64,000 nucleotides of DNA from Acidobacteriota bacterium (GTDB lineage: Bacteria; Acidobacteriota; UBA6911; RPQK01; JAJDTT01), in the NCBI GenBank assembly GCA_965217775.1, contig CBDCJH010000002.1, positions 4,512,001 to 4,576,000 on the forward strand. The letters are read 5' to 3'. Shown piece after piece: positions 1-64,000 of this stretch. A program made the position numbers and the translations under genes. How positions within the stretch are numbered: position 1 is the stretch's first letter; every line of letters begins with the position of its first letter. Under the pieces are notes generated by a model. That model was not told where the DNA came from and ran no database searches. It saw only the letters and a list, made by a program, of their open reading frames with translations.

Positions 1-523
1 CGGTGGTCCCCGTGCGCTCGAGCCCCTTGTAGCGCTTGGCCGGATCCTTCTCGTGCCGGTCCTTGAAGAAGTAGGGCCGGAACAGCTCCCGGGGGAGGAT
101 GTTGTTCTCACGGGAGCCTTGGAATTCCACCTTTCCCAGGTTGGGCTTCTCCCAATGGAAACCGTCCTTGGAAATGGCGATGCAGAGCTTCCCGTCGCCT
201 GATTCGACGATGAACTCTCCCTGGCCCTGACTGGCCTTGTAGGAATTCCCGCTGTACCACATCCGGAAGAGGCCCTCTTCCTCCTCGTAGATCACCTTGC
301 TGACCCGGACGTCATTGCCCTCCCAGGGCTTCTCGGGACGAATGATGGGGTTGTGGTCGACTTTCCGGGCGGGATTCAGTACCTGGCGCGTGGCCAGCAT
401 GCTCTCGATCAGATAGTCGTCGATGAAGAACTGCTTTTGGGACCCGATGTGGATCAGACCCGCCTGGACGTGGACGGCCAGGAGCCACCCGCAGACTGCC
501 ATGGTGCCGATTTTCGTGTGCAT
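1..523 (-). CDS. Secreted five-bladed beta-propeller / GH32-like protein (partial, runs off window start)
   Basis: Hand translation MHTKIGTMAVCGWLLAVHVQAG-LIHIGSQKQFFIDDYLIE...NPIIRPEKPWEG...VIYEEEEGLFRMWYSG. It has a signal-like N-terminus and the QLFxDD/NPI..PWEG/RMWY motifs of this family. Starts 6 bp after the TPP gene stop. Confidence 0.65.
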   Translation of the reverse strand, partial: MHTKIGTMAVCGWLLAVHVQAGLIHIGSQKQFFIDDYLIESMLATRQVLNPARKVDHNPIIRPEKPWEGNDVRVSKVIYEEEEGLFRMWYSGNSYKASQGQGEFIVESGDGKLCIAISKDGFHWEKPNLGKVEFQGSRENNILPRELFRPYFFKDRHEKDPAKRYKGLERTGTT

Positions 524-529
524 TTGATT

Positions 530-2203
530 TCAACCCCTTCCGCCCGGATAGTCCCAAGTCCCGGGAGTCCAGAACTTGGGGATGTGCTCCTCTTCCTTGG
601 TAATGGTCTCGATCAGCGCCGGCCTCCCGCCACGGGTCACCTCCAGGGCCTTGCGGATGGCGGGAGCCAGCCCGTCGGGCGTGTCCACCCGCTCGGCATG
701 GGCCCCCAGCCCGCGGGCGACCCGGGCATACTCGCCGCTGAAGGCGTTGCTGCCCCAGTGCTTGGTGGCATAGGGCATGTGACTGGAATAGTGGGTCATG
801 ACGCCGTTGTTCAGGACGATATGGAGGGTCCCGATCCGGTTTCGGGCCGCGGTCTCCAGATCCATGCCCGCCATTCCGAAAGCGGCGTCTCCCATGATAT
901 GGATCACGTCCTTCTCGGGAGCCGCCATCTTGGCCCCCAGTGCCAGGCCCAGGCCGTAGCCCAACTGGGTGGACTTGCCCCATCCGATATAGCCGCGCGG
1001 GGTGACCGCCGGCCAGAAGGGCACCAACTGGTCCCGGGGAAAGCCCGAATCGTGGGTGGCGATGACGTTGGCCGGGTCCACGGCCCGGATCACCTCGCGG
1101 AAGACGCGGTAAGGACTGATGGGAACCTCGTCCGACTCGAAGTGGGGGCGCCACTCGGCCACGAAATCCGCCCTGACCCGGGCGATCTCCGCCGCCACGC
1201 CCTGCTCGTCCGCCCGTCCGCCGGTGCCGATCTGGCGCTGGACCTCCTGGATGATCTGCCGCAGCACGACCTTGGCGTCGCCGATGGCGCCGTAGTCGAC
1301 ACGGTGATCCTTGTTCAGGTCCTCCGGACAGTTGGTGAGTTGGGCCAGGGGGACGCCCACCGGGACCGGTCCGTTGAAGACCGAGTGGGTGAAACTGGTG
1401 CCGGCGCCCAAGATGAAGTCGGTCTTCCGGAGGAAGTGGTCGACCATCCGCGTGCTAGTGTAGCCCGCCGTGCCCAGGGCCAGGGGATGGTTCTCGGGAA
1501 AGGCGCTCTTCCCGGCCAGGGAGGTGAGCACCGGAATCTGGATCAGCTCCGCCAACTCCACCAGCTCGGACGTGGCCTCGGCGTAGAGAGAGCCCTGCCC
1601 GGCGTTGATGACGGGGCAGTCGGCGGCCAACATGGCCCGGACCAGATCCCGGACCTCATCCGGGTCCGCCGCCGAGCGGTGCCTGCGAACGGGCGTGTAG
1701 TTCAGCTCGCCCGGATACTCGTCGGTTCCCACGTCGTCGGGGATCTCGAGAAGGACGGGACCGGGACGTCCATGTTTGACGAGAGTGAACGCATAGCGCA
1801 ACATCTCGGGAATCCGCTCCACCATGTTGCAGTTCCGGGTGTACTTGGTGATTCCGTGGTACTGATCGCAAGAGGCGAAGTCGGGATGGACCTGCATCCG
1901 CCTCCTGGGAGCCCCTCCCGGGAAGAGGAGAATGGGCACCGAGTCGGCGAAGGCCTGCGCCACCCCGCCATAGGCGTTCTCGGCGCCGGGGCCCCTCTGC
2001 ATGGTGAACACGCCGATCTGGTTCCCGTTGCGGACGCGGCTGAAACCGTCGGCCATGTTGACGCCGGCTCGTTCCTGCCGGCTGATGATGGGACGGATGC
2101 CCTCCTTGGCCACGGCGTCGATGAGCTTCTGTTCCGGGAAGGCGGCGATCCATTCCACCCCTTCCAACTTCAGAATCTTCGCGATCACGGAATTACCGTT
2201 CAT
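530..2203 (-). CDS. Thiamine pyrophosphate-requiring enzyme (acetolactate synthase-like)
   Basis: RQERAGVNMADGFSR, GPGAENA and the TPP motif GDAAFGM...VLNN. Start reassigned to MNGNSVIAK (ATG 2203) after an AGGAGG RBS. Confidence 0.9.
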   Translation of the reverse strand: MNGNSVIAKILKLEGVEWIAAFPEQKLIDAVAKEGIRPIISRQERAGVNMADGFSRVRNGNQIGVFTMQRGPGAENAYGGVAQAFADSVPILLFPGGAPRRRMQVHPDFASCDQYHGITKYTRNCNMVERIPEMLRYAFTLVKHGRPGPVLLEIPDDVGTDEYPGELNYTPVRRHRSAADPDEVRDLVRAMLAADCPVINAGQGSLYAEATSELVELAELIQIPVLTSLAGKSAFPENHPLALGTAGYTSTRMVDHFLRKTDFILGAGTSFTHSVFNGPVPVGVPLAQLTNCPEDLNKDHRVDYGAIGDAKVVLRQIIQEVQRQIGTGGRADEQGVAAEIARVRADFVAEWRPHFESDEVPISPYRVFREVIRAVDPANVIATHDSGFPRDQLVPFWPAVTPRGYIGWGKSTQLGYGLGLALGAKMAAPEKDVIHIMGDAAFGMAGMDLETAARNRIGTLHIVLNNGVMTHYSSHMPYATKHWGSNAFSGEYARVARGLGAHAERVDTPDGLAPAIRKALEVTRGGRPALIETITKEEEHIPKFWTPGTWDYPGGRG

Positions 2204-3233
2204 TGACTGTCTCCTCCTCTTCTTGAAACGCCTGTCGTAGAAGCCATTGTGCGGCCCGACTGTAACCGCCCTCCGGGACCCGGTGGCCATCCGATGGTTC
2301 GACATGGAGTTGGACCCGGGTTCCGGTCTTCCGGGACACCGCCTCCCGGCTCACGGCCAGGGCCAGTTCCATTGCCTGCCGGGTGCCGACCCGCTCATCC
2401 TGGTGACCGATGATGATCCAGAGATTCCGGGACGCCAGCTTTTCGGCCTTCGTTACCAGGGCGAGAGAGCGGGTCAGCGAATCGTCTTCCAGATCCTGGA
2501 ACTCGCGCAAGACGGCGAGATCGGTGACGGGGGCGAAAGCGGCGACCGCACGGACCCGAGAATCCGCTGCCCCCAGGTGCAGGGCGGCGAATCCCCCGCG
2601 GGAGGTGCCCGATGCCAGGATCCGCCGTGGATCCGACAACCCTTCTTCGATGAGGGCATCCAGGACCTCGCGCGCCCGGCTCACGAAGCCGGCCATGAGA
2701 TCCTCTCCCTGCCGAACACGGTCACTCCAACCCTTCAGTCCCTGCGGCTCCCCGGCCCGGACCTCTTGTCCATGATCGGGCAGGTCCAGGGAGACACAGC
2801 GGAACCCGTGCTCCATGAGCCGGGAGCAACAACTGCTGTAGATGGGATGGGTCAGGCTGTCTTCCAAGGTACCGGCAAAAACGAAGAGTGTCGGGGAAGG
2901 ACCATCGGGACCGCCTCCCAGGTGGCCGTATCGGACGCCTCCGCCGGTGTGGGCCAGGATGGGTGCTGCGGGGGTTGTGGACGGCTGTCGATCCAACGAC
3001 CTCTGGAAGCCGAGCGTGGGAGTCGCGAAAGAAATCGACGCCATCAGGAGTGCGGCCCCAACCCACATGAAGTGTCCCCAGTGGCCAAGGATGGACGCTT
3101 CGGGATGAAAACGCGCCACTACGGCGCCGCACCCATCGGGCACATTATCCGGGCGTCCGGTGAGGCGGTCAACCGCTGGGCCGGAGGACTTGAGCTGTTC
3201 CTCAAAGGATTGTGGGACTGGCGAGCGGGACAA
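2193..3233 (-). CDS. Alpha/beta hydrolase (prolyl oligopeptidase/esterase-like), probably exported
   Basis: GTSRGG nucleophile elbow, DLPDHG, D(ERV) and GH triad residues. The true start is probably near 3068 (MWVGAALL). The stop overlaps the TPP gene start. Confidence 0.75.
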   Translation of the reverse strand: MSRSPVPQSFEEQLKSSGPAVDRLTGRPDNVPDGCGAVVARFHPEASILGHWGHFMWVGAALLMASISFATPTLGFQRSLDRQPSTTPAAPILAHTGGGVRYGHLGGGPDGPSPTLFVFAGTLEDSLTHPIYSSCCSRLMEHGFRCVSLDLPDHGQEVRAGEPQGLKGWSDRVRQGEDLMAGFVSRAREVLDALIEEGLSDPRRILASGTSRGGFAALHLGAADSRVRAVAAFAPVTDLAVLREFQDLEDDSLTRSLALVTKAEKLASRNLWIIIGHQDERVGTRQAMELALAVSREAVSRKTGTRVQLHVEPSDGHRVPEGGYSRAAQWLLRQAFQEEEETVNER

Positions 3234-3485
3234 GTCGGAGCGAGGCCGGGGTCAAAGGAGTCCGATTCCGGGGAACGGACGGATCAGAGCAGCCAGATCC
3301 AACGGAGCGGAACTATCGAGCCATCCACATTCTCAAGATTCGGGGGCTGCAAGCCCCCGCTCCCAGATGAGGGCTCGATGTAGCTCACAGTCCATCACTG
3401 GCACCCAACCAATCCTGGTTGGACCCGCCCACGACCGGTGATGCACGTTTGTCGGCGTTCTCCGAGACAGCAGGGACGCACCGGA

Positions 3486-3779
3486 TCAATCGGCCTTGAT
3501 TCCCATGTTCGTGAAAGTGCAATGGATCATGGAGCCGATGTTCCCGGTAGGATCGTCGATCAGAATGACTTTGTACGAACGCTCATCCCAGGCGCAATAC
3601 ATGGATGCCGGGAGGCCGTCCAATCGATTCCAGGACCGAAAAAATCCGATGGTCACCTTCCAGACACTCTTTTCGTTGTCGAATACCACCTCTTCGACAC
3701 CCACGTGACTGATATCTTCCCCGGCAAAGAACTCGGCAACGCAGTTCCGTGCCTTTTCCACCGCTTCTCTGACGTCCAT
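3486..3779 (-). CDS. Small hypothetical protein (MDVREAVEKA... family, often found with PIN-domain genes)
   Basis: ATG 3779 follows an AGGAGG RBS. Motif VGVEEVVFD...WKVTIGF...RSYKVILIDD. The longer ORF-track start lies inside the MITE. Confidence 0.6.
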   Translation of the reverse strand: MDVREAVEKARNCVAEFFAGEDISHVGVEEVVFDNEKSVWKVTIGFFRSWNRLDGLPASMYCAWDERSYKVILIDDPTGNIGSMIHCTFTNMGIKAD

Positions 3780-3829
3780 CCGAACCTCCTCTACCATGAC
3801 GCTCACGATATCCGCTCCTGCTCCGTTAA

Positions 3830-3987
3830 CAGTCCGTGGTGAAAGTCGCGCGAGCACCGAGACCGTTCCTGCGCCCGCCGGACAAGGCGCGATTCGGGTG
3901 CATACCGGGAGTATGTGCCCGAATCGCAACGCCGTCCGCCGGGATGCAGGGACGGTCGAATGCCGTGACGACTTTTGCCACGGGCTG
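3830..3987. mobile_element. 158-bp fold-back MITE, copy 1
   Basis: Imperfect terminal inverted repeats CAGTCCGTGGTGAAAGTC / GACTTTTGCCACGGGCTG. TTAA is duplicated on both sides. Near-identical to three other copies. Confidence 0.85.
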
Positions 3988-4092
3988 TTAAGACCTGCCT
4001 TTACTTCAACGCCGCCGGCTCAAAAACTACTAGCGTGAAATCTTCACCTGTGGCCCATCTCCGAGGCGGCGTAGTAGACTGGTTGCCGGGAA

Positions 4093-6585
4093 ATGCGGTC
4101 AGTAGGCGCCCTGAATTCCATCTATCCCCCGGAGCGGGTCCTTTCGGGTCCGGCCCAGTTGGCCCCCTATGAATCGGATGCGCTGACGGCGTTTCGGGAA
4201 CGGCCACTGGCGGTGGTCCTGGCCGAGTCCCAGGAGGAGGTGATCGAGACGGTACGCCTCTGCCACCGGGAGAACCTGCCCTTCGTGGCGCGAGGGAGCG
4301 GCACCAGCCTCTCGGGGGGATCGCTCCCGATCCGGGAGGGCATCATCATCGGGCTCAACCGCCTCAACCGGGTCCTGGAGTTGGATCCGGCCGAGCGGTG
4401 CGCCGTGGTGGAGCCGGGAGTCATCAACCTGGACCTGAGCGCGGTGGGAGCTCCACACGGACTCTATTACGCCCCCGATCCCTCGAGCCAATCCATCTGC
4501 ACCATCGGCGGGAACGTGGCCTTCAACTCCGGCGGAGCCCACTGCCTGCGCCACGGCATGACCAGCAACCATGTCCTGGGCCTGAAGGCGGTGCTGCCTG
4601 ACGGCGCCGTGGTGGAGCTGGGGAGCAAGAGCATGGAAGGGGTGGGACCGGACCTCACCGGGTTCTTCGTGGGTTCGGAGGGGCTCTTCGGCATCGCTCT
4701 GGAGATCACGGTTCGTCTCATCCCGAAGCCCGAGTCGTACAAGACGATCCTGGCCGCCTACAACAGTCTGGAGGCCGCCGGGGACGCCGTGGCTCGGGTG
4801 GTGGCCACGGGACTCCTCCCGGGCGCCATGGAGATCATGGACCATCTGGCCATCGAGGCAGCCGAAGCCGCAGTCCACGCCGGCTATCCCCAGACAGCCA
4901 CGGCTCTTCTCATCGTGGAGTTGGAAGGGGAGACGGCCGAGGTGGAGGCCGAGTTCCAGCTCCTGGAACCGGTGATTCAGGCTTCGGGGGCCTTCGAGAT
5001 CCGTGTCGCCCGAGATGAGGCGGAACGACTCCGGATCTGGAAGGGACGCAAGAGCGCGTTCTCGGCGGTAGGACGGCTCAGCCCCGACTACATCGTCCAG
5101 GACGGGGTGGTTCCCCGGAAGCAACTGGGGTCGACCCTGGCCGAAATCGAGATGCTGGCGCGGAAGCATGGGATCCGGGTGGCCAATGTCTTTCACGCCG
5201 GAGACGGAAATCTCCATCCCCTGATCCTGTTCGACGGCACCGAGGCGGGCGCCCTGGAGAAGGCCGAGGAACTGGCCGGCGAAATCCTGCAGATGTGCAT
5301 CCGCAGGGGGGGCTCCATCACCGGAGAGCACGGCGTGGGCATGGAGAAGCGCGAGTACCTGGCCCACATGTTCGCACCCACCGACATGGAGGTCATGAGG
5401 AGACTGCGGCGATCCATCGACCCGCTGGAGATCGCCAATCGGCGCAAGATGTTCCCCGACGGGCACGGGCGCGTCCCGGCCCCTGAGATCATCCCTTCGG
5501 ACAACGGGGCGCGGACGGCCCTGAGACCCGAATCGTTTCGGCAGGTGCAGCAGGCCGTCGCGGATCACGCGCGTATCCGGCCGCGCGGCGGCGGTACCAA
5601 GCCGGCTCTTTCCCAGCCGCCCGAGGGGATTGTCTCCCTGGACCTGAGAGGTTTGTCCGGCATCGTGGAGTACGAGCCGGAAGAGTACACCTTCACGGCT
5701 CTGGCGGGCACACCGGTAGCCGAAGTCCAGGAGAGATTGGCTCAGGAGGGACAGTATCTGCCCTTCGATCCGGTGTTGGTGCGAGCCGGAGCCACTCTCG
5801 GCGGGACGGTGGCGGCGGGGACCGGCGGCTCGGGACGTTACCGCTACGGCGGCATCCGTGACTTCCTCCTGGGGATCCGGTTCGTCAGCGGCCGCGCCGA
5901 GCTGGTGCGAGGCGGCAGCCGGGTGGTCAAGAACGCCGCCGGGTTCGATCTTCCCAAGCTCATGGTCGGCAGCCTGGGAAGGTTGGGAGTCCTGGTGGAA
6001 ATGACGTTCAAGGTCTTCCCCCTTGCCCAGCGCTGGCTGACCCTGGAAGTGGAACTGCCCGACCTCTCGCAGGCTCTGGAGGCCATACGTCGCCTGCGGG
6101 CTGCTCCCCTGGACTTGGCCGCCGTGGATCTGGAGCCTCCGGGGCGACTGCTGATACGGGTTGGAGGTCGGAGCGAGTCGGTCTCCGTTCGTCTGGACCG
6201 GGTTCGAGAGCTGGTGGGGCAGGGGGTGGAACTACAGGGGCAGGAGGAGCAGGACCATTGGGATGAGGTCCGGGAATTCGACTGGGTCCCGGCCGATTGG
6301 AGCCTGATGAAGGTCCCCATGACCACGAGCCGAATCGCCGATTTGGAAGAGAGTCTGACCTCTGTCCCGTGCCGGTCGCGCTACTGCGCCGACGGTAGCT
6401 TGGCGTGGCTGTCCTGGTCCGGACCGTTGGACCCCTTGGACTCGGCGTTGGCCCATCTGGGTCTCACCGGCCTCGTTCTACGGGGAAACGGAGACATCGC
6501 CCGCCCGGGCCGTAGGCAAGACCGGGTCTTCTCCGAAAGGATCCGGAACGCACTGGATCCGGACGGGCGATTTTCGGAGGAATAG
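4093..6585 (+). CDS. glcD: Fused glycolate oxidase subunits GlcD-GlcE (two FAD-binding domains)
   Basis: N-half [40 protein letters not shown] (GlcD). C-half [32 protein letters not shown] (GlcE). One uninterrupted 830-aa ORF. Confidence 0.88.
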
Positions 6586-7848
6586 GTGCAACACGGCATC
6601 GACGCAGAACGATACGGGCCTCAGGGCGAAGCCATGGCCCACCAGGTGAAGACGTGTGTGCACTGCGGCTTCTGTCTGCCGGTCTGTCCCACTTACAAGG
6701 ACCTGGGCCAGGAGATGGACTCACCCCGCGGACGCATCCTGCTGATGAAGGAGATGCTGGAGGGGAACCTCGAAATGGAGGAAGGTCTCCCCTACGTGGA
6801 CAAGTGCCTGGGCTGCATGGCGTGTGTCACCGCCTGCCCTTCGGGGGTCGAGTACGGCGAGTTGCTGACGCCGTTTCGAGCGCTGGCCCGGGACCGGGTC
6901 AAGGGGACTCTGCTGGATCGCCTGACCCGCCTCAGCTTTCGACTGCTCCTGCCCTTTCCTCGCCGGTTCCGAGCCGCCGCATATCTGGGCCGTCTGGCTC
7001 GCCCGTTCACCGGGATGCTCCCGGAGCGGATGGCCTCCATGCTGGAGCTGCTGCCCCGGAGGCTGCCGGCTTCTCCTCCGCTTCCGTCTGTCTACCCGGC
7101 CCAAGGGAGGCGCCGGGCTCGCGTCGCCCTATTGTCGGGTTGCGTGCAACAGGTGCTGTCGCCGTCCATCAACTGGGCCACGTTAAGGGTTCTGGCTCGT
7201 AACGGCGTGGAGGTGATCGTCCCCGCCGAACAGGGGTGTTGCGGCGCCCTGGCGCTGCACAACGGCGACGCCGAGCAAGCCCGGCGGTTGGCGGCCCACA
7301 ATTTCGAAGCCTTGCCTGACGACGTGGACGCCATCATCACCAACGCCGCCGGTTGCGGGTCCGGGATCAAGGAGTACCCGCTGCTGTTCCGGAGCCATGG
7401 CCTGGAAGAGGAGGCACGCCGCTTTTCGGCTCGCGTCCGGGACGTGAGCGTATTCTTGGACGAGCTCGGCTTGGAACGGGATCCTCCGCCCCTGCCTGCG
7501 GCAATGAAGGTCGCCTACCACGACGCCTGCCACCTGGCCCACGCCCAAGGCATCCGATCGGCGCCCCGGAAACTCCTGAAAAGGATTCCGAATCTGACCC
7601 TGATGGAGCTTATGGACGGCGAAACCTGCTGCGGCTCCGCGGGGACTTACAATCTGGAACAACCGGAGATCGCAAACCGCTTGGGGGCAAACAAGACAGA
7701 CGTTATCGAGCGATTGCAGCCGGATGCGGTGGCCGCCGGGAACGTCGGTTGCCTGATGCAGATCGAGAGCCACCTCAAGCGGCGGAACAGTCCACTACCT
7801 GTACTCCATACGGTCGAGTTGCTGGATCGAGCTTACGAATCGGCGTGA
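6586..7848 (+). CDS. glcF: Glycolate oxidase iron-sulfur subunit
   Basis: [25 protein letters not shown] and two CCG domains. Directly follows glcDE. Confidence 0.92.
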
Positions 7849-7914
7849 CTCAACGGCCGCATCGGATCCTTTTGCGGCCAGTGCGGATAGTTTTCGGAGG
7901 CAAAAGAAGAAATG

Positions 7915-8301
7915 TCACGCTACGGTGCCGCGTCCGGTCCCAACGAAGAACTCCCGCAGCACGTCCAGGGTCCCCTCGATCCGGCCCATTCGGTCCCGCA
8001 GGTCGCTGGTCTGCAACTCCATTCGATCGCGCAGGTCGCTGGTCTGTGACTCCATTCGGTCCCGCAGGTCGCTGGTCTGCGACTCCATTCGGTCCCGCAG
8101 GTCGCTGGTCTGCGACTTCATTTGGTCCCGCAGGTCGCTGGTCTGCGACTTCAAGCCGTCGATTCTCCCGGCCAAGCGAGACTCCATCCGATCAATCCGG
8201 GAACCGATCTCCACGCGCTGATTGCGAATCGTTCGGGCCGTGAAAAGGAACCCCAAGATGACTATGGCGGGCGTGATCCACTGGGCTAGTTCAGTCGGCA
8301 T
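7915..8301 (-). CDS. Small N-terminally membrane-anchored coiled-coil protein with 11-aa repeats (paralog A)
   Basis: TM segment WITPAIVILGFLF, then 5 x (M/L)xSQTSDLRDx, then C-terminal RMGRIEGTL. Confidence 0.7.
   Translation of the reverse strand: MPTELAQWITPAIVILGFLFTARTIRNQRVEIGSRIDRMESRLAGRIDGLKSQTSDLRDQMKSQTSDLRDRMESQTSDLRDRMESQTSDLRDRMELQTSDLRDRMGRIEGTLDVLREFFVGTGRGTVA
7986..8150. repeat. Coding tandem repeat, 5 x 33 bp
   Basis: Unit CCATTCGGTCCCGCAGGTCGCTGGTCTGCGACT repeated head-to-tail with no spacers. Confidence 0.95.
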
Positions 8302-8591
8302 CGGTTTCTCGTGAGAAGGGAACAGTCACCGTATTCCGCGCCGGGAACTTGTCCGGCACGCTGCGGCGAAAACTTCCTTACTCTCCGTCCCTCTTTGACT
8401 ATAACGCTTCAACCACGGAATCTGCGATGATGCCGGCCAAAAAAAGGAGCCAACCCGGAGGATGGACCTTTTGGAACGCTAGATCTCGCTTGGATCGCCA
8501 GAACAACGAATAGGGGGCAGTCACTTTCTTCCGCCGTCTCGCTCCAAACGAGTCCGGATTACGGAGGGGACAAGGGAGTTGAGCTAACTGG

Positions 8592-8798
8592 TTACACCCT
8601 CGCTTTGGGTTGGTGCACGAAAGCGAAATCCCGGATGTTGGCACGCTCCACAGCATGTTCAATAGTCATCGCGACCAAGTTTTCATTCTCGTCCAGATCC
8701 AAGTAGATGTTCTCAGACACCTCTCGCGTCTCGACGATCAGCTCCGAAGTAAACTCGATGAGAGCAGTGTCGGTATCTTCAAAGTAATTGATCTTCAT
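8592..8798 (-). CDS. DUF2283 domain protein (orphan antitoxin-like)
   Basis: MKINYFEDTDTALIEF...ETREVSENIYLDLDENENLVAMTIEHA, the typical DUF2283 pattern. Confidence 0.8.
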   Translation of the reverse strand: MKINYFEDTDTALIEFTSELIVETREVSENIYLDLDENENLVAMTIEHAVERANIRDFAFVHQPKARV

Positions 8799-8931
8799 TT
8801 CCTCGGATTGTACTCCACCGAGATCGCACTCGTTCTCCTTGCCATTCCTGCCCGTTGTCAATGGCCATCGAAAAAAATGTCAGGGTACGGCCGCTGTCAT
8901 CGAATCGAATCGGCCACCGTCACTTTCTTCC

Positions 8932-9230
8932 GCGCGTCCAGGACGTGAGCGTGTTTTTCGGCGAGCTCGATCTGGATCAGGATCCTGAACCCCTCGCGGC
9001 GGTGGACCAGTCCGCTATCTGTACTCCATACAGTCGTGTTGCTGGATCGAGCTTACCAGCCCGTGGCAAAAGTCATCACGGCATTCGACCGTCCCTGCAT
9101 CCCGGCGGACGGCGTTGCGATTCGGGCACATACTCCCGGTATGTACCCGAATCGCGCCTTGTCCGGCGGGCGCAGGAACGGTCTCGGTGCTCGCGGGACT
9201 TTCACCACGGACTGCTACGAATCGGCGTGA
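8932..9230 (+). pseudogene. Degenerate duplicate of the glcF 3' end (internally deleted, MITE-interrupted)
   Basis: 8932-8986 resembles 7432-7485. 8990-9056 plus 9215-9230 resembles 7772-7848 (...LLDRAY|ESA*). Confidence 0.85.
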
Positions 9231-9596
9231 CTCAACGCCCGCATCGGATCCTTTTGCGGCCAGAGTGAGTGGTTTTCGGAGGCAAAAGAAGAAATGTGAC
9301 GTTACGGAGCCGCGTCCAGTCCCGACGAAGAACTCCTGCAGCACGTCGAGGGTCCCCTCGATCCGGCCCATGCGGTCCCGCAGGTCGCTGGTCTGCGACT
9401 CTAAGCCGTGGATTCTCGCGGCCAAGCGAGACTCCACGCCTTCAATTCTCCCGGTCAGGCGAGACTCCATCCGGTCCATCCGGGACCCGAATCGGGATTC
9501 CATCTCCACGCGCTGGTTGCGAATCGTGCGGGCCGTGAAAAGGAACCCCAAGATCACAATTGCGGGCGTGATCCACTGGGCTAGTTCACTCGGCAT
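9015..9596 (-). CDS. Membrane-anchored coiled-coil protein, paralog B (stop lost, reads through into the MITE)
   Basis: Same N- and C-terminal regions as 7915-8301 but different 11-aa repeat content. The TGA of paralog A is TCA here (~9296-9298). Confidence 0.6.
   Translation of the reverse strand: MPSELAQWITPAIVILGFLFTARTIRNQRVEMESRFGSRMDRMESRLTGRIEGVESRLAARIHGLESQTSDLRDRMGRIEGTLDVLQEFFVGTGRGSVTSHFFFCLRKPLTLAAKGSDAGVESRRFVAVRGESPASTETVPAPAGQGAIRVHTGSMCPNRNAVRRDAGTVECRDDFCHGLVSSIQQHDCMEYR
9057..9214. mobile_element. 158-bp fold-back MITE, copy 2
   Basis: Inserted in the glcF duplicate with flanks TTAC|...|CTAC. The empty site GAGCTTACGAATC is present at 7829-7841. Confidence 0.88.
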
Positions 9597-9852
9597 CGGT
9601 TCCTCGTGAGAAGGGAACAGTCATTGTATTTCGCGCCGGGAACTTGTCCGGAGTCCAACGTTGAAAATCTCCTTACTCCCTGTCCCTCATTAGACTATAA
9701 CGCTTCAACCACGGAATCTGCGCTGATGCCGGCCAAAACAACGCCGATCCGGAGGTTGGACTTTCTTGAACGTCGAACGAATAGGGGACAGTCCCTTTCT
9801 TCCTCTTGGTATCATCCAATGGCGCTAACCCAACACGCAGAGGAGTACCGTC

Positions 9853-11076
9853 ATGACAAGCTACGTCCTTCTGAAAGATGCCAATGCGGGACGGCGGCGA
9901 AGCTGGTTCGAAGGTTCGCAGAGCGTGGGCGGAGTGCCGTCTTACGGCGGGATGTCGACGATGTCCGGGGACATGCCGCCCGAACCGGAAGTGAGCGTGG
10001 AAAACCTGGAGCCACAAGACCTGCGGGAAGCGACACGTGACCCAGGGATTCTGGATTTGGCGCGGACCATGCCGACACGTTTGATTGCACCGATGGCCTC
10101 GGACACAGCGGCAACGAAAGGGCCGACTTGGGGGATTCAGGCCGTAGGGGCTGACAAGAGCCCCGCCGATGGCCGGGACGTTCTGGTCTGCGTTCTGGAC
10201 ACCGGCATTGACGCCGATCATCAGGCCTTTACGGGGGTGGATCTGGTGCAGCGGGATTTCACTGGAACGGGTAATGGCGATGTGCAGGGGCACGGCACCC
10301 ATTGTGCGGGCACGATGTTCGGACGGGACGTGGACGGCACGCGAATCGGCGTGGCGCCGGGAGTGAGCCGAGCACTGATCGGCAAGGTATTGGGCAATAA
10401 GGGCAATGGCGAATCGGACAGGCTGTTCAACGCAATATTGTGGGCTTCGTCGTTGAATGCAAAGGTTCTCTCGATGTCACTCGGCTTCGATTTCCCCGGT
10501 CTGAGCAAGAAGCTGGCCGATAGGGGATACCCGGTGGATCTGGCGACCTCCATCGCGCTGGAGGGATATAGGGCCAATCTGCGGGTATTTGACAACCTGA
10601 TGGACTTGATTGCCAGTAAGGCAGCATTCAATGGCGGAATGGTCATCGTTGCGGCCTCGGGAAACGAGAGCAAGCGCCAGAAGAATCCGAAGTATGAGGT
10701 CAGCGCTTCGGTACCGGCAGCAGCCAAGGGAATCGTATCGGTGGGAGCACTCGGGGAAGCCGGCGACGGCTTGAACGTGGCGGATTTTTCCAACACCAAC
10801 CCGCTGCTGAGCGCCCCCGGGGTCAATGTGGTGTCGGCGAAAGCCGGAGGCGGACTGGTAGCGTTCCAAGGGACTTCCATGGCCTGTCCCCATGCGGCCG
10901 GTGTCGCGGCTCTGTGGTGGCAGAGAGTGAAGGAGGAAGCCAGCATACCGGCAACCGCGAGCGCGGTGGTGACCCGCATGCGCGCCACCTGCCGGACCGA
11001 TGTATTCCGTGCCGGTGTCGACATGCTGGACCGCGGCGACGGGCTGATCCAGGCGCCTGTTGCATCGGGTGCCTGA
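9853..11076 (+). CDS. S8 family (subtilisin-like) serine peptidase
   Basis: Catalytic triad motifs VLDTGID, HGTHCAG, GTSMACP and oxyanion ASGN. GAGGAG RBS. No signal peptide. Confidence 0.92.
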   Translation: MTSYVLLKDANAGRRRSWFEGSQSVGGVPSYGGMSTMSGDMPPEPEVSVENLEPQDLREATRDPGILDLARTMPTRLIAPMASDTAATKGPTWGIQAVGADKSPADGRDVLVCVLDTGIDADHQAFTGVDLVQRDFTGTGNGDVQGHGTHCAGTMFGRDVDGTRIGVAPGVSRALIGKVLGNKGNGESDRLFNAILWASSLNAKVLSMSLGFDFPGLSKKLADRGYPVDLATSIALEGYRANLRVFDNLMDLIASKAAFNGGMVIVAASGNESKRQKNPKYEVSASVPAAAKGIVSVGALGEAGDGLNVADFSNTNPLLSAPGVNVVSAKAGGGLVAFQGTSMACPHAAGVAALWWQRVKEEASIPATASAVVTRMRATCRTDVFRAGVDMLDRGDGLIQAPVASGA

Positions 11077-11164
11077 GCGTACGCCCGTCTAAACCCTGCT
11101 CCCGAGACGCGTAATAGTTCACGGAACAGAGAAGGGAACAGGCACCCTCTTCCCCGCTCCTCCC

Positions 11165-11300
11165 ATGTTTGAAGCCGTCGAAGAAGTCCGCTAGAACGTC
11201 GACGGTCTTGTCTTTTCCGAAGGCGAAATTCTTGTGCAACGAGAGATCCACAAGGGGAATACCGTCGTAGCGCAGCCGATCGGGGACGCCGTTGACCAAG
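11165..11300 (-). pseudogene. Degenerate fragment of the TonB receptor C-terminus
   Basis: NGVPDRLRYDGIPLVDLSLHKNFAFGKDKTVDVLADFFDGFKH aligns with 12269-12404 (NGAPYPLRYDGVPVVDLSLHKNFAMGEDKTFDVRADFFNAFNH). Confidence 0.88.
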
Positions 11301-11407
11301 AAACCGAGAAGGGGAGAGTCACCTTTTTCCGCGTCGCGCAGCCTCACAAGACTGGAGAGGACGCCGTTTCCCCGATCTGCGAGCTCCGCGCATGCGGTTG
11401 ATCGAAG

Positions 11408-11671
11408 TCAACAAGGGGGTCCTGGGCTGACTCCAATCCGAATCCCCAGACTCCCCTTGATATGGCCCATATCGATCTCCACGTTACGGAGCCTCTCATC
11501 AATTTTTTGAATTCTGTGGTCAATGCTATTGAGATACCATCCGCCCGCACCCAGCAAAAGAAGAAGTAAAACCCGGAAAATCCAGTTCACATTCAATCCC
11601 CCATTGGTTTCCCGGTGAGAAGAAAAATCCATCTTCTCTAAGTCCGGATCCTTCGGGAGTTTAGCTTTCAT
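11408..11671 (-). CDS. Small single-TM coiled-coil protein
   Basis: 87 aa from MKAKLPK. TM segment WIFRVLLLLLLGAGGWYL, then IQKIDERLRNVEIDMGHIKG. Confidence 0.55.
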   Translation of the reverse strand: MKAKLPKDPDLEKMDFSSHRETNGGLNVNWIFRVLLLLLLGAGGWYLNSIDHRIQKIDERLRNVEIDMGHIKGSLGIRIGVSPGPPC

Positions 11672-11681
11672 CGTTGTCCCC

Positions 11682-11879
11682 CTACTCTCCGTTCCGCAAT
11701 ATTGGAGGAGCCTTGGTGAATCCCTCGAAGAGCCCCTCCAATCGGGCCATCCGCTCGCGCAGGTCTGCGATGTCCTTACGAATATCCGAAATCTCACGCC
11801 GCATGGACCATTGACCGGGAACGAGGGCGCCAGCGGGCGCGATTGTGGCCACGATGATTCCGATGAGATCCGAACTCAT
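11682..11879 (-). CDS. Small membrane-anchored coiled-coil protein (LRERMARLEG type)
   Basis: MSSDLIGIIVATI... then EISDIRKDIADLRERMARLEGLFEG. GAAGGA RBS. Same C-terminal motif as paralogs A and B. Confidence 0.65.
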   Translation of the reverse strand: MSSDLIGIIVATIAPAGALVPGQWSMRREISDIRKDIADLRERMARLEGLFEGFTKAPPILRNGE

Positions 11880-12101
11880 GAATCCTTCCGACTACGGTTT
11901 GCCCTCGGCGGGTCAAAGTATCGAAACCCTACCACGACCGTGTCTGCCGGGAATACGGGCTGGTGCCGGTCTCCCGGCAAGCCCCGGCAGGTTCCTTCAG
12001 AGCCATGTGACCCGCTCCGAGTATGGCCACCGTCCCCTCAATTGATTCGGTCCCTCTATGACTGTAACGCTTCAGTCACGGAATCTGCGTGGACACCGGA
12101 C

Positions 12102-12135
12102 AAAAAAAAGGGCCAGCCCGAGGGCTGGCCCTTTT
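12102..12135 (-). terminator. Rho-independent terminator after TonB receptor 1
   Basis: AAAAAAAAGGGCCAGCCC-GA-GGGCTGGCCCTTTT hairpin with U-tracts. Decayed copies lie at ~8440-8472 and ~9735-9767. Confidence 0.85.
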
Positions 12136-12160
12136 GGAACGCTCGATTGCGCTTGGATCG

Positions 12161-15100
12161 CTAGAACGAGAAGCGGAATCCAATCTGAATCTGCCGCGCC
12201 GTCGCCGCCGAGGTTACCCGGCCAACGCCACCACTGGCATGGTTGCCGTTGGGTGCGTTGAAGATGGCGTGGTTGAAGGCGTTGAAGAAGTCCGCCCGGA
12301 CGTCGAAGGTCTTGTCTTCTCCCATGGCGAAATTCTTGTGCAGTGAGAGGTCCACGACGGGAACTCCGTCGTACCGCAGCGGATAGGGGGCTCCGTTACC
12401 CAGGGACCGCCTTGCCGCCTCGTGGCAGAAGTTGGCACCGCCGCAAAGCGACGTGTCCATGATCCGCTGGCCAGGCACACTCGGGTTCTCGATGCCGGGG
12501 GCCGTGAAGGCGCTCGTGTCATACCACCGCTCCACCGTGGCTCCGCCGCCCAAGGCCCCGTCCTTGATCCGGTCGGTGTACCGGCGCGAACGTCCGCCCT
12601 GGTTCCACAGATCGGTGCTGTAGTAGACGCGGAAGGGGGCTCCCGTAGTGAGAGTGGTGATGCTGGTGAGCTCCCAACCGCCCAGCAGGGACTTGGTGAC
12701 CCCGCCGGCGTTCCGGAAGAAAGGCAGCTCCCAGATGGCGGACATGTAGTAGGTGCTGGAGCGGTCGTGCTGCATGGGCGCCCGCAGGGCGTGGCGCTCG
12801 TAGTCACGCGACCCGGACCAGTCTCCCCAGTTGCCGTTGTAGTTCATGGCCATGGCCTTGGACCAGGTGTAACCCATGGAAAGGGCGATACCGTCGCTGA
12901 AGCGGCGCTCCAACTTGGTCTGCAGGGAGTTGTAGTTCATGCTCCCGTGCGGCCGCAGCATGGTGTTGGGAATGACCTGGGGATAAGGCCGCCGGGCCAA
13001 CTGCCCATTCCATTCACGCCCGACCTCGCCACGAGTCTCGGCCGGAATCCACTCGCGAGGCCCGGCCGTGATGGGGTCGCTGGTCAAGGTCGCGGTGCCG
13101 CCACCGATGAGAGGCACCACATACCCTTCCGGCATGGCGACGTTGAAGGGGCTGATCTCGCGGATGTGACGCCCCTGGTTGCCAACATAACCGATTTCCC
13201 ACTTGGTCCCCTGGAACAGCTCGTGCTGAATCATGAGGTTGTAGGAAAAGACTTGGCCTTCCTGCCAATCCAATTCGGAGAAGTAGCAGGTGCGGTAGTT
13301 GCTGTTGACCCGAATGCCATCCGCGTTGATCGCACCCGTATCCCGGGGCAGGTTGAGCCGTATGCCGCTGATGAGGGAGGGGACTGCCTCTCCTCGTACG
13401 GCCGGCAGGTTGATGACGCCGACGTTGGGCCGCATGACCCGGGCGCGGAGAATTCCGAACTCCTGGTCATAGGTCAGGCCCGCACCGGCGCGGAGCACCG
13501 TCCGGTTGGTCCCGAACATGCGCCAGGCCAGACCGAGCCGAGGCGCGAAGTAGCGCCACTTGGCCTTGTAACAACCGCGGTGAGGCAGGTTGGCGAAGGG
13601 AACGGCGATTCCGACGGCTCCCTGCCACTGGGCGATGTCGAAATCCTTCGGCATCATCTCTACCGGATCGATCCGGTTGGTGGCCTGGGTGTAGTCGTAG
13701 CTACAGTAGTAGTAGTCCCTGGTATAGGACCCGTTCGGGTGCCCCTCGTAGAAGGGCGGCCGCGGCTGCTCCCAGCGAAGACCCATGTTCAGGGTCAGGT
13801 TCGGACCCACCTTCCAGTCGTCGTTGATGAACCAGTTGTAATGGCTTTGGTTGAAGTGGCCCGTGTTCTCGCCGATGCCCAGCACGTTGCCGAAGACCGA
13901 GGAGGGCGTTCCCAGCATGAAATCGGCCCAGCCCTCGCCCTCGCTGACGCCCGCGAAGCTTCCGTCCGGGTTGTACTGGAGCTGGCCCGTCGAAAAGCCG
14001 TTGAAGCTGTCGCCACCGGCCGCATAGGGCGGAATCCAGTAGTAGTGGACATCCAGGTTCCGAACGTGCTCGATGCCGAACTTCAGGTAGTGGTCTCCCT
14101 TTCTCCAGGAGGCCGTGTACTTGAAGCCCAGGCCCCAGTCCGCAAGCGGCGATTCGGTGGCGCCGCCCCAACCGGTGTAGCCGGAGGGGCTCAGGCGGGG
14201 CATGTTGGCGCCGCCGCGGTTGCCGTTGGGCAGATAAACTTCCCAGTTCTGGCCGTCGTCGAATCCCAGAACCCGAGGCCAGTTGGTGTCCTCGATGGGC
14301 CGTGAGATGAGCCAGGTGAACTTCCAGATGGACTGGGTGTACTCGGTCACCAGGTTGGATCCGATGGGGTTCACCCAACTGATGCCGATCTGGTAGCCGC
14401 GGGACCGGTCCTGGAACTGGCGGTAGATGCCGTCCTGGTTGGCGCCGGGGACCCCCCACCTCCCGGTATGGGTAAAGGCGGGCGACCGCTGCCAACTGTA
14501 ACGTCCGAAGATGTTGTCGTCGTTGGAGAACTGGTGGTCGACGCGGAACGAGTACTTGTCGATCTTGGTGTTGGTGGCCCGGGGATAGGCGTAGTTGCTG
14601 GTGAGCTCACCCGCCTGATTGGGTGCCGGCGGGGGCATCAACTCCATCACCTTCTTGTAGACCGCACCCTGCATGCTGGCCGGGATCTGGTTGTTGGGGA
14701 AAGCAGCCCGCATTCCCGTTGCGTCCTCTTGGCTTCCGCTGAAGTCGAACGGATTGTAGAGCTGATTGATGGGCCCCTTGGCGCCCGATCCCGAAAAGTC
14801 GCCCTGAGTGATGGCCGTGGAAGGCGCGGTAGCGAAGCCGGCCGTCTGCAGGTTGTCGATGAACTTCTCGTAATGGCCGTGGAAGAAGGTCTTGTCCTTG
14901 AGGACGGGACCACCGATGGAGCCGCCGCCGATGTGGTAGTCCACCGGCAGTTTCTTCAGCCCCGACCGGTTCTGGAAGAAGTTGGCCGCATCCAGAGTCT
15001 CATCCCGGAAGTAGTACCAGGCATGGCCGTGGAACTCGTTGCTCCCGCTCTTGGAGAGCATGGTGATGACTGCCCCGCCCACGCGGCCGTACTCGGCCGA

Positions 15101-15808
15101 GTAGTTGTTGGTGATCACCTTGAACTCCTGCACCGTCTCCGGAGTCGGCTGCACCGTGGGCCGCTGCGTGATGTAGCCCATGTTGTTGGAACCGTCCAAC
15201 TGGATCTGGTTGGAGTGGGAATAGAGGCCGTTGAAGGTGGGGTAGCCGCCGCCGTAGGCGTAGAGGGCCGTGTAGCCGACCTCCTGCCGCTCCTGCGTTC
15301 CGCCCGTGGTCAGGTAGGCCAGCTTCACCATGTCGCGGCCCGCCAGAGGAAGATCCAGGATCTTCTTCTCTTCGATGACCGCCGCCACCTCGGCATTGTC
15401 GGTGTCGATGATGGTGGACTGTCCGGTGACCGTCACCTGCTCGGAGATGTCGCCGGGGGACATGGTGAGATCGATGCGGGATACCGTCTGAACCTCCAGA
15501 CGGACCCCCAGGGAGCGGGCCGTCTTGAAGCCGGGCAACTCCGCCGAAATGTCATAGAAACCGGGGATCAACTTGTCGATGACGTAGTCACCGCGGTCGT
15601 TGGTCACCGCCATGTGCGGCACGTTGGTCGCCGTGGCCGTGGCCGTGACTTCCACCCCGGGCACCACCGCTCCGGTCTGGTCCTTGACGGTACCCAGCAA
15701 CCGGGAAAAGGTGGCAGCTTGCCCGTAGGCCAGCGGCGCCGCCAGCGCATGAACGACGAGCACCAGGGCCGCCGTCGCCAACCATAGAGACTTGTTCTTG
15801 TAGCTCAT
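12161..15808 (-). CDS. TonB-dependent receptor, acidobacterial type (carboxypeptidase-regulatory N-domain), 1215 aa
   Basis: GTVKDQTGAVVPG, LPLAGRD, VQEFKVITNNYSAEYGR, KSGSNEFHG, DDWKV..LTLNMGLRWE, FAPRLGLAW and C-terminal RQIQIGFRFSF. Confidence 0.93.
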   Translation of the reverse strand: MSYKNKSLWLATAALVLVVHALAAPLAYGQAATFSRLLGTVKDQTGAVVPGVEVTATATATNVPHMAVTNDRGDYVIDKLIPGFYDISAELPGFKTARSLGVRLEVQTVSRIDLTMSPGDISEQVTVTGQSTIIDTDNAEVAAVIEEKKILDLPLAGRDMVKLAYLTTGGTQERQEVGYTALYAYGGGYPTFNGLYSHSNQIQLDGSNNMGYITQRPTVQPTPETVQEFKVITNNYSAEYGRVGGAVITMLSKSGSNEFHGHAWYYFRDETLDAANFFQNRSGLKKLPVDYHIGGGSIGGPVLKDKTFFHGHYEKFIDNLQTAGFATAPSTAITQGDFSGSGAKGPINQLYNPFDFSGSQEDATGMRAAFPNNQIPASMQGAVYKKVMELMPPPAPNQAGELTSNYAYPRATNTKIDKYSFRVDHQFSNDDNIFGRYSWQRSPAFTHTGRWGVPGANQDGIYRQFQDRSRGYQIGISWVNPIGSNLVTEYTQSIWKFTWLISRPIEDTNWPRVLGFDDGQNWEVYLPNGNRGGANMPRLSPSGYTGWGGATESPLADWGLGFKYTASWRKGDHYLKFGIEHVRNLDVHYYWIPPYAAGGDSFNGFSTGQLQYNPDGSFAGVSEGEGWADFMLGTPSSVFGNVLGIGENTGHFNQSHYNWFINDDWKVGPNLTLNMGLRWEQPRPPFYEGHPNGSYTRDYYYCSYDYTQATNRIDPVEMMPKDFDIAQWQGAVGIAVPFANLPHRGCYKAKWRYFAPRLGLAWRMFGTNRTVLRAGAGLTYDQEFGILRARVMRPNVGVINLPAVRGEAVPSLISGIRLNLPRDTGAINADGIRVNSNYRTCYFSELDWQEGQVFSYNLMIQHELFQGTKWEIGYVGNQGRHIREISPFNVAMPEGYVVPLIGGGTATLTSDPITAGPREWIPAETRGEVGREWNGQLARRPYPQVIPNTMLRPHGSMNYNSLQTKLERRFSDGIALSMGYTWSKAMAMNYNGNWGDWSGSRDYERHALRAPMQHDRSSTYYMSAIWELPFFRNAGGVTKSLLGGWELTSITTLTTGAPFRVYYSTDLWNQGGRSRRYTDRIKDGALGGGATVERWYDTSAFTAPGIENPSVPGQRIMDTSLCGGANFCHEAARRSLGNGAPYPLRYDGVPVVDLSLHKNFAMGEDKTFDVRADFFNAFNHAIFNAPNGNHASGGVGRVTSAATARQIQIGFRFSF

Positions 15809-16019
15809 TTCCGCCTTACCTCCTCGAAAAGCTACCCATAGTTACGCGTTCCCGGCCATTACGACCGTCCGCATGAAACAAAAAATTGATCTACGCCTAC
15901 ACGTCCGGGCTCTTTTAGCCGATTCGATTCGGCGCGTCAACAAAAAAATTCGCCTGCTCCAGGGAACCGACCCTTTTGGATGCAGGCTGAATCCGTTCCT
16001 CGGACTCGTGTGCTAACTA

Positions 16020-16035
16020 AGCAACTTGGGTGCCA
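16020..16035 (-). promoter_or_regulatory. Sigma54 (-24/-12) promoter for TonB receptor 1
   Basis: Minus strand TGGCAC-CCAAG-TTGCT, an exact consensus match. An IHF-like TATCAACGTTTTT lies ~20 bp upstream. Confidence 0.8.
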
Positions 16036-16332
16036 AGATCTTAAACAACATAGAAAAAACGTTGATATGAAGGGATTTATTAAGTTCGTCCAGAATATCT
16101 TCCAAGTCCGATTCTCCAACGATTTGAACCGACCCGGTAGACTCGGGCCAAAAAAGTGAATCGTGGAATTTTCGGACTGGAGAGGCTGCGATGCCGCCGT
16201 GGCGTTCGGGAATCGAATCCGAGGTCGCTTGGTTGACGTGCAGTTGAGAACGGGCGAACACAAGGGTCGTCCCTACGAAAAACTCTTCGTCCATCGGGGA
16301 ATGAGGATTGGGGGACAAGAATGTCCCCCTAC

Positions 16333-16367
16333 TAAAAAGGGGCTAGCCCGCCGGGCTGGCCCCTTTT
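16333..16367 (-). terminator. Rho-independent terminator after TonB receptor 2
   Basis: AAAAAGGGGCTAGCCCG-C-CGGGCTGGCCCCTTTT hairpin. Confidence 0.8.
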
Positions 16368-16392
16368 GGAACGCTGACTGCTGCTTGGACCG

Positions 16393-19300
16393 CTAGAACG
16401 AGAAGCGGAATCCGATCTGAATCTGCCGCGCCGTCGCCGCCGAGGTTACCCGGCCCACCGCCGAAGACGAATGGTTTCCGTTGGGTGCGTTGAAGATGGC
16501 GTGGTTGAAAGCGTTGAAGAAGTCCGCCCGGACGTCGAAGACCCTCTCTTCTCCGAGGGCGAAATTCTTGTGCAGCGAGAGATCCACGACGGGAACACCG
16601 TCGTACCGCAGCGGATAGGGGGCACCGTTGCCCAGGGCCCGCCTTGCCGATTCGTGACAGAAGCCGGCTCCGCCGCAAAGCGACGTGTCCATGATCCGCT
16701 GGCCAGACACGTTCGGGTTTTCGACGCCGGGGGCCGTGAAGGCGCTGGTGTCATACCACCGCTCCACCGTGGCTCCGCCGCCGAGATTCCCGTCCCGGAT
16801 GCGGTCCGTGTAACGGCGCGACCGGCGACCCTGGTTCCACAGGTCGGTGCTGTAGTAGACCCGGAAGGGGGCACCGGTGGTGAGGGTGGTGATGCCGGTG
16901 AGCTCCCAACCGCCCAGCAGGGACTTGGACAGTCCGCCTGCGTTCTGGAAGAAGGGCAGCACCCAGATGGCGGACATGTAGTAAGTGCTGGAGCGATCGT
17001 GCTGCATGGGCGCACGCAGGGCGTGGCGCTCATAGTCGCGCGATCCGGACCAGTCGCCCCAGTTGCCGTTGTAGTTCATGGCCATGGCCTTGGACCAGGT
17101 GTAGCCCATGGCAAGGGCCAGACCGTCGCTGAAGCGCCGCTCCAGTTTGGTCTGCAGGGAGTTGTAGTTCATGCTCCCGTGCGGCCGCAGCATGGTGTTG
17201 GGAATGACCTGAGGATAGGGCCGACGGGCCAACTGGTCCGTCCAGGCACGGCTGGTTTCCGTGCGATTCTCGGCCGGAATCCACTCGCGAGGCCCGGCCG
17301 TGATGGTGTCGCCGGTCAGCGTGGCAGTGCCTCCTGCGACGAGAGGAACCACGTACCCTTTCGGCATGGCCACGTTGAAGGGGCTGATCTCGCGGATGTG
17401 GCGTCCCTGGTTGCCGACGTAGCCGATCTCCCACTTGGTCCCCTGGAACAGCTCGTGCTGAATCATGAGGTTGTAGGAGTAGACCTGTCCTTCCTGCCAA
17501 TCCAACTCGGAAAAGTAGCAGACGTAATAGTTGCTGTCGACCAGCACTCCATCCGCATTGACGTTACCCCTCTGACGGGGAAGGTCGATCCGTTTTCCGG
17601 TGATGAGTTCCGGGTACTCGTATCCCCGCGTTGCGGACAAACTGATGACGCCGGCACTCGGCCTCATGGTCCGAGCTCTGAGGATGCCGAACTCCTGATC
17701 GTAGGTCAGGCCGGTGCCGGCGCGGAGCACGGTCCGGTTGGTCCCGAACATGCGCCAAGCCAGACCGAACCGGGGAGCGAAGTAGCGCCACTTGGCCTTG
17801 TAGCAACCGCGGTGAGGAAGGTTCTCAAAGGGAACCGCGATCCCGTCGGGCCCCTGCCACTGGGCGATGTCGAAACCCTTGGGCATCATTTCCACCGGAT
17901 CGATCCGGTTCGTGACCCGGCTGTAATCGTACGCGCAGTAGTAATAGTCGGTGGTATACGACCCGCTGGGATGCCCCTCATAGTAGGGTGGCCGCGGCTG
18001 CTCCCAGCGAAGGCCGATGTTCAGGGTCAGGTCCGGACCCACCTTCCAGTCGTCGTTGATGAACCAATTGTAATGGCTTTGGTTGAAGTGGCCCGTGTTC
18101 TCGCCGATTCCGAGCACGTTGCCGCTAACCGCGGAGGGCGTTCCCAGCAGGAAGTCGGCCCAGCCCTCGCCATAGGTGACGCCGGCGTATTTTCCTTCGG
18201 GGGTGTACTCGAGCTGGCCCGTGGCAAAGCCGTTGAAGGTGTCGGATCCGTTTCCGTACTCCGGAATGTAGTAGTAGTGGACGTCCAGGTTCCGGACGTG
18301 CTCGAAACCGAACTTCAGGTAGTGGTCTCCCTTCCTCCAAGAGGCCGTGTACTTGAAGCCCAGGCCCCAATCCGCCAGCGGCGATTCCCTGCCGCCGCGA
18401 TAACGGGTGTAGCCGTCGGGCTGCAGGCGGGGCATGTTGGCGCCGCCCCGGTTGCCGTTGGGCAGATAGACCTCCCAGTTGTGGCCGTCGTCGAATCCCA
18501 GCACCCGCGGCCAGTTGGTGTCCTCGATGGGCCGTCCGATCAGCCACGTGAACTTCCAGATGGACTGGGTGTACTCGGTCACCAGGTTGGAGCCGATGGG
18601 GTTCACCCAGCTTATTCCGATCTGGTAGCCGCGGGACCGGTCATAGAAATAACGGTAGATGCCGTCCTGATTGGCGCCGGGGATTCCCAGATCCCCGGAA
18701 TGCGCGAACGTGGGCGAGCGTTGCCAACTGTAACGTCCGAAGATGTTGTCGTCGTTGGCGAACTGGTGGTCGACGCGGAACGAGTACTTGTCGATCCGGG
18801 TGTTGGTCGCCCGGGGATAGGCGTAGTTGTTGGCGGTCACGCCCGACTGGTTGGGGGCCGGAGGGGGCATCAACTCCATCACCTTCCTGTAGACCGCGCC
18901 CTGCATGCTGGCCGGGATCTGGTTGTTGGGGAAAGGAGCCCGCTTGCCGGTTCCTTCGGCGCGGCTTCCGGTGAAATCGAACGGATTGTAGAGCTGATTG
19001 ATGGGCCCCTTGGCGCCCGCGCCCGAAAAGTCGCCCTGGGTGATGGCCGTGGAAGGCACCGTGGCGAAGCCGGCTTGGTTCAGGTCGTCGACGAACTTCT
19101 CGTAATGGCCGTGGAAGAAGGTCTTGTCCTTGATGATGGGACCGCCGATGGAGCCGCCGCCGATGTGGTAATCAACCGGCAGCTTCTCCCGCAGGGACCG
19201 GTTCGCGAAGAAGTTGTTCGCATCCAGAGTCTCGTCCCGGAAGTAGTACCAGGCATGGCCGTGGAACTCGTTGCTCCCGCTCTTGGAGAGCATGGTGATG

Positions 19301-20040
19301 ACCGCCCCGCCCACGCGGCCGTACTCGGCCGAGTAGTTGTTGGTGATGACCTTGAACTCCTGCACCGTCTCCGGCGTCGGCTGCACCGTGGGCCGCTGCG
19401 TGATGTAGCCCATGTTGTTGGAGCCGTCCAACTGGATCTGGTTGGAATGCGAATAGAGGCCGTTGAAGGTGGGATAGCCGCCGCCGTAGGCGTAGAGGGC
19501 GGTGTAGCCGATCTCCTGCCGCTCCTGCGTTCCGCCCGTGGTCAGGTAGGCCAACTTCACCATGTCGCGGCCCGCCAGAGGAAGATCCAGGATCTTCTTT
19601 TCTTCGATGACCGCCGCCACCTCGGCATTGTCGGTGTCGATGATGGTGGACTGTCCCGTGACCGTCACCTGCTCGGAGATGTCACCGGGTTCCATGACGA
19701 GATCCACCCGGGATACGGTCTGGACCTCGAGACGAATGCCCAGAGAGGCCGCCTTCTTGAAGCCGGGCAACTCCGCCGAGACATCGTAGAAACCGGGGAT
19801 CAACTTGTCGATGACGTAGTCACCGCGGTCGTTGGTCACCGCCATGTGCGGGATGTTGGTCGCTGTGGCCGTGGCCGTGATCTCTACCCCTGGCACCACC
19901 GCTCCGGTCTGGTCCCTGATGGTTCCCAGCAACCGGGAAAATGTGGCCGCCTGTCCGTAGGCCAGCGGCGCCGCAAGCGCATGCACCACGAGCACCAGAC
20001 ACGCTGCCGCCAACCACAGAGACTTACTCCTGTAGTTCAT
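16393..20040 (-). CDS. TonB-dependent receptor, tandem paralog 2 (1215 aa)
   Basis: Colinear with 12161-15808. Start MNYRSK (ATG 20040, AAGGAGG RBS) gives the same 3648-nt length. Confidence 0.93.
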   Translation of the reverse strand: MNYRSKSLWLAAACLVLVVHALAAPLAYGQAATFSRLLGTIRDQTGAVVPGVEITATATATNIPHMAVTNDRGDYVIDKLIPGFYDVSAELPGFKKAASLGIRLEVQTVSRVDLVMEPGDISEQVTVTGQSTIIDTDNAEVAAVIEEKKILDLPLAGRDMVKLAYLTTGGTQERQEIGYTALYAYGGGYPTFNGLYSHSNQIQLDGSNNMGYITQRPTVQPTPETVQEFKVITNNYSAEYGRVGGAVITMLSKSGSNEFHGHAWYYFRDETLDANNFFANRSLREKLPVDYHIGGGSIGGPIIKDKTFFHGHYEKFVDDLNQAGFATVPSTAITQGDFSGAGAKGPINQLYNPFDFTGSRAEGTGKRAPFPNNQIPASMQGAVYRKVMELMPPPAPNQSGVTANNYAYPRATNTRIDKYSFRVDHQFANDDNIFGRYSWQRSPTFAHSGDLGIPGANQDGIYRYFYDRSRGYQIGISWVNPIGSNLVTEYTQSIWKFTWLIGRPIEDTNWPRVLGFDDGHNWEVYLPNGNRGGANMPRLQPDGYTRYRGGRESPLADWGLGFKYTASWRKGDHYLKFGFEHVRNLDVHYYYIPEYGNGSDTFNGFATGQLEYTPEGKYAGVTYGEGWADFLLGTPSAVSGNVLGIGENTGHFNQSHYNWFINDDWKVGPDLTLNIGLRWEQPRPPYYEGHPSGSYTTDYYYCAYDYSRVTNRIDPVEMMPKGFDIAQWQGPDGIAVPFENLPHRGCYKAKWRYFAPRFGLAWRMFGTNRTVLRAGTGLTYDQEFGILRARTMRPSAGVISLSATRGYEYPELITGKRIDLPRQRGNVNADGVLVDSNYYVCYFSELDWQEGQVYSYNLMIQHELFQGTKWEIGYVGNQGRHIREISPFNVAMPKGYVVPLVAGGTATLTGDTITAGPREWIPAENRTETSRAWTDQLARRPYPQVIPNTMLRPHGSMNYNSLQTKLERRFSDGLALAMGYTWSKAMAMNYNGNWGDWSGSRDYERHALRAPMQHDRSSTYYMSAIWVLPFFQNAGGLSKSLLGGWELTGITTLTTGAPFRVYYSTDLWNQGRRSRRYTDRIRDGNLGGGATVERWYDTSAFTAPGVENPNVSGQRIMDTSLCGGAGFCHESARRALGNGAPYPLRYDGVPVVDLSLHKNFALGEERVFDVRADFFNAFNHAIFNAPNGNHSSSAVGRVTSAATARQIQIGFRFSF

Positions 20041-20317
20041 TCCTGTTCCCTCCTTGAAGCTCAAAAGGCTTCGAACTTCCGGCCGTTCATACCGGAAGAA
20101 CGCTCCGTGAGCGCTAATGTTGAGAAGTTTGTACAGGATTCGATTTGGGGAGTCAAACAATAAGGAGATAACGATTTAGGACCGAGTCAGACGGGCTCGG
20201 ACGGCCGCGGCAGGATAATTATTCGTTGGCTTCTTCGCCAACCTGACGCCTCCTCTTTTCTCTTTCCTCACCTCTCGTGGGCACCTTCTTTACTCTTTCA
20301 AATGATCCAGTCACCCT

Positions 20318-20518
20318 TCATGATCGGCCGTCATGCTCCGAACCGGGGTGGCGCAACTCGTCAATTGCCGCCTCGAACCCGTCGTCCTCTTCACCCGGCC
20401 AAGTGCCAAACAGAGCCCGGACGTCCGCCAACGGTTGCACGTCCTGCGAGTGCGACAAATCTTCCAGTGAAGGTGATTCCCAAAACGATTGTGATTTCGG
20501 ATCGTCAGCGTTCGACAT
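20318..20518 (-). CDS. Small acidic hypothetical protein (antitoxin-like)
   Basis: MSNADDPKSQSFWESPSLEDL...LFGTWPGEEDDGFEAAIDELR. Its start overlaps the stop of the TPR gene. Confidence 0.5.
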   Translation of the reverse strand: MSNADDPKSQSFWESPSLEDLSHSQDVQPLADVRALFGTWPGEEDDGFEAAIDELRHPGSEHDGRS

Positions 20519-22907
20519 AGGGCTTTCGCTCGCGGTAGAGGTCCAGCCGTTCCTGCAGTAACCGTCCCAGCGGGTTCCCGGGACGGGTGGATGCCAACCG
20601 GATCGCCTTCCGGGCCGTGGCGACGGCTTGATCGAAGTCCCCCCCGGCGGCATAGGCTGCCGCCAGGACGTCCAGCATGCGAGGGTCCTGCTCCCGGGTC
20701 ATCCGGACCACTCTGCGACCGATACGGACCGCGTCCTGCGGACGGCGCCGGGATGGATCGGGGTGAGTGGCCAGGATCCAGGCCAGCGCCGCTTGGGGAG
20801 CGGGCCACCCGGGTTGGCGGCGGGCCGCCTCCTCCAGGTAGCGGCCGGCCTCATCGAAGCGTCCGGACATGCGGAGGGCCAAGCCCAGGTTGCCCAGGGC
20901 CTCAACCGAGTCCGGCTTCAACTCCACCGCCTTGCGGAAATGCGCCAGGGCCTCCTCCATACGGCCGCTTGCGGCCAAAAGGTTCCCCAGGTTGTTGTGG
21001 GCGTCGAAGCTGTCCGGATCGAGCCGCAGGGCATTCCGGAACTGCTCGACCGCCTCCGGCATTCGGTTCCGGGCCACCAGAGCGCGTCCCAGTCCGGTGT
21101 GTATTTCCACAGACGGGAGTCCGGTCTCCAGAGCCCGGCGAAAGTGGGTCGCCGCCGCCTTGAAGTTCCCTTCTTCCGCCAGGGCGGCGGCCAGGTTCCG
21201 ATGCGATTCCATGGAATCGGGATCGATCCGGAGCGCCTGCCGGAAATGCCGGACCGCCTCGGGCCGCCTCCCCGTGGATTGGAGGACCACCGCCAGGTTG
21301 TTGTGGGCCCGGGCCTGCCGTGGCTTCAGCTCCAGCGTCTTCCGGTACCAGGTCACGGCTTCACTGGGCCGTTTCATCTGGTCGAAGACGTGACCCAAGT
21401 TGAAGTAGTAGCCCCAGAACCGGGGACTCAGGCGGATGGCCTCCTTCCACTCGTCGACGGCCTTGGACATTTCGCCGAGCCGGATGTAGCGATGGGCCAG
21501 CGTGTCGCGAAAGTTGGGATCTTCGGGATGGTCCCGAACCAGCTTTTCATAGCCCTCCACGTCGGCCAGCAGCTCCCGATGGGCGTGGTCCCGGACCAGT
21601 TGGTCCAGCCCCTTCCCGTCGGAGGCCAGGACCTGAAGCCAGAGGTCCCCCATCTCGTCCGAAGATTGGGGTCCGTAGACGACTCTCTGTGGGGGGTTGT
21701 GCGGATTGCGCAGATTATCCGCCGAATTGTCGTAGATGTACTCCATCTCCAGGGTGGTGCCGGCCGGCAACGAGATCGGGGAAGAGTAGCGGTACTCGTC
21801 CTGCCAGTTGAAATCCCAGTCCCGGATATGGACCAGCCAGCGGAGACGCCCGTCGGGCAGCCGCGCCGTCCCCTTCATCTCCCGGGCCAGGTAGTGGGCA
21901 TGGGGATAGACGCTCAGGAGCCGGGTATCCACGGGGAGGCGATAGGTGTCGCGGATCTTGTAGGCGGCGTCTCCGGCCTGGATGTCGATCACCTTGGAGC
22001 CCAGACGGAGCATGTAGGGCGTCTTGGTGGGCGGCTCCTTGGCGAAGAAGAGCCCCAGAGAGGACTGAATCGGCTCCGGCTTGCCCGTGGGCAGCATATG
22101 GAGCTGAAACACCACGTCGGTGCCGGGGTCTAGGCGCCAGGCCATGTCGGCGGGCCTCAGAAAGGGACTCTTGCCCGGCGTCCAACCCTCGAAGTGGCCG
22201 CCGGGACTGGTGGCCTGGTTGTAGAGCATGCCGTCGTAACCCGGCTCCGGGTCCTTGGCCTCGTGGGCGCGGGAGGTCCCGGTGGAGTCCACCAGGATTA
22301 CGACGTGGTGGACGATGGGGGCGTTGCCGGGACGGAACTCCACGCCTCTCACGTAACGGGTGCGGTCGACGGAACCGGGGATCACGAAGTTGCGGACCAC
22401 GTCGGGACCGTCGGCCGGGAGGGTGTAGGCCTGCGGCATCCGGATGACCAGGTCGGGCTCGCCCAGTTGCCAGCCCTGGGGCCATTCGGGTGGAGCGGGC
22501 AGGTCCGCCGGGTCCCCTTCCAGCAGCTCTTCTCGCAGCCAATTCTGGAGCAGCTCCAGTTCCCGGACGGTGAGACGCCGGTTCCCGACGAAGCGGCCCC
22601 TTCCCGTCTCGGGCAGCCAGGGCGGCATGTAGCGGTTGCGCGTGACCACCTCGATCTGGTTCGCCCGCGCCTTGACCTCCTCGTAGGTCAGGAGGCTGAA
22701 GGGGGCCACCTGCCCGGGCCGGTGGCAGGGAGCACAGCGCTTGTGGACGATGGGGGCGACGTCCCGGTTGAAGGTGACGGGTCCGGTGGGCTCCTGGGAG
22801 GGGTCGGGGGGACTGCAGGCTGCGAGGAGAACCGTCAGGCCGAGGCCGATCAGACGGGGCGGGAGGCGGGTGGATTCGAGATTTCTAACGGCACGGGGGG
22901 ATTGCAT
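20505..22907 (-). CDS. Lipoprotein: cytochrome c + copper type II (PHM/DBH-like) monooxygenase + TPR repeats
   Basis: Lipobox LLAAC, CAPCH heme motif, Cu ligands VHH, H, HAH, DEM, and many TPRs (AHNNLA/AHNNLG). Confidence 0.8.
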   Translation of the reverse strand: MQSPRAVRNLESTRLPPRLIGLGLTVLLAACSPPDPSQEPTGPVTFNRDVAPIVHKRCAPCHRPGQVAPFSLLTYEEVKARANQIEVVTRNRYMPPWLPETGRGRFVGNRRLTVRELELLQNWLREELLEGDPADLPAPPEWPQGWQLGEPDLVIRMPQAYTLPADGPDVVRNFVIPGSVDRTRYVRGVEFRPGNAPIVHHVVILVDSTGTSRAHEAKDPEPGYDGMLYNQATSPGGHFEGWTPGKSPFLRPADMAWRLDPGTDVVFQLHMLPTGKPEPIQSSLGLFFAKEPPTKTPYMLRLGSKVIDIQAGDAAYKIRDTYRLPVDTRLLSVYPHAHYLAREMKGTARLPDGRLRWLVHIRDWDFNWQDEYRYSSPISLPAGTTLEMEYIYDNSADNLRNPHNPPQRVVYGPQSSDEMGDLWLQVLASDGKGLDQLVRDHAHRELLADVEGYEKLVRDHPEDPNFRDTLAHRYIRLGEMSKAVDEWKEAIRLSPRFWGYYFNLGHVFDQMKRPSEAVTWYRKTLELKPRQARAHNNLAVVLQSTGRRPEAVRHFRQALRIDPDSMESHRNLAAALAEEGNFKAAATHFRRALETGLPSVEIHTGLGRALVARNRMPEAVEQFRNALRLDPDSFDAHNNLGNLLAASGRMEEALAHFRKAVELKPDSVEALGNLGLALRMSGRFDEAGRYLEEAARRQPGWPAPQAALAWILATHPDPSRRRPQDAVRIGRRVVRMTREQDPRMLDVLAAAYAAGGDFDQAVATARKAIRLASTRPGNPLGRLLQERLDLYRERKPYVER

Positions 22908-22964
22908 TTCCGTTGATCAGTTTACTACCAGGCTGGCGAGGCTTTCAGGGGGGGTGGGAGTAGA

Positions 22965-23060
22965 GGGTGTAGAGTGGGGACTAGCGTCCCCCCTTGACCC
23001 CCCGACAGGGCGACAAGAAAGTCGCCTGCTATTCGGCGACAAGAAAGTCGCCACGCCTAC
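22965..23060. repeat. REP-like hairpin cluster
   Basis: GTAGAGTGGGGACTAGCGTCCCC and 2 x GGCGACAAGAAAGTCGCC. Confidence 0.6.
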
Positions 23061-24287
23061 TTGGCGTCTCTTTCTTTCAGGTGGAGCCAGATCATGGAGA
23101 TGAGGCCCAGCAGGCCCAGGATTGAGGAGACGCCGAAGACCCAGGAACCCAGGCCGGCCTGGCTGAAGAGCCAGGCGCCCACCAGGGGCGCCGCCAGACC
23201 CCGGAAGCCGGTCAGCGCCACGTGGACGGTGTTGTAGAGAACCACCTGCCGGGGACGGGCGAAGTAGAGCGATCCGGTGGTCCAGACGATCTGATTCCCG
23301 CTGTTGGTCACGCCCTGGATCAGGCTGCCCACCAGGAAGGGCCAGATCAGCAGGTGCAACCCGCCGAAACAGTAGAGGGCGTTGACGGCGGCCATGAAGA
23401 AACTGAAGACGGCGCGCCCCTGCATGGGATTCACGCGGTCCAGGAAGCGGCCCCAGAGGGGCGAGGAGACGGGCTGGAGGACCTGGGGCAGGACCGCCAC
23501 GGCCAGTCCCATGGCCCACACCGGCGCGTCGAGGGACTCCCGCATGACCTCGGCCACCAGCACCATGGACATGAAGTTCCCCCAACCCGTGGAGAAGAAG
23601 GCCGCCTCGTACAAGAGGAAGCTCCGGTCCGAAAGGAGGGCCTTGAGCCCTTCCCTCAACGCCGTGGAGTAACGGGTGGAACCGTCGGACAGGGCCTGCG
23701 CCCGGGCCGGGATCCGGATCTTTCCGTAAAACCAGGCGGAGCAGATCAGGAGGACTCCCGCCAGAACGTAGACGATCCCGTAGAGGGCGCCGCCGGCGTC
23801 GATGAGCCAGGTTCCGGCCACGGTGGCCAATCCGCCCGCGACGAACGCGATTCCCTTGAGCCAACCCACGGCCAGTGACCGGTGGGAGTCCGGATAGAAG
23901 ATCCGGTAGAGGCTCATTTCCGTGAGGCGAGTGGGAACGGCCACCAGGTAGGCCAAGCTCACGACCAAGACGAAAGCCGTGGCGTCGGACACCAGGGCGA
24001 CACCGGCCAGGGCCACGCCGGCCACCATGTTGGGCCAGACCACCAGGCGCTGGAGACCGGCTTGGCGACCCAGATAGGCCCATCCGGGAGCCAACAGTCC
24101 CGACATGCCCCAGATGCATCCCAGGACCGTCAACTGCCAGAGTTCGCCGTCCAATACGGTCTTGAGGACGACCCAGCTCAGCGGCAGCAGGGCGACAAAG
24201 GCACCCCGGCCGATGCTGTAGAGGCTCTCGTAGTAGAGAGCCGGACGGCTGCGGTAGGGGACCGTCCGGAGGTAGCGCCGGAGCATG
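23057..24287 (-). CDS. MFS transporter
   Basis: About 12 hydrophobic helices and the WGRFLDR loop motif. Start is uncertain (MLRRYL ~24286 or MPRNP 24364). Confidence 0.8.
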
Positions 24288-24362
24288 AACCGCAGAATAC
24301 AGGAGTGCTTCTCAGATTTGGGGGGTTTTCGGGAAAGATCTGAGCCGATAGGATTACGCGGC

Positions 24363-25565
24363 ATGAGACGAGGTCTTTCCGTCGCGTGTTCAGTGTTGGT
24401 CTTGACGGTTTCGGTTGCGGTCCCGGCAGAGCGGCACAAAGTCGTGGCTCCGCCGGGGACGGGGATGGGACTTCCCTTCAGTCCGGCGATCGAGGCGGAC
24501 GGATTTCTCTATCTCTCCGGCGCCTTGGGAAATACGCCGGGGACCCGCGAGGTCAAAGGGGACATTCGGGTCCAGACTCGTCAGACTCTCAAGAATCTGG
24601 GAACCGTCCTGAAGGCGGCGGGAATGAGCTTCGCCGACGTGGTCAGCGCCAACGTGTTCCTCTCGGACACTCGCCTGTTTTCGTCGTTCAACGAAGTCTA
24701 CCGGGAGTATTTTCCCGAGAATCCGCCGGCGCGGGCCACGGTGGAAGGGGCCATCGTCTTTCCCAAGGCGGTGGTGGAGATCGCCCTGGTGGCCGCACGG
24801 CCCGAACGGGGGAAGACCATCGTCACGCCGAGCAGTTGGAAGCGTCCGGGCTCCCCATCCAGTTGGGGGGTGCTGGCCGGCGACACTTTGTTCGTCTCGG
24901 GCATCATCAGCAGCGATCCGGTCACCGGGAAGTCGAAGGCTGGCGACGTCTCTTCCCAGACCCGCACCGTGCTGGAGAATGTCGGGGCCATCCTGCGGGA
25001 GGCCGGAATGGACTATGGGGACGTGGTCTCCTCCAAGGTCTTTCTGGCCGATTCGCGCGACTTTTCCGAAATGAACCGGGTCTACCGCTCCTTCTTCCCC
25101 AAAGACCCTCCGGCCCGGGCCACCAGCCAGACCAGGCTCATGCACCAGGATTGGAAGGTGGAGATCCAGTGCGTCGCGGTGCGGGGAGGCGCCCGGCAGG
25201 TGGTGGCCGCGGCGGGCGAACCCCTTCCGGCCAGTCCCTACTCCCCGGGAATCCGAGCCGGCGGACGGCTCTACCTGGCGGGTATGGTGGGCCGGGGAAA
25301 GACCGGCTGGGCCGACGGGATCGAGGCCCAGACCCGGCAGACCCTGGAGAATCTCCATGCGGTCCTGACCCAGGCGGGACTGGACTTCGGCCACGTGGTG
25401 GAAGCCACCGTCTATTTGTCCGACATCCGCTATTACGGCCAGATGAATCAAGTCTACAAGACGGTCTTCCCCGGAGCGCCTCCGGCCCGGGCCACCTTCG
25501 GCTCGGTGCTGATGTCTCCCGATGCCCTGGTGGAGATCATGATGACGGCCCACGAGGCTCCGTAA
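24363..25565 (+). CDS. Exported triple-domain RidA/YjgF family protein
   Basis: Signal peptide MRRGLSVACSVLVLTVSVAVPA, then three domains each with QTRxxLxN and PPARAT. Confidence 0.85.
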   Translation: MRRGLSVACSVLVLTVSVAVPAERHKVVAPPGTGMGLPFSPAIEADGFLYLSGALGNTPGTREVKGDIRVQTRQTLKNLGTVLKAAGMSFADVVSANVFLSDTRLFSSFNEVYREYFPENPPARATVEGAIVFPKAVVEIALVAARPERGKTIVTPSSWKRPGSPSSWGVLAGDTLFVSGIISSDPVTGKSKAGDVSSQTRTVLENVGAILREAGMDYGDVVSSKVFLADSRDFSEMNRVYRSFFPKDPPARATSQTRLMHQDWKVEIQCVAVRGGARQVVAAAGEPLPASPYSPGIRAGGRLYLAGMVGRGKTGWADGIEAQTRQTLENLHAVLTQAGLDFGHVVEATVYLSDIRYYGQMNQVYKTVFPGAPPARATFGSVLMSPDALVEIMMTAHEAP

Positions 25566-25617
25566 CGAACTTCGGGGGAGGGCTTCGGAGCGGAATTCAC
25601 TCTTCGCGAGGTGACAG

Positions 25618-26235
25618 GTGAAAGCGACGATCCTCTCCTTCTCCGGCAAACAGGATCTGCTCGAGGGCTTGGTCGGCGCCGGGGCCATCCTGTTGGGAGC
25701 GGAAGTGCAGCGCCGTTACGGCCTGCGAACTCCCGTTTTCATCGATCTTCGAACCGCCGTCTACACCGATCTGGCTCTCTTCTCACTTCTGGGCTCCAGT
25801 TTCGCCGAGATCCTGGAGAGATGGTCGACGCCCGAGACGCCCCAACAGGTGATCGGAGTCCCGGACACTGGCATCCCTCTCGCCACGGCGACCTCCCTGG
25901 CCAGCCTCCGGGAAGGGCGGGAACCCTTCATCACGCTCTCGGTGTTGCGAAAGCAGGCGCGAGTCTATCCCGGCGAGATCGTCTCCGAATTCGTGGGCAG
26001 GCCGGACCCGAGCCGGGAAGCCAATCTGATCGACGACGTCATCGCGTCCGGAGGCAGCCTTCGGCGGGCGGTGACACGCCTGAATGAATTGGAGATCCCG
26101 GTCGGACGCATCGTGGTCTGCGTCGACCGGGAGCAGGGGGGCGTCGACGCTCTGGCCGACCTGGGGATTCCCATCTACGCCCTGTTCAATCTCGCGGAGA
26201 TCGGAGCCTTTTGCAAGGAGCGGAAGCTGATCTGA
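25618..26235 (+). CDS. pyrE: Orotate phosphoribosyltransferase-like protein
   Basis: PVFIDLR, LRKQ, PRPP loop LIDDVIASGGS, VDREQGG. Confidence 0.7.
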   Translation: MKATILSFSGKQDLLEGLVGAGAILLGAEVQRRYGLRTPVFIDLRTAVYTDLALFSLLGSSFAEILERWSTPETPQQVIGVPDTGIPLATATSLASLREGREPFITLSVLRKQARVYPGEIVSEFVGRPDPSREANLIDDVIASGGSLRRAVTRLNELEIPVGRIVVCVDREQGGVDALADLGIPIYALFNLAEIGAFCKERKLI

Positions 26236-26253
26236 GGAGCTTTCCCACCGGCC

Positions 26254-26426
26254 GGAGCGGCGGTTTCCAGCCGCCGACAGGAGGGGCGGTTTCCAGCCGC
26301 CCCGGAACAGCGGTTTCCAGCCGCCGACGGGAGGGGCGGTTTCCAGCCGCCCCGGAACAGCGGTTTCCAGCCGCCGACGGGAGGGGCGGTTTCCAGCCGC
26401 CCCGGAACAGCGGTTTCCAACCGCCG
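26254..26426. repeat. Tandem REP-like palindrome array (7 x GCGGTTTCCAGCCGC)
   Basis: Alternating linkers give a 50-bp period. The same hairpin occurs at 47284, 56990 and 63745. Confidence 0.9.
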
Positions 26427-26494
26427 GACTCCCATTCACGTTGGAAAACGAAAGATTGGGGGACAAGAATGTCCCCTCCGGTATCTGTGGGGGA

Positions 26495-26647
26495 CTATGA
26501 CTTGTCTTGGATTGGCCGGTTCCCGGGGCTGGAATCGGAGCCCTGCTTCTTCTTCAGTTGAAGGTAAGCTCCCGTGCAATACCCGCCGACGCAGGAGGCC
26601 AACACGGCTCCGAACCAGGCAATTCCGATCAGGATGTCATTGATCAT
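26495..26647 (-). CDS. 50-aa single-TM microprotein (not in ORF track)
   Basis: MINDILIGIAWFGAVLASCVGGYCTGAYLQLKKKQG...*. ATGA overlap with the upstream small gene. Confidence 0.5.
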   Translation of the reverse strand: MINDILIGIAWFGAVLASCVGGYCTGAYLQLKKKQGSDSSPGNRPIQDKS

Positions 26648-26835
26648 CTCTTCTCTTCCGGACGGGTCATCAATATCCAGACAATGAAGCCCGACAATAC
26701 CACGAAAGGGCTGAGAACATTCTTGGCCTCTTCGTTCTGACCGGTGAACAGGAAGCAGACCAGCGTCACCAGGACCAACAGAAAAATCCCCGTGATCACG
26801 AAAAGAATGACGAACAGAATCGAATTCTTGTCCAT
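26644..26835 (-). CDS. 63-aa two-TM membrane microprotein
   Basis: MDKNSILFVILFVITGIFLLVLVTLVCFLF...FVVLSGFIVWILM. Confidence 0.55.
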   Translation of the reverse strand: MDKNSILFVILFVITGIFLLVLVTLVCFLFTGQNEEAKNVLSPFVVLSGFIVWILMTRPEEKR

Positions 26836-26912
26836 TACCCGCTCAGTCCATGGTTCAGCCCTGCTTGCCGGCGCATGACAAGAATGGTCACGGCCTACTG
26901 ACCACAACGAAG

Positions 26913-27554
26913 TCATTCCGAAAACCGTTGAAGGCGTTCCCAGTCGGCGGGTGTGTTCACGTTGAGGAAACCCTCGTCCGGCAGATCCCACGCCTGTGCC
27001 GAAAGAACGTGAACCCGCAGATCCTTCGATTCCAACACGGAGTCGACCCGGCGGGCGCCGGCTTCCAGGAGTCTTCGGATCGGGTCGGCAGCAGCACGAG
27101 AATAGTAGGCGCACAGGGGATGGAGCCCGCCCTTGGAGTCCCGGGGAACCACTACGTCGAAATCGCAGCCGATCTTGACCAGGACCCGGTAGAGCCGGGG
27201 GGAGACCAAGGGCGTGTCGCAGGGAATGAAGTAATTGTCCCGGGAACGGGAAGCGGTCAATGCAGTGTATACGGCCGCCAAGGGACCCGCCCCGGAAACC
27301 CGGTCCACCAACACGGGCAAGCCCAAGCTCCGAAACCGCTCTCTGGAGTCGGCCACGATGGTGACAGGCAGGCCCACCGACTCCAGACAGCGCCGCGAGA
27401 CCTCGATCAGGGGGGATCCCCGGTATCGCAGGAAAGCCTTGTCCCGCCCCAGCCGCCCGCTCTTCCCCCCGGCCAGGATGAATCCCTCACCGTTCAGGGG
27501 AATCTCCGGCAGGTTCGGGTCGGTCGAAACGCTCATCCTCGAGTCGCCAGGCAT
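26913..27554 (-). CDS. mobA: Molybdenum cofactor guanylyltransferase
   Basis: ILAGGKSGRLGRDKA, GPLAA, PCDTP, HPLCAYY, NVNTPAD. Confidence 0.9.
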   Translation of the reverse strand: MPGDSRMSVSTDPNLPEIPLNGEGFILAGGKSGRLGRDKAFLRYRGSPLIEVSRRCLESVGLPVTIVADSRERFRSLGLPVLVDRVSGAGPLAAVYTALTASRSRDNYFIPCDTPLVSPRLYRVLVKIGCDFDVVVPRDSKGGLHPLCAYYSRAAADPIRRLLEAGARRVDSVLESKDLRVHVLSAQAWDLPDEGFLNVNTPADWERLQRFSE

Positions 27555-27637
27555 TTCAGGAAATCATCAAGTGCGAGTGCCATTCTCAGCGCAGCACAGA
27601 ACTATCACCAGCGGCTGTTAGGATATTGCACTGATTC

Positions 27638-28894
27638 ATGCGCCGATACGTCCGCTGCAGTGCCGTCTTCATGTTCCTCGTCCTGACCGGGGCGCCCCTG
27701 AACACCGTTTACGGCGAGCTCCTGTTGAGACCCGTCGATCCCCGGGAAGTGGGAGTCTCCCCGCAGAGACTCGAAAAACTGGACGCGATCACACTGGAGC
27801 ACATCGAAAGGAAGCAGTTTCCGGGCGCCGTCATTCTGGTCGCCCGAAAAGGGGGCATCGTCTACCGGAAGGCCTTCGGCGATCGAACCGTCTCCCCCAG
27901 CCGCTCGCCCCTGGAAGTGGACACCATCTTCGACATGGCCTCCCTGACCAAGATCATGCCCACGGCCGTCTCCATCATGATCCTGGTGGAGGAAGGGCGC
28001 CTCTCTCTTTCCGACCCGGTCTCCAAGCATCTCAACCGTTTTTCCCAGTACGGCAAGCACCGGGTGACCGTGCGGCAGCTCCTGACCCACTATTCGGGAC
28101 TGCGCCCCAGTCTGGCCCTGAAGACCAAGTGGTCGGGTTACGAGACGGCTGTCGCCCGCGCCTGCCGGGAGCGACTGGCGACCCGGCCCGGCGCGCGTTT
28201 CAAGTACAGCGACATCAACTACGTGGTTCTCGGCGAGCTGGTGCGGGTCATCTCGGGAGACCATCTGGACGCGTTCTCACGAAAACGGGTCTTCGAACCG
28301 CTGGGCATGAAGGACACCTCCTTCAATCCAAGGGAGCGAATGAAGTCCAGGATCGCTCCCACCGAACGGCATGAAGGAGAGTTCCTTCATGGAAGGGTCC
28401 ACGACCCCACCGCGGCGCGAATGGGAGGATGCGCCGGACACGCCGGGGTCTTTTCCACCGCCGACGACGTGGCCCGGTACGGGCAGATGATCCTCAACGG
28501 GGGCGTCTACGACGGCAGGCGAATCCTCTCGCCGCTTGCCGTCCTGCAAATGACCACGCCCCAATCTCCAACCGGAAAGCCGGTGCTTCGGGGTCTAGGA
28601 TTCGACATCCACAGCCGATACCACGCCCCGCGCGGAGACCTCTTCCCGGTGGGGTCCTTCGGCCACAGCGGCTTCACCGGGACCTCACTCTGGATCGACC
28701 CCTACACGGAAACCCTGGTGGTGATTCTGACCAGCCGGCTCCATCCCAGAGGGCGCGGCGACGCGGTGCCTTTCCGCAAGCGGGTGGCTTCAATCGTGGG
28801 CGCCTCGATTGTCGACCGGGTCCCGATTCAAGCCATCCGATCAACCCTCTGGAGCGGGCCCGCCACGTCCTCGCCCGTCAGCCGAACTCGCTGA
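27638..28894 (+). CDS. Serine hydrolase, beta-lactamase family (exported)
   Basis: SLTK (SxxK), LLTHYSGL, YSD, GHSGFTG, and a signal peptide. Confidence 0.9.
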   Translation: MRRYVRCSAVFMFLVLTGAPLNTVYGELLLRPVDPREVGVSPQRLEKLDAITLEHIERKQFPGAVILVARKGGIVYRKAFGDRTVSPSRSPLEVDTIFDMASLTKIMPTAVSIMILVEEGRLSLSDPVSKHLNRFSQYGKHRVTVRQLLTHYSGLRPSLALKTKWSGYETAVARACRERLATRPGARFKYSDINYVVLGELVRVISGDHLDAFSRKRVFEPLGMKDTSFNPRERMKSRIAPTERHEGEFLHGRVHDPTAARMGGCAGHAGVFSTADDVARYGQMILNGGVYDGRRILSPLAVLQMTTPQSPTGKPVLRGLGFDIHSRYHAPRGDLFPVGSFGHSGFTGTSLWIDPYTETLVVILTSRLHPRGRGDAVPFRKRVASIVGASIVDRVPIQAIRSTLWSGPATSSPVSRTR

Positions 28895-30515
28895 AACCCC
28901 GGGGAATCCGGACATCGATCAAGGTGGTCCGATCGGATCCGACGGCTTCCTCCAGGACCGGCAGCAGTTCCGCCAGAGAATCGACCCGCGCTCCGGCGAC
29001 GCCAAACCCTTCGGCAATCTTCACGAAATCGGGGTTGGCCAGATCGGTTCCCAGGTATCTGCCGCCGTAGCTGTTCTTCTGCATCCACTTCAAGACGCCC
29101 CAAGCTTCATCGTTGAAGAGGACGACGGTGACGTTCAAGCCATATTGGACGGAGGTCGCCAACTCGGCCATGCAGTACTGGAACCCGCCATCTCCCGAAA
29201 AGCAGACCACGGGGGTTCCGGGATTGGCCGCCTTGGCTCCCAGGGCGGCCGGGAAGGAGAAACCGATGCTGACCCAGCCGTACGGGTTCAGGAAGGTGCG
29301 GGGGCCATAGACCTGAAAGGCGCGGCTGGCGCGGCTGGCGGGGACGGTGGTGTCCCAAGTGGTGATGGTCTCCCGGGGGAGCACGCTCCGGATGGCTTCC
29401 ATGGCCCGGGTCTCGGCCGGCCACTCACGCCGGAGCTCGGTGCGGATACTCCGTTTGAGGCTCCGGATCTCCTCTCGGTAGCCGGTTCCGGTGGAGAGGT
29501 CCCGACCCTGGATCCGCTCCAGGATCTGACCCGCCACCACGCCGCCGTCGGCCAGGACACCCAGGCTGACGGGATAGTTCCGTCCCAGGTAGTCCGGGTC
29601 CAAGACCACTTGCACCAATTGTTCCGGGAATCGGACCCCGAGCTGCACCGTGCTGCGATGGATGAGTCCGGACCCCAGAGCCAGCACCAGGTCACACTCC
29701 GGGATGAAATCGTGGACCGGGTTCCGGGCCCAGATCCGCTGTCCCAGGCAGGTGCCCAGGGAGAGGGGGTGGTCCTCCGGGAAAGCGTCCTTGGCGCCGT
29801 CTCCGGTGACGACGGGGGCTCCCAGAGTCTCGGCCAGAAGGATCAAGCTCCCATGGGCTCCGGTGTGGGCTAGTTCCTCACCGGCCCAGATCAGGGGCCG
29901 CTCGGCTCGCCCCAGGGCGGCCACGATCTGCTCCAACTCCTCCTCGCCCGCTCCCGGTGGTTCGGGGAGAGCCGGAAGATCGCCGCCCGGACCACACGGA
30001 GCTCCCAGAAGATCGGTGGGGAACTGGAGGACGGCGGGGCGCCGGCGCCCTGAGGACAGTGCCGCGAAAGCCTCGTCCACGGCCGGAACCAGGGTCTGGG
30101 CATCCTCCACGCGGCGGGCGTGGCCGGTCACCGAGCGGAGCATCCGGAACTGCTGCTTGGGTTCATGGATCAGGCCCAGACCCGTCTCCCGCTCACCTCG
30201 CCCGACGGTGGTGGTCAAATGCAATACGGGAGAACTGGAGTGAAAAGCCTCTCCCACGGAGTGCATGGAGTTGGCCGCACCGGGCCCCGTGCTGGTGACC
30301 AGAATGCCGGGCCGGCCACTGGAACGGGCGTACCCGTCCGCCATGAAACCGCAGCCCAACTCCGAGCGGCCCCCGATGTGGCGCACCCGATCCTGATAGC
30401 GGTAGAGGGCGTCGAAGATATCGAGATTATGGATGGAGATAATGCCGAATAGGAGGTCCGCCTTGTGGTTCGCCAAACGCTCCACAAGTGCCTCGCCGCC
30501 GGTCCTGTTGGCCAT
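28878..30515 (-). CDS. Thiamine pyrophosphate-binding protein
   Basis: FMADGYAR, TGPGAAN, GDGGFQY...VLFND. Confidence 0.88.
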   Translation of the reverse strand: MANRTGGEALVERLANHKADLLFGIISIHNLDIFDALYRYQDRVRHIGGRSELGCGFMADGYARSSGRPGILVTSTGPGAANSMHSVGEAFHSSSPVLHLTTTVGRGERETGLGLIHEPKQQFRMLRSVTGHARRVEDAQTLVPAVDEAFAALSSGRRRPAVLQFPTDLLGAPCGPGGDLPALPEPPGAGEEELEQIVAALGRAERPLIWAGEELAHTGAHGSLILLAETLGAPVVTGDGAKDAFPEDHPLSLGTCLGQRIWARNPVHDFIPECDLVLALGSGLIHRSTVQLGVRFPEQLVQVVLDPDYLGRNYPVSLGVLADGGVVAGQILERIQGRDLSTGTGYREEIRSLKRSIRTELRREWPAETRAMEAIRSVLPRETITTWDTTVPASRASRAFQVYGPRTFLNPYGWVSIGFSFPAALGAKAANPGTPVVCFSGDGGFQYCMAELATSVQYGLNVTVVLFNDEAWGVLKWMQKNSYGGRYLGTDLANPDFVKIAEGFGVAGARVDSLAELLPVLEEAVGSDRTTLIDVRIPRGFSEFG

Positions 30516-30657
30516 CTCAGGTGTCCGAGGATACGAAGAGGGCGGCCACCAGGGCCGCCCCTACACCATATTTCTCACCGGGGCGGTACGATGCACGCGC
30601 AGGATTTTCGCCATGCGCTCAGCGACCCCGGAACGAATCCCAGGTTAGACCCATTTC

Positions 30658-31716
30658 TCATTCCTCGGACTGGCGCTCGGGGCGAAGCTCCCGGACCACC
30701 TTGCCGATCCGCCACATCTCCGACTGCTCGACCTCCTTCAGCTCCCGGGTGAGAGCCTCCCGGTAGTCGGCAGCCCGGTTGGCGGCCAGGACCCGGCGGG
30801 TTTCGTCACCGCGAGCCACCTTGTCGTAGAGCTCCTCGAAGATCGGAACGTTGGCGTCGCGGAAGCGCTTGAACCAGTCCAGAGCGCCCCGTTGGGCCGT
30901 GGTGGAGCAGTTGGCGTACATCCAGTCCATCCCGTTCTCGGCGATGAGAGGATAGAGGCTCTGGGTGGCCTCCTCCACGGTCTCGTTGAAGGCCTCCTGG
31001 GGACTGTGGCCCCGGGCCCTCAGGACCTCGTACTGGGCCAGCCAGAGTCCGTAGATGGCGCCCATCAGGACCCCCCTCTCGCCCGTCAGGTCGCTGTAGA
31101 CTTCCTTCTTGAAATCGGTCTCGAAAAGGAATCCGGACCCGATGGCGATTCCCAGGGCCAGGCAGCGCTCCCGGGCGCGGCCCGTGTAATCCTGATCCAC
31201 CGCGTAGCTGGAATTGATCCCCCGGCCCTCGAGGAAGAGCCGCCTCACGGTGGTCCCGGAGCCCTTGGGCGCCACCAGGATGACGTCGATGTCGGGCGGT
31301 GGAACCACTCCGGTCTGGTCGCTGTAGGTGAGGGCGAAGCCGTGGGAAAAGCAGAGGGCGTCGCCCGGCTTGAAGTGGGGCTTGATATTGTGCCACTGCT
31401 GTCCCTGGCCGGCGTCGCTCAACAGGTACATGACCAGCGTGGACCGCTCCACCACCTCGGTGATGTCCTCGATCAGGTTGACGCCCGGAACCCAGCCGTC
31501 CTCGACCGCCTTCTTCCAGCCGTTGCCGCCGCGGCGCTGGCCGACGATGACCTCGATCCCGTTGTCCCGGCAATTCAGGGACTGGCCATGGCCCTGAGGA
31601 CCATATCCAATGACGCCGACGCGCTCGCGACCCAGGATCTCCCGGACTTTTCCCATCGGATAGTCGCTGCGCTCGATCACGTCCTCGACATAGTCTCCGA
31701 TCTGGATTCTTCTCAT
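30658..31716 (-). CDS. ilvC: Ketol-acid reductoisomerase (Ilv5/Bacteroidetes-like type)
   Basis: VIGYGPQG, LLSDAGQ, FSHGF, VAPKGSG, EVYSDLTGERGVLMG, ANCSTTAQRGALDW. Confidence 0.93.
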   Translation of the reverse strand: MRRIQIGDYVEDVIERSDYPMGKVREILGRERVGVIGYGPQGHGQSLNCRDNGIEVIVGQRRGGNGWKKAVEDGWVPGVNLIEDITEVVERSTLVMYLLSDAGQGQQWHNIKPHFKPGDALCFSHGFALTYSDQTGVVPPPDIDVILVAPKGSGTTVRRLFLEGRGINSSYAVDQDYTGRARERCLALGIAIGSGFLFETDFKKEVYSDLTGERGVLMGAIYGLWLAQYEVLRARGHSPQEAFNETVEEATQSLYPLIAENGMDWMYANCSTTAQRGALDWFKRFRDANVPIFEELYDKVARGDETRRVLAANRAADYREALTRELKEVEQSEMWRIGKVVRELRPERQSEE

Positions 31717-31848
31717 GATTCCCTCTCTTTGGAAGATTCGATATCCTTCGCTTGCTCAGCAGGATGACGGAGCGAGTTTATACCAAATCCTGCAAACGCG
31801 ACTCAACAGCCCCGGGACGAAGCTCCCGTGGACGGACAAGGAGCACTC

Positions 31849-32199
31849 ATGGAGATCAAGCAGGTTTGGGACCTGACCCGGTTTCGTCCCGAGAAAATGC
31901 AAAAGGTGAACCTCTTCGAGACCCCCCGAATGTTCTGCGACATCTACTGCTTCGAACCGGGCCAGGAGCAGAAGGTTCACGCCCATCATGGGAACGACAA
32001 GATCTACCACGTCCTGAAGGGACGCGGCCGCTTCACCGTGGGCAACGAAACCCACACCCTGGAAGAAGGCGAGGCCACCTGGGCGCCGTCGGGCGAGCCC
32101 CACGGCGTGCTCAACCATTCCGGAGATCCCCTGATCTGCCTGGTCTTCATGGCTCCCCATCCCAGACCCGGCCGATTCGCCGCGGCGGGTGAAGATTGA
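31849..32199 (+). CDS. Cupin domain protein
   Basis: HAH..DKIYHVLKG and GEPHGVLN. AAGGAG RBS. Confidence 0.85.
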   Translation: MEIKQVWDLTRFRPEKMQKVNLFETPRMFCDIYCFEPGQEQKVHAHHGNDKIYHVLKGRGRFTVGNETHTLEEGEATWAPSGEPHGVLNHSGDPLICLVFMAPHPRPGRFAAAGED

Positions 32200-33703
32200 A
32201 ACCATGTTCTGCCGGTCCCTGCCCCTTTCCTCCGACCCCGCGGCGCTGTACGCGCGGCTGAGCCGGACCCGCGGCCCCTGGGCGGCCCTGGACAGCGGTT
32301 GGAATCCCGGAGGCACGCGCGTCGGCCCCCTCTCCCGGTTCTGCATCTGCGCCGTCGACCCGTTTGCCCTCCTCACTGCGCGGGGGAACCGGGCGGTCCT
32401 GACCTGGAAAGACGGGCGCTGCGAACGAGGATCGACCCTTTCCCTCCTCCGGGACGTTCTGAGCCGCTTCCGGCTCCCGCACGCGAACTGGCCGACCCCC
32501 TTTCCGGCGGGGGCCATAGGATATTTCGGTTATGAGCTCGGGGCGCTCATGGAGCCGGCTTTCGGTGCACTATCGGGATCGGACGAAGAGACGGACCTGC
32601 CCGATCTCTGGCTGGGACTGTTCGATTCCGCCGTGACCATCGACCTGGAGCGGGAACGGATCCTGCTCACCGCCACCGGCCGGCCCGATGCCGGTGACCG
32701 GGCCCGCCAACAAGCCGAATCCCGGATTCGCGAGCTGACCGCGGCAGTCGAATCCGCGGCAGCGGACTCGATGCAAGGCCTCGACCCGGCACCGCCGGCA
32801 CCCGCCGCCGGGGACGGCTTCGATTCCAACTTCACTCCCGCCGGGTTCGCCGGAGCCGTCAACCGGATCAAGGAGTTCATCGCCGCCGGCGACATCTACC
32901 AGGCCAACCTCTCCCAACGCTTCCGGACCCGCTACGAAGGGGATCCCTTCCGGCTCTTCCTGGGACTGCGCCAAGCGGCCCCCGCTCCCTTCTCCGCCTT
33001 CCTGGAGGGTGGAGACTTCGCCGTGGTCAGCATGTCCCCGGAACGCTTCCTTCACCTGGACCCGGAGACGCGCCGGATCGAGACCCGTCCCATCAAGGGG
33101 ACACGGCCGCGTGGGAACACCGGCGCCGAGGACCGTTTGCTGGCCCGGGAGCTCGTCCAGAGCGAGAAGGACCGGGCCGAGCACGTCATGATCGTGGACC
33201 TGGAGCGGAACGATCTGGGAAGGGTGGCCCGGGTGGGCACGGTCCAAGTCCGGGAATTGTCGCTGCTGGAAACCTTTCCCACGCTGTTTCACCTGACCTC
33301 GACGGTGGAGGGAATCCTGGCCCCCGGCCGCGACCGTGTGGATCTCCTCAAGGCCACCTTCCCCGGAGGCTCCATCACCGGAGCTCCCAAGATCCGGGCC
33401 ATGCAGGTGATCGACGAGCTGGAAACGGTCCGGCGAGGGATCTACACCGGGTCCCTCGGCTACCTGAGCTTCAGCGGCGGGATGGATTTGAACGTGGCCA
33501 TTCGCACCATCGTCATCCAGGAAGGCCGGGCGGAGTTTCACGTGGGCGCCGGCATCGTGGCCGACAGCGACCCGGAAGGGGAATACCAGGAGACGCTGGT
33601 CAAGGGCCGGTCCTTGCGGGAGGGATTGGAGGCTGCCGAAACACCGGACCCGGTCCCGCGGAGCCGATCCGCGGCAAGGTTGCCGGCAGATCGGATTTTC
33701 TAA
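32189..33703 (+). CDS. pabB: Aminodeoxychorismate synthase component I
   Basis: GYFGYE, GDIYQANLSQR, SPERF, PIKGTRPRG, EHVMIVDLERNDLG, FPGGSITGAPK. Confidence 0.88.
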   Translation: MKIETMFCRSLPLSSDPAALYARLSRTRGPWAALDSGWNPGGTRVGPLSRFCICAVDPFALLTARGNRAVLTWKDGRCERGSTLSLLRDVLSRFRLPHANWPTPFPAGAIGYFGYELGALMEPAFGALSGSDEETDLPDLWLGLFDSAVTIDLERERILLTATGRPDAGDRARQQAESRIRELTAAVESAAADSMQGLDPAPPAPAAGDGFDSNFTPAGFAGAVNRIKEFIAAGDIYQANLSQRFRTRYEGDPFRLFLGLRQAAPAPFSAFLEGGDFAVVSMSPERFLHLDPETRRIETRPIKGTRPRGNTGAEDRLLARELVQSEKDRAEHVMIVDLERNDLGRVARVGTVQVRELSLLETFPTLFHLTSTVEGILAPGRDRVDLLKATFPGGSITGAPKIRAMQVIDELETVRRGIYTGSLGYLSFSGGMDLNVAIRTIVIQEGRAEFHVGAGIVADSDPEGEYQETLVKGRSLREGLEAAETPDPVPRSRSAARLPADRIF

Positions 33704-33762
33704 TAGAATAGCTGTCCTTCCGCCTGGAGACTTCAGGCTTGGGCGTGACGTTTCGAATATGT

Positions 33763-33840
33763 GGTGGGCGTAGCTCAGTCAGGTAGAGCACAGGGTTGTG
33801 GCCCCTGTGGTCGTGGGTTCAAGTCCCATCGCCCACCCCA
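33763..33840 (+). tRNA. tRNA-His(GTG)
   Basis: G-1 GTGGGCG acceptor pairing CGCCCAC-C-CCA, anticodon arm CAGGG-TTGTGGC-CCCTG, and a GGTTCAAGTCC T-arm. Confidence 0.95.
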
Positions 33841-33848
33841 TGCCTCAA

Positions 33849-34006
33849 CAGCCCGTGGCAAAAGTCATCACGGCATTCGACCGTCCCTGCATCCCGGCGG
33901 ACGGCGTTGCGATTCGGGCACATACTCCCGGTATGCACCCGAATCGCGCCTTGTCCGGCGGGCGCAGGAACGGTCTCGGTGCTCGCGGGACTTTCACCAC
34001 GGACTG
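33849..34006. mobile_element. 158-bp fold-back MITE, copy 3
   Basis: TCAA target duplication on both sides. Lies 8 bp after the tRNA-His CCA. Confidence 0.88.
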
Positions 34007-34135
34007 TCAAGAAATTCCAAATTTCAAACTGAAGAAGGGGGATGGCCGGCGGTATCGGCCCTCCTCAGTAAAATCCAGGGGCGCCCCTGGTGTGTGTGGG
34101 CGCCCTTGTGACTTCGGCTCCGGGCCGTGGAGAGT

Positions 34136-34414
34136 TCAGGGCCGGCTCGGAGGATTGCCTGAATTGTCCTGCTGGCGACTGAGCGACTTGGCCAACAGAT
34201 TCCGGATTTGGATCAGTAAGGCTAGAGCTCCACAGACGGCGATTGCCATCGCGACGCCGGTTAGCAGCCCGGTGAAGATACCCCCCGCTCCGGAGGCTGA
34301 AACGCCCGACATCAGCCCCAGCAGGACGAGCACGATCGCCAGCAGGCCATTGAGCGGGACGATGGAATCGGCCAGGAGACGGTTGATTTGTTCGACTAGA
34401 TTCATGTCCGCCAA
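34136..34414 (-). CDS. Small two-TM membrane protein
   Basis: Two long hydrophobic segments ending in LLIQIRNLL. Confidence 0.55.
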   Translation of the reverse strand: MADMNLVEQINRLLADSIVPLNGLLAIVLVLLGLMSGVSASGAGGIFTGLLTGVAMAIAVCGALALLIQIRNLLAKSLSRQQDNSGNPPSRP

Positions 34415-34486
34415 TATAGCAAGAAGAGGAGTGAGGAACGAGAGCAGACCCCATTCTTGATTGCTCTCCGGTTCTATCTTGGCAAC

Positions 34487-35686
34487 TCAAAAATGTTCGC
34501 TGCACCAGGGAGGGACGTCGACCCGGAACATGGCGTCCGCTTCGCTGAGTTTCTTCGAGTTGCGGGCATGGACCCGGCCCGCGCGGGACAGCGTGCGGAA
34601 GCTCACGCCGCCGAGGTAGGCGGCGCCCAGCTCGTTGGCCGTCAGCTCCAGGTCCGGCTGGCCTGTGGTCGGACGGCAGGTGGCTCCGTCGGGCCCTCCT
34701 TCCAGCTCGAAGCGGCCCCGGTTCCAAGGACAGCTTGCGTCCTCCAACTCCAAGACCAATCTGCCCGATGAAGCGTACCGGCGAGCCGAGAGAGCCGCCG
34801 GAGCGTCCACCAGCCGAAGCCAGAGAGAGTCGCCGGGAGAGCGCTTCAGATGACGCGGGTCCGCCAGCATCCAGAGCAGGGGGTCCTGCAGGGGGCGGTG
34901 CCGAGCTTGGATGGTGGTCATCAGGTCCACTCCGAAGCAGAACTGCCAAAGCGCTCTCTGAGCCCGCGAGTTGAGGCCGCAGAGTTCCTCCACTGCGACC
35001 GTAAGATCCCGGGGCCGGATCCGGTAGATAACGTAGCCTTCCACGCTGGATCCGTCCCGGTACGCGGCGTGGATCAACCGGGTTGCATCCCGGCAGCCCT
35101 GATCCTGGGGGTCGCCCAGCGCCAGTTCCCAGCGCGCGGCTCGACGATGGACGGTCCCCACCCGCCGGGACAGGGACTCCTCATGAACCCGGGGAAAGAG
35201 ATCCGATGCCTCGGACCGGGAGACGAAATCCACCCGTCCCGCCCCGGAGTCACCGGGAATCAGCTGCGTCCGCAGCCGGTCGATGGCCCAAGACTCGTGG
35301 AAGGTGGCGATCCCGTATCCGAAGCGCCCGTAGATGATGCTCTCGGAGGCGTAGAGGCCGGTGGCCGGCTCTCCCCGTTCATGCATGTCCCGGAGCTGGC
35401 GGTTCATCATCCGGGTCATGAGACCCCGCCGCCGATGCGTGGGCTGGACCGTCACGCCGGCCAAAGCCCCCATGGGAAGCCAGCCTCCCGGGATCCGCAT
35501 CCGGAAGGAGTGGACGTTGATGGTGCCCACGATTCGCCCCGAGTCGTATGCGGCCCAGGAGCGATCCAGTTCCACCGGAGTGCGGCGGATTTGAGATTCC
35601 GGGATGCTGAACCCGAAACCGCTGACCTTGGCCCGGATCCAGGCGGGATAGTCGTCAGCGGTGAGTCGCCTCAACTCGATGCTCAT
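34487..35686 (-). CDS. Eis-family GNAT N-acetyltransferase
   Basis: VTVQPTHRRRGLM, LYASESIIYGRFGYG, LWLRLVDAPAALSARRY and an SCP2-like tail. Start MSIELRR overlaps the upstream stop. Confidence 0.9.
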   Translation of the reverse strand: MSIELRRLTADDYPAWIRAKVSGFGFSIPESQIRRTPVELDRSWAAYDSGRIVGTINVHSFRMRIPGGWLPMGALAGVTVQPTHRRRGLMTRMMNRQLRDMHERGEPATGLYASESIIYGRFGYGIATFHESWAIDRLRTQLIPGDSGAGRVDFVSRSEASDLFPRVHEESLSRRVGTVHRRAARWELALGDPQDQGCRDATRLIHAAYRDGSSVEGYVIYRIRPRDLTVAVEELCGLNSRAQRALWQFCFGVDLMTTIQARHRPLQDPLLWMLADPRHLKRSPGDSLWLRLVDAPAALSARRYASSGRLVLELEDASCPWNRGRFELEGGPDGATCRPTTGQPDLELTANELGAAYLGGVSFRTLSRAGRVHARNSKKLSEADAMFRVDVPPWCSEHF

Positions 35687-37890
35687 GGAACCAGCGCCAC
35701 CTCGACCTGAAACCGGCCGAATCGATTCTGATCTCCCTCCAACTCGAAGGCCAGGATCTTCTCGGGACGAGATCTGCAGACCTGGACCCGCGTCCATTCC
35801 CGGGTCCGAACGACAACTCGATAATCCCGCTCCGGCAGGACATTGTAAAGGCAGAGGCCGTGGCGGCGAATCAGCCTAAGATCCAGGGTGACCGTCGAGT
35901 CGGCGGCGGCGTAGACGGCGTTCAAGATCCGGAGGCCCTTGGAGTTGGCGTTCAGCAGCAGCGGGCAGCCGGGGGGCGGCGGCCCCAACCGAAGGGTCGC
36001 CTGCTCTCCGGGCTCCAGGGGAGGCGCCGTGAAATAGCGTCCATCCACGATGTGAATGTAGTTCACTCCGTCCGCCGAGACCCCTTCCACGGGAACGTCG
36101 CTCTCCACCATGAACCCTTCCAGGCGCCGGCCTGTCGGGTTGGCCACCGTCACGCTCTCGGGAGAGTTCGCGCGGAAGCGGATGGACTCATAATCGTTCA
36201 TCGTCTCGTACAGCATCTTCTCGCTGGCCAACCAGAAGCCGCGCCGCTCGGCAAGAGTGATGGCGTAGATCAGGTAGTCCAGGGTTCCTCGGCCGTGGTT
36301 GACGCTGGCGTCGGCGCTGAAGAGGGGATGGTATTGGAGCGTGTAGACTCCGTTCTCCAACCAGTAGGGGTCTTCTTCACCATCGCCCGAACCCAGTTCG
36401 AATTCCCAGGGGGGTTTTCGGGTGGTGGCCTCCTGAGCCGGGGAAGGGGCTTTCCCATGCCGGCCCGAGTAGATCAGGTCCACCAGGCTGTAGTCGCAGT
36501 CGTATTCGTGGGTCCGATCCCAACCCCGCAGTGCCCGGTGTTTCTCCACGCGGGTGATGACCGGATGATAGGGGAACCAGAAACCGGTGCTGGCCACGGT
36601 GTAGCTGCCGTCGGTCTCGTAGGCATGCTCGCCATATTCCCACATGTCGTAGAAGCAGAAGGTGCAGGTTCCCAGCACCTGGGGAACCTGCTCGTACAGA
36701 TAGTCCATGGCGTCCAGGGTCTCGGGATGGGCGTGGGCCCCGCCGTGCCGGCCGCAGGTGTAGACCCGGATCCCCAGACGCTCCTCCGTGATCCGGACGT
36801 GGTCGTAGAGCCCCTTTCCCACCAGATAGGTGGGCGGCGCGCCGGCCAGGCTGTCATTGTGAAGCCCCGCCTCCAGGAACTCGTACTTGCCGACCTCGCG
36901 AACCCAGAGCCGGGACTGCTCCCCGGTGGCGGAATCGGCTGCAATGACCGGGTCGAGAATGTCCCAACTGGCCGGCACCAGGTTGGCCGCTTCGTACTCC
37001 AACATGGCGAGGTCGGCTGAATTGTCCACGTCGTGCCGCAGGGAGAGGACGCCCCGGTAACTGCCGAACGCGCGCAGCCGGGAGCAAGGAAGTCCCTGGT
37101 TCCGCTCCTTCAGGAGCCGGGCCAGGAAGTAGACCAGCGTGTCTCCCCAGTGGACCGGGTTGTTCCAGTTCCGGATCTCGTCCACGTACAGGTGCGCCTG
37201 CAGGACTCCACCCAGGAACTCGAAGACCTGGTTGGCCACGTAGAGGGTGTTTCCGTTGAGGACGATCCCGTCGCCGAGCCGGCTCCGCGTGGCGGTCGAG
37301 GCGTTCCGGAGGTCTCCCGTAATCTCGTAGAGACCGGCCGGGACCTGTGCGCCGGCGGCGGCTTCGACGCGGTGGACGGAGCCGCCTCGGGCTCCCGAGA
37401 CGTAGAGATCCTCCCAGGTGGAAGCGTCACTGAAGGGGGAATCGTCCGTCCATCCCCAGCCACTGTAGCCCTGGGGCCGCTCAAGCCGGGATCGCTCCAG
37501 ACCCAGGAGCGCGTGGGGGAGATTGGTCCTGCCCGTCACCATGAGAAAGAATTCCGGGTCCCGGAGGCGGTCCCGGATCCGGGAACGGGTGCTCTCCTCC
37601 AGGCGGGCGGCGTTGGGAATCACGAGAGTCTGATACTTCGGGATCGATTCCCGCAGCTCCTCCTCGTCGACGGTGTCGTGCTTCAGGTTCAGCCGGTTGA
37701 GGAAGGCGGAGGCGGCGTTGGGCGCCAGATAGGCGTACTCCCCCTTGAGCCAGCGGGCCGGTTCTCCCCAGGCATCGGTGAACTCGTAGATCCGGTCTCG
37801 GTCCAGGGCCTCCCGGACGTAGAGCTGCCGCGAGCTCTCGCTTTTGAGCAGGGCGATGTTCTGGCGCAGGTTCGGTGGCATGTCGGTCAC
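35683..37890 (-). CDS. Large hypothetical protein with a polysaccharide deacetylase (NodB-like) core
   Basis: SLRHDVD, EAGLHND, RH and LQYHP motifs of CE4-like folds. Flanking domains were not identified. Confidence 0.55.
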   Translation of the reverse strand: MTDMPPNLRQNIALLKSESSRQLYVREALDRDRIYEFTDAWGEPARWLKGEYAYLAPNAASAFLNRLNLKHDTVDEEELRESIPKYQTLVIPNAARLEESTRSRIRDRLRDPEFFLMVTGRTNLPHALLGLERSRLERPQGYSGWGWTDDSPFSDASTWEDLYVSGARGGSVHRVEAAAGAQVPAGLYEITGDLRNASTATRSRLGDGIVLNGNTLYVANQVFEFLGGVLQAHLYVDEIRNWNNPVHWGDTLVYFLARLLKERNQGLPCSRLRAFGSYRGVLSLRHDVDNSADLAMLEYEAANLVPASWDILDPVIAADSATGEQSRLWVREVGKYEFLEAGLHNDSLAGAPPTYLVGKGLYDHVRITEERLGIRVYTCGRHGGAHAHPETLDAMDYLYEQVPQVLGTCTFCFYDMWEYGEHAYETDGSYTVASTGFWFPYHPVITRVEKHRALRGWDRTHEYDCDYSLVDLIYSGRHGKAPSPAQEATTRKPPWEFELGSGDGEEDPYWLENGVYTLQYHPLFSADASVNHGRGTLDYLIYAITLAERRGFWLASEKMLYETMNDYESIRFRANSPESVTVANPTGRRLEGFMVESDVPVEGVSADGVNYIHIVDGRYFTAPPLEPGEQATLRLGPPPPGCPLLLNANSKGLRILNAVYAAADSTVTLDLRLIRRHGLCLYNVLPERDYRVVVRTREWTRVQVCRSRPEKILAFELEGDQNRFGRFQVEVALVP

Positions 37891-37923
37891 TCCTGATCGC
37901 AGCTCCCGGCGAGGGAGGGTTTT

Positions 37924-38778
37924 TCAAATCTTCAGCCGCGGGTCCAGGGCATCGCGAAGCCCGTCCCCGAGAAAATTTACGCTCAACAGGCTCAGGAAAA
38001 TCAAGAGACCCGGGAAGATGGCCAACCAGGGGGCGACCTTCAGGTAGTGCTGAGCGTTGAGCAACATGTTGCCCCAACTGGGAAGGGGAGGCTGAATGCC
38101 GAGCCCCAGGTAGCTGAGGCTGGACTCGGCCAGGATGGCGTAGCCCAGGTTGAGGGTCGCGTAGACGATGATGGGAGCCATGGTGTTGGGCAGGATGTGC
38201 CGCAGAATGATTCGCCAGTCGGGAATCCCCACCACCCGGGCCGAGTCCACAAACTCCATCTCCCGCAGCGAGAGGAAGGAGCCGCGAACGATGCGCGCCA
38301 GGCCCATCCACCCGAAGACCACCAGGATGCCGACGATCTCCCAGACGGTCCCCTTCCCCAGGCGGGAGAGGATCAGGAGCAGGGGCAGGCTGGGAATGGA
38401 GAGCATGAGGTCGGTGAAACGCATCAGGAGGGTGTCGATGAAGCCCCCGAAGTATCCCGAGACGGCGCCGATGAGGATGCCGGCCAGGGCGCTCAGCAGA
38501 GCCGCCGAGAGGCCCACGAAGAGGGAGACGCGCCCTCCCTGCAGCAGCCGCGTCAGGACGTCGCGGCCCAGCTCGTCCGTCCCCAGCCAGTGGGACGGTG
38601 AGGGGGGTTGCAGATGCTGCTGCAATTGGACCCGGCTGTAGCTGTGAGGCGAGAGCCAGGGTCCCAGCAGCGAGGCCAGGGCGATGATTCCCAGGAGGCT
38701 CAAGGAGACCATGGCCAAGCGATGCCGGCGGAGCCTCTGCCAGGCGGTGACGCCCGATCGGGGTCGAGACGGTTCCAT
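37924..38778 (-). CDS. Peptide/nickel ABC transporter permease (OppC/DppC-like)
   Basis: HWLGTDELGRD, EFVDSARVVG, RHILPN, GDGLRDALDPR. Confidence 0.92.
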   Translation of the reverse strand: MEPSRPRSGVTAWQRLRRHRLAMVSLSLLGIIALASLLGPWLSPHSYSRVQLQQHLQPPSPSHWLGTDELGRDVLTRLLQGGRVSLFVGLSAALLSALAGILIGAVSGYFGGFIDTLLMRFTDLMLSIPSLPLLLILSRLGKGTVWEIVGILVVFGWMGLARIVRGSFLSLREMEFVDSARVVGIPDWRIILRHILPNTMAPIIVYATLNLGYAILAESSLSYLGLGIQPPLPSWGNMLLNAQHYLKVAPWLAIFPGLLIFLSLLSVNFLGDGLRDALDPRLKI

Positions 38779-38787
38779 GGTGGGCGG

Positions 38788-39744
38788 TTACTCCATTCGG
38801 ATCCTGGGGTCCAGAAAAGCGTAGGCCACTTCGGCCAGGAGATTGAACAGGGCCACCAGCACCCCGAAGATGAGGAAGATGGCCATGGCCAGGTAATAAT
38901 CGTTGTTCATCAGCGAATCGAAGATCAACCTCCCCATGCCGGGCCACGAGAAGACGATCTCGGTCACTACGGCTCCCCCGATCAGGGCGGGAATGGTCAG
39001 GGCGATCAGGGTCACGATGGGAATCAGTGCGTTCCTGAGGGCGTGGCGCACCCAGATCATCCTCCCCGTAAGACCCTTGGCCCGGGCCGTCAGAATGTAG
39101 TCCTGTCGGATCACCTCCAGCAGGCTGGAGCGCATGTAGCGCATCCAACTGGCGGTGCTGAAGAAGCTGAGCACCAGAACCGGAGCGACGTAGTAACGGG
39201 CCTGCCCCCAGAAGCCCAGACCCGGCTCGATGGAGGGATGCCCTCCCGGCGGCAGCCAGCCCAGAACCACCGAGAAGAGGAGGATCACCAGAATCCCCGA
39301 CCAGAACACGGGAAAGGAGATCCCCACGAAGGCCACCAGCGAGAGCAGATAGTCGACCACGGAATACTGGCGCAGAGCGCTGTAGACCCCGATCGGTATG
39401 GCGATGAGGATGCTCACCAGCAGGCTGAGACCGGTCAGGGCCAGGGTGTTGGCCAGACGTTGGGGAAGGATGCTGGTGATGGGACGATGGTAGAGGCGGG
39501 AATAGCCCAGGTTCCCCTGAACGACCTGGGACAACCAGCGGAAGTACTGGACGTGAATCGGATCGTCCAGGCCGTAGACCTCCCTCAACCGCTGCACCTC
39601 CTCCGGAGTCACGTTGGGATTGGACAGCACCAGCATGTCCATGGGGTCCCCCGGCGCCAGTTGCATCAATGTGAAAACCACCACGGTCACGAAGAAGACC
39701 ACCGGAATGGTCTGCGCCGTCCGCTTCAGCAGGTGTCGATACAT
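38788..39744 (-). CDS. Peptide/nickel ABC transporter permease (OppB/DppB-like)
   Basis: APGDP, DYILTARAKGL, HALRNALIP, FSWPGMG, LDPRIR. Start MYRHLL. Confidence 0.92.
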   Translation of the reverse strand: MYRHLLKRTAQTIPVVFFVTVVVFTLMQLAPGDPMDMLVLSNPNVTPEEVQRLREVYGLDDPIHVQYFRWLSQVVQGNLGYSRLYHRPITSILPQRLANTLALTGLSLLVSILIAIPIGVYSALRQYSVVDYLLSLVAFVGISFPVFWSGILVILLFSVVLGWLPPGGHPSIEPGLGFWGQARYYVAPVLVLSFFSTASWMRYMRSSLLEVIRQDYILTARAKGLTGRMIWVRHALRNALIPIVTLIALTIPALIGGAVVTEIVFSWPGMGRLIFDSLMNNDYYLAMAIFLIFGVLVALFNLLAEVAYAFLDPRIRME

Positions 39745-39828
39745 CACTCGACTCCGTCGAGAAACCACCACTCCGAGAGAATAGAGCGTACAGGTCCCTG
39801 CCATAGAGGGCACCCACAAGGGGTACCC

Positions 39829-41523
39829 CTACGGTCGTACAGGTCCCAGGCGCCACTCGTGTACTCCCCAGCCCAGATAGAGATCCGGATACGGAGTGTA
39901 CCCCTCCAGCCTCCGATCCATGCTCACGACCCGGACGTGCCAGTAGAGGGGAAGCGTGGGCAGTTCCCGTGCCCAGACTTCCTGTTGCCGGCGCAGCAGG
40001 CCATACCGCTTCTCATCGTCGATGGTGCCCAGGGCCTGCCGGATCAGGTCCTTGTTCTCCTGGACCGCATCCCAAGGCGACCCTTCCCTCAACTGATCCA
40101 GGTTGGTGCCCTTGGGCCACCAGAGCCCATAGGCCGACACCGTGGCTTCGGGCTGGACCACCCAGCGCCAGATGGCCGCGCCTCCCGGCGGTAGATTCTG
40201 CTTCTGCAGCGTTCCCGGGAAGAGCAGCCGTGCCGACTGGGGCCGGATCTCCACTTGGATCCCCAACTCCTGCCACAGGGCCTGAACCACCGTCGCCACC
40301 TGCAGCCGGGTCCGGTCGCCCGCCACCGTGATCAGGGTCAGGCGCATGGCCTCTCCCCGGGCGTTCCGGAGCGGACCGTCCCCTTGCCGGGACCAACCCG
40401 CCTGCTCCAGGAGTCTGCGAGCCCGTTCCGGATCATAGCGATACTTTTCCAAATCGGGATTGTGAGCCGGATGATTGGGGTGGACCCAGGAGTGGGCCGG
40501 CGGCTGCTTGCCTCTGAAGATCGCCTGGTTGATGCCGGCCCGGTCGATGGCCAGGAGAAGGGCCCGCCGCACCCTGAGGTCGTCGAAAGGCGGATGGTTG
40601 ATCTGCACTGTTGCGTGTTCCAGCCAGGCCACGCCCACGTATCGGATCCCGATCCCGGGAGTCTCCTCCAATTCCCGGGCCTGCTCCAGCGTGAGCCAGC
40701 CGTCGGTGAGATGGACCTGCCGGGTGGAGACGGCGATGGCCAGGGCGTTGAGATCGGGAATCACCCGCACCAGGATCCGTTCCAGGCTGGGCGGCGGACC
40801 CAGGTTGTAGGCCGGGTTCCGGACCAACAGGATATGGCTGCCCGAGACCCACTCCCGAACCTGGAAGGGACCGTTCGCTTTCGGGTACACGCTGACCCTC
40901 TCGTCGGCCAGGAAACGATCCCAGTAGGCCCCTCCCTCCGAACGGTACTGTTCCCAGATGGGACGGTAGTAGTGCTCGGGGATGAGACGCAGCCGGACGT
41001 CGGCGTTCCCGAAGGGCCAGAGTGTCTTGTAGACGACCCGGAGCGTATGGGAGTCCAGGGCCTCCACGGCGCCGATGGGCTCCAGGTAGGACGCCCCGTG
41101 AGGGTACTGCTCGTCACTCATGAGCTCCCAGGCGAAGGCGGCATCGCCGGCGGTAATCTCGTTTCCGTCGGCCCACTGCAGCCCCCGCCGCAGATGGAAG
41201 GTGGTCTCCACCACCCCGTTTTCGTAGTCCACCTTCCAGAGACCGTTCTCCCGGCTGGGCAGCTCCGTACAGAGCACGCAGTAGGGTTTTCGCTGGGAAT
41301 CGATGAGCAGCAGCGGACGCCAGATGAAGGAGCCGACGTCGCCCGAGACCATCAGGTTTCCCACGATTCCGAAGAGGGCGTCCGGTTCCTGGGAAACCCC
41401 GATCACCAAGGTCTTCTCCGGGTCCTGAATGGGGAGGTCCGCCTGGCTGGCGCAAGCCGGGGCGGCCAAAGAGGCGAGGATCACCAGGAGCGAGATACGC
41501 AAGGACAGCGGCAGCGTCGACAT
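39829..41523 (-). CDS. Peptide ABC transporter substrate-binding protein (family 5)
   Basis: LRRGLQWADG, NGPF, FDDLRVRRALLLAIDR, YDPERARRLL. Start MSTLPLS; the ORF-track extension is MITE sequence. Confidence 0.9.
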   Translation of the reverse strand: MSTLPLSLRISLLVILASLAAPACASQADLPIQDPEKTLVIGVSQEPDALFGIVGNLMVSGDVGSFIWRPLLLIDSQRKPYCVLCTELPSRENGLWKVDYENGVVETTFHLRRGLQWADGNEITAGDAAFAWELMSDEQYPHGASYLEPIGAVEALDSHTLRVVYKTLWPFGNADVRLRLIPEHYYRPIWEQYRSEGGAYWDRFLADERVSVYPKANGPFQVREWVSGSHILLVRNPAYNLGPPPSLERILVRVIPDLNALAIAVSTRQVHLTDGWLTLEQARELEETPGIGIRYVGVAWLEHATVQINHPPFDDLRVRRALLLAIDRAGINQAIFRGKQPPAHSWVHPNHPAHNPDLEKYRYDPERARRLLEQAGWSRQGDGPLRNARGEAMRLTLITVAGDRTRLQVATVVQALWQELGIQVEIRPQSARLLFPGTLQKQNLPPGGAAIWRWVVQPEATVSAYGLWWPKGTNLDQLREGSPWDAVQENKDLIRQALGTIDDEKRYGLLRRQQEVWARELPTLPLYWHVRVVSMDRRLEGYTPYPDLYLGWGVHEWRLGPVRP

Positions 41524-41593
41524 CTGCAGTTCCTGACTCCCATCTTGCCCGATCCGGGCTCGCGGCGGTATATTGGCCGTCTCCAAGGCCCGG

Positions 41594-41751
41594 CAGTCCG
41601 TGGTGAAAGTCTCGCGAGCACCGAGACCGGTCCTGCGCCCGCCGGACAAGGCGCGATGAGGGAGCATACCGGGAGTATGTGACCGAATCGCAACGCAGTC
41701 CGCCGGGATGCAGGGACGGTCGAATGCCGTGAGGACTTTTGCCACGGGCTG
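41594..41751. mobile_element. 158-bp fold-back MITE, copy 4 (most diverged)
   Basis: Same termini and length as the other copies, with several internal substitutions. The target duplication is imperfect (CCGG/CCAA). Confidence 0.85.
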
Positions 41752-41798
41752 CCAAGGTCAACCGTCCCGCGTAGAAGGGCGACTGGGGATCCGCACCT

Positions 41799-42785
41799 GT
41801 GACTCACCTGCTGGAAGTAAAACGACTGAGTGCCCGCTACTACACCCCCGGCGGCGTGGTTCGAGCCGTCGACTCCATCTCCTACACTCTGGACCAGGGG
41901 GAGACCCTGGGACTGGTGGGCGAGAGCGGCTGCGGCAAGAGCGCCAGCGCCCTCTGCCTGCTCAGACTCCTGCCCGACCCTCCCGGAAGGATCGTGGGAG
42001 GCGAGGTCCTCTTCGACGGACGGGACCTGCTGAAGCTCGGCGAGGAGGAGATGCGCAAGGTCCGCTGGTCCGAGATCGCCATGGTCTTTCAGGACCCGCT
42101 GGCTTCCCTCAACCCCGTCCTGACCATCGGCTTCCAGATCCGGGAGGTCTTGCGGTTGCACGAGGGGATGACCTACAAGCAGTCCCGGGACCGGGCCAGC
42201 GAGTTGCTGGGCCTGGTGGGGATCCCCGATCCGGAGCGGCGGCTGGACCAATACGCTCACGAGTTCTCCGGTGGAATGCGCCAGCGGGCCATGATCGCCA
42301 TGGCTCTGGCGTGCAATCCGCGACTCCTGATCGCGGACGAACCGACGACCGCGCTGGACGTGACCCTGCAGGCCCAGATCGTGGACCTGGTGAAAGAGTT
42401 GCAGCAGGAGCTGGGAATGGCGGTGATCTGGATCAGCCACGACCTGGGAGTGATCGCCCGGCTGGCCCGGCGGGTAATGGTCATGTACGCCGGCGCCATC
42501 GTGGAGGAGGCCGACGTCCGCGCCCTCTACGCAACTCCCCGGCACCCCTACACCCGAGGCCTCCTGCGAGCCACCCCCCACGCCGGAGCCGGGCGGGAGC
42601 GTCTGGTCACCATTCCGGGACAGCCCCCGGACCTGATCGAGGAGCTTCCAGGCTGTCCCTTCGCTCCACGGTGCGAGCACACGGTGGAGCGGTGCCGTCA
42701 GGAGGTCCCCGCGCTGGAGCCGGTGGGACCGGCTCATTCGGTGTCCTGTTGGGAGAAGGACCAACTCGCGGGAGGTGCCGGTTGA
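41799..42785 (+). CDS. Peptide ABC transporter ATPase (OppD/DppD-like)
   Basis: [38 protein letters not shown]. Confidence 0.92.
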
Positions 42786-43768
42786 CTGTCGCGGACGCGC
42801 CGGAACTGGTGCGGGTGGAAGGACTCAAGCAGTACTATCCGGTGAACCGGGGCGTCCTGTTCCGGCGCCAGGTGGGAGCGGTGCGCGCCGTCGACGGGAT
42901 CTCTTTCCTCATTCGGAGGGGGGAGACGCTGGGGCTGGTGGGAGAGAGCGGTTGCGGCAAATCCAGCACCGGGCGTGCCATCCTGCAATTGCAGCGTCCC
43001 ACCGCAGGCCGGGTTTTCCTGGACGGCGTGGAGCTGACCGAGCTCAAAGGCCGGGACCTGAGGCGCATGCGCCGCCGGATGCAGATGATCTTCCAGGATC
43101 CGTACGCTTCCCTGAACCCCAGGATGACGGCGGGACGGATCCTGTCCGAACCCCTGGAGATCCATCACTTGGCCCGGGGGCGCCGACAGGAAAGGGTACG
43201 GGAACTCTTGGAGCTGGTGGGACTCAATCCCGGCTACGCCCACCGCTACCCACACGAGTTCTCCGGCGGCCAGCGCCAGAGGATCGGCATCGCCCGGGCC
43301 CTGGCCCTGCAACCCGATTTCATCATCTGCGACGAGCCGGTTTCAGCTCTGGACGTCTCGATTCAGGCACAGGTCATCAATCTCCTGGAGGATCTCCAGG
43401 AGCGGTTCGGCCTGACCTACCTGTTCATCGCCCACGACCTGAGCATGGTCCGGCACATCAGCGACCGGGTCGCGGTCATGTACCTGGGCCGGATCGTCGA
43501 GCTGGCCGACCGGGACGACCTCTACGAGGCTCCGCTGCACCCCTACACGCAGGCTCTGATCTCGGCGGTTCCCCTGCCCGATCCCGATCTCGAGTCCCGG
43601 CGCAGCAGAATCGTCTTGAAGGGAGATCCACCCGACCCGGCAGACCCGCCGGCCGGCTGCAACTTCTCCACCCGCTGTCCGGTTGCCATCGATCGATGCC
43701 ACCAGGAGGACCCCCCACTTCAGGAGGTTCGTCCGGGCCACTGGGCAGCCTGTCATTTGGTTGCATGA
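42782..43768 (+). CDS. Peptide ABC transporter ATPase (OppF/DppF-like)
   Basis: [39 protein letters not shown] start overlaps the upstream stop. Confidence 0.92.
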
Positions 43769-43793
43769 ACGTTCCATGAGGGAGACAAACGTC

Positions 43794-44399
43794 ATGAAGA
43801 AACCGATTGGTCTTGCAATTGTTCTGCTTTCGGCCTCCGTTTCCGCACTCGGGGAGACCCAAAAGTCACAGGCGGAGACGGATGCCATCGCCAGCATCCA
43901 GGAAAAAGGGGGGCTGGTGCTGGAAGTCGCCCAGAATGACCCCAGCCTCGACGTCGCCTTCCATCTGGCCTCGAAACCGGCAGCGGACGGAGATCTGGAG
44001 CCCCTGGAGCAGCTCACGAACGTGATCAACCTGAACCTTCGCAAAACGGCCGTCACCGATGCCGGCCTGGCCCACTTGAAGGGACTCAAGACCCTCCAGC
44101 GCCTCCACTTGGAAAAGACCGCCATCACCGACGCCGGCCTGGAACAGCTCAAGGACCTGACCAGCCTGGTCTACCTGAACCTGTACGAGACGGGGGTCAG
44201 TGACGCGGGCCTCCAGCACCTGAAGGGCCTCTCCAAACTCCGGAAGCTGTTCGTCTGGAAGACCGAGGTGACCCAGGCGGGGGTGGACGGCTTGCGCAAG
44301 TCACTGCCCGAGCTGGAAGTGGTCCTGGGCCAGGAGCTGGCTCCCGATCCTCCCGAGAAGAAGACCGACAAGGAAGAAGAAGAGAAGAAGGCGGACTGA
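43794..44399 (+). CDS. Exported leucine-rich-repeat protein
   Basis: Signal peptide, then repeated LxxLxLxxTxVTDAGLxHLK units. Confidence 0.85.
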   Translation: MKKPIGLAIVLLSASVSALGETQKSQAETDAIASIQEKGGLVLEVAQNDPSLDVAFHLASKPAADGDLEPLEQLTNVINLNLRKTAVTDAGLAHLKGLKTLQRLHLEKTAITDAGLEQLKDLTSLVYLNLYETGVSDAGLQHLKGLSKLRKLFVWKTEVTQAGVDGLRKSLPELEVVLGQELAPDPPEKKTDKEEEEKKAD

Positions 44400-44408
44400 A
44401 CTCGTGGA

Positions 44409-45173
44409 TCAGACGCAGCCGGGATACTCCCGGCCCCTCAGCAGCCGATAGTTCGGTGCGGGCGTCGACGGGTTCGTCCACTTGGAGCGGGCGGTCATGT
44501 AGTGCACGGCGAAACCGCGTCTGGAGTGATGCGTCCGGTTGGGCCGCGAGCTGTGCAGCAGCAGGCTGTGATGGAATGAGCAACTCCCGGCCGGCATCAC
44601 CATGGGCACCTCGGCCTCCAGGTCCATGGCGCTCGCCGGAACCTGCTTGTCGATGCGGTCTCCGATCTGCCAGGGCTCGCCATGGTCCACGACTCCCCCG
44701 AGGTGGCTGCCCGGAATCACCCACATGCTCCCGTTGGCCACGGTGACGTCATCCAGCGCCGACCAGCAGGTGACCAGCGCCATGGGCTCGATGAAAAAAT
44801 AGGCCGAATCCTGGTGGTAGGGCTTCTCGACGCCACCGGGCGGCTTCATGAAGAGCTGGCTCTCGAAGAGCTTCACGTCGGAACCGATCAGGTCCTCCAC
44901 CATATCCAGAATGGTGTCGTTCCTGGCGTGCCTCAGAAAGACGGGATCGTTCTCGGCGCAATGGTCCAGCTTGCGAATCGTCTCGACGGAACGGCGGCCG
45001 TTGGCGGTGGGTTCCAACTCCAGGTTCCCCTCGGGAAAAGGGACTCGTCCCTTGGCGATGTCCGCCGTTCGCTGTTTCAGCCGCTCCACCTGGTCCGGGG
45101 GGACGACGTTTTCCACGATCAGGTAGCCCTGGGTTCGGTAATGATCGATCTGGGCTTGGGTCAGTTTCTTCAT
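44409..45173 (-). CDS. Phytanoyl-CoA dioxygenase family protein
   Basis: HQD, WSALDD, NGSMWVIPGSH, H...R Fe/2OG ligands. Confidence 0.9.
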   Translation of the reverse strand: MKKLTQAQIDHYRTQGYLIVENVVPPDQVERLKQRTADIAKGRVPFPEGNLELEPTANGRRSVETIRKLDHCAENDPVFLRHARNDTILDMVEDLIGSDVKLFESQLFMKPPGGVEKPYHQDSAYFFIEPMALVTCWSALDDVTVANGSMWVIPGSHLGGVVDHGEPWQIGDRIDKQVPASAMDLEAEVPMVMPAGSCSFHHSLLLHSSRPNRTHHSRRGFAVHYMTARSKWTNPSTPAPNYRLLRGREYPGCV

Positions 45174-45212
45174 GGCCAAGAAATTATAGCAATGGAGAGG
45201 AAAGAGGAACAA

Positions 45213-46067
45213 TCACATAAAGCGGTAGCCGTGGACTACGGAGACGACGATGGAGAGGATCGTGAGGACGATGCAGACGGCAGCGGCGGCCAAGTGGTTC
45301 AGCCGCTCGGGTTGCATGGGGTCCAGCCAGCGGGCCAACAGATAGCCCCCCAGAAATCCACCCGCATGAGCCCAGTTGTCGACTGCCGGGAAGATGAACC
45401 CGAAGATCCCCAGGACAATGGCGTACACTCGGGCCTGCCGGCTGACGTGACTGCCGATGCCGCGGCGGCCGGAGTAGACCAGCGCTCCCAGGAGACCGAA
45501 TATGGGTGCGGAGGCGCCAACGGAGAACATGGCTCCCTTGAGTGGACCGGGCAGGAAGGGAAGATACATGCCGGTCAAGGTGCTCAAGCCGAACCCGGCC
45601 GCGGTGGCTACGGTGTAGATGAGGACCATGCGGCCGGCTCCGTAGATCTCCGCGGTGACCGGCGCCAACTGGCGAACCCACATCAGGTTGAACCCGATGT
45701 GGAGCAGGCCGCCGTGGAGCCAACCGGCGCTGAGCAGGGTCCACCAGCGATCGTATTGGAACACGGGAACGGCGCCGCTGGCTCCGAACAGGAACAGGCC
45801 GGCCTGGCTGGGAGACAACAGGGAGAACATTCCTCTGCTCCCGGTCCCCGAGGAGCCCACGATCAGGGTGGCAATGTACAAGAAGATGCAACCCACCATC
45901 ACCAGGCGGAGAAAACCCAGATCGTCGCCCAGGATCCGCACCAGGGGAGCGAATCCCCAGAGACCCGGGTTCTTGCAGCCGCATTCATAGCATTCGGAGT
46001 CGTTGACTCCCACCAACCGGCCGCAGGAGCGGCACACCACCGAGCCGGTCCGCTGTCGTCTCAACAA
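45213..46067 (-). CDS. Rhomboid intramembrane serine protease
   Basis: HIGFN, GASA, AHAGG and an N-terminal CxxC..CxxC. Confidence 0.9.
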   Translation of the reverse strand: MLRRQRTGSVVCRSCGRLVGVNDSECYECGCKNPGLWGFAPLVRILGDDLGFLRLVMVGCIFLYIATLIVGSSGTGSRGMFSLLSPSQAGLFLFGASGAVPVFQYDRWWTLLSAGWLHGGLLHIGFNLMWVRQLAPVTAEIYGAGRMVLIYTVATAAGFGLSTLTGMYLPFLPGPLKGAMFSVGASAPIFGLLGALVYSGRRGIGSHVSRQARVYAIVLGIFGFIFPAVDNWAHAGGFLGGYLLARWLDPMQPERLNHLAAAAVCIVLTILSIVVSVVHGYRFM

Positions 46068-46164
46068 GATCTTCTTTCCTCTCCGGACCTCTAGCGGGAG
46101 GTTCCGTGCCTAGTGTACCAGCAAGAGGGCACCCACCAAGAGGGCACCCACACAAGGGGTGCCC

Positions 46165-47244
46165 CTACGGCCGGAGAGCGACTTGGAATCGGTCCGGATC
46201 GAAGGAATCGGAATGCGCCCGGTTCAGGAATTTCCCGGCGGCGCGGCGGCCGACCTCCCAGCTCACTCCCATTCCGTGTCCGCCCAGGGCGGCGACCCAG
46301 AAGAAATTCTCCAGAGTGGGGTCCCAGCCGATGACGAAGGAGGTGTCGGTGGCCTTGGTTCGAAAGCAGGACCAGACTCGTTCCTGAACGGCGTCCCTGA
46401 GGTGAGGCAGCTTGGACCAGCAGAGCCGGGCCAGCTCCTCGGTCATGTCCGCATCCACGGTGGGTTCCAGGCTCTCGGTCTCGCCCTCGTCACAGGCGCT
46501 GATGAGGAGTCCGTTGGATTCGGGTCTGAAATAGAAATTGTCCGCCAGATTCCAGACGATGGGCCAATGGGGATTCACTCCGGGGACTCGGCCCAGGACG
46601 AAGAGGTGGCGCTTCAACGGTCGCATGGGGACCCGCGAGGCGCCGGCGAGGCGGCTGACCCGGGGCGCCCAGGCACCGGCGGCGTTGACCAGGCGGTGGG
46701 CCGTGATTTCGCCCTGTGTGGTATCGAGCCGGAACGGACCCGTCCCCCGGCAACCTCGCAGACGGCAGTCGAAGAGAAAGGAGACACCCCGTTCCCGGCT
46801 CCCGGTGAGATAGAGCTGGAGCAGAGCGGAAATGTCCATGATGCCGTCGGCGGGAGTCCAGAGGGCGGCGCCGAAGTCGTGGCGGTCCAGCAACGGGACT
46901 CTCCGGCGGGCTTCCCGCGGATTCAAGAGATACGATTCGATCCGGTCCGGTTCCCGCATGGCCTCCAACCGGTCCGCCGATGCCAGAAGTAACGACCCGA
47001 CCTGACGAAAGCCCAGTTCCGGCCGGTACCGGTCGTAGGCCCGGCGACTGGCGGCGGCGGCCCGGCGGATGTCCTCCCGCTCCTCGTGCTGGCGCACCAT
47101 GGCGGCATTCCGTCCGGAGGCGTGGAATCCGGGCACCGATTCCTGATCGATCACCAAGATCGAGCCCGAGTAGGAACGGCTCAGGTGAAACGCGGTGGAC
47201 GCGCCGGCAAAACCCGCGCCCACGATGAGGACGTCGACCTTCAT
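46165..47244 (-). CDS. FAD-dependent oxidoreductase (DAO/sarcosine oxidase family)
   Basis: IVGAGFAG, ASGRNA, VNAAGAW, GGHG. Confidence 0.85.
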   Translation of the reverse strand: MKVDVLIVGAGFAGASTAFHLSRSYSGSILVIDQESVPGFHASGRNAAMVRQHEEREDIRRAAAASRRAYDRYRPELGFRQVGSLLLASADRLEAMREPDRIESYLLNPREARRRVPLLDRHDFGAALWTPADGIMDISALLQLYLTGSRERGVSFLFDCRLRGCRGTGPFRLDTTQGEITAHRLVNAAGAWAPRVSRLAGASRVPMRPLKRHLFVLGRVPGVNPHWPIVWNLADNFYFRPESNGLLISACDEGETESLEPTVDADMTEELARLCWSKLPHLRDAVQERVWSCFRTKATDTSFVIGWDPTLENFFWVAALGGHGMGVSWEVGRRAAGKFLNRAHSDSFDPDRFQVALRP

Positions 47245-47283
47245 CCAGGAAACCGTATCGGTTCCGGCGGGGGGAATTCAACA

Positions 47284-47413
47284 GGAGCGGCGATTTCCAA
47301 CCGCCGGAATGGAGCGGCGGTTTCCAACCGCCGAACTCCGGAGTGACAATTTGGCGCGGAAGAATGGGCGACTGGAAATCGCCCCTCCGGGCGACAGGGA
47401 TGTCGCCCCTCCC
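47284..47413. repeat. REP-like hairpin cluster
   Basis: 2 x GGAGCGGCGRTTTCCAACCGCC, GGGCGACTGGAAATCGCCCCTCC and GGGCGACAGGGATGTCGCCCCTCC. Confidence 0.8.
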
Positions 47414-47423
47414 AATTTCTTTC

Positions 47424-47453
47424 TTGACAACTCCGATCGGAATACTAGATAAT
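47424..47453 (+). promoter_or_regulatory. Sigma70-type promoter of cysH-sat with an overlapping palindromic operator
   Basis: TTGACA-N18-GATAAT, with TCCGATCGGA between the boxes. Confidence 0.55.
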
Positions 47454-47479
47454 GCGCCGCGTCGTCGGAAGAAACGGTC

Positions 47480-48208
47480 ATGGAGACACAAATTCGACCC
47501 AATGTCATGCCCTTGCCGGCTCCGGCTGAAATGATGTCGGCCGAGGAACTGGTGGCTTGGGCGTTGGATCAGTGGCACCCCCGGATCGCCGTTTGCACCA
47601 GTTTTCAGGCCGAGGGAATGGTGATCCTGGATCTCTGCTGGCGCTACCGCAAAGACATCCGGGTCATGACCATCGACACGGGACGGCTCCCGGCCGAAAC
47701 CTACGAAATGATGGATCGCGTCCGGGACCACTATGGAATCCGGCCCGAGGTCTTCTTTCCTCACACCGAAAGCGTGGAGACCATGGTGGGAGAGTCCGGG
47801 ATGAACCTCTTCTACCGATCCCGGGAAGAGCGGAAGCGTTGCTGCCAGGTACGAAAGGTAGAACCGTTGACACGGATGCTACAACCTCTCGATGCCTGGA
47901 TGGTCGGCTTGAGGAGAGGTCAGTCTTCGAGCCGCGCGGGCGTCTGCAAGCTGGAGACCGACTGGGAGCACGGCTCCAAGATCAAGCTGAGTCCGCTGGC
48001 GGATTGGACCCACGATCAGGTCTGGAGCTATATTCGGCGGAACCGGGTTCCGCATCATCCCTTGTATGACCAGGGTTACGAAAGCATCGGCTGTGCCCCC
48101 TGCAGTCGTGCTCTTCGTCCCGGCGAGCACCCACGCGCCGGACGCTGGTGGTGGGAACAGGGAAGCGCCCGGGAATGCGGGATCCACTGTTTTCAGAAAC
48201 CCGACTGA
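47480..48208 (+). CDS. cysH: (Phospho)adenylyl-sulfate reductase, [4Fe-4S] type
   Basis: IDTGRL, CCQVRK, SIGCAPC, RAGRW, ECGIH. Confidence 0.92.
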   Translation: METQIRPNVMPLPAPAEMMSAEELVAWALDQWHPRIAVCTSFQAEGMVILDLCWRYRKDIRVMTIDTGRLPAETYEMMDRVRDHYGIRPEVFFPHTESVETMVGESGMNLFYRSREERKRCCQVRKVEPLTRMLQPLDAWMVGLRRGQSSSRAGVCKLETDWEHGSKIKLSPLADWTHDQVWSYIRRNRVPHHPLYDQGYESIGCAPCSRALRPGEHPRAGRWWWEQGSARECGIHCFQKPD

Positions 48209-48236
48209 TCGCTGAACCTCCGTTCGGAAACCCTTC

Positions 48237-49994
48237 ATGAGCATCATGCCGCCCTCCCAGGCGCGGGCGCACGGCTCCAGCCCGAAGACCGGACTGATCT
48301 CTCCCTGGGGAGATCGACTCGTGGATCTTCCGGCCAGTCCTGAGGAGTCGGAAGAACTCAGGGCTCGGGCTTCCTATCTCCCTTCCCTTCAGTTGTCCCG
48401 GCGGAGTGCGCTGGACCTGGAGCTCATGGCGTCCGGGGCCTTCTCCCCTCTGACCCGTTTCATGAGCCGCGCCGACCACGAGCGGGTGGTGGGTGAGATG
48501 CGGCTGACGGCGGGCGCCCTCTTTCCCGTTCCCGTCGTACTTCCCGCCGCCTCACCGAAGTTTCGGCTGGATACCGAGATCGCCCTCCGGGACTCCAGGA
48601 ACGACTTGCTGGCGATCATGACGGTGGAGGAGATCTACGAGTGGGACGTCCGGGAGACGGCGAAGGGAGTGCTCGGCACTCTGGACATGCGGCACCCTCT
48701 GGTCGCCGAAATGCATGGCTGGGGCGAAGTCAACCTGTCAGGACGGCTCAAGGTGCTGCCTCCTCCCCGCCGGCCCGACTTTGCCGAGTTGCGACTGACC
48801 CCGAGTCAGACGCGTGCCCGTCTGCTGGAGATGAATTTTTCCGACGTGGTCGCCTTTCAGACCCGGAATCCTCTGCACCGGGCTCATGAGGAGCTGACTC
48901 GCCGGGCCATGGACGAGACCGGGGGGGCCTTGCTGCTGCATCCCGTCGTGGGCATGACCCGCCCCGGCGACGTGGACCACTACACGCGGGTCCGGACCTA
49001 CAGGGTGCTGGCCCGGAACTACTACGACTCCAGCCGGGTGCTCTTGAGTCTTCTCCCCCTGGCCATGAGGATGGCCGGTCCCCGCGAGGCGCTCTGGCAC
49101 GCCCTGATTCGAAGAAACTATGGAGCCAACGCCCTGATCGTCGGCCGGGACCACGCCAGTCCGGGAACCGGACGAGGCGGCCTTCCTTTTTACGAGCCTT
49201 ACGAAGCGCAGGAACTGGTGCGGCGTTTCAGCGGTGAGACGGGAGTGAAGATGATTCCCTTCCGGCAACTGGTCTATCTGCCGGACGAGGACCGGTACGA
49301 AGAGGTCGGCCGCGGGCACCCCGCGACTCGGACCGCGTCCATCTCGGGGTCCCAGGTTCGGGACGACTATCTGCGGAAGGGCCGGGACCTTCCCCACTGG
49401 TTCACTCGGCCCGAGGTGGCGGACATCCTGGCCGAGGCCTTTCCGCCGCGCCATCGCCAGGGCGTCTGTATCTGGCTCACCGGATTCAGCGGGTCCGGGA
49501 AGTCGACGACAGCCCAGGTCCTCACGGTTCTGCTCCAGGAACAGGGCAGGAGGGTGACGGTTCTGGACGGCGACGTGGTCCGGACCCATCTCTCCAAAGG
49601 GTTGGGCTTCAGCAAAGAGGACCGGGACACCAACATTCTCCGTATCGGCTTCGTGGCAGCTCAGATCGTCCGGCATGGAGGCACGGTGATCTGCGCCGCG
49701 GTGAGTCCGTACCGGGAAACCCGAAATCAGGTCCGGTCCATGGTGGGAAGCGGCCATTTCGTGGAAGTTTTCGTGGACACTCCCCTCGAGGTCTGCGAGG
49801 AGCGGGACACCAAGGGCATGTACGCCAAGGCCCGGCGCGGAGAAATTCGCGGGTTCACCGGAGTCGACGACCCCTACGAATCTCCCAGGGACCCTGAAAT
49901 CATCCTGGACACGGTGCGGCATTCTCCCCAGGAAAACGCTGAGGGAATAGTGGACCACCTGTTGCGGCGGGGCTTCGTCCGAACGGCGGAGTGA
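48237..49994 (+). CDS. sat: Bifunctional sulfate adenylyltransferase / adenylylsulfate kinase
   Basis: AFQTRNPLHRAH, GRDHA, C-terminal GFSGSGKST, LDGD, DTKGMY, FTGVDDPYE. Confidence 0.93.
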   Translation: MSIMPPSQARAHGSSPKTGLISPWGDRLVDLPASPEESEELRARASYLPSLQLSRRSALDLELMASGAFSPLTRFMSRADHERVVGEMRLTAGALFPVPVVLPAASPKFRLDTEIALRDSRNDLLAIMTVEEIYEWDVRETAKGVLGTLDMRHPLVAEMHGWGEVNLSGRLKVLPPPRRPDFAELRLTPSQTRARLLEMNFSDVVAFQTRNPLHRAHEELTRRAMDETGGALLLHPVVGMTRPGDVDHYTRVRTYRVLARNYYDSSRVLLSLLPLAMRMAGPREALWHALIRRNYGANALIVGRDHASPGTGRGGLPFYEPYEAQELVRRFSGETGVKMIPFRQLVYLPDEDRYEEVGRGHPATRTASISGSQVRDDYLRKGRDLPHWFTRPEVADILAEAFPPRHRQGVCIWLTGFSGSGKSTTAQVLTVLLQEQGRRVTVLDGDVVRTHLSKGLGFSKEDRDTNILRIGFVAAQIVRHGGTVICAAVSPYRETRNQVRSMVGSGHFVEVFVDTPLEVCEERDTKGMYAKARRGEIRGFTGVDDPYESPRDPEIILDTVRHSPQENAEGIVDHLLRRGFVRTAE

Positions 49995-50175
49995 GACCGC
50001 GGCAAGAATCGTCGGGGCATGACCCCGAGAAGTCTATACTTGCCGACATCGAGGTGAGCGAGGACTTCGCCGGTGAGTTGCTGCATGCTCCGGGTGTTCC
50101 CGACCAGCACGAGCCGACCTTCGACTACACCGCCATCCAGTTCAACGCGCAGCCATAGCTGGATCGTGCGGGGGC

Positions 50176-50493
50176 TTGGCCATGAGTTTGGACGATCGAG
50201 AATATGACACCTACGCCCCCGTCCGGATCAGTTGGTTCAACGACAGGATCGAGATTCAAAGTCCCGGCGGACCCTTCGGGATCGTGACCCCCGGCAATTT
50301 CGGGAGGGCTGGGGTCACGGATTACCGAAATCCGAATCTGGCGGACGCAATGAAGGTTCTTGGTTTCGTTCAACGTTTCGGCGTCGGTATCGCCATCGCT
50401 CGAAGAGCGCTACGCGATGAAGGGCACGCCGACCCGGAATTTCTGGTCAATGAAATGTTCGTGACGGCGATCATCAGGGGCAAGCAGAGTTGA
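50176..50493 (+). pseudogene. C-terminal remnant of an AlbA_2/HATPase_c_4 (RecG-C-like) ATP-binding protein
   Basis: DRIEIQSPGG, YRNPNLADAMKVLGFVQRFGVG. The N-terminal majority is absent. The stop overlaps the ParA start. Confidence 0.7.
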
Positions 50494-51506
50494 CTGCTCC
50501 GGTTCTGACTTTTTTCAACATCAAGGGAGGGATGGGAAAGACGTCGCTCGCCTACCACCTGGCCTGGATGCTTTCCGAAATCGGCCGTCCCGTACTGGTT
50601 TGCGATCTGGATCCGCAAGCCAATTTGACCGCTGCGTTTCTGGACGAAGATCGTCTGGACCGCTTATGGAACAGCAACACGGAGACCGATCGCGGTGCGA
50701 CGATCTTCCAATGCGTCAAGCCGTTGCCGAAGGTAGGCGATCTTTTGTCGCCCCGGCTTCATAAGGTCGCCGAGGGTCTCAGTCTGCTGCCGGGCGATCT
50801 GGCTCTGGCCGGCTTCGAACGTACACTTTCCGAGCAATGGCCAAATGCCCTCGGCTCCGAAATGCTCTACCGACCGTTTCGCATCCTCACGGCCTTCTGG
50901 TCCGTCATGAAAGCCGGTACGGATGAGTGCGGTGCAAACGTCATTCTGGTCGATGTCGGCCCCAATTTGGGCGCCATCAACCGCTCCGATCTTATTTCCA
51001 CCGACAAAATCATGGTCCCGCTTGGCGCCGATCTATTCTCCCTGCAGGCCTTGCGGAATCTTGGTCCGACATTGAGCCGCTGGCGTCGTGAATGGGGGAA
51101 ACGACTTGAAAGCTGGTCAGCTCCAAGTTTTCCCCTTCCCAAAGGAAAAATGGAAACGTTGGGCTATACCGTCCAACAGCATGGAATTCGTCTGACCCGT
51201 CCGGTCAAGGCGTATGACAAATGGGTCAACAGGATGCCGGAGGAATACGCCAGAACGATGCTGGACCGGAAATCAGGACCGTTTCCGGAAACGCCGGCCG
51301 AGGACGAAAACTGCCTGGCCACCGTCAAGCACTACCGCAGCCTGGTGCCGATGGCGCAAGAACACCGCAAGCCGATCTTTCACCTGACCGCGGCCGAGGG
51401 CGCCATCGGCGGTCATATGAGCGCCGTTTTGGACGCGGCCCGTGACTTCAGGCAACTGGCCCGACGTATCGCCAAGAGGGCGAATCTCCAAAACTCCGAG
51501 AGCTGA
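50490..51506 (+). CDS. ParA-family ATPase (orphan type)
   Basis: KGGMGKT, DLDPQANLT, LVDVGPNLG. No parB nearby. Confidence 0.88.
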   Translation: MTAPVLTFFNIKGGMGKTSLAYHLAWMLSEIGRPVLVCDLDPQANLTAAFLDEDRLDRLWNSNTETDRGATIFQCVKPLPKVGDLLSPRLHKVAEGLSLLPGDLALAGFERTLSEQWPNALGSEMLYRPFRILTAFWSVMKAGTDECGANVILVDVGPNLGAINRSDLISTDKIMVPLGADLFSLQALRNLGPTLSRWRREWGKRLESWSAPSFPLPKGKMETLGYTVQQHGIRLTRPVKAYDKWVNRMPEEYARTMLDRKSGPFPETPAEDENCLATVKHYRSLVPMAQEHRKPIFHLTAAEGAIGGHMSAVLDAARDFRQLARRIAKRANLQNSES

Positions 51507-51570
51507 ATTGGAGACTCGCTACATGGTCTCAGCATCGCGGCGGTTTTCCGTCCCGACGTGCCACACTCAT

Positions 51571-51780
51571 TTACCTGGGCGGACCCCGCAGGAAGCTCAC
51601 CTGGTGGAAATCCGAGTCCTTCGAGACAATGGTGAGACCGTGGTCCCGGGCGCAACCCCAGATCACGGCGTCGTTCGCTCGGGCCAGTCCGACATCTCGA
51701 ACGTGGACGGACCCCGGATACACATCCGATAGGCCAGCCACGAGACGCGGAGAGACGTTCTGGTCGAAGAAGAGCTTCAC
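51571..51780 (-). pseudogene. DUF5615 PIN-like toxin, C-terminally truncated
   Basis: MKLFFDQNVSPRL...HVRDVGL..ANDAVIW...IVSKDSDF...LRGPP, then a premature stop. Confidence 0.8.
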
Positions 51781-51996
51781 CGGGGCGGTATCGAAACGAG
51801 CCTGCGCTCACGTTTCGCGGCAAACGTCAGCGCTGCCCAGATGTCTTCGCGCTCCAAGTCCGGAAAATCCGCCAGGATTTCCGCTTCTGTCATCCCGGAG
51901 GCCAAGTACTTGAGGATATCGTACACCGTGATCCGGAGCCCGCGAATGCACGGCTTCCCCCCCCCGCTTGTCCGGTTCCAGGGTGATGCGATCCAT
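51777..51996 (-). pseudogene. DUF433 antitoxin frameshifted in a G9 tract
   Basis: Removing one G restores [52 protein letters not shown]..., ending in a GTGA overlap with the toxin. Confidence 0.82.
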
Positions 51997-52038
51997 GCGT
52001 CAAAATACTCTCAGACCGGACCAAGGGTCAAATCTCCG

Positions 52039-52227
52039 TGTCTGGCCACCGTCGAGCACTACCGCAGCCTGGTGCCGATGGCGCAGGAACACCGCAAACC
52101 GATCTTTCAGCTAACCGTGTCCGAGGGCGCCATCGGCGGACATATGAGCGCCGTTTTGGATGCCGCCCGTGATTTCAGGCAACTGGCCCGACGTCTCCCC
52201 AAGAGGGCGAGACTCCAAAACTCCGAG
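52039..52227 (+). repeat. Direct duplicate of the ParA 3' end (51312-51500)
   Basis: CLATVEHYRSLVPMAQEHRKPIF...QNSE, a near-copy with scattered substitutions. Confidence 0.92.
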
Positions 52228-52242
52228 GAATGACGAGGACTC

Positions 52243-53469
52243 TCAAGAGTCGTCCTCCCCTTCGTCGTAGTCTTCGGTGAAAAAAAGCGCATCCTCCATC
52301 CAGCCGGATTCATGGAGCCGGCCCAGGCCTTGATCTTTCCGCAGTTCCCGCACGTTGGGAAGATCGGCAACTCGACGGATAATTGCATCCGAATTGTGTT
52401 CCAAACGGCACACCACGGATGTGTTTTCAAACGTTACATCGTTGATTGCGGCCAACAGCGTCGGTGCGTGAGTCGTCGTGAGCACCTGAATTCCGCCCTT
52501 CTTGGCTTGCCGTTCAATCAGATCCACCAACAGATGCAGTCTTACTGGGTGGATACCGTTGTCCAACTCCTCGAAGAAATACATCCCCTTCGAGTCTTCG
52601 CCGAGCAGCGCGGCCAACATGACGAGAAAGCGCAGAGTACCGTCCGAAGCACTGTAGGCCGAGACGCTCTTGCCACTGGCCTCGCAGAGCATGAGATGGA
52701 CGCGACCGCTCGGATCAGGCGGAAACTCGAAGCCCCGCACATCCATCGGCGTGAGTTCGCGCACCCAACTCGCCAGAATCTCCCCACGCTCGGCATCGGA
52801 ACAGATTTCCTCTAACACCGTCGGTAAATTTTCGCCCGAATCGCCTAACACGTTCGCTCCAGGAAAAGTGGGCTCGCGCATCCGATCCAGCGACGGTTCC
52901 AGAAAACGCATGCTTCCAAGGGCATTGATGACCGGTCTAGTGCGATCCCTATACCGAATCCCTACTTGTCGGCTTTCGCAAAGCTGCGTCAACGCCGGCC
53001 GATCCCGCTTGATGTTGATTCGACGACCATTGTCAAGCTCGATGTATATTTCTTCGTATGGGGTTCGGGGCTTCGTATAGACTTCTTTCTGACCCATGCG
53101 GAGGCATTCATATGTAATCCTGAACCCGGTGGTTCGAAACCGTTCGGGACTGACTTCTATGGAATAGGTAGCCTTCTCATTTCCCAACGTCAGGCCGATC
53201 TCAAGTGCGAACGCAACTCGGCCGAAGCGGATGATTTCGTTTGCGGCACCGCGGATCGGTCGCCACTCGACTCGCCCGTCCGCGCCATATTTTCCGCCGA
53301 TGATCTCCGCCAGCGTATAACCACGGCCGATACCATGGAGGAAACGGAACGCGTCCCGGATGTTGCTCTTGCCGCTGGCGTTGGCGCCTACAACCACGGT
53401 AAACGGCCCGATGCGCAGCGTTTCGTCGGCGAAGTTCTTGAAATCCAAGAGGCGAAGTGACGTGATCAC
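52243..53469 (-). CDS. AAA_21/ABC-like ATPase (defence-island type)
   Basis: VGANASGKSN, SDGTLR, FEELDNGIHP, TTHAP. Confidence 0.88.
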   Translation of the reverse strand: MITSLRLLDFKNFADETLRIGPFTVVVGANASGKSNIRDAFRFLHGIGRGYTLAEIIGGKYGADGRVEWRPIRGAANEIIRFGRVAFALEIGLTLGNEKATYSIEVSPERFRTTGFRITYECLRMGQKEVYTKPRTPYEEIYIELDNGRRINIKRDRPALTQLCESRQVGIRYRDRTRPVINALGSMRFLEPSLDRMREPTFPGANVLGDSGENLPTVLEEICSDAERGEILASWVRELTPMDVRGFEFPPDPSGRVHLMLCEASGKSVSAYSASDGTLRFLVMLAALLGEDSKGMYFFEELDNGIHPVRLHLLVDLIERQAKKGGIQVLTTTHAPTLLAAINDVTFENTSVVCRLEHNSDAIIRRVADLPNVRELRKDQGLGRLHESGWMEDALFFTEDYDEGEDDS

Positions 53470-53515
53470 GCCGGTTCTCCCGATGGGACTGCCGGGATGG
53501 CGTCAGCATTAGAGT

Positions 53516-53591
53516 TGGTGGAGGTAATCGGACTCGAACCGACGACCCCCTGCTTGCAAAGCAGGTGCTCTTCCAGCTGAGCTATACCCCC
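53516..53591 (-). tRNA. tRNA-Ala(TGC)
   Basis: GGGGGTATAGCTCAGCTGGAAGAGCACCTGCTTTGCAAGCAGG...GGTTCGAGTCC...CTCCACCA, 76 nt. Confidence 0.95.
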
Positions 53592-53754
53592 ACCCTGAGC
53601 CGAGAAACCACTGCGAAAGTCACTGGCGACGGCGTTACGTACCCGCCGTGAATTCCGCCATGGGCAACCAGTTTAACAGGGAAGAACGACTGGGCGCGTG
53701 AAAGACGCCCTTCCAATCGGCGCCTGAAAGACGCCGCTCCAGACGCCGTTCGGC

Positions 53755-55737
53755 TTATCCCGAGACGGTGCGGGGCCGGGTGAAGGGCTCCTCCAGGTAT
53801 TTCTTGGCCTCGGCCTGGGCGCCGTTGTAATCGATCTTGCTGTTGGCGGCCTTGCGGTATTCCGACTTGGCCCGCTCCCGCTGGCCCAGAATGTCGTAGA
53901 TCTTGCCCAGGTAGATGTGGATCCAGGTCTCGATCCAGGGAGGATTCAGGTTCCCGTTGAGCGACTCCCGGAAGGCGTTGGCCGAATTGGAAAAGCTGTG
54001 CTGCTGGAAGAACACCTCACCCAGCCGATAGCTGGCCATGGAGCTTCTGAGGTCCATCTCCTTGGCCTTCTCGAATTCCTGGATCGCCGCGACGAACTCC
54101 GACTTTCGCTGGTAGTCCTCGCCCAGCGCGATGTGGACCAGGACTCGCATCCGGTCCGAATCGTTCAGGATCTTCCCGTTGGGATCCACCACCACCCGTA
54201 GAGGCCGGTTCTGCATATCGAGCTTGAACGAGGTGGAGCGGCCTCCGATGACCAATTTGTCGTCCTTTGCCTCACCCTTGGTCTCGATTCGCAGGTCGGC
54301 CGGCATGCGGAAGAGGTCGATGTCCTGCTTCACCTGCCCCCGGATCTGGAAGCTCCCGTCTCTCATCTTGTAGATGTTGTAGTCGACCTTGAACTCGGGG
54401 ACTCCGACCGACTCGACCCACTGGACGAAGAACCAGCCATAGTCGTCGCCGGTCTTCCGTTGGACGAAGTCGACGAATTCGGAGAGGCCGGTTTCCTGGT
54501 CCTTCCGCTCCTGGTACCACTCTTTGAAATATCCGTTGAAATCGTCCCGCCCGATGAGCTGACCCAACATGTAGAGCACCCAGGCTCCCTTGCTGCCGAC
54601 GATGGACTCGTACTGGACAGAGCCGGGCTTGAAGGTGAGGCCCTCGGTGATAGTCGCCAGCTTCTGGTGCTTCATGGCGTCCACCGCCTCCAGCGCCAAC
54701 ACGGCACGAAAATCGTCGGCGCGGTTCATCTCCATGTAGCGGAGAGCGGCATAGGTGCAGAAGCCTTCTCGGAGAAAGACGTCCCGGTCCCCTTTCAGGC
54801 GCACCGAGTAACCCCACCAATGACGGGCCAGCCGCTTGGCCAACTCCATCACCGGCATCCGCTTGGCCTCGAGCATTCCCGATTCCAGCAATATCAGGCC
54901 GAACGACCCGGAGGTCTCCAATTCGACCTTGCCCACCGAGACCAGGTCCAGACTGGACAGCGGGCTGGGTCCGTACTCCTGGTTGTAGAATTCCAGGATT
55001 TTTTCGATCTCCTGGGCCCAGGGAGTCAAGTCGCCCTTGAAATCGTCCCTCACGTGGAAGCTGACCGGGACCGGACCCTCGTTGAAGGTCTGGCGGAGGA
55101 ATTGGGAGATCACCACGGGGATCTCGGTCAGGGGGAAGTCACTCGTCCAATTGAAGACTTCGGTGACGCCCTCGGTCCGGATCGACTCCAGGCGGCCGGG
55201 CGCTACGGCCGAGAATCCGAGGGGAACCCGGACCGATACCTTGGCCGTCGCCGAGTCCAAGGGGAGCAGGTGCTGCGGGAACCAGCGGCCTTCGGTCAGG
55301 AGCAGGGCTCCGTCGGGGGAGATCACGGCCTTCTCGGTACGGGCGACGTTCAGGAAGGCGAATTCATCGCCTTCCAGATTCCCCTCGAACCGGAAGCTGA
55401 GCGTTACCTCGGTCCCCGGATTGAGGGACTTGGGGCCCTGGACCCTCATGTTCTTCCGGTTCAGGTCGTCGAATCGGGTCGAGTACCGGTTCCCGTCCTG
55501 GTCCGTGGTCGACAGAATGCTGAGCTGGTTGTTGAAATCGAAGGGAACGCTGAGGATGTTCTCCAAGACCTTGAAGGTGACCCGGGCCGTCCCCTCCAGG
55601 AAACGCTCCTGGGGGTCCACCTCCACCTCGATGTCGTAATGGCTCACATCCAGCAGGCGCGGTCCGGCGGGAGCCGTCTGCGCCCAGGCCAGAGCATTTC
55701 CCAGAACCAGAAGAGAAATCGCAGTCAGCATTTTCAT
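53755..55737 (-). CDS. M1 aminopeptidase-like protein with C-terminal TPRs (catalytic motif degenerate)
   Basis: DVSHYDIEV, EGFCTY, KGAWVLYML, FFVQWV, VDP. HExxH is replaced by KRLARH. Confidence 0.8.
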   Translation of the reverse strand: MKMLTAISLLVLGNALAWAQTAPAGPRLLDVSHYDIEVEVDPQERFLEGTARVTFKVLENILSVPFDFNNQLSILSTTDQDGNRYSTRFDDLNRKNMRVQGPKSLNPGTEVTLSFRFEGNLEGDEFAFLNVARTEKAVISPDGALLLTEGRWFPQHLLPLDSATAKVSVRVPLGFSAVAPGRLESIRTEGVTEVFNWTSDFPLTEIPVVISQFLRQTFNEGPVPVSFHVRDDFKGDLTPWAQEIEKILEFYNQEYGPSPLSSLDLVSVGKVELETSGSFGLILLESGMLEAKRMPVMELAKRLARHWWGYSVRLKGDRDVFLREGFCTYAALRYMEMNRADDFRAVLALEAVDAMKHQKLATITEGLTFKPGSVQYESIVGSKGAWVLYMLGQLIGRDDFNGYFKEWYQERKDQETGLSEFVDFVQRKTGDDYGWFFVQWVESVGVPEFKVDYNIYKMRDGSFQIRGQVKQDIDLFRMPADLRIETKGEAKDDKLVIGGRSTSFKLDMQNRPLRVVVDPNGKILNDSDRMRVLVHIALGEDYQRKSEFVAAIQEFEKAKEMDLRSSMASYRLGEVFFQQHSFSNSANAFRESLNGNLNPPWIETWIHIYLGKIYDILGQRERAKSEYRKAANSKIDYNGAQAEAKKYLEEPFTRPRTVSG

Positions 55738-55741
55738 GGCA

Positions 55742-56953
55742 TCACTCCTGCAGATAACGGCGGACCTGCATCGCGGCTTCACGATACGCGTTCTGCCGGC
55801 CCAGACGGCCGGCGGCCTTTCCTAATTTCTTCCTGACGCTCGCCCTCTCTCCCTCGTCAGTGAGGAGCCGTACCAGGTAGCGGCCGATGGTCCGTCCCCG
55901 GGCTTGCCACTGAATGAACTCGGGTACGATGCGTTCGCCCATGACCAGGTTGGTCAGAGAGTAGGTCCGGGTCCGGACCAGCAGACGGGCGAATATCCAT
56001 GTCGGCCACGACATCCGGTAGACCATGGCGAACGGAACGCGCAGCAACGTGGCTTCCAATGTAGAGGTCCCACTTTTGATTATGGCACAGTCGGTCCGGG
56101 GAAGGACTTGGGCCGTATCCTCCTCCCGGAACTCCAGGGGCAAGGGCTTGCCTCGCCGTCCCAGCCAGCTCCGGTAGACTCTTTTCAACTCCTCGAGCGG
56201 GACGTCCGGAGCCTTGACTACCCAGTACCGGGCCTGGCAGCGGCGGGAAGCATATCGGGCCGCGTCCAGCAACCGCGGGAAGATTCGCCGCACCTCCTGG
56301 ATCCGGCTGCCCGGCAACAAGGCCACCACCGGCTCCTCCTGGGGCCCGGAGCCGCCACCGGGCGCTACTTCTCGAAGCCGCTCCAGCGACGGATTCCCCA
56401 CGTAGCGAGCGTCGACGCCCCGGCTCCGAAAGTAATCCTGCTCGAAGGGAAAGACGGCCAGCACGAGGTCCACGTCCCTCCGAATCTGGCGGACGCGCGA
56501 AGAGCGCCAAGCCCAGACCTGGGGTGCAATGAAGTATACGACCGTCACACCCGCCTGTTTCAGACGGCGGGCCAGCCTCAGATTGAAATCGGGGAAGTCG
56601 ACCAGGATGGCAAGTCTGGTCCGGCGCAACCGGACCTCCCGGAGAAGGTTCCGGTACAGCTTCCAATAGCTGGACAGATTCCCGGCCGCCTCCCAGGGAC
56701 CGATGGCGGCGAGCTTGGAAACGTCCTCCAGCAGGTCGACACCCGCCTGGGACATTTTTCGGCTTCCGCTGCCGAACCACTGGATCCGGACCGTGGGGCA
56801 GAGCCGGTCGACTTCCCGGACCAGGGCCGCGGCATGCTGTTCGCCGGAGGTTTCTCCGGCCACCACCAAAACGGAGACTCTTGGAATCACATCCATTGGA
56901 CTGGACGGGGCGGCGGAAGTTTCACGCGGCTGAGATTTTTCGCGAGAGGTCAT
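55742..56953 (-). CDS. lpxB: Lipid-A-disaccharide synthase
   Basis: VAGETSGE, VDFPDFN, PQVWAWR, FPFE, YVGNP, LLPGSR, SGTSTLE. Confidence 0.93.
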   Translation of the reverse strand: MTSREKSQPRETSAAPSSPMDVIPRVSVLVVAGETSGEQHAAALVREVDRLCPTVRIQWFGSGSRKMSQAGVDLLEDVSKLAAIGPWEAAGNLSSYWKLYRNLLREVRLRRTRLAILVDFPDFNLRLARRLKQAGVTVVYFIAPQVWAWRSSRVRQIRRDVDLVLAVFPFEQDYFRSRGVDARYVGNPSLERLREVAPGGGSGPQEEPVVALLPGSRIQEVRRIFPRLLDAARYASRRCQARYWVVKAPDVPLEELKRVYRSWLGRRGKPLPLEFREEDTAQVLPRTDCAIIKSGTSTLEATLLRVPFAMVYRMSWPTWIFARLLVRTRTYSLTNLVMGERIVPEFIQWQARGRTIGRYLVRLLTDEGERASVRKKLGKAAGRLGRQNAYREAAMQVRRYLQE

Positions 56954-57045
56954 TTCGGCCTGCAGCGAAAGTCGGTGCCCGGTGGTCCCGGTCGGCGGTT
57001 GGAAACCACGGTTTCTGTCCGGCGGTTGGAAACCGCCGCTCCGTG

Positions 57046-58185
57046 CTACCGGATCCGTTCCCGAATCCAGCCTCCGCCCAGGACCCGGTCACCCTGGTAG
57101 AAGACCGTTGCCTGACCCGGGGAAACCGACATCTGAGGAGCGTCGAAGACGACACGCGCCACGCCTCGTCCGTTCTCCCCTGCCGCCGTCCCGCAGCTGA
57201 TCTCCGCGGGGGCCTCGGCATGCCGGGAACGGATCTTGACCGAGGCTCGGACCGGGCGCCGGGGCGTCCGTCCCGAGATCCAATGGACACGCTCGGCCAC
57301 CAGACCCGTGCTGAACAGCTCCTCCTTGTAACCGACGATCACGGCGTTCCTCCGCCGGTCCAGACGCCGGACGTACAGAGGCCGTGGATGCGAGATACCC
57401 AAGCCCCGCCTCTGTCCCACCGTGAATCGAAACAGTCCCCGGTGAGTCCCCACCCTCGAACCGTCCCCCATGAGCACCGGCCCGGTACGCTGCTGCTCCT
57501 GCAGGACCGGCAGAAAGCCCTGATCCACCTCTTTGGCCTGCCGGCGAATGAAATCCGTGTAATTGCCCCCGGAGACGAAACAGATTTCCTGGCTCTCCGG
57601 TTTGTCGGCCGTGATCAGCCCATGGGCGCGGGCGATGTCCCGAACCGCGGCCTTGGGATACTCGCCCACGGGAAAGAGCGTCCGGGCCAACTGATCCTGG
57701 TTGAGCTCAAACAGAAAATAGGACTGGTCTTTGTCCGTGTCCCGGGCCTTCAGGAGCAGATGGCCGTCCTCTTCATCGTGGTCCACCCGGACGTAGTGAC
57801 CGGTGGCCACCCGCTGGTAGCCGATCTGACGAGCGAAATCCATCAACCGGTCGAACTTGACGAAGGTATTGCAGAGGACGCAGGGAGACGGAGTCCTGCC
57901 CTCCAGGTACTCTCCGATAAAGGTCCGGATGACCTTTTTCCGAAAGACCTTCTCCATGTTGACGACGTAAAACGGCACCGACAACCTTTCGGCCACCCGG
58001 CGCGCGTCGTAGGTGTCGTCCAGCGAGCAGCAACGGCCGGACCGGACCGCGGTTCCCTGCGGGTCCTTGCGGTGGTCCCACAGCCGCATGGTGCAACCCA
58101 CGATGTCGTAGCCCGCATCCTTGAGCAGGACCGCGGCGGCGGAGCTGTCCACACCGCCGCTCATGGCCAGAAGGACTCGCTCCAT
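57046..58185 (-). CDS. mnmA: tRNA 2-thiouridylase
   Basis: AMSGGVDSS, TPSPCVLCN, ATGHY, KDQSYFL, ESQEICF, TVGQRRGL, SPGQ. Confidence 0.95.
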   Translation of the reverse strand: MERVLLAMSGGVDSSAAAVLLKDAGYDIVGCTMRLWDHRKDPQGTAVRSGRCCSLDDTYDARRVAERLSVPFYVVNMEKVFRKKVIRTFIGEYLEGRTPSPCVLCNTFVKFDRLMDFARQIGYQRVATGHYVRVDHDEEDGHLLLKARDTDKDQSYFLFELNQDQLARTLFPVGEYPKAAVRDIARAHGLITADKPESQEICFVSGGNYTDFIRRQAKEVDQGFLPVLQEQQRTGPVLMGDGSRVGTHRGLFRFTVGQRRGLGISHPRPLYVRRLDRRRNAVIVGYKEELFSTGLVAERVHWISGRTPRRPVRASVKIRSRHAEAPAEISCGTAAGENGRGVARVVFDAPQMSVSPGQATVFYQGDRVLGGGWIRERIR

Positions 58186-58333
58186 GTTTGCCGATCGCTC
58201 CTCTTCTTCGTTCCGATCCACGACCTGGCAGCCCGGGACAAGAACGGGCGACCGCAAGGGTCGCCCTTTTCGCTACCGTGCGCCCATTGGTTCCCGGAGC
58301 GGCCTCAATCTGGATTCTACCGGGGACAATCGG

Positions 58334-59107
58334 CTAAGACCAAAGGAACCCGCGCGATATGATCTCGATCTGCGAGTGGTTCACCGGTACCTCGTAAGGC
58401 TCGATGTCCTCGACGTGGGGCCGAAACTCGACCCGGATTCGACCGAAGCGATACCGCAGGTCGGCACGAAACGACTCGACCATCTCATGGAGATCGCGGT
58501 CCGTGCCGGCGGCGTCCGTGCTTTTCCGGACCGTGGGTTCGTCGTCCCGCAGAGGCAACCGATCCCACTCCCGAGCCAGTTCGGAAAACAAGCTCCTGAC
58601 GGTCGCCAGCCGGCGGTCCCGGTGAGTACCCACCGACTTCTCCTCGGCCACCATCTCGATCATCGCCATTTTCAGCTCGATGACCCGGCGCAGGAAGACA
58701 TCCCGCAACTCTTCCCGCTGCAGGACTCGCTCCCGGACCTCTCTCTGATGGCAACGCTGGAGAAATTCCTCCCGGCTCTCGTAGGGGCTTGAGTAGAGGT
58801 CCAACTCGATATTCTTCCAGATTCGGGGCCGATAGTTACGGATCGAGTGATGGATGATCATACTGTCGGCGAAATCGGGCCAATCCAATTCTCTCGGGGG
58901 ATCGAACTCCTCGATCTCGTCCGGATTCACCGGAGTGACCATGTCCGGCGTCCAGTTGAGATCGGCGTCGTCCAACCACTCGCCACAGAAACATTCCGAC
59001 GTGGAGGCCCGGAAATTGGATCTCACGTCCTGGACGTCCTGCCGGAGGAGGAAAAACAGTGAGGGAGTGGACACCTCACTCGCGCCAAGTCTTCGATAGT
59101 GTTTCAA
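58334..59107 (-). CDS. Hypothetical protein (resembles the C-terminal region of DUF87/HerA-like ATPases)
   Basis: Long ORF with LYSSPYESREEFLQRC followed by a coiled coil. Start is uncertain. Confidence 0.5.
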   Translation of the reverse strand: MKHYRRLGASEVSTPSLFFLLRQDVQDVRSNFRASTSECFCGEWLDDADLNWTPDMVTPVNPDEIEEFDPPRELDWPDFADSMIIHHSIRNYRPRIWKNIELDLYSSPYESREEFLQRCHQREVRERVLQREELRDVFLRRVIELKMAMIEMVAEEKSVGTHRDRRLATVRSLFSELAREWDRLPLRDDEPTVRKSTDAAGTDRDLHEMVESFRADLRYRFGRIRVEFRPHVEDIEPYEVPVNHSQIEIISRGFLWS

Positions 59108-59177
59108 GATGGATGCCAGCCGCCGGAGATTATAGCACGGAGACGAATAGTGGCCTGATGCAGAGGAGTTCGGTGAC

Positions 59178-59286
59178 TGTCGGATTGACAGACACCAGAT
59201 GTCCAAACATTTTACATATCCTATCTCATTGATATCATTGGGCTTCCATCGATACGGGCTTTCGGCGACTGTCAAACCCGTTGACG
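59178..59286. promoter_or_regulatory. Putative enhancer-binding-protein sites (17-bp TGTC-N9-GACA-like)
   Basis: TGTCGGATTGACAGACA, TGTCCAAACATTTTACA and TGTCAAACCCGTTGACG upstream of the sigma54 promoter. Confidence 0.55.
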
Positions 59287-59340
59287 GCTCCGTTTTTGAT
59301 CGACCGACGTAACCTCAATAATTTCAACGGTTTCCGTAGT

Positions 59341-59356
59341 TGGCACGCGTCTTGCT
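59341..59356 (+). promoter_or_regulatory. Sigma54 promoter of the ECF sigma gene
   Basis: TGGCAC-GCGTC-TTGCT, 28 bp before the ATG. Confidence 0.82.
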
Positions 59357-59383
59357 ACAGGAGTGCCTCAGAAGGAGGTGTTC

Positions 59384-59956
59384 ATGAGAGCATACGCTGC
59401 GAAACCGGCATCTTGGGAAGGACGGCTGATCTCGGGAGTCCGCAACGGGGACGAGGGAGCCTTCCAGGAACTCTTCAGGCGATTCCAGGGAAACATCTAT
59501 GGAACGGCGCTCCGAATTCTCAAGGAGGAGCAGGCTGCCTGGGACGCACTGCAGGAGACCTTCGTCAACGTTCACAGGGCCTGCCACAAGTTCCGGGGCG
59601 ACTCCAAGCTGAGCACCTGGATCAACAGAATCACCATCAACGTCTGCCTGGAGATGCTCCGGCGGAACCGGAAGCATCGCCGCAACTTGGACGGGGACGT
59701 TTCGGAATGGGTCCACTTGGAGGACGCTTCCCAGCGGACCCCCTTTGAAGAGTTCCGGCGCACGGAGATCAGGAAACGTGTCCGGGCCGGCATCTCGGCC
59801 CTCAACGAACGCCACCGCAAGGTGGTCTGGCTGCACGACCTGGAAGGCTTCACCATCCGAGAAATCGCCGAATCCCTGGAAGTCGCCGAAGGCACGATCA
59901 AGTCCCGTCTCTTCTACGGCCGCCGCCAACTGAGGCAACGCCTCGAGGCAGCCTGA
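59384..59956 (+). CDS. ECF RNA polymerase sigma factor
   Basis: DALQETF, FRGDSKLSTWINRITINVC, EIAESL..AEGTIKSRLFYGR. AGGAGGT RBS. Confidence 0.92.
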   Translation: MRAYAAKPASWEGRLISGVRNGDEGAFQELFRRFQGNIYGTALRILKEEQAAWDALQETFVNVHRACHKFRGDSKLSTWINRITINVCLEMLRRNRKHRRNLDGDVSEWVHLEDASQRTPFEEFRRTEIRKRVRAGISALNERHRKVVWLHDLEGFTIREIAESLEVAEGTIKSRLFYGRRQLRQRLEAA

Positions 59957-60076
59957 GCCTCGGCGGCAAAATTTCGCCGCGGCCTCCTCCCCCCGGCCGC
60001 GGCGACTGGAAGGGCGGCTTTCCGGTCGCCCATTCCCAGTAGGCATACGAGGGCGCCCACAAGGGGCGCCCCTACG

Positions 60077-61492
60077 TTACCTGGCGGCCCGGTACCGTTT
60101 CAGCTTCGAGATAATGGTCTGGCGGCTCACCTGGAGCGCTTCGGCGGCCCGGCTCCGGTTGTTGTCGTGGACGCGGAGGGCCTCCAGGATGAGCTCGCGT
60201 TCCAGTTGGGCCAGCCTCTGCCTCAAGGACCCCTGGGCGGGGCCCGATTCGGGTGGAAAGGAGATCCTCCCCGACAGCGCCGAAGGTGAGATGGGGCGGT
60301 CCGGCTCGGCAAGAATGACCAGCCTCTCCACCTCGTTCTCCAGTTCCCGGACATTGCCGGGCCAGGAATATCCTCGGAGCACTTCCAGAGTCCTGGGATC
60401 GAAACCACAGCCGAACTTGTTCAGCCGCCGGCAGGAACGCTCCAGAAAGAAATGGGCCAGCTCGTCCACGTCCTCCGGCCGGGCCCTGAGGGGAGGCACC
60501 ATGACGGTGAACACGTTGAGCCGGAAGAAGAGATCCTGACGAAAGCGGCCTTCGGCGACTTCCCGGCTCAGGTCCCGGTTCGTGGACGCGACCACGCGGA
60601 CGTCGATCTTCTTGGGAGCTTCGGCACCCACCGGAAAAATTTCGCTCTCCTGAAGCGCCCGGAGCAGCTTCACCTGAAGGTCCAGCGGCGCCTCTCCCAC
60701 CTCGTCCAAAAAAATCGTGCCGCCGTCGGCCAGCTCGAAGTATCCCCTCTTCTCCTCCGTCGCACCGGTGAAGGCTCCCCTTTTGTGACCGAAGAACGCG
60801 CTCTCCACCAGGTCGGCCGGGACGGCGGCGCAGTTGACCGGCACGAAGGCCTCACCCGCTCTGGGACTCCGATCATGAACGTACCGGGCCAGGAGCTCCT
60901 TTCCGGTTCCGGTCTCCCCCTGCAGAAAGACCGTGGAACTGGTGGGGGACACCCGGTCCAGCGAACGAAGCAGCGCCTTGATGGCGCGGCTGCGATAGAC
61001 GAGCCTGGGCTTGGAATCTTTCAAGAGCTGCTTTTCCTCTCGCAGCTTCAGGTTTTCCGCCTCGAGACGGCTGTTGATCCGGTGGAGCTCCCGTCCGAGA
61101 CGCTCCTGCTCCCGCTTCAACTCCCAGCGGCCCAACTCCTGTTTCACCACCTTCCGCAGAGAGCGAGGATCCCAGGGTTTGGTGATGTAACGATGGACGT
61201 GCCCCTGATTGATGGCGTCCATCAGGTCCTCCGACTCGGTGTAGCCGGTGAGGATGATCCGGACCGTTCGGGGCCGGATCCGCAGCGAACGATGCAGCAA
61301 CTCCACACCGTTCATGGCCGGCATCCGTTGATCCGTGATAATGGCCGAGACCTCCCTCCGGCGCAGCAAGTCCAGAGCCGCCCGGCCGGAGGAGGCCTCC
61401 AGCACCTCGTAATCGTTGATGAAGGTGCGGCGCAGCTTCTGAAGATTGCCCGCCTCGTCGTCGACCACCAGCAGTGAATACCTGTCATTCAT
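60077..61492 (-). CDS. Sigma54-dependent response regulator (NtrC family)
   Basis: Receiver VVDDE/TDQRMP, GETGTGKE, GAFTGA, FLDEVG, WPGNVREL and a Fis-type HTH. Confidence 0.94.
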   Translation of the reverse strand: MNDRYSLLVVDDEAGNLQKLRRTFINDYEVLEASSGRAALDLLRRREVSAIITDQRMPAMNGVELLHRSLRIRPRTVRIILTGYTESEDLMDAINQGHVHRYITKPWDPRSLRKVVKQELGRWELKREQERLGRELHRINSRLEAENLKLREEKQLLKDSKPRLVYRSRAIKALLRSLDRVSPTSSTVFLQGETGTGKELLARYVHDRSPRAGEAFVPVNCAAVPADLVESAFFGHKRGAFTGATEEKRGYFELADGGTIFLDEVGEAPLDLQVKLLRALQESEIFPVGAEAPKKIDVRVVASTNRDLSREVAEGRFRQDLFFRLNVFTVMVPPLRARPEDVDELAHFFLERSCRRLNKFGCGFDPRTLEVLRGYSWPGNVRELENEVERLVILAEPDRPISPSALSGRISFPPESGPAQGSLRQRLAQLERELILEALRVHDNNRSRAAEALQVSRQTIISKLKRYRAAR

Positions 61493-63603
61493 GATTTCAG
61501 GGGCAGCCGGACGCAGAAACGGGTGCCGCGTCCCACTTCGCTCTCCACTTCGATCGACCCTTGGTGCTGCTGCACGATCCCATAGCTGATGCTCAGACCC
61601 AGTCCCGTGCCCTGACCCACGGCCTTGGTGGTAAAGAAGGGCTCGAAGACCTTCCCCAGATGTTTCTTCCTGATTCCGGAACCGTCGTCCTCGATCTCGA
61701 TCACCGCCTCTCCGTTGTCGGTCGAAGTCCGGATCCGGATCTCACCGCGATCGAGAATAGCCTGACAAGCATTGGAGAGGACGTTCATGAAGACCTGGCT
61801 CATGCGCCCCGGGTGGCATTGCACCGGGGGCACGTCGCCATAGTCCTTTTGAATTCGGATCCGGTCGCGGTATTCGTTGTGCAGCAGGTTCAACGCCAGA
61901 TCCAGCGGCTCCTGGATCGGAACCCGCTGCGTCTTGTCCACGTCCATCCTGGAGAAGGTCCTCAGGTCTCCGATGATGGCGTGGATTCGCTCGGCCCCCT
62001 CCTCGAAGTTGTCCATCAGGCGGTCGAGATCCTCGATGACGAAATCGTAGTTGATGCGCCGCCGCAGGGAATCGAGCGTCTCCCGATCCTCCGGCCCGAG
62101 TCCGGAATGGCTATCGTAGAAGCGGATCACCTCTTCCAGCTTCTGAACGTACTGGCGCAGGAAGTCGGTGTTGCCGTAGATGAAGTTGAGGGGATTCTTG
62201 ATCTCGTGGGCGATGCCGGCGACCAGTTGGCCCAGCGACGCCATCTTTTCGCTCTGCACCAGTTGTACCTGCGTTTCCTTGAGTTCCTGATACGCCTTCC
62301 GAACTTCCCGGCCGGTCCGCTCCAGTTCGCTGGTCCTCTTCCTGACCTTCTCTTCCAGGCTGCGATTGAGCTCGATCAGGGCGTGGCTCCGATCCTGAAG
62401 CGACTGGGCCATTTCATTGAAGGTCACCGCCAACTCGCCGATCTCGTCCCGGGAGGCCACCTGCACCCGCTGGTCCAGCTCGCCCCCGGCCAGCACGCGG
62501 GCTCCCCGGGTGAGCCGTTTGACCGGGATGGTGATGCCCCGGGCGATGGAGTAGGTCAGCAGTCCCACCAGCAGGGCGGTCAGCGAGACGGCCCCCATCA
62601 GCACCTGCTTGAGGTCCTGCACGGGGGCGAAGATGTCTTCGTCGTTGATGCCGACTCCGCAGATCCACTGGAAGAAATCATGATTCACCACCGCCAGGCC
62701 GCTGATCTTGGAAGTGCCGGGGGGATACTCGTAGTAGAAGTGGGTGGCGCCGCCGGCGATGGCGTTCTGGAGATCTTCGAGGCCGTGGTCCTCCGCCAGA
62801 CGCGACCCGTAGTTGTCCACCAGGGGAACCCTCCCCCCTCCCGAGCCCGGCCGATTCCTCCGGTACTTGTGCCCGATGACGGTGTTCACGTCCTTTCCGA
62901 AGAGAAAGGCGTATCCGGAGGTCAGAGAGCGCCGTTCCAGATCCTCTTCGATGTTGTCCAGGATCGCTTGGACATACTCCCAGTTCATGTAGGCCAGGAT
63001 CCCTCCCAGCATCGCCCCCTCCGACATGAAGGGAGCCGCGAATCCGATGGATCTCTGGCGGGCGAGATCGTCGTCCTGATAGGAGTAGAGTTGCCGGATC
63101 AGAGGCGAGGCGTGCCAGTCCAGGTATCCGAATCGCCCCTGGCGGACCTGCTCCAGCCAACTGCCGTCCTCGGTATAGGAAAGGAGGTTCTGTCCCCGCA
63201 GGCCCGCGAGCCGTTCCGGGTCCAGACGCACGCCCACGGTGTTACGGTCGATGCTGCTGGTGGAGAGCACACGGCCCTCCCTGTCGAACAGCACCAGCAG
63301 GTCGTAGACCTCGTGCACCACCACCAACTGGTCCAGCAGCAGCGTGGGAGGATCGACGCGCCGGATCAGATAGTCTCCCAGTTCCCGGTAGAGGGTCATG
63401 GAGACCGTCTCCTCCTTCTTTTCCAGCATCGAAAGCAGGATGTTGTCGGCGATCCCCTGTGCGACCTGCTCCAGATAGAGGACGGTCCGGTCCTGGGTGA
63501 TCTGTTCCTTGGCCCGGTAATAGGCGAAATAACAGATGGCGGCCAAGGGGATCACCGCCAAAGGGAGAATGAAGAGGACCAGTTTGTGCCGGAGGCTTCT
63601 CAC
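61489..63603 (-). CDS. Sensor histidine kinase (periplasmic sensor, HAMP)
   Basis: Two TMs, HAMP (SRDEIGEL), AHEIKNPL, NACQA, DDGSG, FEPFFTTK, GTGLGL. GTG start at 63603. Confidence 0.93.
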   Translation of the reverse strand: MRSLRHKLVLFILPLAVIPLAAICYFAYYRAKEQITQDRTVLYLEQVAQGIADNILLSMLEKKEETVSMTLYRELGDYLIRRVDPPTLLLDQLVVVHEVYDLLVLFDREGRVLSTSSIDRNTVGVRLDPERLAGLRGQNLLSYTEDGSWLEQVRQGRFGYLDWHASPLIRQLYSYQDDDLARQRSIGFAAPFMSEGAMLGGILAYMNWEYVQAILDNIEEDLERRSLTSGYAFLFGKDVNTVIGHKYRRNRPGSGGGRVPLVDNYGSRLAEDHGLEDLQNAIAGGATHFYYEYPPGTSKISGLAVVNHDFFQWICGVGINDEDIFAPVQDLKQVLMGAVSLTALLVGLLTYSIARGITIPVKRLTRGARVLAGGELDQRVQVASRDEIGELAVTFNEMAQSLQDRSHALIELNRSLEEKVRKRTSELERTGREVRKAYQELKETQVQLVQSEKMASLGQLVAGIAHEIKNPLNFIYGNTDFLRQYVQKLEEVIRFYDSHSGLGPEDRETLDSLRRRINYDFVIEDLDRLMDNFEEGAERIHAIIGDLRTFSRMDVDKTQRVPIQEPLDLALNLLHNEYRDRIRIQKDYGDVPPVQCHPGRMSQVFMNVLSNACQAILDRGEIRIRTSTDNGEAVIEIEDDGSGIRKKHLGKVFEPFFTTKAVGQGTGLGLSISYGIVQQHQGSIEVESEVGRGTRFCVRLPLKS

Positions 63604-63617
63604 GGGACTCCCTTCAG

Positions 63618-63679
63618 TGTCCAGTTTATGGACAGTCCAGTGACAAATTTTACTACATTTGGTGTCTGTGTCAACGGCG
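63618..63679. promoter_or_regulatory. Putative autoregulatory sites upstream of the two-component operon
   Basis: TGTCCAGTTTATGGACA palindrome, a second site TGACAAATTTTACTACA, and CAGACACCAAATGT (minus strand) matching 59189-59202. Confidence 0.55.
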
Positions 63680-63820
63680 GAGGGGCGATTTCCAGTCGCC
63701 CACTCTTCGCTCACCCAACCCATTAAAGGGGGACTCCCTCCGGGACGGCGGTTGGAAACCGCCGCTCCACTGGGCGACTGGAAATCGCCCCTCCGGTCGG
63801 CGGCTGGAAACCGCCGCTCC
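63680..63820. repeat. REP-like hairpin cluster
   Basis: GGGCGATTTCCAGTCGCCC, 2 x GGCGGYTGGAAACCGCCGCTCC and GGGCGACTGGAAATCGCCCCTCC. Confidence 0.8.
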
Positions 63821-64000
63821 CTATTCCGCTCTGAAGGTCTCGGATCGAACGGTGATTTGATCGATCCACTTGAGGTCGGGCTCGTAACCGATCCCGGGGT
63901 CCGTGGAAGGAGTGATGGTCCCGTCCGCGTCGACTTCGATGGGAGGCCGAGCCGTGTCCCGATGGAAATAGCGTCGGCTGGCCGAGACGTCGCCGGGGAG
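63821..64000 (-). CDS. menC: o-succinylbenzoate synthase / NSAR enolase-family C-terminus (partial)
   Basis: LPGDVSASRRYFHRD...DGTI..STDPGIGYEPD...RAE*. Confidence 0.75.
   Translation of the reverse strand, partial: LPGDVSASRRYFHRDTARPPIEVDADGTITPSTDPGIGYEPDLKWIDQITVRSETFRAE

Follow-up and report, generated by a model that had tools for sequence, protein, structure and literature searches.

How does the stretch between two conserved genes come to differ from one relative to the next, and does a short sequence recurring within it mark where DNA is gained, copied or lost? The question is raised by the interval between glcF and a receptor gene (hereafter, the island) in 64,000 nt of an Acidobacteriota genome (the window), which a preliminary description had taken for an accordion of captured genes worked by an enzyme acting at one motif. 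Here the island is compared with its counterparts in seven related Acidobacteriota genomes (L001-L007; eight genomes including the window).

Layout of the island and its repeats

The genes and gene remnants are the following:

6586..7848, + strand: glcF (glycolate oxidase Fe-S subunit), the island's conserved left border
7915..8301, - strand: CC1, N-terminal hydrophobic segment plus coiled coil (ORF; weak Pfam coiled-coil matches only)
8384..8504, no strand: T'1, receptor 3' relic (82.6% identity to 12047-12167)
8592..8861, - strand: DUF2283 gene (Pfam DUF2283, E=3e-14; probable start an internal ATG near 8798)
8933..9056, + strand: glcF pseudogene pieces (8933-9002 against 7432-7501, 77%; 8999-9056 against 7779-7836, 90%)
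9057..9215, + strand: MITE bordered by a 3-4-nt target duplication, its terminal inverted repeats reading CAGCCCGTGG... / ...CCACGGACTG
9217..9596, - strand: CC2, second coiled-coil gene copy (ORF plus self-BLAST)
9682..9772, no strand: T'2, second receptor 3' relic (80% to 12050-12108; within the 81% block 9368-9772 against 8085-8478)
9853..11076, + strand: S8 (subtilase) peptidase gene (Pfam Peptidase_S8, E=2e-37)
11166..11306, - strand: receptor C-terminal coding fragment, flanked by two motif copies
11408..11879, - strand: pair of small ORFs that overlap (65 aa; ~87 aa if started at an internal ATG; ORF list)
12047..12167, - strand: the receptor's authentic 3' end, followed by its intrinsic terminator (12106-12135) and the region downstream (repeat search plus terminator scan)
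12161..15808, - strand: TonB-dependent-receptor-like outer-membrane protein gene, the island's conserved right border

The glcF product carries the Pfam CCG and Fer4 domains, matches the NCBIfam GlcF equivalog (E=3e-100) and has 88-95% amino acid identity in L001-L007. The gene at the right border, formerly called a TonB gene, encodes instead a TonB-dependent-receptor-like barrel (Pfam OMP_b-brl_4, E=5e-173, and CarboxypepD_reg), and its paralog, i.e., a second receptor gene, lies at 16393-20160. The eight genomes have a backbone in common, which runs from glcF to the coiled-coil gene (on the opposite strand), a motif, the receptor terminator relic, another motif, the S8 peptidase gene, a further motif, the small coiled-coil genes and the live receptor gene. 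Island length ranges from 2577 to 4435 nt across the eight genomes, in keeping with the variation between relatives that had been anticipated, and six relatives with the same island architecture are single-contig chromosomes (5.2-6.2 Mb). The S8 gene keeps its position in 8/8 genomes (86-95% amino acid identity in 7/7 relatives), the coiled-coil ortholog adjoins glcF in 7/7 relatives and a T'1-type relic is found in 7/8 genomes (the window and 6/7 relatives). Because this backbone is common to the relatives, the S8 peptidase, previously considered cargo, is an old fixture instead, and so is the terminator relic; the relic and its adjoining motif copies are older than the split of these species. 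The DUF2283 cassette (8533-8906, with motif copies at its bounds) is variable, the gene being present only in the window, L002 and L004 (3/8 genomes), in L004 at a different position. Regarding the small ORFs, for which the Pfam search returned no family, both encode a hydrophobic segment and a coiled-coil-like repeat and are paralog-like to CC; the repeat search ties 11747-11777 to the CC repeat, CC1 carrying 33-nt (11-aa) tandem repeats at ~7986-8153. Orthologs of the 65-aa ORF (sm65) occur in 6/7 relatives, and those of the longer one (sm129) in 4/7. Altogether, we are tentatively inclined to regard this interval as a variable island, specific to the clade and long-lived, that has been built on a fixed backbone.

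The duplication of the block formed by the glcF end, the coiled-coil gene and the terminator, already noticed in the preliminary description, is borne out by self-BLAST and a repeat search, 7779-7836 corresponding to 8999-9056 (89.7%), 7834-8019 to 9216-9401 (91.9%), 8085-8478 to 9368-9772 (81.2%) and 8505-8532 to 9776-9803 (92.9%). A further, glcF-internal piece had escaped that description (8933-9002 against 7432-7501, 77.1%). The glcF pseudogene has no equivalent of 7502-7778 (277 nt), the MITE (159 nt, with three other window copies at 93-99% identity) splits the second block, and the CC2 ORF extends to 9015 because its stop codon has been lost. The receptor downstream region likewise occurs three times, as had been reported (the real one at 12047-12167, plus 8384-8504 at 82.6% and 9682-9741 at 80%), and among these copies only the real one keeps the terminator hairpin (12106-12135). 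T'1 contains the receptor's last 7 nt, the stop codon, the terminator and 60 nt downstream, with the hairpin decayed, and the terminator scan called none within 8384..8504. The receptor C-terminal fragment recurs as described: 11166-11306 is 81.6% identical to 12270-12409, and within it 11166-11298 matches 16502-16634 of the second receptor gene at 82.0% identity. All repeat copies in the island are 77-93% identical, which speaks for a slow fossil record and not for an active accordion, nothing pointing to current activity. Of the window's two CC modules, CC1 shows 84-88% identity to L001, L002 and L006 and CC2 shows 87% to L007, whereas the identity between the two modules is only 81-84%.

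The motif and the junctions around it

The motif, GAAAAGGGGACAGTCACTTTCTTCC, is 25 nt long, asymmetric and present in the window in seven copies, all on the + strand:

8313..8337, + strand: copy mA1, 12 nt upstream of the CC1 start codon, on the opposite strand to CC1
8508..8532, + strand: copy mB1, directly adjoining the relic stop-codon region
8907..8931, + strand: copy whose 3' edge is joined to the glcF-internal fragment
9608..9632, + strand: copy mA2 (pattern plus matrix searches)
9779..9803, + strand: copy mB2, 49 nt before the S8 start codon
11129..11153, + strand: copy mC, 53 nt past the S8 stop codon
11306..11330, + strand: copy mC' (pattern plus matrix searches)

An eighth, partial copy had been proposed at 12025, but it scores below 8 bits and has, by eye, only a 10-nt run in common with the 8907 copy. 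As the pairs 8313/9608 and 8508/9779 are copies made by the block duplication, the window holds about five independent ones. A 21-nt pattern (up to 3 mismatches) finds 5 matches in the window against 0.01 expected, a 15-nt core (up to 2 mismatches) finds 6 against 0.35, and neither the pattern nor the matrix scans find a copy outside the island in the rest of the 64 kb window. A matrix scan of the kind that had been suggested, run with 22 copies, returned 29 matches of at least 8 bits (28 on the + strand) across 27,100 nt of island sequence from the eight genomes, and none in 185,708 nt outside the islands. A matrix made from the window copies only recovers 2-3 copies in each of 7/7 relatives, all + and inside the interval, and 3 weak matches in 28 unrelated loci. 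Motif positions 6-8, 10-17, 20, 22, 23 and 25 are kept in 18-22 of the 22 copies. Dyad symmetry is weak (at best 4.45 of 8 paired positions, and at most 4.09/8 with a 6-8-nt spacer), and so is any tendency to form a hairpin: among 14 folds with 10 nt on either side, z fell below -2 only for the two strands of one copy, and with 40-nt flanks all 14 z-scores lay between -1.6 and +2.6. By our own count from the sequences, identity among the three ancient motif classes is 76-84%; orthologous copies diverge, in a by-eye reading, about as much as their flanks, and the mB2-type motif and the S8 leader form one continuous conserved block in the eight genomes.

Specific to the island and conserved in eight species, the motif is also placed at junctions. 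Many structural differences among the relatives start or stop at it, as the alignment proposed in the preliminary description was expected to reveal, although several junctions lie elsewhere. In a filled/empty pair, 177 nt of the window (one motif plus the receptor fragment) are missing in L007, the indel running exactly motif to motif and the flanks otherwise aligning. In both the window and L002, motifs flank the DUF2283 cassette on either side; relatives without the gene have one good motif there, with the terminator relic on one side and the same S8-side flank on the other, and in L004 the gene is found across S8, where two motifs likewise enclose it. Three independent duplications begin 0-4 nt past the motif's TTCC, each with a different partner, namely glcF position 7432 (window), the CC gene 3' end at position 7907 (L003) and glcF ~7645, on the other side of S8 (L004/L005). 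Most of the lineage-specific insertions are found at a motif: with the minimal L007 backbone as reference, our own tally comes to nine such insertions, seven of them with a motif on both sides. There are also scars, i.e., tandem half-motifs (L003, L004) and, in L001 and L006, a 27-30-nt filler that separates a good copy from a degenerate one, as well as a hybrid motif in L002, with a left flank of the CC-start type and a right flank of the post-S8 type. Alignment end-points form 256 clusters, 39 of which lie within 12 nt of a motif (12.6 expected) and 217 away from it. Among the non-motif junctions are those of the MITE, the internal deletion of the glcF piece, a 263-nt insert in L002, the swapped upstream region of L003 and the IS605-type tnpB relic of L002 (15 nt off the motif); furthermore, the post-S8 region of L001 and L006 has no motif.

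Readings of the pattern

The motif appears to be a preferred place for DNA insertion, copying or loss. What could make it so? The reading that we prefer, tentatively and short of calling it probable, is that of a locus-specific insertion and breakage port served by a putative activity encoded elsewhere. The motif, always in one orientation, would be the place where segments, foreign or copied from the neighbourhood, land with a motif copy on each side; they could be removed again by motif-to-motif recombination, and breaks at the motif's 3' edge would be mended by copying nearby paralogous DNA, which would yield the copies of the glcF and receptor gene ends. A putative trans-acting site-specific recombinase, nickase or targeted nuclease would recognise the motif or, in an enzyme-free version, the motif would be a fragile, protein-bound site. 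That the motif causes the junctions, and everything regarding the enzyme, is what we infer from these comparisons. Recombinase, transposase, integrase, HUH and reverse-transcriptase families were absent from the 59 window ORFs and from the upstream flanks of two relatives, L007 and L004 (12 ORFs), and, the motif being found at no second locus in ~186 kb, a dedicated trans-acting system would be one with no other visible substrate. No recent event at the motif was seen in the island comparisons, and the identity of the motif classes (76-84%, against 77-92% for the old duplicates) fits neutral decay from one duplication epoch. Insertions may be tolerated only in two short spacers that happen to hold motifs.

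Alternatively, the island could be the passive, decayed product of tandem duplication, unequal or illegitimate recombination, homologous lineage exchange and mobile-element hits, the duplicated unit being the receptor 3' end, the terminator and a small coiled-coil gene, and the motif a co-duplicated neutral relic that supplies microhomology. We find this rather unlikely, albeit worth serious consideration, as it accommodates the age of every repeat (77-93% identity), motif classes as mutually diverged as other old duplicates, recombinable paralogous modules within the island (T and T', CC and the small genes) and a mosaic ancestry in which the CC1 and CC2 modules are nearest to different relatives. 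The crossover behind the 177-nt indel can be drawn inside a shared 8-9 nt, GAGAAGGG, and at the window junction there is a short overlap, CGCG, with glcF. In addition, the motif consensus can be aligned over its full length with the receptor's last codons (12167-12197; score in the top 1.2% of background windows), exactly where the T' homology ends, which suggests a relic origin; however, a peptide resembling the motif's putative translation is absent from 50/50 full-length receptor homologs, all ending in ...F or ...W. Other observations fit this passive origin poorly: the three independent duplications, with their differing partners, share the same 0-4-nt joint, whose chance is ~0.006 per event (a rough post hoc figure for a ~2600-nt minimal island), and DNA of foreign origin is motif-flanked too (the DUF2283 cassette; ~445 nt in L003), an arrangement that unequal crossing-over between resident copies is unable to produce. 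Moreover, short diverged repeats (25 nt, 76-92% identity) are poor substrates for homologous recombination.

Could the motif be, instead, a selected protein-binding or promoter site of the S8 and coiled-coil units, with insertions tolerated only between units? It does lie 49 nt before the S8 start codon in the window and L007, the motif/S8-leader block holds a ribosome-binding site and a TGgTATCAT extended -10-like box (6/8 genomes), the sequence left of the S8-side motif is not conserved, a further motif class sits 12 nt ahead of the CC start codon and conservation is position-specific. We nevertheless judge such a role improbable: the orientation is single though S8 and CC are on opposite strands, the motif is asymmetric, the post-S8 copies sit between convergent genes with nothing to regulate, a consensus promoter scan made no call at the motif, L004 and L005 have not retained the -10-like box, and the copies flanking pseudogene fragments are left unexplained. 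Far less credit is due to REP-like repeats with a RAYT-type HUH transposase, the class named as an example in the preliminary description, or to an integron-like attC array, despite the short same-orientation repeats separating cassette-like pieces and the mobile elements of these genomes (the window's MITE family, the tnpB relic of the L002 island). attC sites, which form structured imperfect palindromes, measure 57-141 nt, against 25 nt for the motif; the S8 gene is oriented opposite to the other genes, no intI or Y1 transposase family is found in the window and no HUH in the ORFs examined. With no stable hairpin (14 folds), little dyad symmetry, no dispersal in ~186 kb outside the islands and no nearby recombinase, the motif is not a REP/RAYT, integron or dif site. 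As for an assembly artefact, in which concatenated strain variants would mimic a tandem repeat, a two-strain chimera could make the window's two CC modules resemble different relatives, but we deem it hardly credible. The extra glcF piece is a decayed pseudogene (77% over 70 nt, 277 nt missing, a MITE inside), more diverged than any ortholog pair (82-99% in 150-nt windows along glcF), and comparable duplications and motif-bounded inserts exist in relatives assembled as single contigs, which together make a misassembly unlikely.

Relation to known systems

In att-site tandem accretion, integrase-less "cis-mobilizable" elements bear att repeats on their flanks. The island, read as an insertion and breakage port, resembles it in that one-orientation direct repeats of a short site separate modules, the array begins beside a gene 3' end that is duplicated, and a single site with a single module makes the difference between the filled and empty states. 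Unlike it, the island has no integrase gene or relic, its modules are tiny (27-1320 nt) and include fragments of neighbouring genes, some joints fuse the site edge to non-site DNA and the motif has no arm-spacer-arm layout. CALIN, i.e., integron cassette arrays without an integrase, as outlined in PMC4889954, similarly combine cassette-like pieces, a recurring site and no integrase gene nearby. In contrast to their attC sites, the 25-nt motif is asymmetric and unstructured, and the island differs from CALIN in its mixed gene orientation and in that much of its "cargo" consists of pseudogene DNA of local origin. In dif-like sites, a 6-nt centre separates two 11-nt arms of partial symmetry, and the orientation of these sites alternates in Acinetobacter plasmids. 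Another known system for comparison, as sketched in PMC6449649, is that of dif modules and other Xer-dependent elements, which are alike in being integrase-free, bounded by a ~28-nt site and dependent on a host enzyme encoded elsewhere. The motif departs from them in its weak symmetry (at the 6-8-nt spacer) and single orientation, and no GC-skew switch was found at the locus.

No resemblance was found between the motif and the known element ends that could be tested. IS91/ISCR elements capture DNA by one-ended rolling-circle transfer, and CRISPR adaptation and casposons duplicate a repeat by staggered integration. Island junctions with one end fixed at a specific sequence and the other variable recall the former, and a site doubled around an insert, with the 27-30-nt filler between copies in L001 and L006, recalls the latter; however, no HUH, Cas1 or casposase gene is present in the sequence examined, and the motif spacing is irregular (27-1320 nt). 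In Neisseria, gene content varies between the same conserved flanking genes, and no internal site is needed. To such loci, for which the term "minimal mobile elements" appears in PMC1538595, the island is similar in that its content differs between two conserved border genes, but here a specific motif bounds the pieces and the content is partly local duplication. The mosaic ancestry of the island suggests, likewise, exchange by homologous recombination.

The variable interval between glcF and the receptor gene

Scanning the genome collection with GlcF resulted in 35 loci, seven of them from close relatives (88-95% identity) and the next best at 66%. The close relatives, whose loci are called here L001 to L007, are all Acidobacteriota MAGs, six of them being single contigs of 5.2-6.2 Mb. 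Together with the window they form a set of eight genomes sharing one backbone: glcF, an opposite-strand coiled-coil gene (CC), a decayed copy of the receptor gene 3' end (the relic), an S8 peptidase gene, small coiled-coil genes, the authentic terminator and the receptor gene itself. The interval between glcF and the receptor gene, referred to as the island, measures 2577-4435 nt across the eight genomes, and L007 represents the minimal backbone. The right border gene, named TonB in the preliminary description, is instead of the TonB-dependent-receptor type according to its Pfam domains. The genes of the island and its borders in the window are the following:

6586-7848, + strand: glcF, left border of the island
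7915-8301, with a second copy at 9217-9596: coiled-coil gene (CC1 and CC2), containing 33-nt tandem repeats
8592-8861: DUF2283 gene (Pfam)
9853-11076, + strand: S8 peptidase gene (Pfam)
11166-11306: receptor C-terminal coding fragment, ~82% identical to each of the window's two receptor genes
12161-15808, - strand: outer-membrane barrel gene of 1215 aa, with OMP_b-brl_4 and CarboxypepD_reg (Pfam), right border of the island

In addition, 11408-11879 holds two small ORFs that appear to be remote paralogs of the coiled-coil gene. The S8 peptidase, previously taken for cargo, occupies the same place in all eight genomes (86-95% aa identity), and the terminator relic is found in seven of them, L002 carrying a truncated IS605-type tnpB instead. 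Since they belong to this shared backbone, both the S8 gene and the relic are old fixtures and not cargo.

The repeats that had been claimed for the window were borne out by its self-comparison, which paired 7779-7836 with 8999-9056 (90% identity), 7834-8019 with 9216-9401 (92%), 8085-8478 with 9368-9772 (81%) and 8505-8532 with 9776-9803 (93%), and added a piece internal to glcF (7432-7501 and 8933-9002, 77%) that the preliminary description lacked. Thus all duplicates are 77-93% identical. The stretch downstream of the receptor gene at 12047-12167, comprising its last 7 coding nt, the stop codon, the terminator and 60 nt past it, is copied at 8384-8504 (83%) and 9682-9741 (80%); the terminator hairpin is retained solely by the authentic copy. 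A 159-nt MITE, with three further copies within the window, splits the second block. The window blocks are collinear and have a single novel joint, as is the case for segmental (tandem) duplications by unequal recombination; the L003 duplication and that of L004/L005 are built likewise. Misassembly is unlikely, because the additional glcF piece has decayed into a pseudogene and the single-contig relatives show like structures.

Some features of these genes deserve a separate mention. No stop codon remains at the end of CC2 (ORF 9015-9596, - strand), where minus-strand TGA has become TCA at ~9297-9299, and the frame stays open for another ~94 codons across the glcF relic and the MITE. The coiled-coil copies are unequal in their number of 33-nt (11-aa) repeats (7986-8153 against 9368-9479), and the protein length varies among the relatives from 90 to 154 aa. 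The S8 peptidase, whose gene has small membrane coiled-coil genes as neighbours, has no signal peptide obvious by eye, and partially matches the mycosin-type TIGR03921 (E=2e-28, far under the cut-off). A defence-system reading of the cargo was discarded, with a single partial PADLOC match of the same protein ('subtilase', E=3e-18). Upstream, an ORF of 830 aa (4093-6585, + strand), with two FAD_binding_4 stretches and one FAD-oxidase_C, stops right at the glcF start and looks like a fused GlcD-GlcE. The GC content of 8001-12000, i.e., the island, is 0.576-0.591, compared with 0.61-0.67 over most of the window.

A 25-nt motif and the joints at its 3' edge

The island is punctuated by a 25-nt motif ending in TTCC (its 3' edge), with the consensus GAAAAGGGGACAGTCACTTTCTTCC, in which positions 6-8, 10-17, 20, 22, 23 and 25 are conserved in 18-22 of 22 copies. 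Seven copies start in the window at 8313, 8508, 8907, 9608, 9779, 11129 and 11306, all on the + strand; an eighth, partial copy proposed at 12025 is not supported, scoring below 8 bits by matrix. The block duplication accounts for the pairs 8313/9608 and 8508/9779. With at most 3 mismatches, a 21-nt pattern matched the window 5 times (0.01 expected), and with at most 2, a 15-nt core did so 6 times (0.35 expected); neither pattern nor matrix scans found further motif-like sequence elsewhere in the 64 kb. A matrix trained on the window alone detected 2-3 copies per relative, all on the + strand and within the interval, and three weak matches in 28 unrelated loci. With a matrix of 22 copies, 29 matches of at least 8 bits appeared in the 27,100 nt of the eight islands, a count that is partly circular because 22 of them trained the matrix, and none in 185,708 nt outside islands; it is this absence, rather than the in-island count, that is the informative result. 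The copies fall into three classes, located 12 nt upstream of the coiled-coil start codon (class 1), in the stretch from the relic stop codon to S8, 49 nt ahead of the S8 start codon (class 2), and ~40-55 nt past the S8 stop codon (class 3). Tandem partial copies lie directly beside a full copy in L003 (right half, 11931-12031) and L004 (left half, 11915-11968).

Tallied against the minimal backbone of L007, in a count compiled from several comparisons, nine lineage-specific insertions are located at the second or third motif class, seven of them with a motif copy on both sides:

1: DUF2283 cassette, common to the window and L002
2: duplicated block of glcF piece, CC2 and relic, window
3: duplicated block of CC and relic, L003
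4: filler of 27-30 nt ahead of a degenerate motif copy, L001 and L006
5: receptor fragment, window
6: ~445 nt between the motif copies at 13846 and 14318, L003
7: ~510 nt, L002
8: block of glcF piece and CC, L005
9: composite of glcF piece, partial relic, motif, DUF2283, CC and motif, L004

The receptor fragment is an exact motif-to-motif indel of 177 nt between the window and L007. In this pair, as well as between the genomes with the DUF2283 cassette (L002 and the window) and those without it, direct site repeats flank the module, and the filled and empty states differ by the module plus one site, which is the pattern of att-site accretion. The DUF2283 gene lies ahead of S8 in the window and L002, and behind it in L004. 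Furthermore, three duplications with unlike partners and positions each start 0-4 nt past the TTCC of a motif:

window: joined to glcF position 7432
L003: joined to the CC gene 3' end, position 7907
L004/L005: joined to glcF ~7645, on the far side of S8

In a crude count, 39 of the 256 clusters of alignment end points lie no more than 12 nt from a motif, against 12.6 expected. There are also joints away from it, which count against motif-directed junctions: the tnpB relic of L002 (15 nt off), the MITE, a 277-nt deletion within the glcF piece, a 263-nt insert in L002 and a swapped upstream region in L003. Likewise, the post-S8 region of L001 and L006 has no motif.

Explanations for the motif-bounded island

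The reading that we tentatively favour, as one that may quite possibly be right, is that the motif island is a locus-specific port of insertion and breakage. It is favoured because of the motif copies on both sides of the inserts, the exact filled/empty pair and the fixed 3'-edge joint with variable partners; the half-motif scars and the hybrid flank context of L002 also support it. An entirely inferred recombining or cutting enzyme would act at the motif, by att-type recombination, as a staggered-cut integrase or through a site-specific nick or break followed by the copying of paralogous DNA close by, and each of these would leave the observed pattern. A more demanding version, and a decidedly doubtful one, is a chromosomal port with no integrase gene of its own, whose 25-nt asymmetric site would be recombined, or cut at the 3' edge, by an enzyme with its gene at another locus, such as an att-type recombinase, a site-duplicating staggered-cut integrase, an HUH nickase or a guided nuclease. 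Such a locus would capture DNA of any kind, foreign genes as well as pieces of the adjoining sequence, leaving a site copy on each side. That the island is instead a passive patchwork, in which the motif is a neutral relic, is unlikely, though by no means negligible: the ages of the repeats and the paralogous modules fit it, but neither the recurrence of the joint at one motif edge nor the foreign DNA flanked by motifs does. Quite improbable is a regulatory role of the motif, which would suit the copy ahead of S8, where motif and conserved leader form one continuous block, but not the single orientation of the copies or their presence around pseudogene fragments.

Integron attC sites are imperfect palindromes of ~57-141 nt that fold as hairpins, and complete integrons have intI beside the array, although CALINs do not need it. 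By contrast, the motif has 25 nt and no consistent fold: with 10-nt flanks, z < -2 was obtained in both strands of only one copy (14 folds), and with 40-nt flanks all 14 z-scores (seven copies, both strands) lay between -1.6 and +2.6; a weak terminator-like hairpin was called in the copy at 9783 and none in the consensus. No integrase, transposase, HUH or reverse-transcriptase family was found among the 59 window ORFs or 12 flank ORFs. REP/RAYT systems (REPtrons) consist of palindromic REP hairpins with many intergenic copies dispersed over the genome and a RAYT (Y1 HUH) gene flanked by the repeats. The preliminary description, which proposed an integrase-free capture of genes at the motif by a trans-acting enzyme of this type, is not supported in this respect, given the lack of a stable fold, the best dyad of only 4.45 of 8 paired positions and the absence of the motif from the 185,708 nt scanned outside the islands; moreover, no RAYT gene flanked by it appeared in the window or in the relatives' loci examined. 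The dif/Xer sites have an 11-6-11 layout with partly symmetric arms, and the main one is at the replication terminus; at most 4.09 of 8 positions of the motif pair with 6-8-nt spacers, and the GC skew keeps its sign across the 8-12 kb region, the 64 kb of the window being a short view for a terminus test. Without a consistent hairpin, a marked dyad, a GC-skew switch or an enzyme family in the ORFs scanned, the motif is thus assigned to none of REP/RAYT, attC or dif-type sites, and a replication terminus or dif site was set aside too, with no skew switch seen in this short view and no dif-like layout. CRISPR arrays have a regular repeat-spacer period and cas genes, whereas the start-to-start spacings of the motif range from 195 to 1350 nt, and no Cas family was found in the window ORFs. 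Att-site accretion involves a core site derived from the 3' end of the target gene, a point taken up below, and an integrase gene or its relic in a module; no such family was detected in the island ORFs scanned, in which the truncated tnpB of L002 is the sole mobile-element gene. The closest patterns are att-site tandem accretion, integrase-less cassette arrays (PMC4889954), dif modules (PMC6449649) and Neisseria minimal mobile elements (PMC1538595), and the motif's features are unlike those of each of the four.

Other candidates were discarded as well. A consensus scan for standard promoters gave 2 sites against 1.2 expected, neither at the motif, and σ54 and ECF promoter patterns, tried by eye, did not fit it. 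As for a structured RNA or DNA element, Rfam yielded two tRNAs only in the window and the folding of the motif is unremarkable. The motif as a MITE or IS end was dropped, as the MITE terminal repeats differ from it. A diversity-generating retroelement or silent cassette for the receptor fragment was set aside, with no reverse transcriptase in the window and the fragment equidistant from both receptor genes. A link of the motif to the L002 tnpB was rejected too, since both ends of the relic are truncated and the joint on its motif side lies 15 nt off; to read the motif as a 'guide-RNA target' of 5 nt + 20 nt with a distal cut is so far only a numerical coincidence. In the plasmid collection only the S8 gene was matched (2 records, 65-66%), and phage records gave no match. 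In a literature search with the motif sequence, the matches listed were papers from eukaryotic biology or biotechnology with no relation to it, in which oligonucleotide sequences probably match by chance.

To our knowledge, the mechanisms of mobile DNA in Acidobacteriota have barely been studied. If the motif were a true recombination or cleavage target, it would represent a cassette-type capture locus with a new kind of site and a putative enzyme; the eight-genome comparison supplies filled and empty states, and therefore the port idea can be tested. If it were only a relic, the island would be a clear case of a dead gene 3' end and short repeats shaping a variable region. It would also be a caution for annotation, since neither the copied gene ends nor the CC2 ORF with its read-through nor the long spurious ORFs of this locus are genes.

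Ancestry of the island and neighbouring mobile DNA

Regarding its origin, the relic-side motif copy abuts the relic stop codon and occupies the exact place expected for the receptor's last codons, and the consensus can be aligned over its full length with 12167-12197, scoring in the top 1.2% of background windows. That the motif is the normal last β-strand of a receptor paralog was rejected: none of 50 full-length receptor homologs ends like its translation, and of 27 right flanks a single one is clearly receptor-like (shuffle p = 0), with two others at p = 0.017. The same results speak against a derivation of the motif from the receptor gene 3' end, which is possible but unproven. Among the three motif classes the identity is 76-84% (hand count), in the same range as for the duplicates. 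Judging by such divergence, the island appears to be a fossil record that does not signal current activity. The CC1 module of the window is nearest to L001, L002 and L006 (84-88%) and the CC2 module to L007 (87%), the two being 81-84% identical to each other, and the window glcF is nearest to L007 throughout. This mosaic ancestry, together with that of glcF, implies that exchange between lineages contributed, but a crossover inside glcF importing the CC1 module is not seen, as glcF remains nearest to L007 to its end.

The window holds four copies of the ~160-nt MITE family:

3827-3992, - strand
9057-9215
33849-34006
41593-41759, - strand

The copies are 93-99% identical, with terminal inverted repeats (CAGCCCGTGG... 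and ...CCACGGACTG), a palindromic interior and target duplications of 3-4 nt (TTAC/CTAC, TCAA, TTAA); one of them lies 9 nt past tRNA-His. MITE relics are present in the L003 island (~13920-13996) and, in both L003 and L007, upstream of glcDE. The other mobile-DNA trace of the islands is the following:

L002 11638-12423, - strand: truncated, frame-broken IS605-type tnpB (Cas12f1-like TNB domain, E=9e-26; OrfB_IS605)

It stands in place of the first motif and of the terminator relic; a motif copy lies 15 nt from its right joint, and neither ends nor a guide-RNA region are left. Farther away in the window, an AAA_21/AbiEii-type ATPase ORF (52243-53469, - strand) adjoins tRNA-Ala (53516-53591) in a lower-GC stretch (0.58-0.59) that may be a small acquired island. 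Finally, the best-preserved part of the relics is the ~50 nt just past the receptor terminator (TGACTRTAACGCTTCARYCACGGAATCTGCG; 12047-12105, 8394-8445 and 9690-9741), 94% identical between both relic copies and 83% to the authentic one, which may be a functional element, e.g., a promoter for the downstream small genes.
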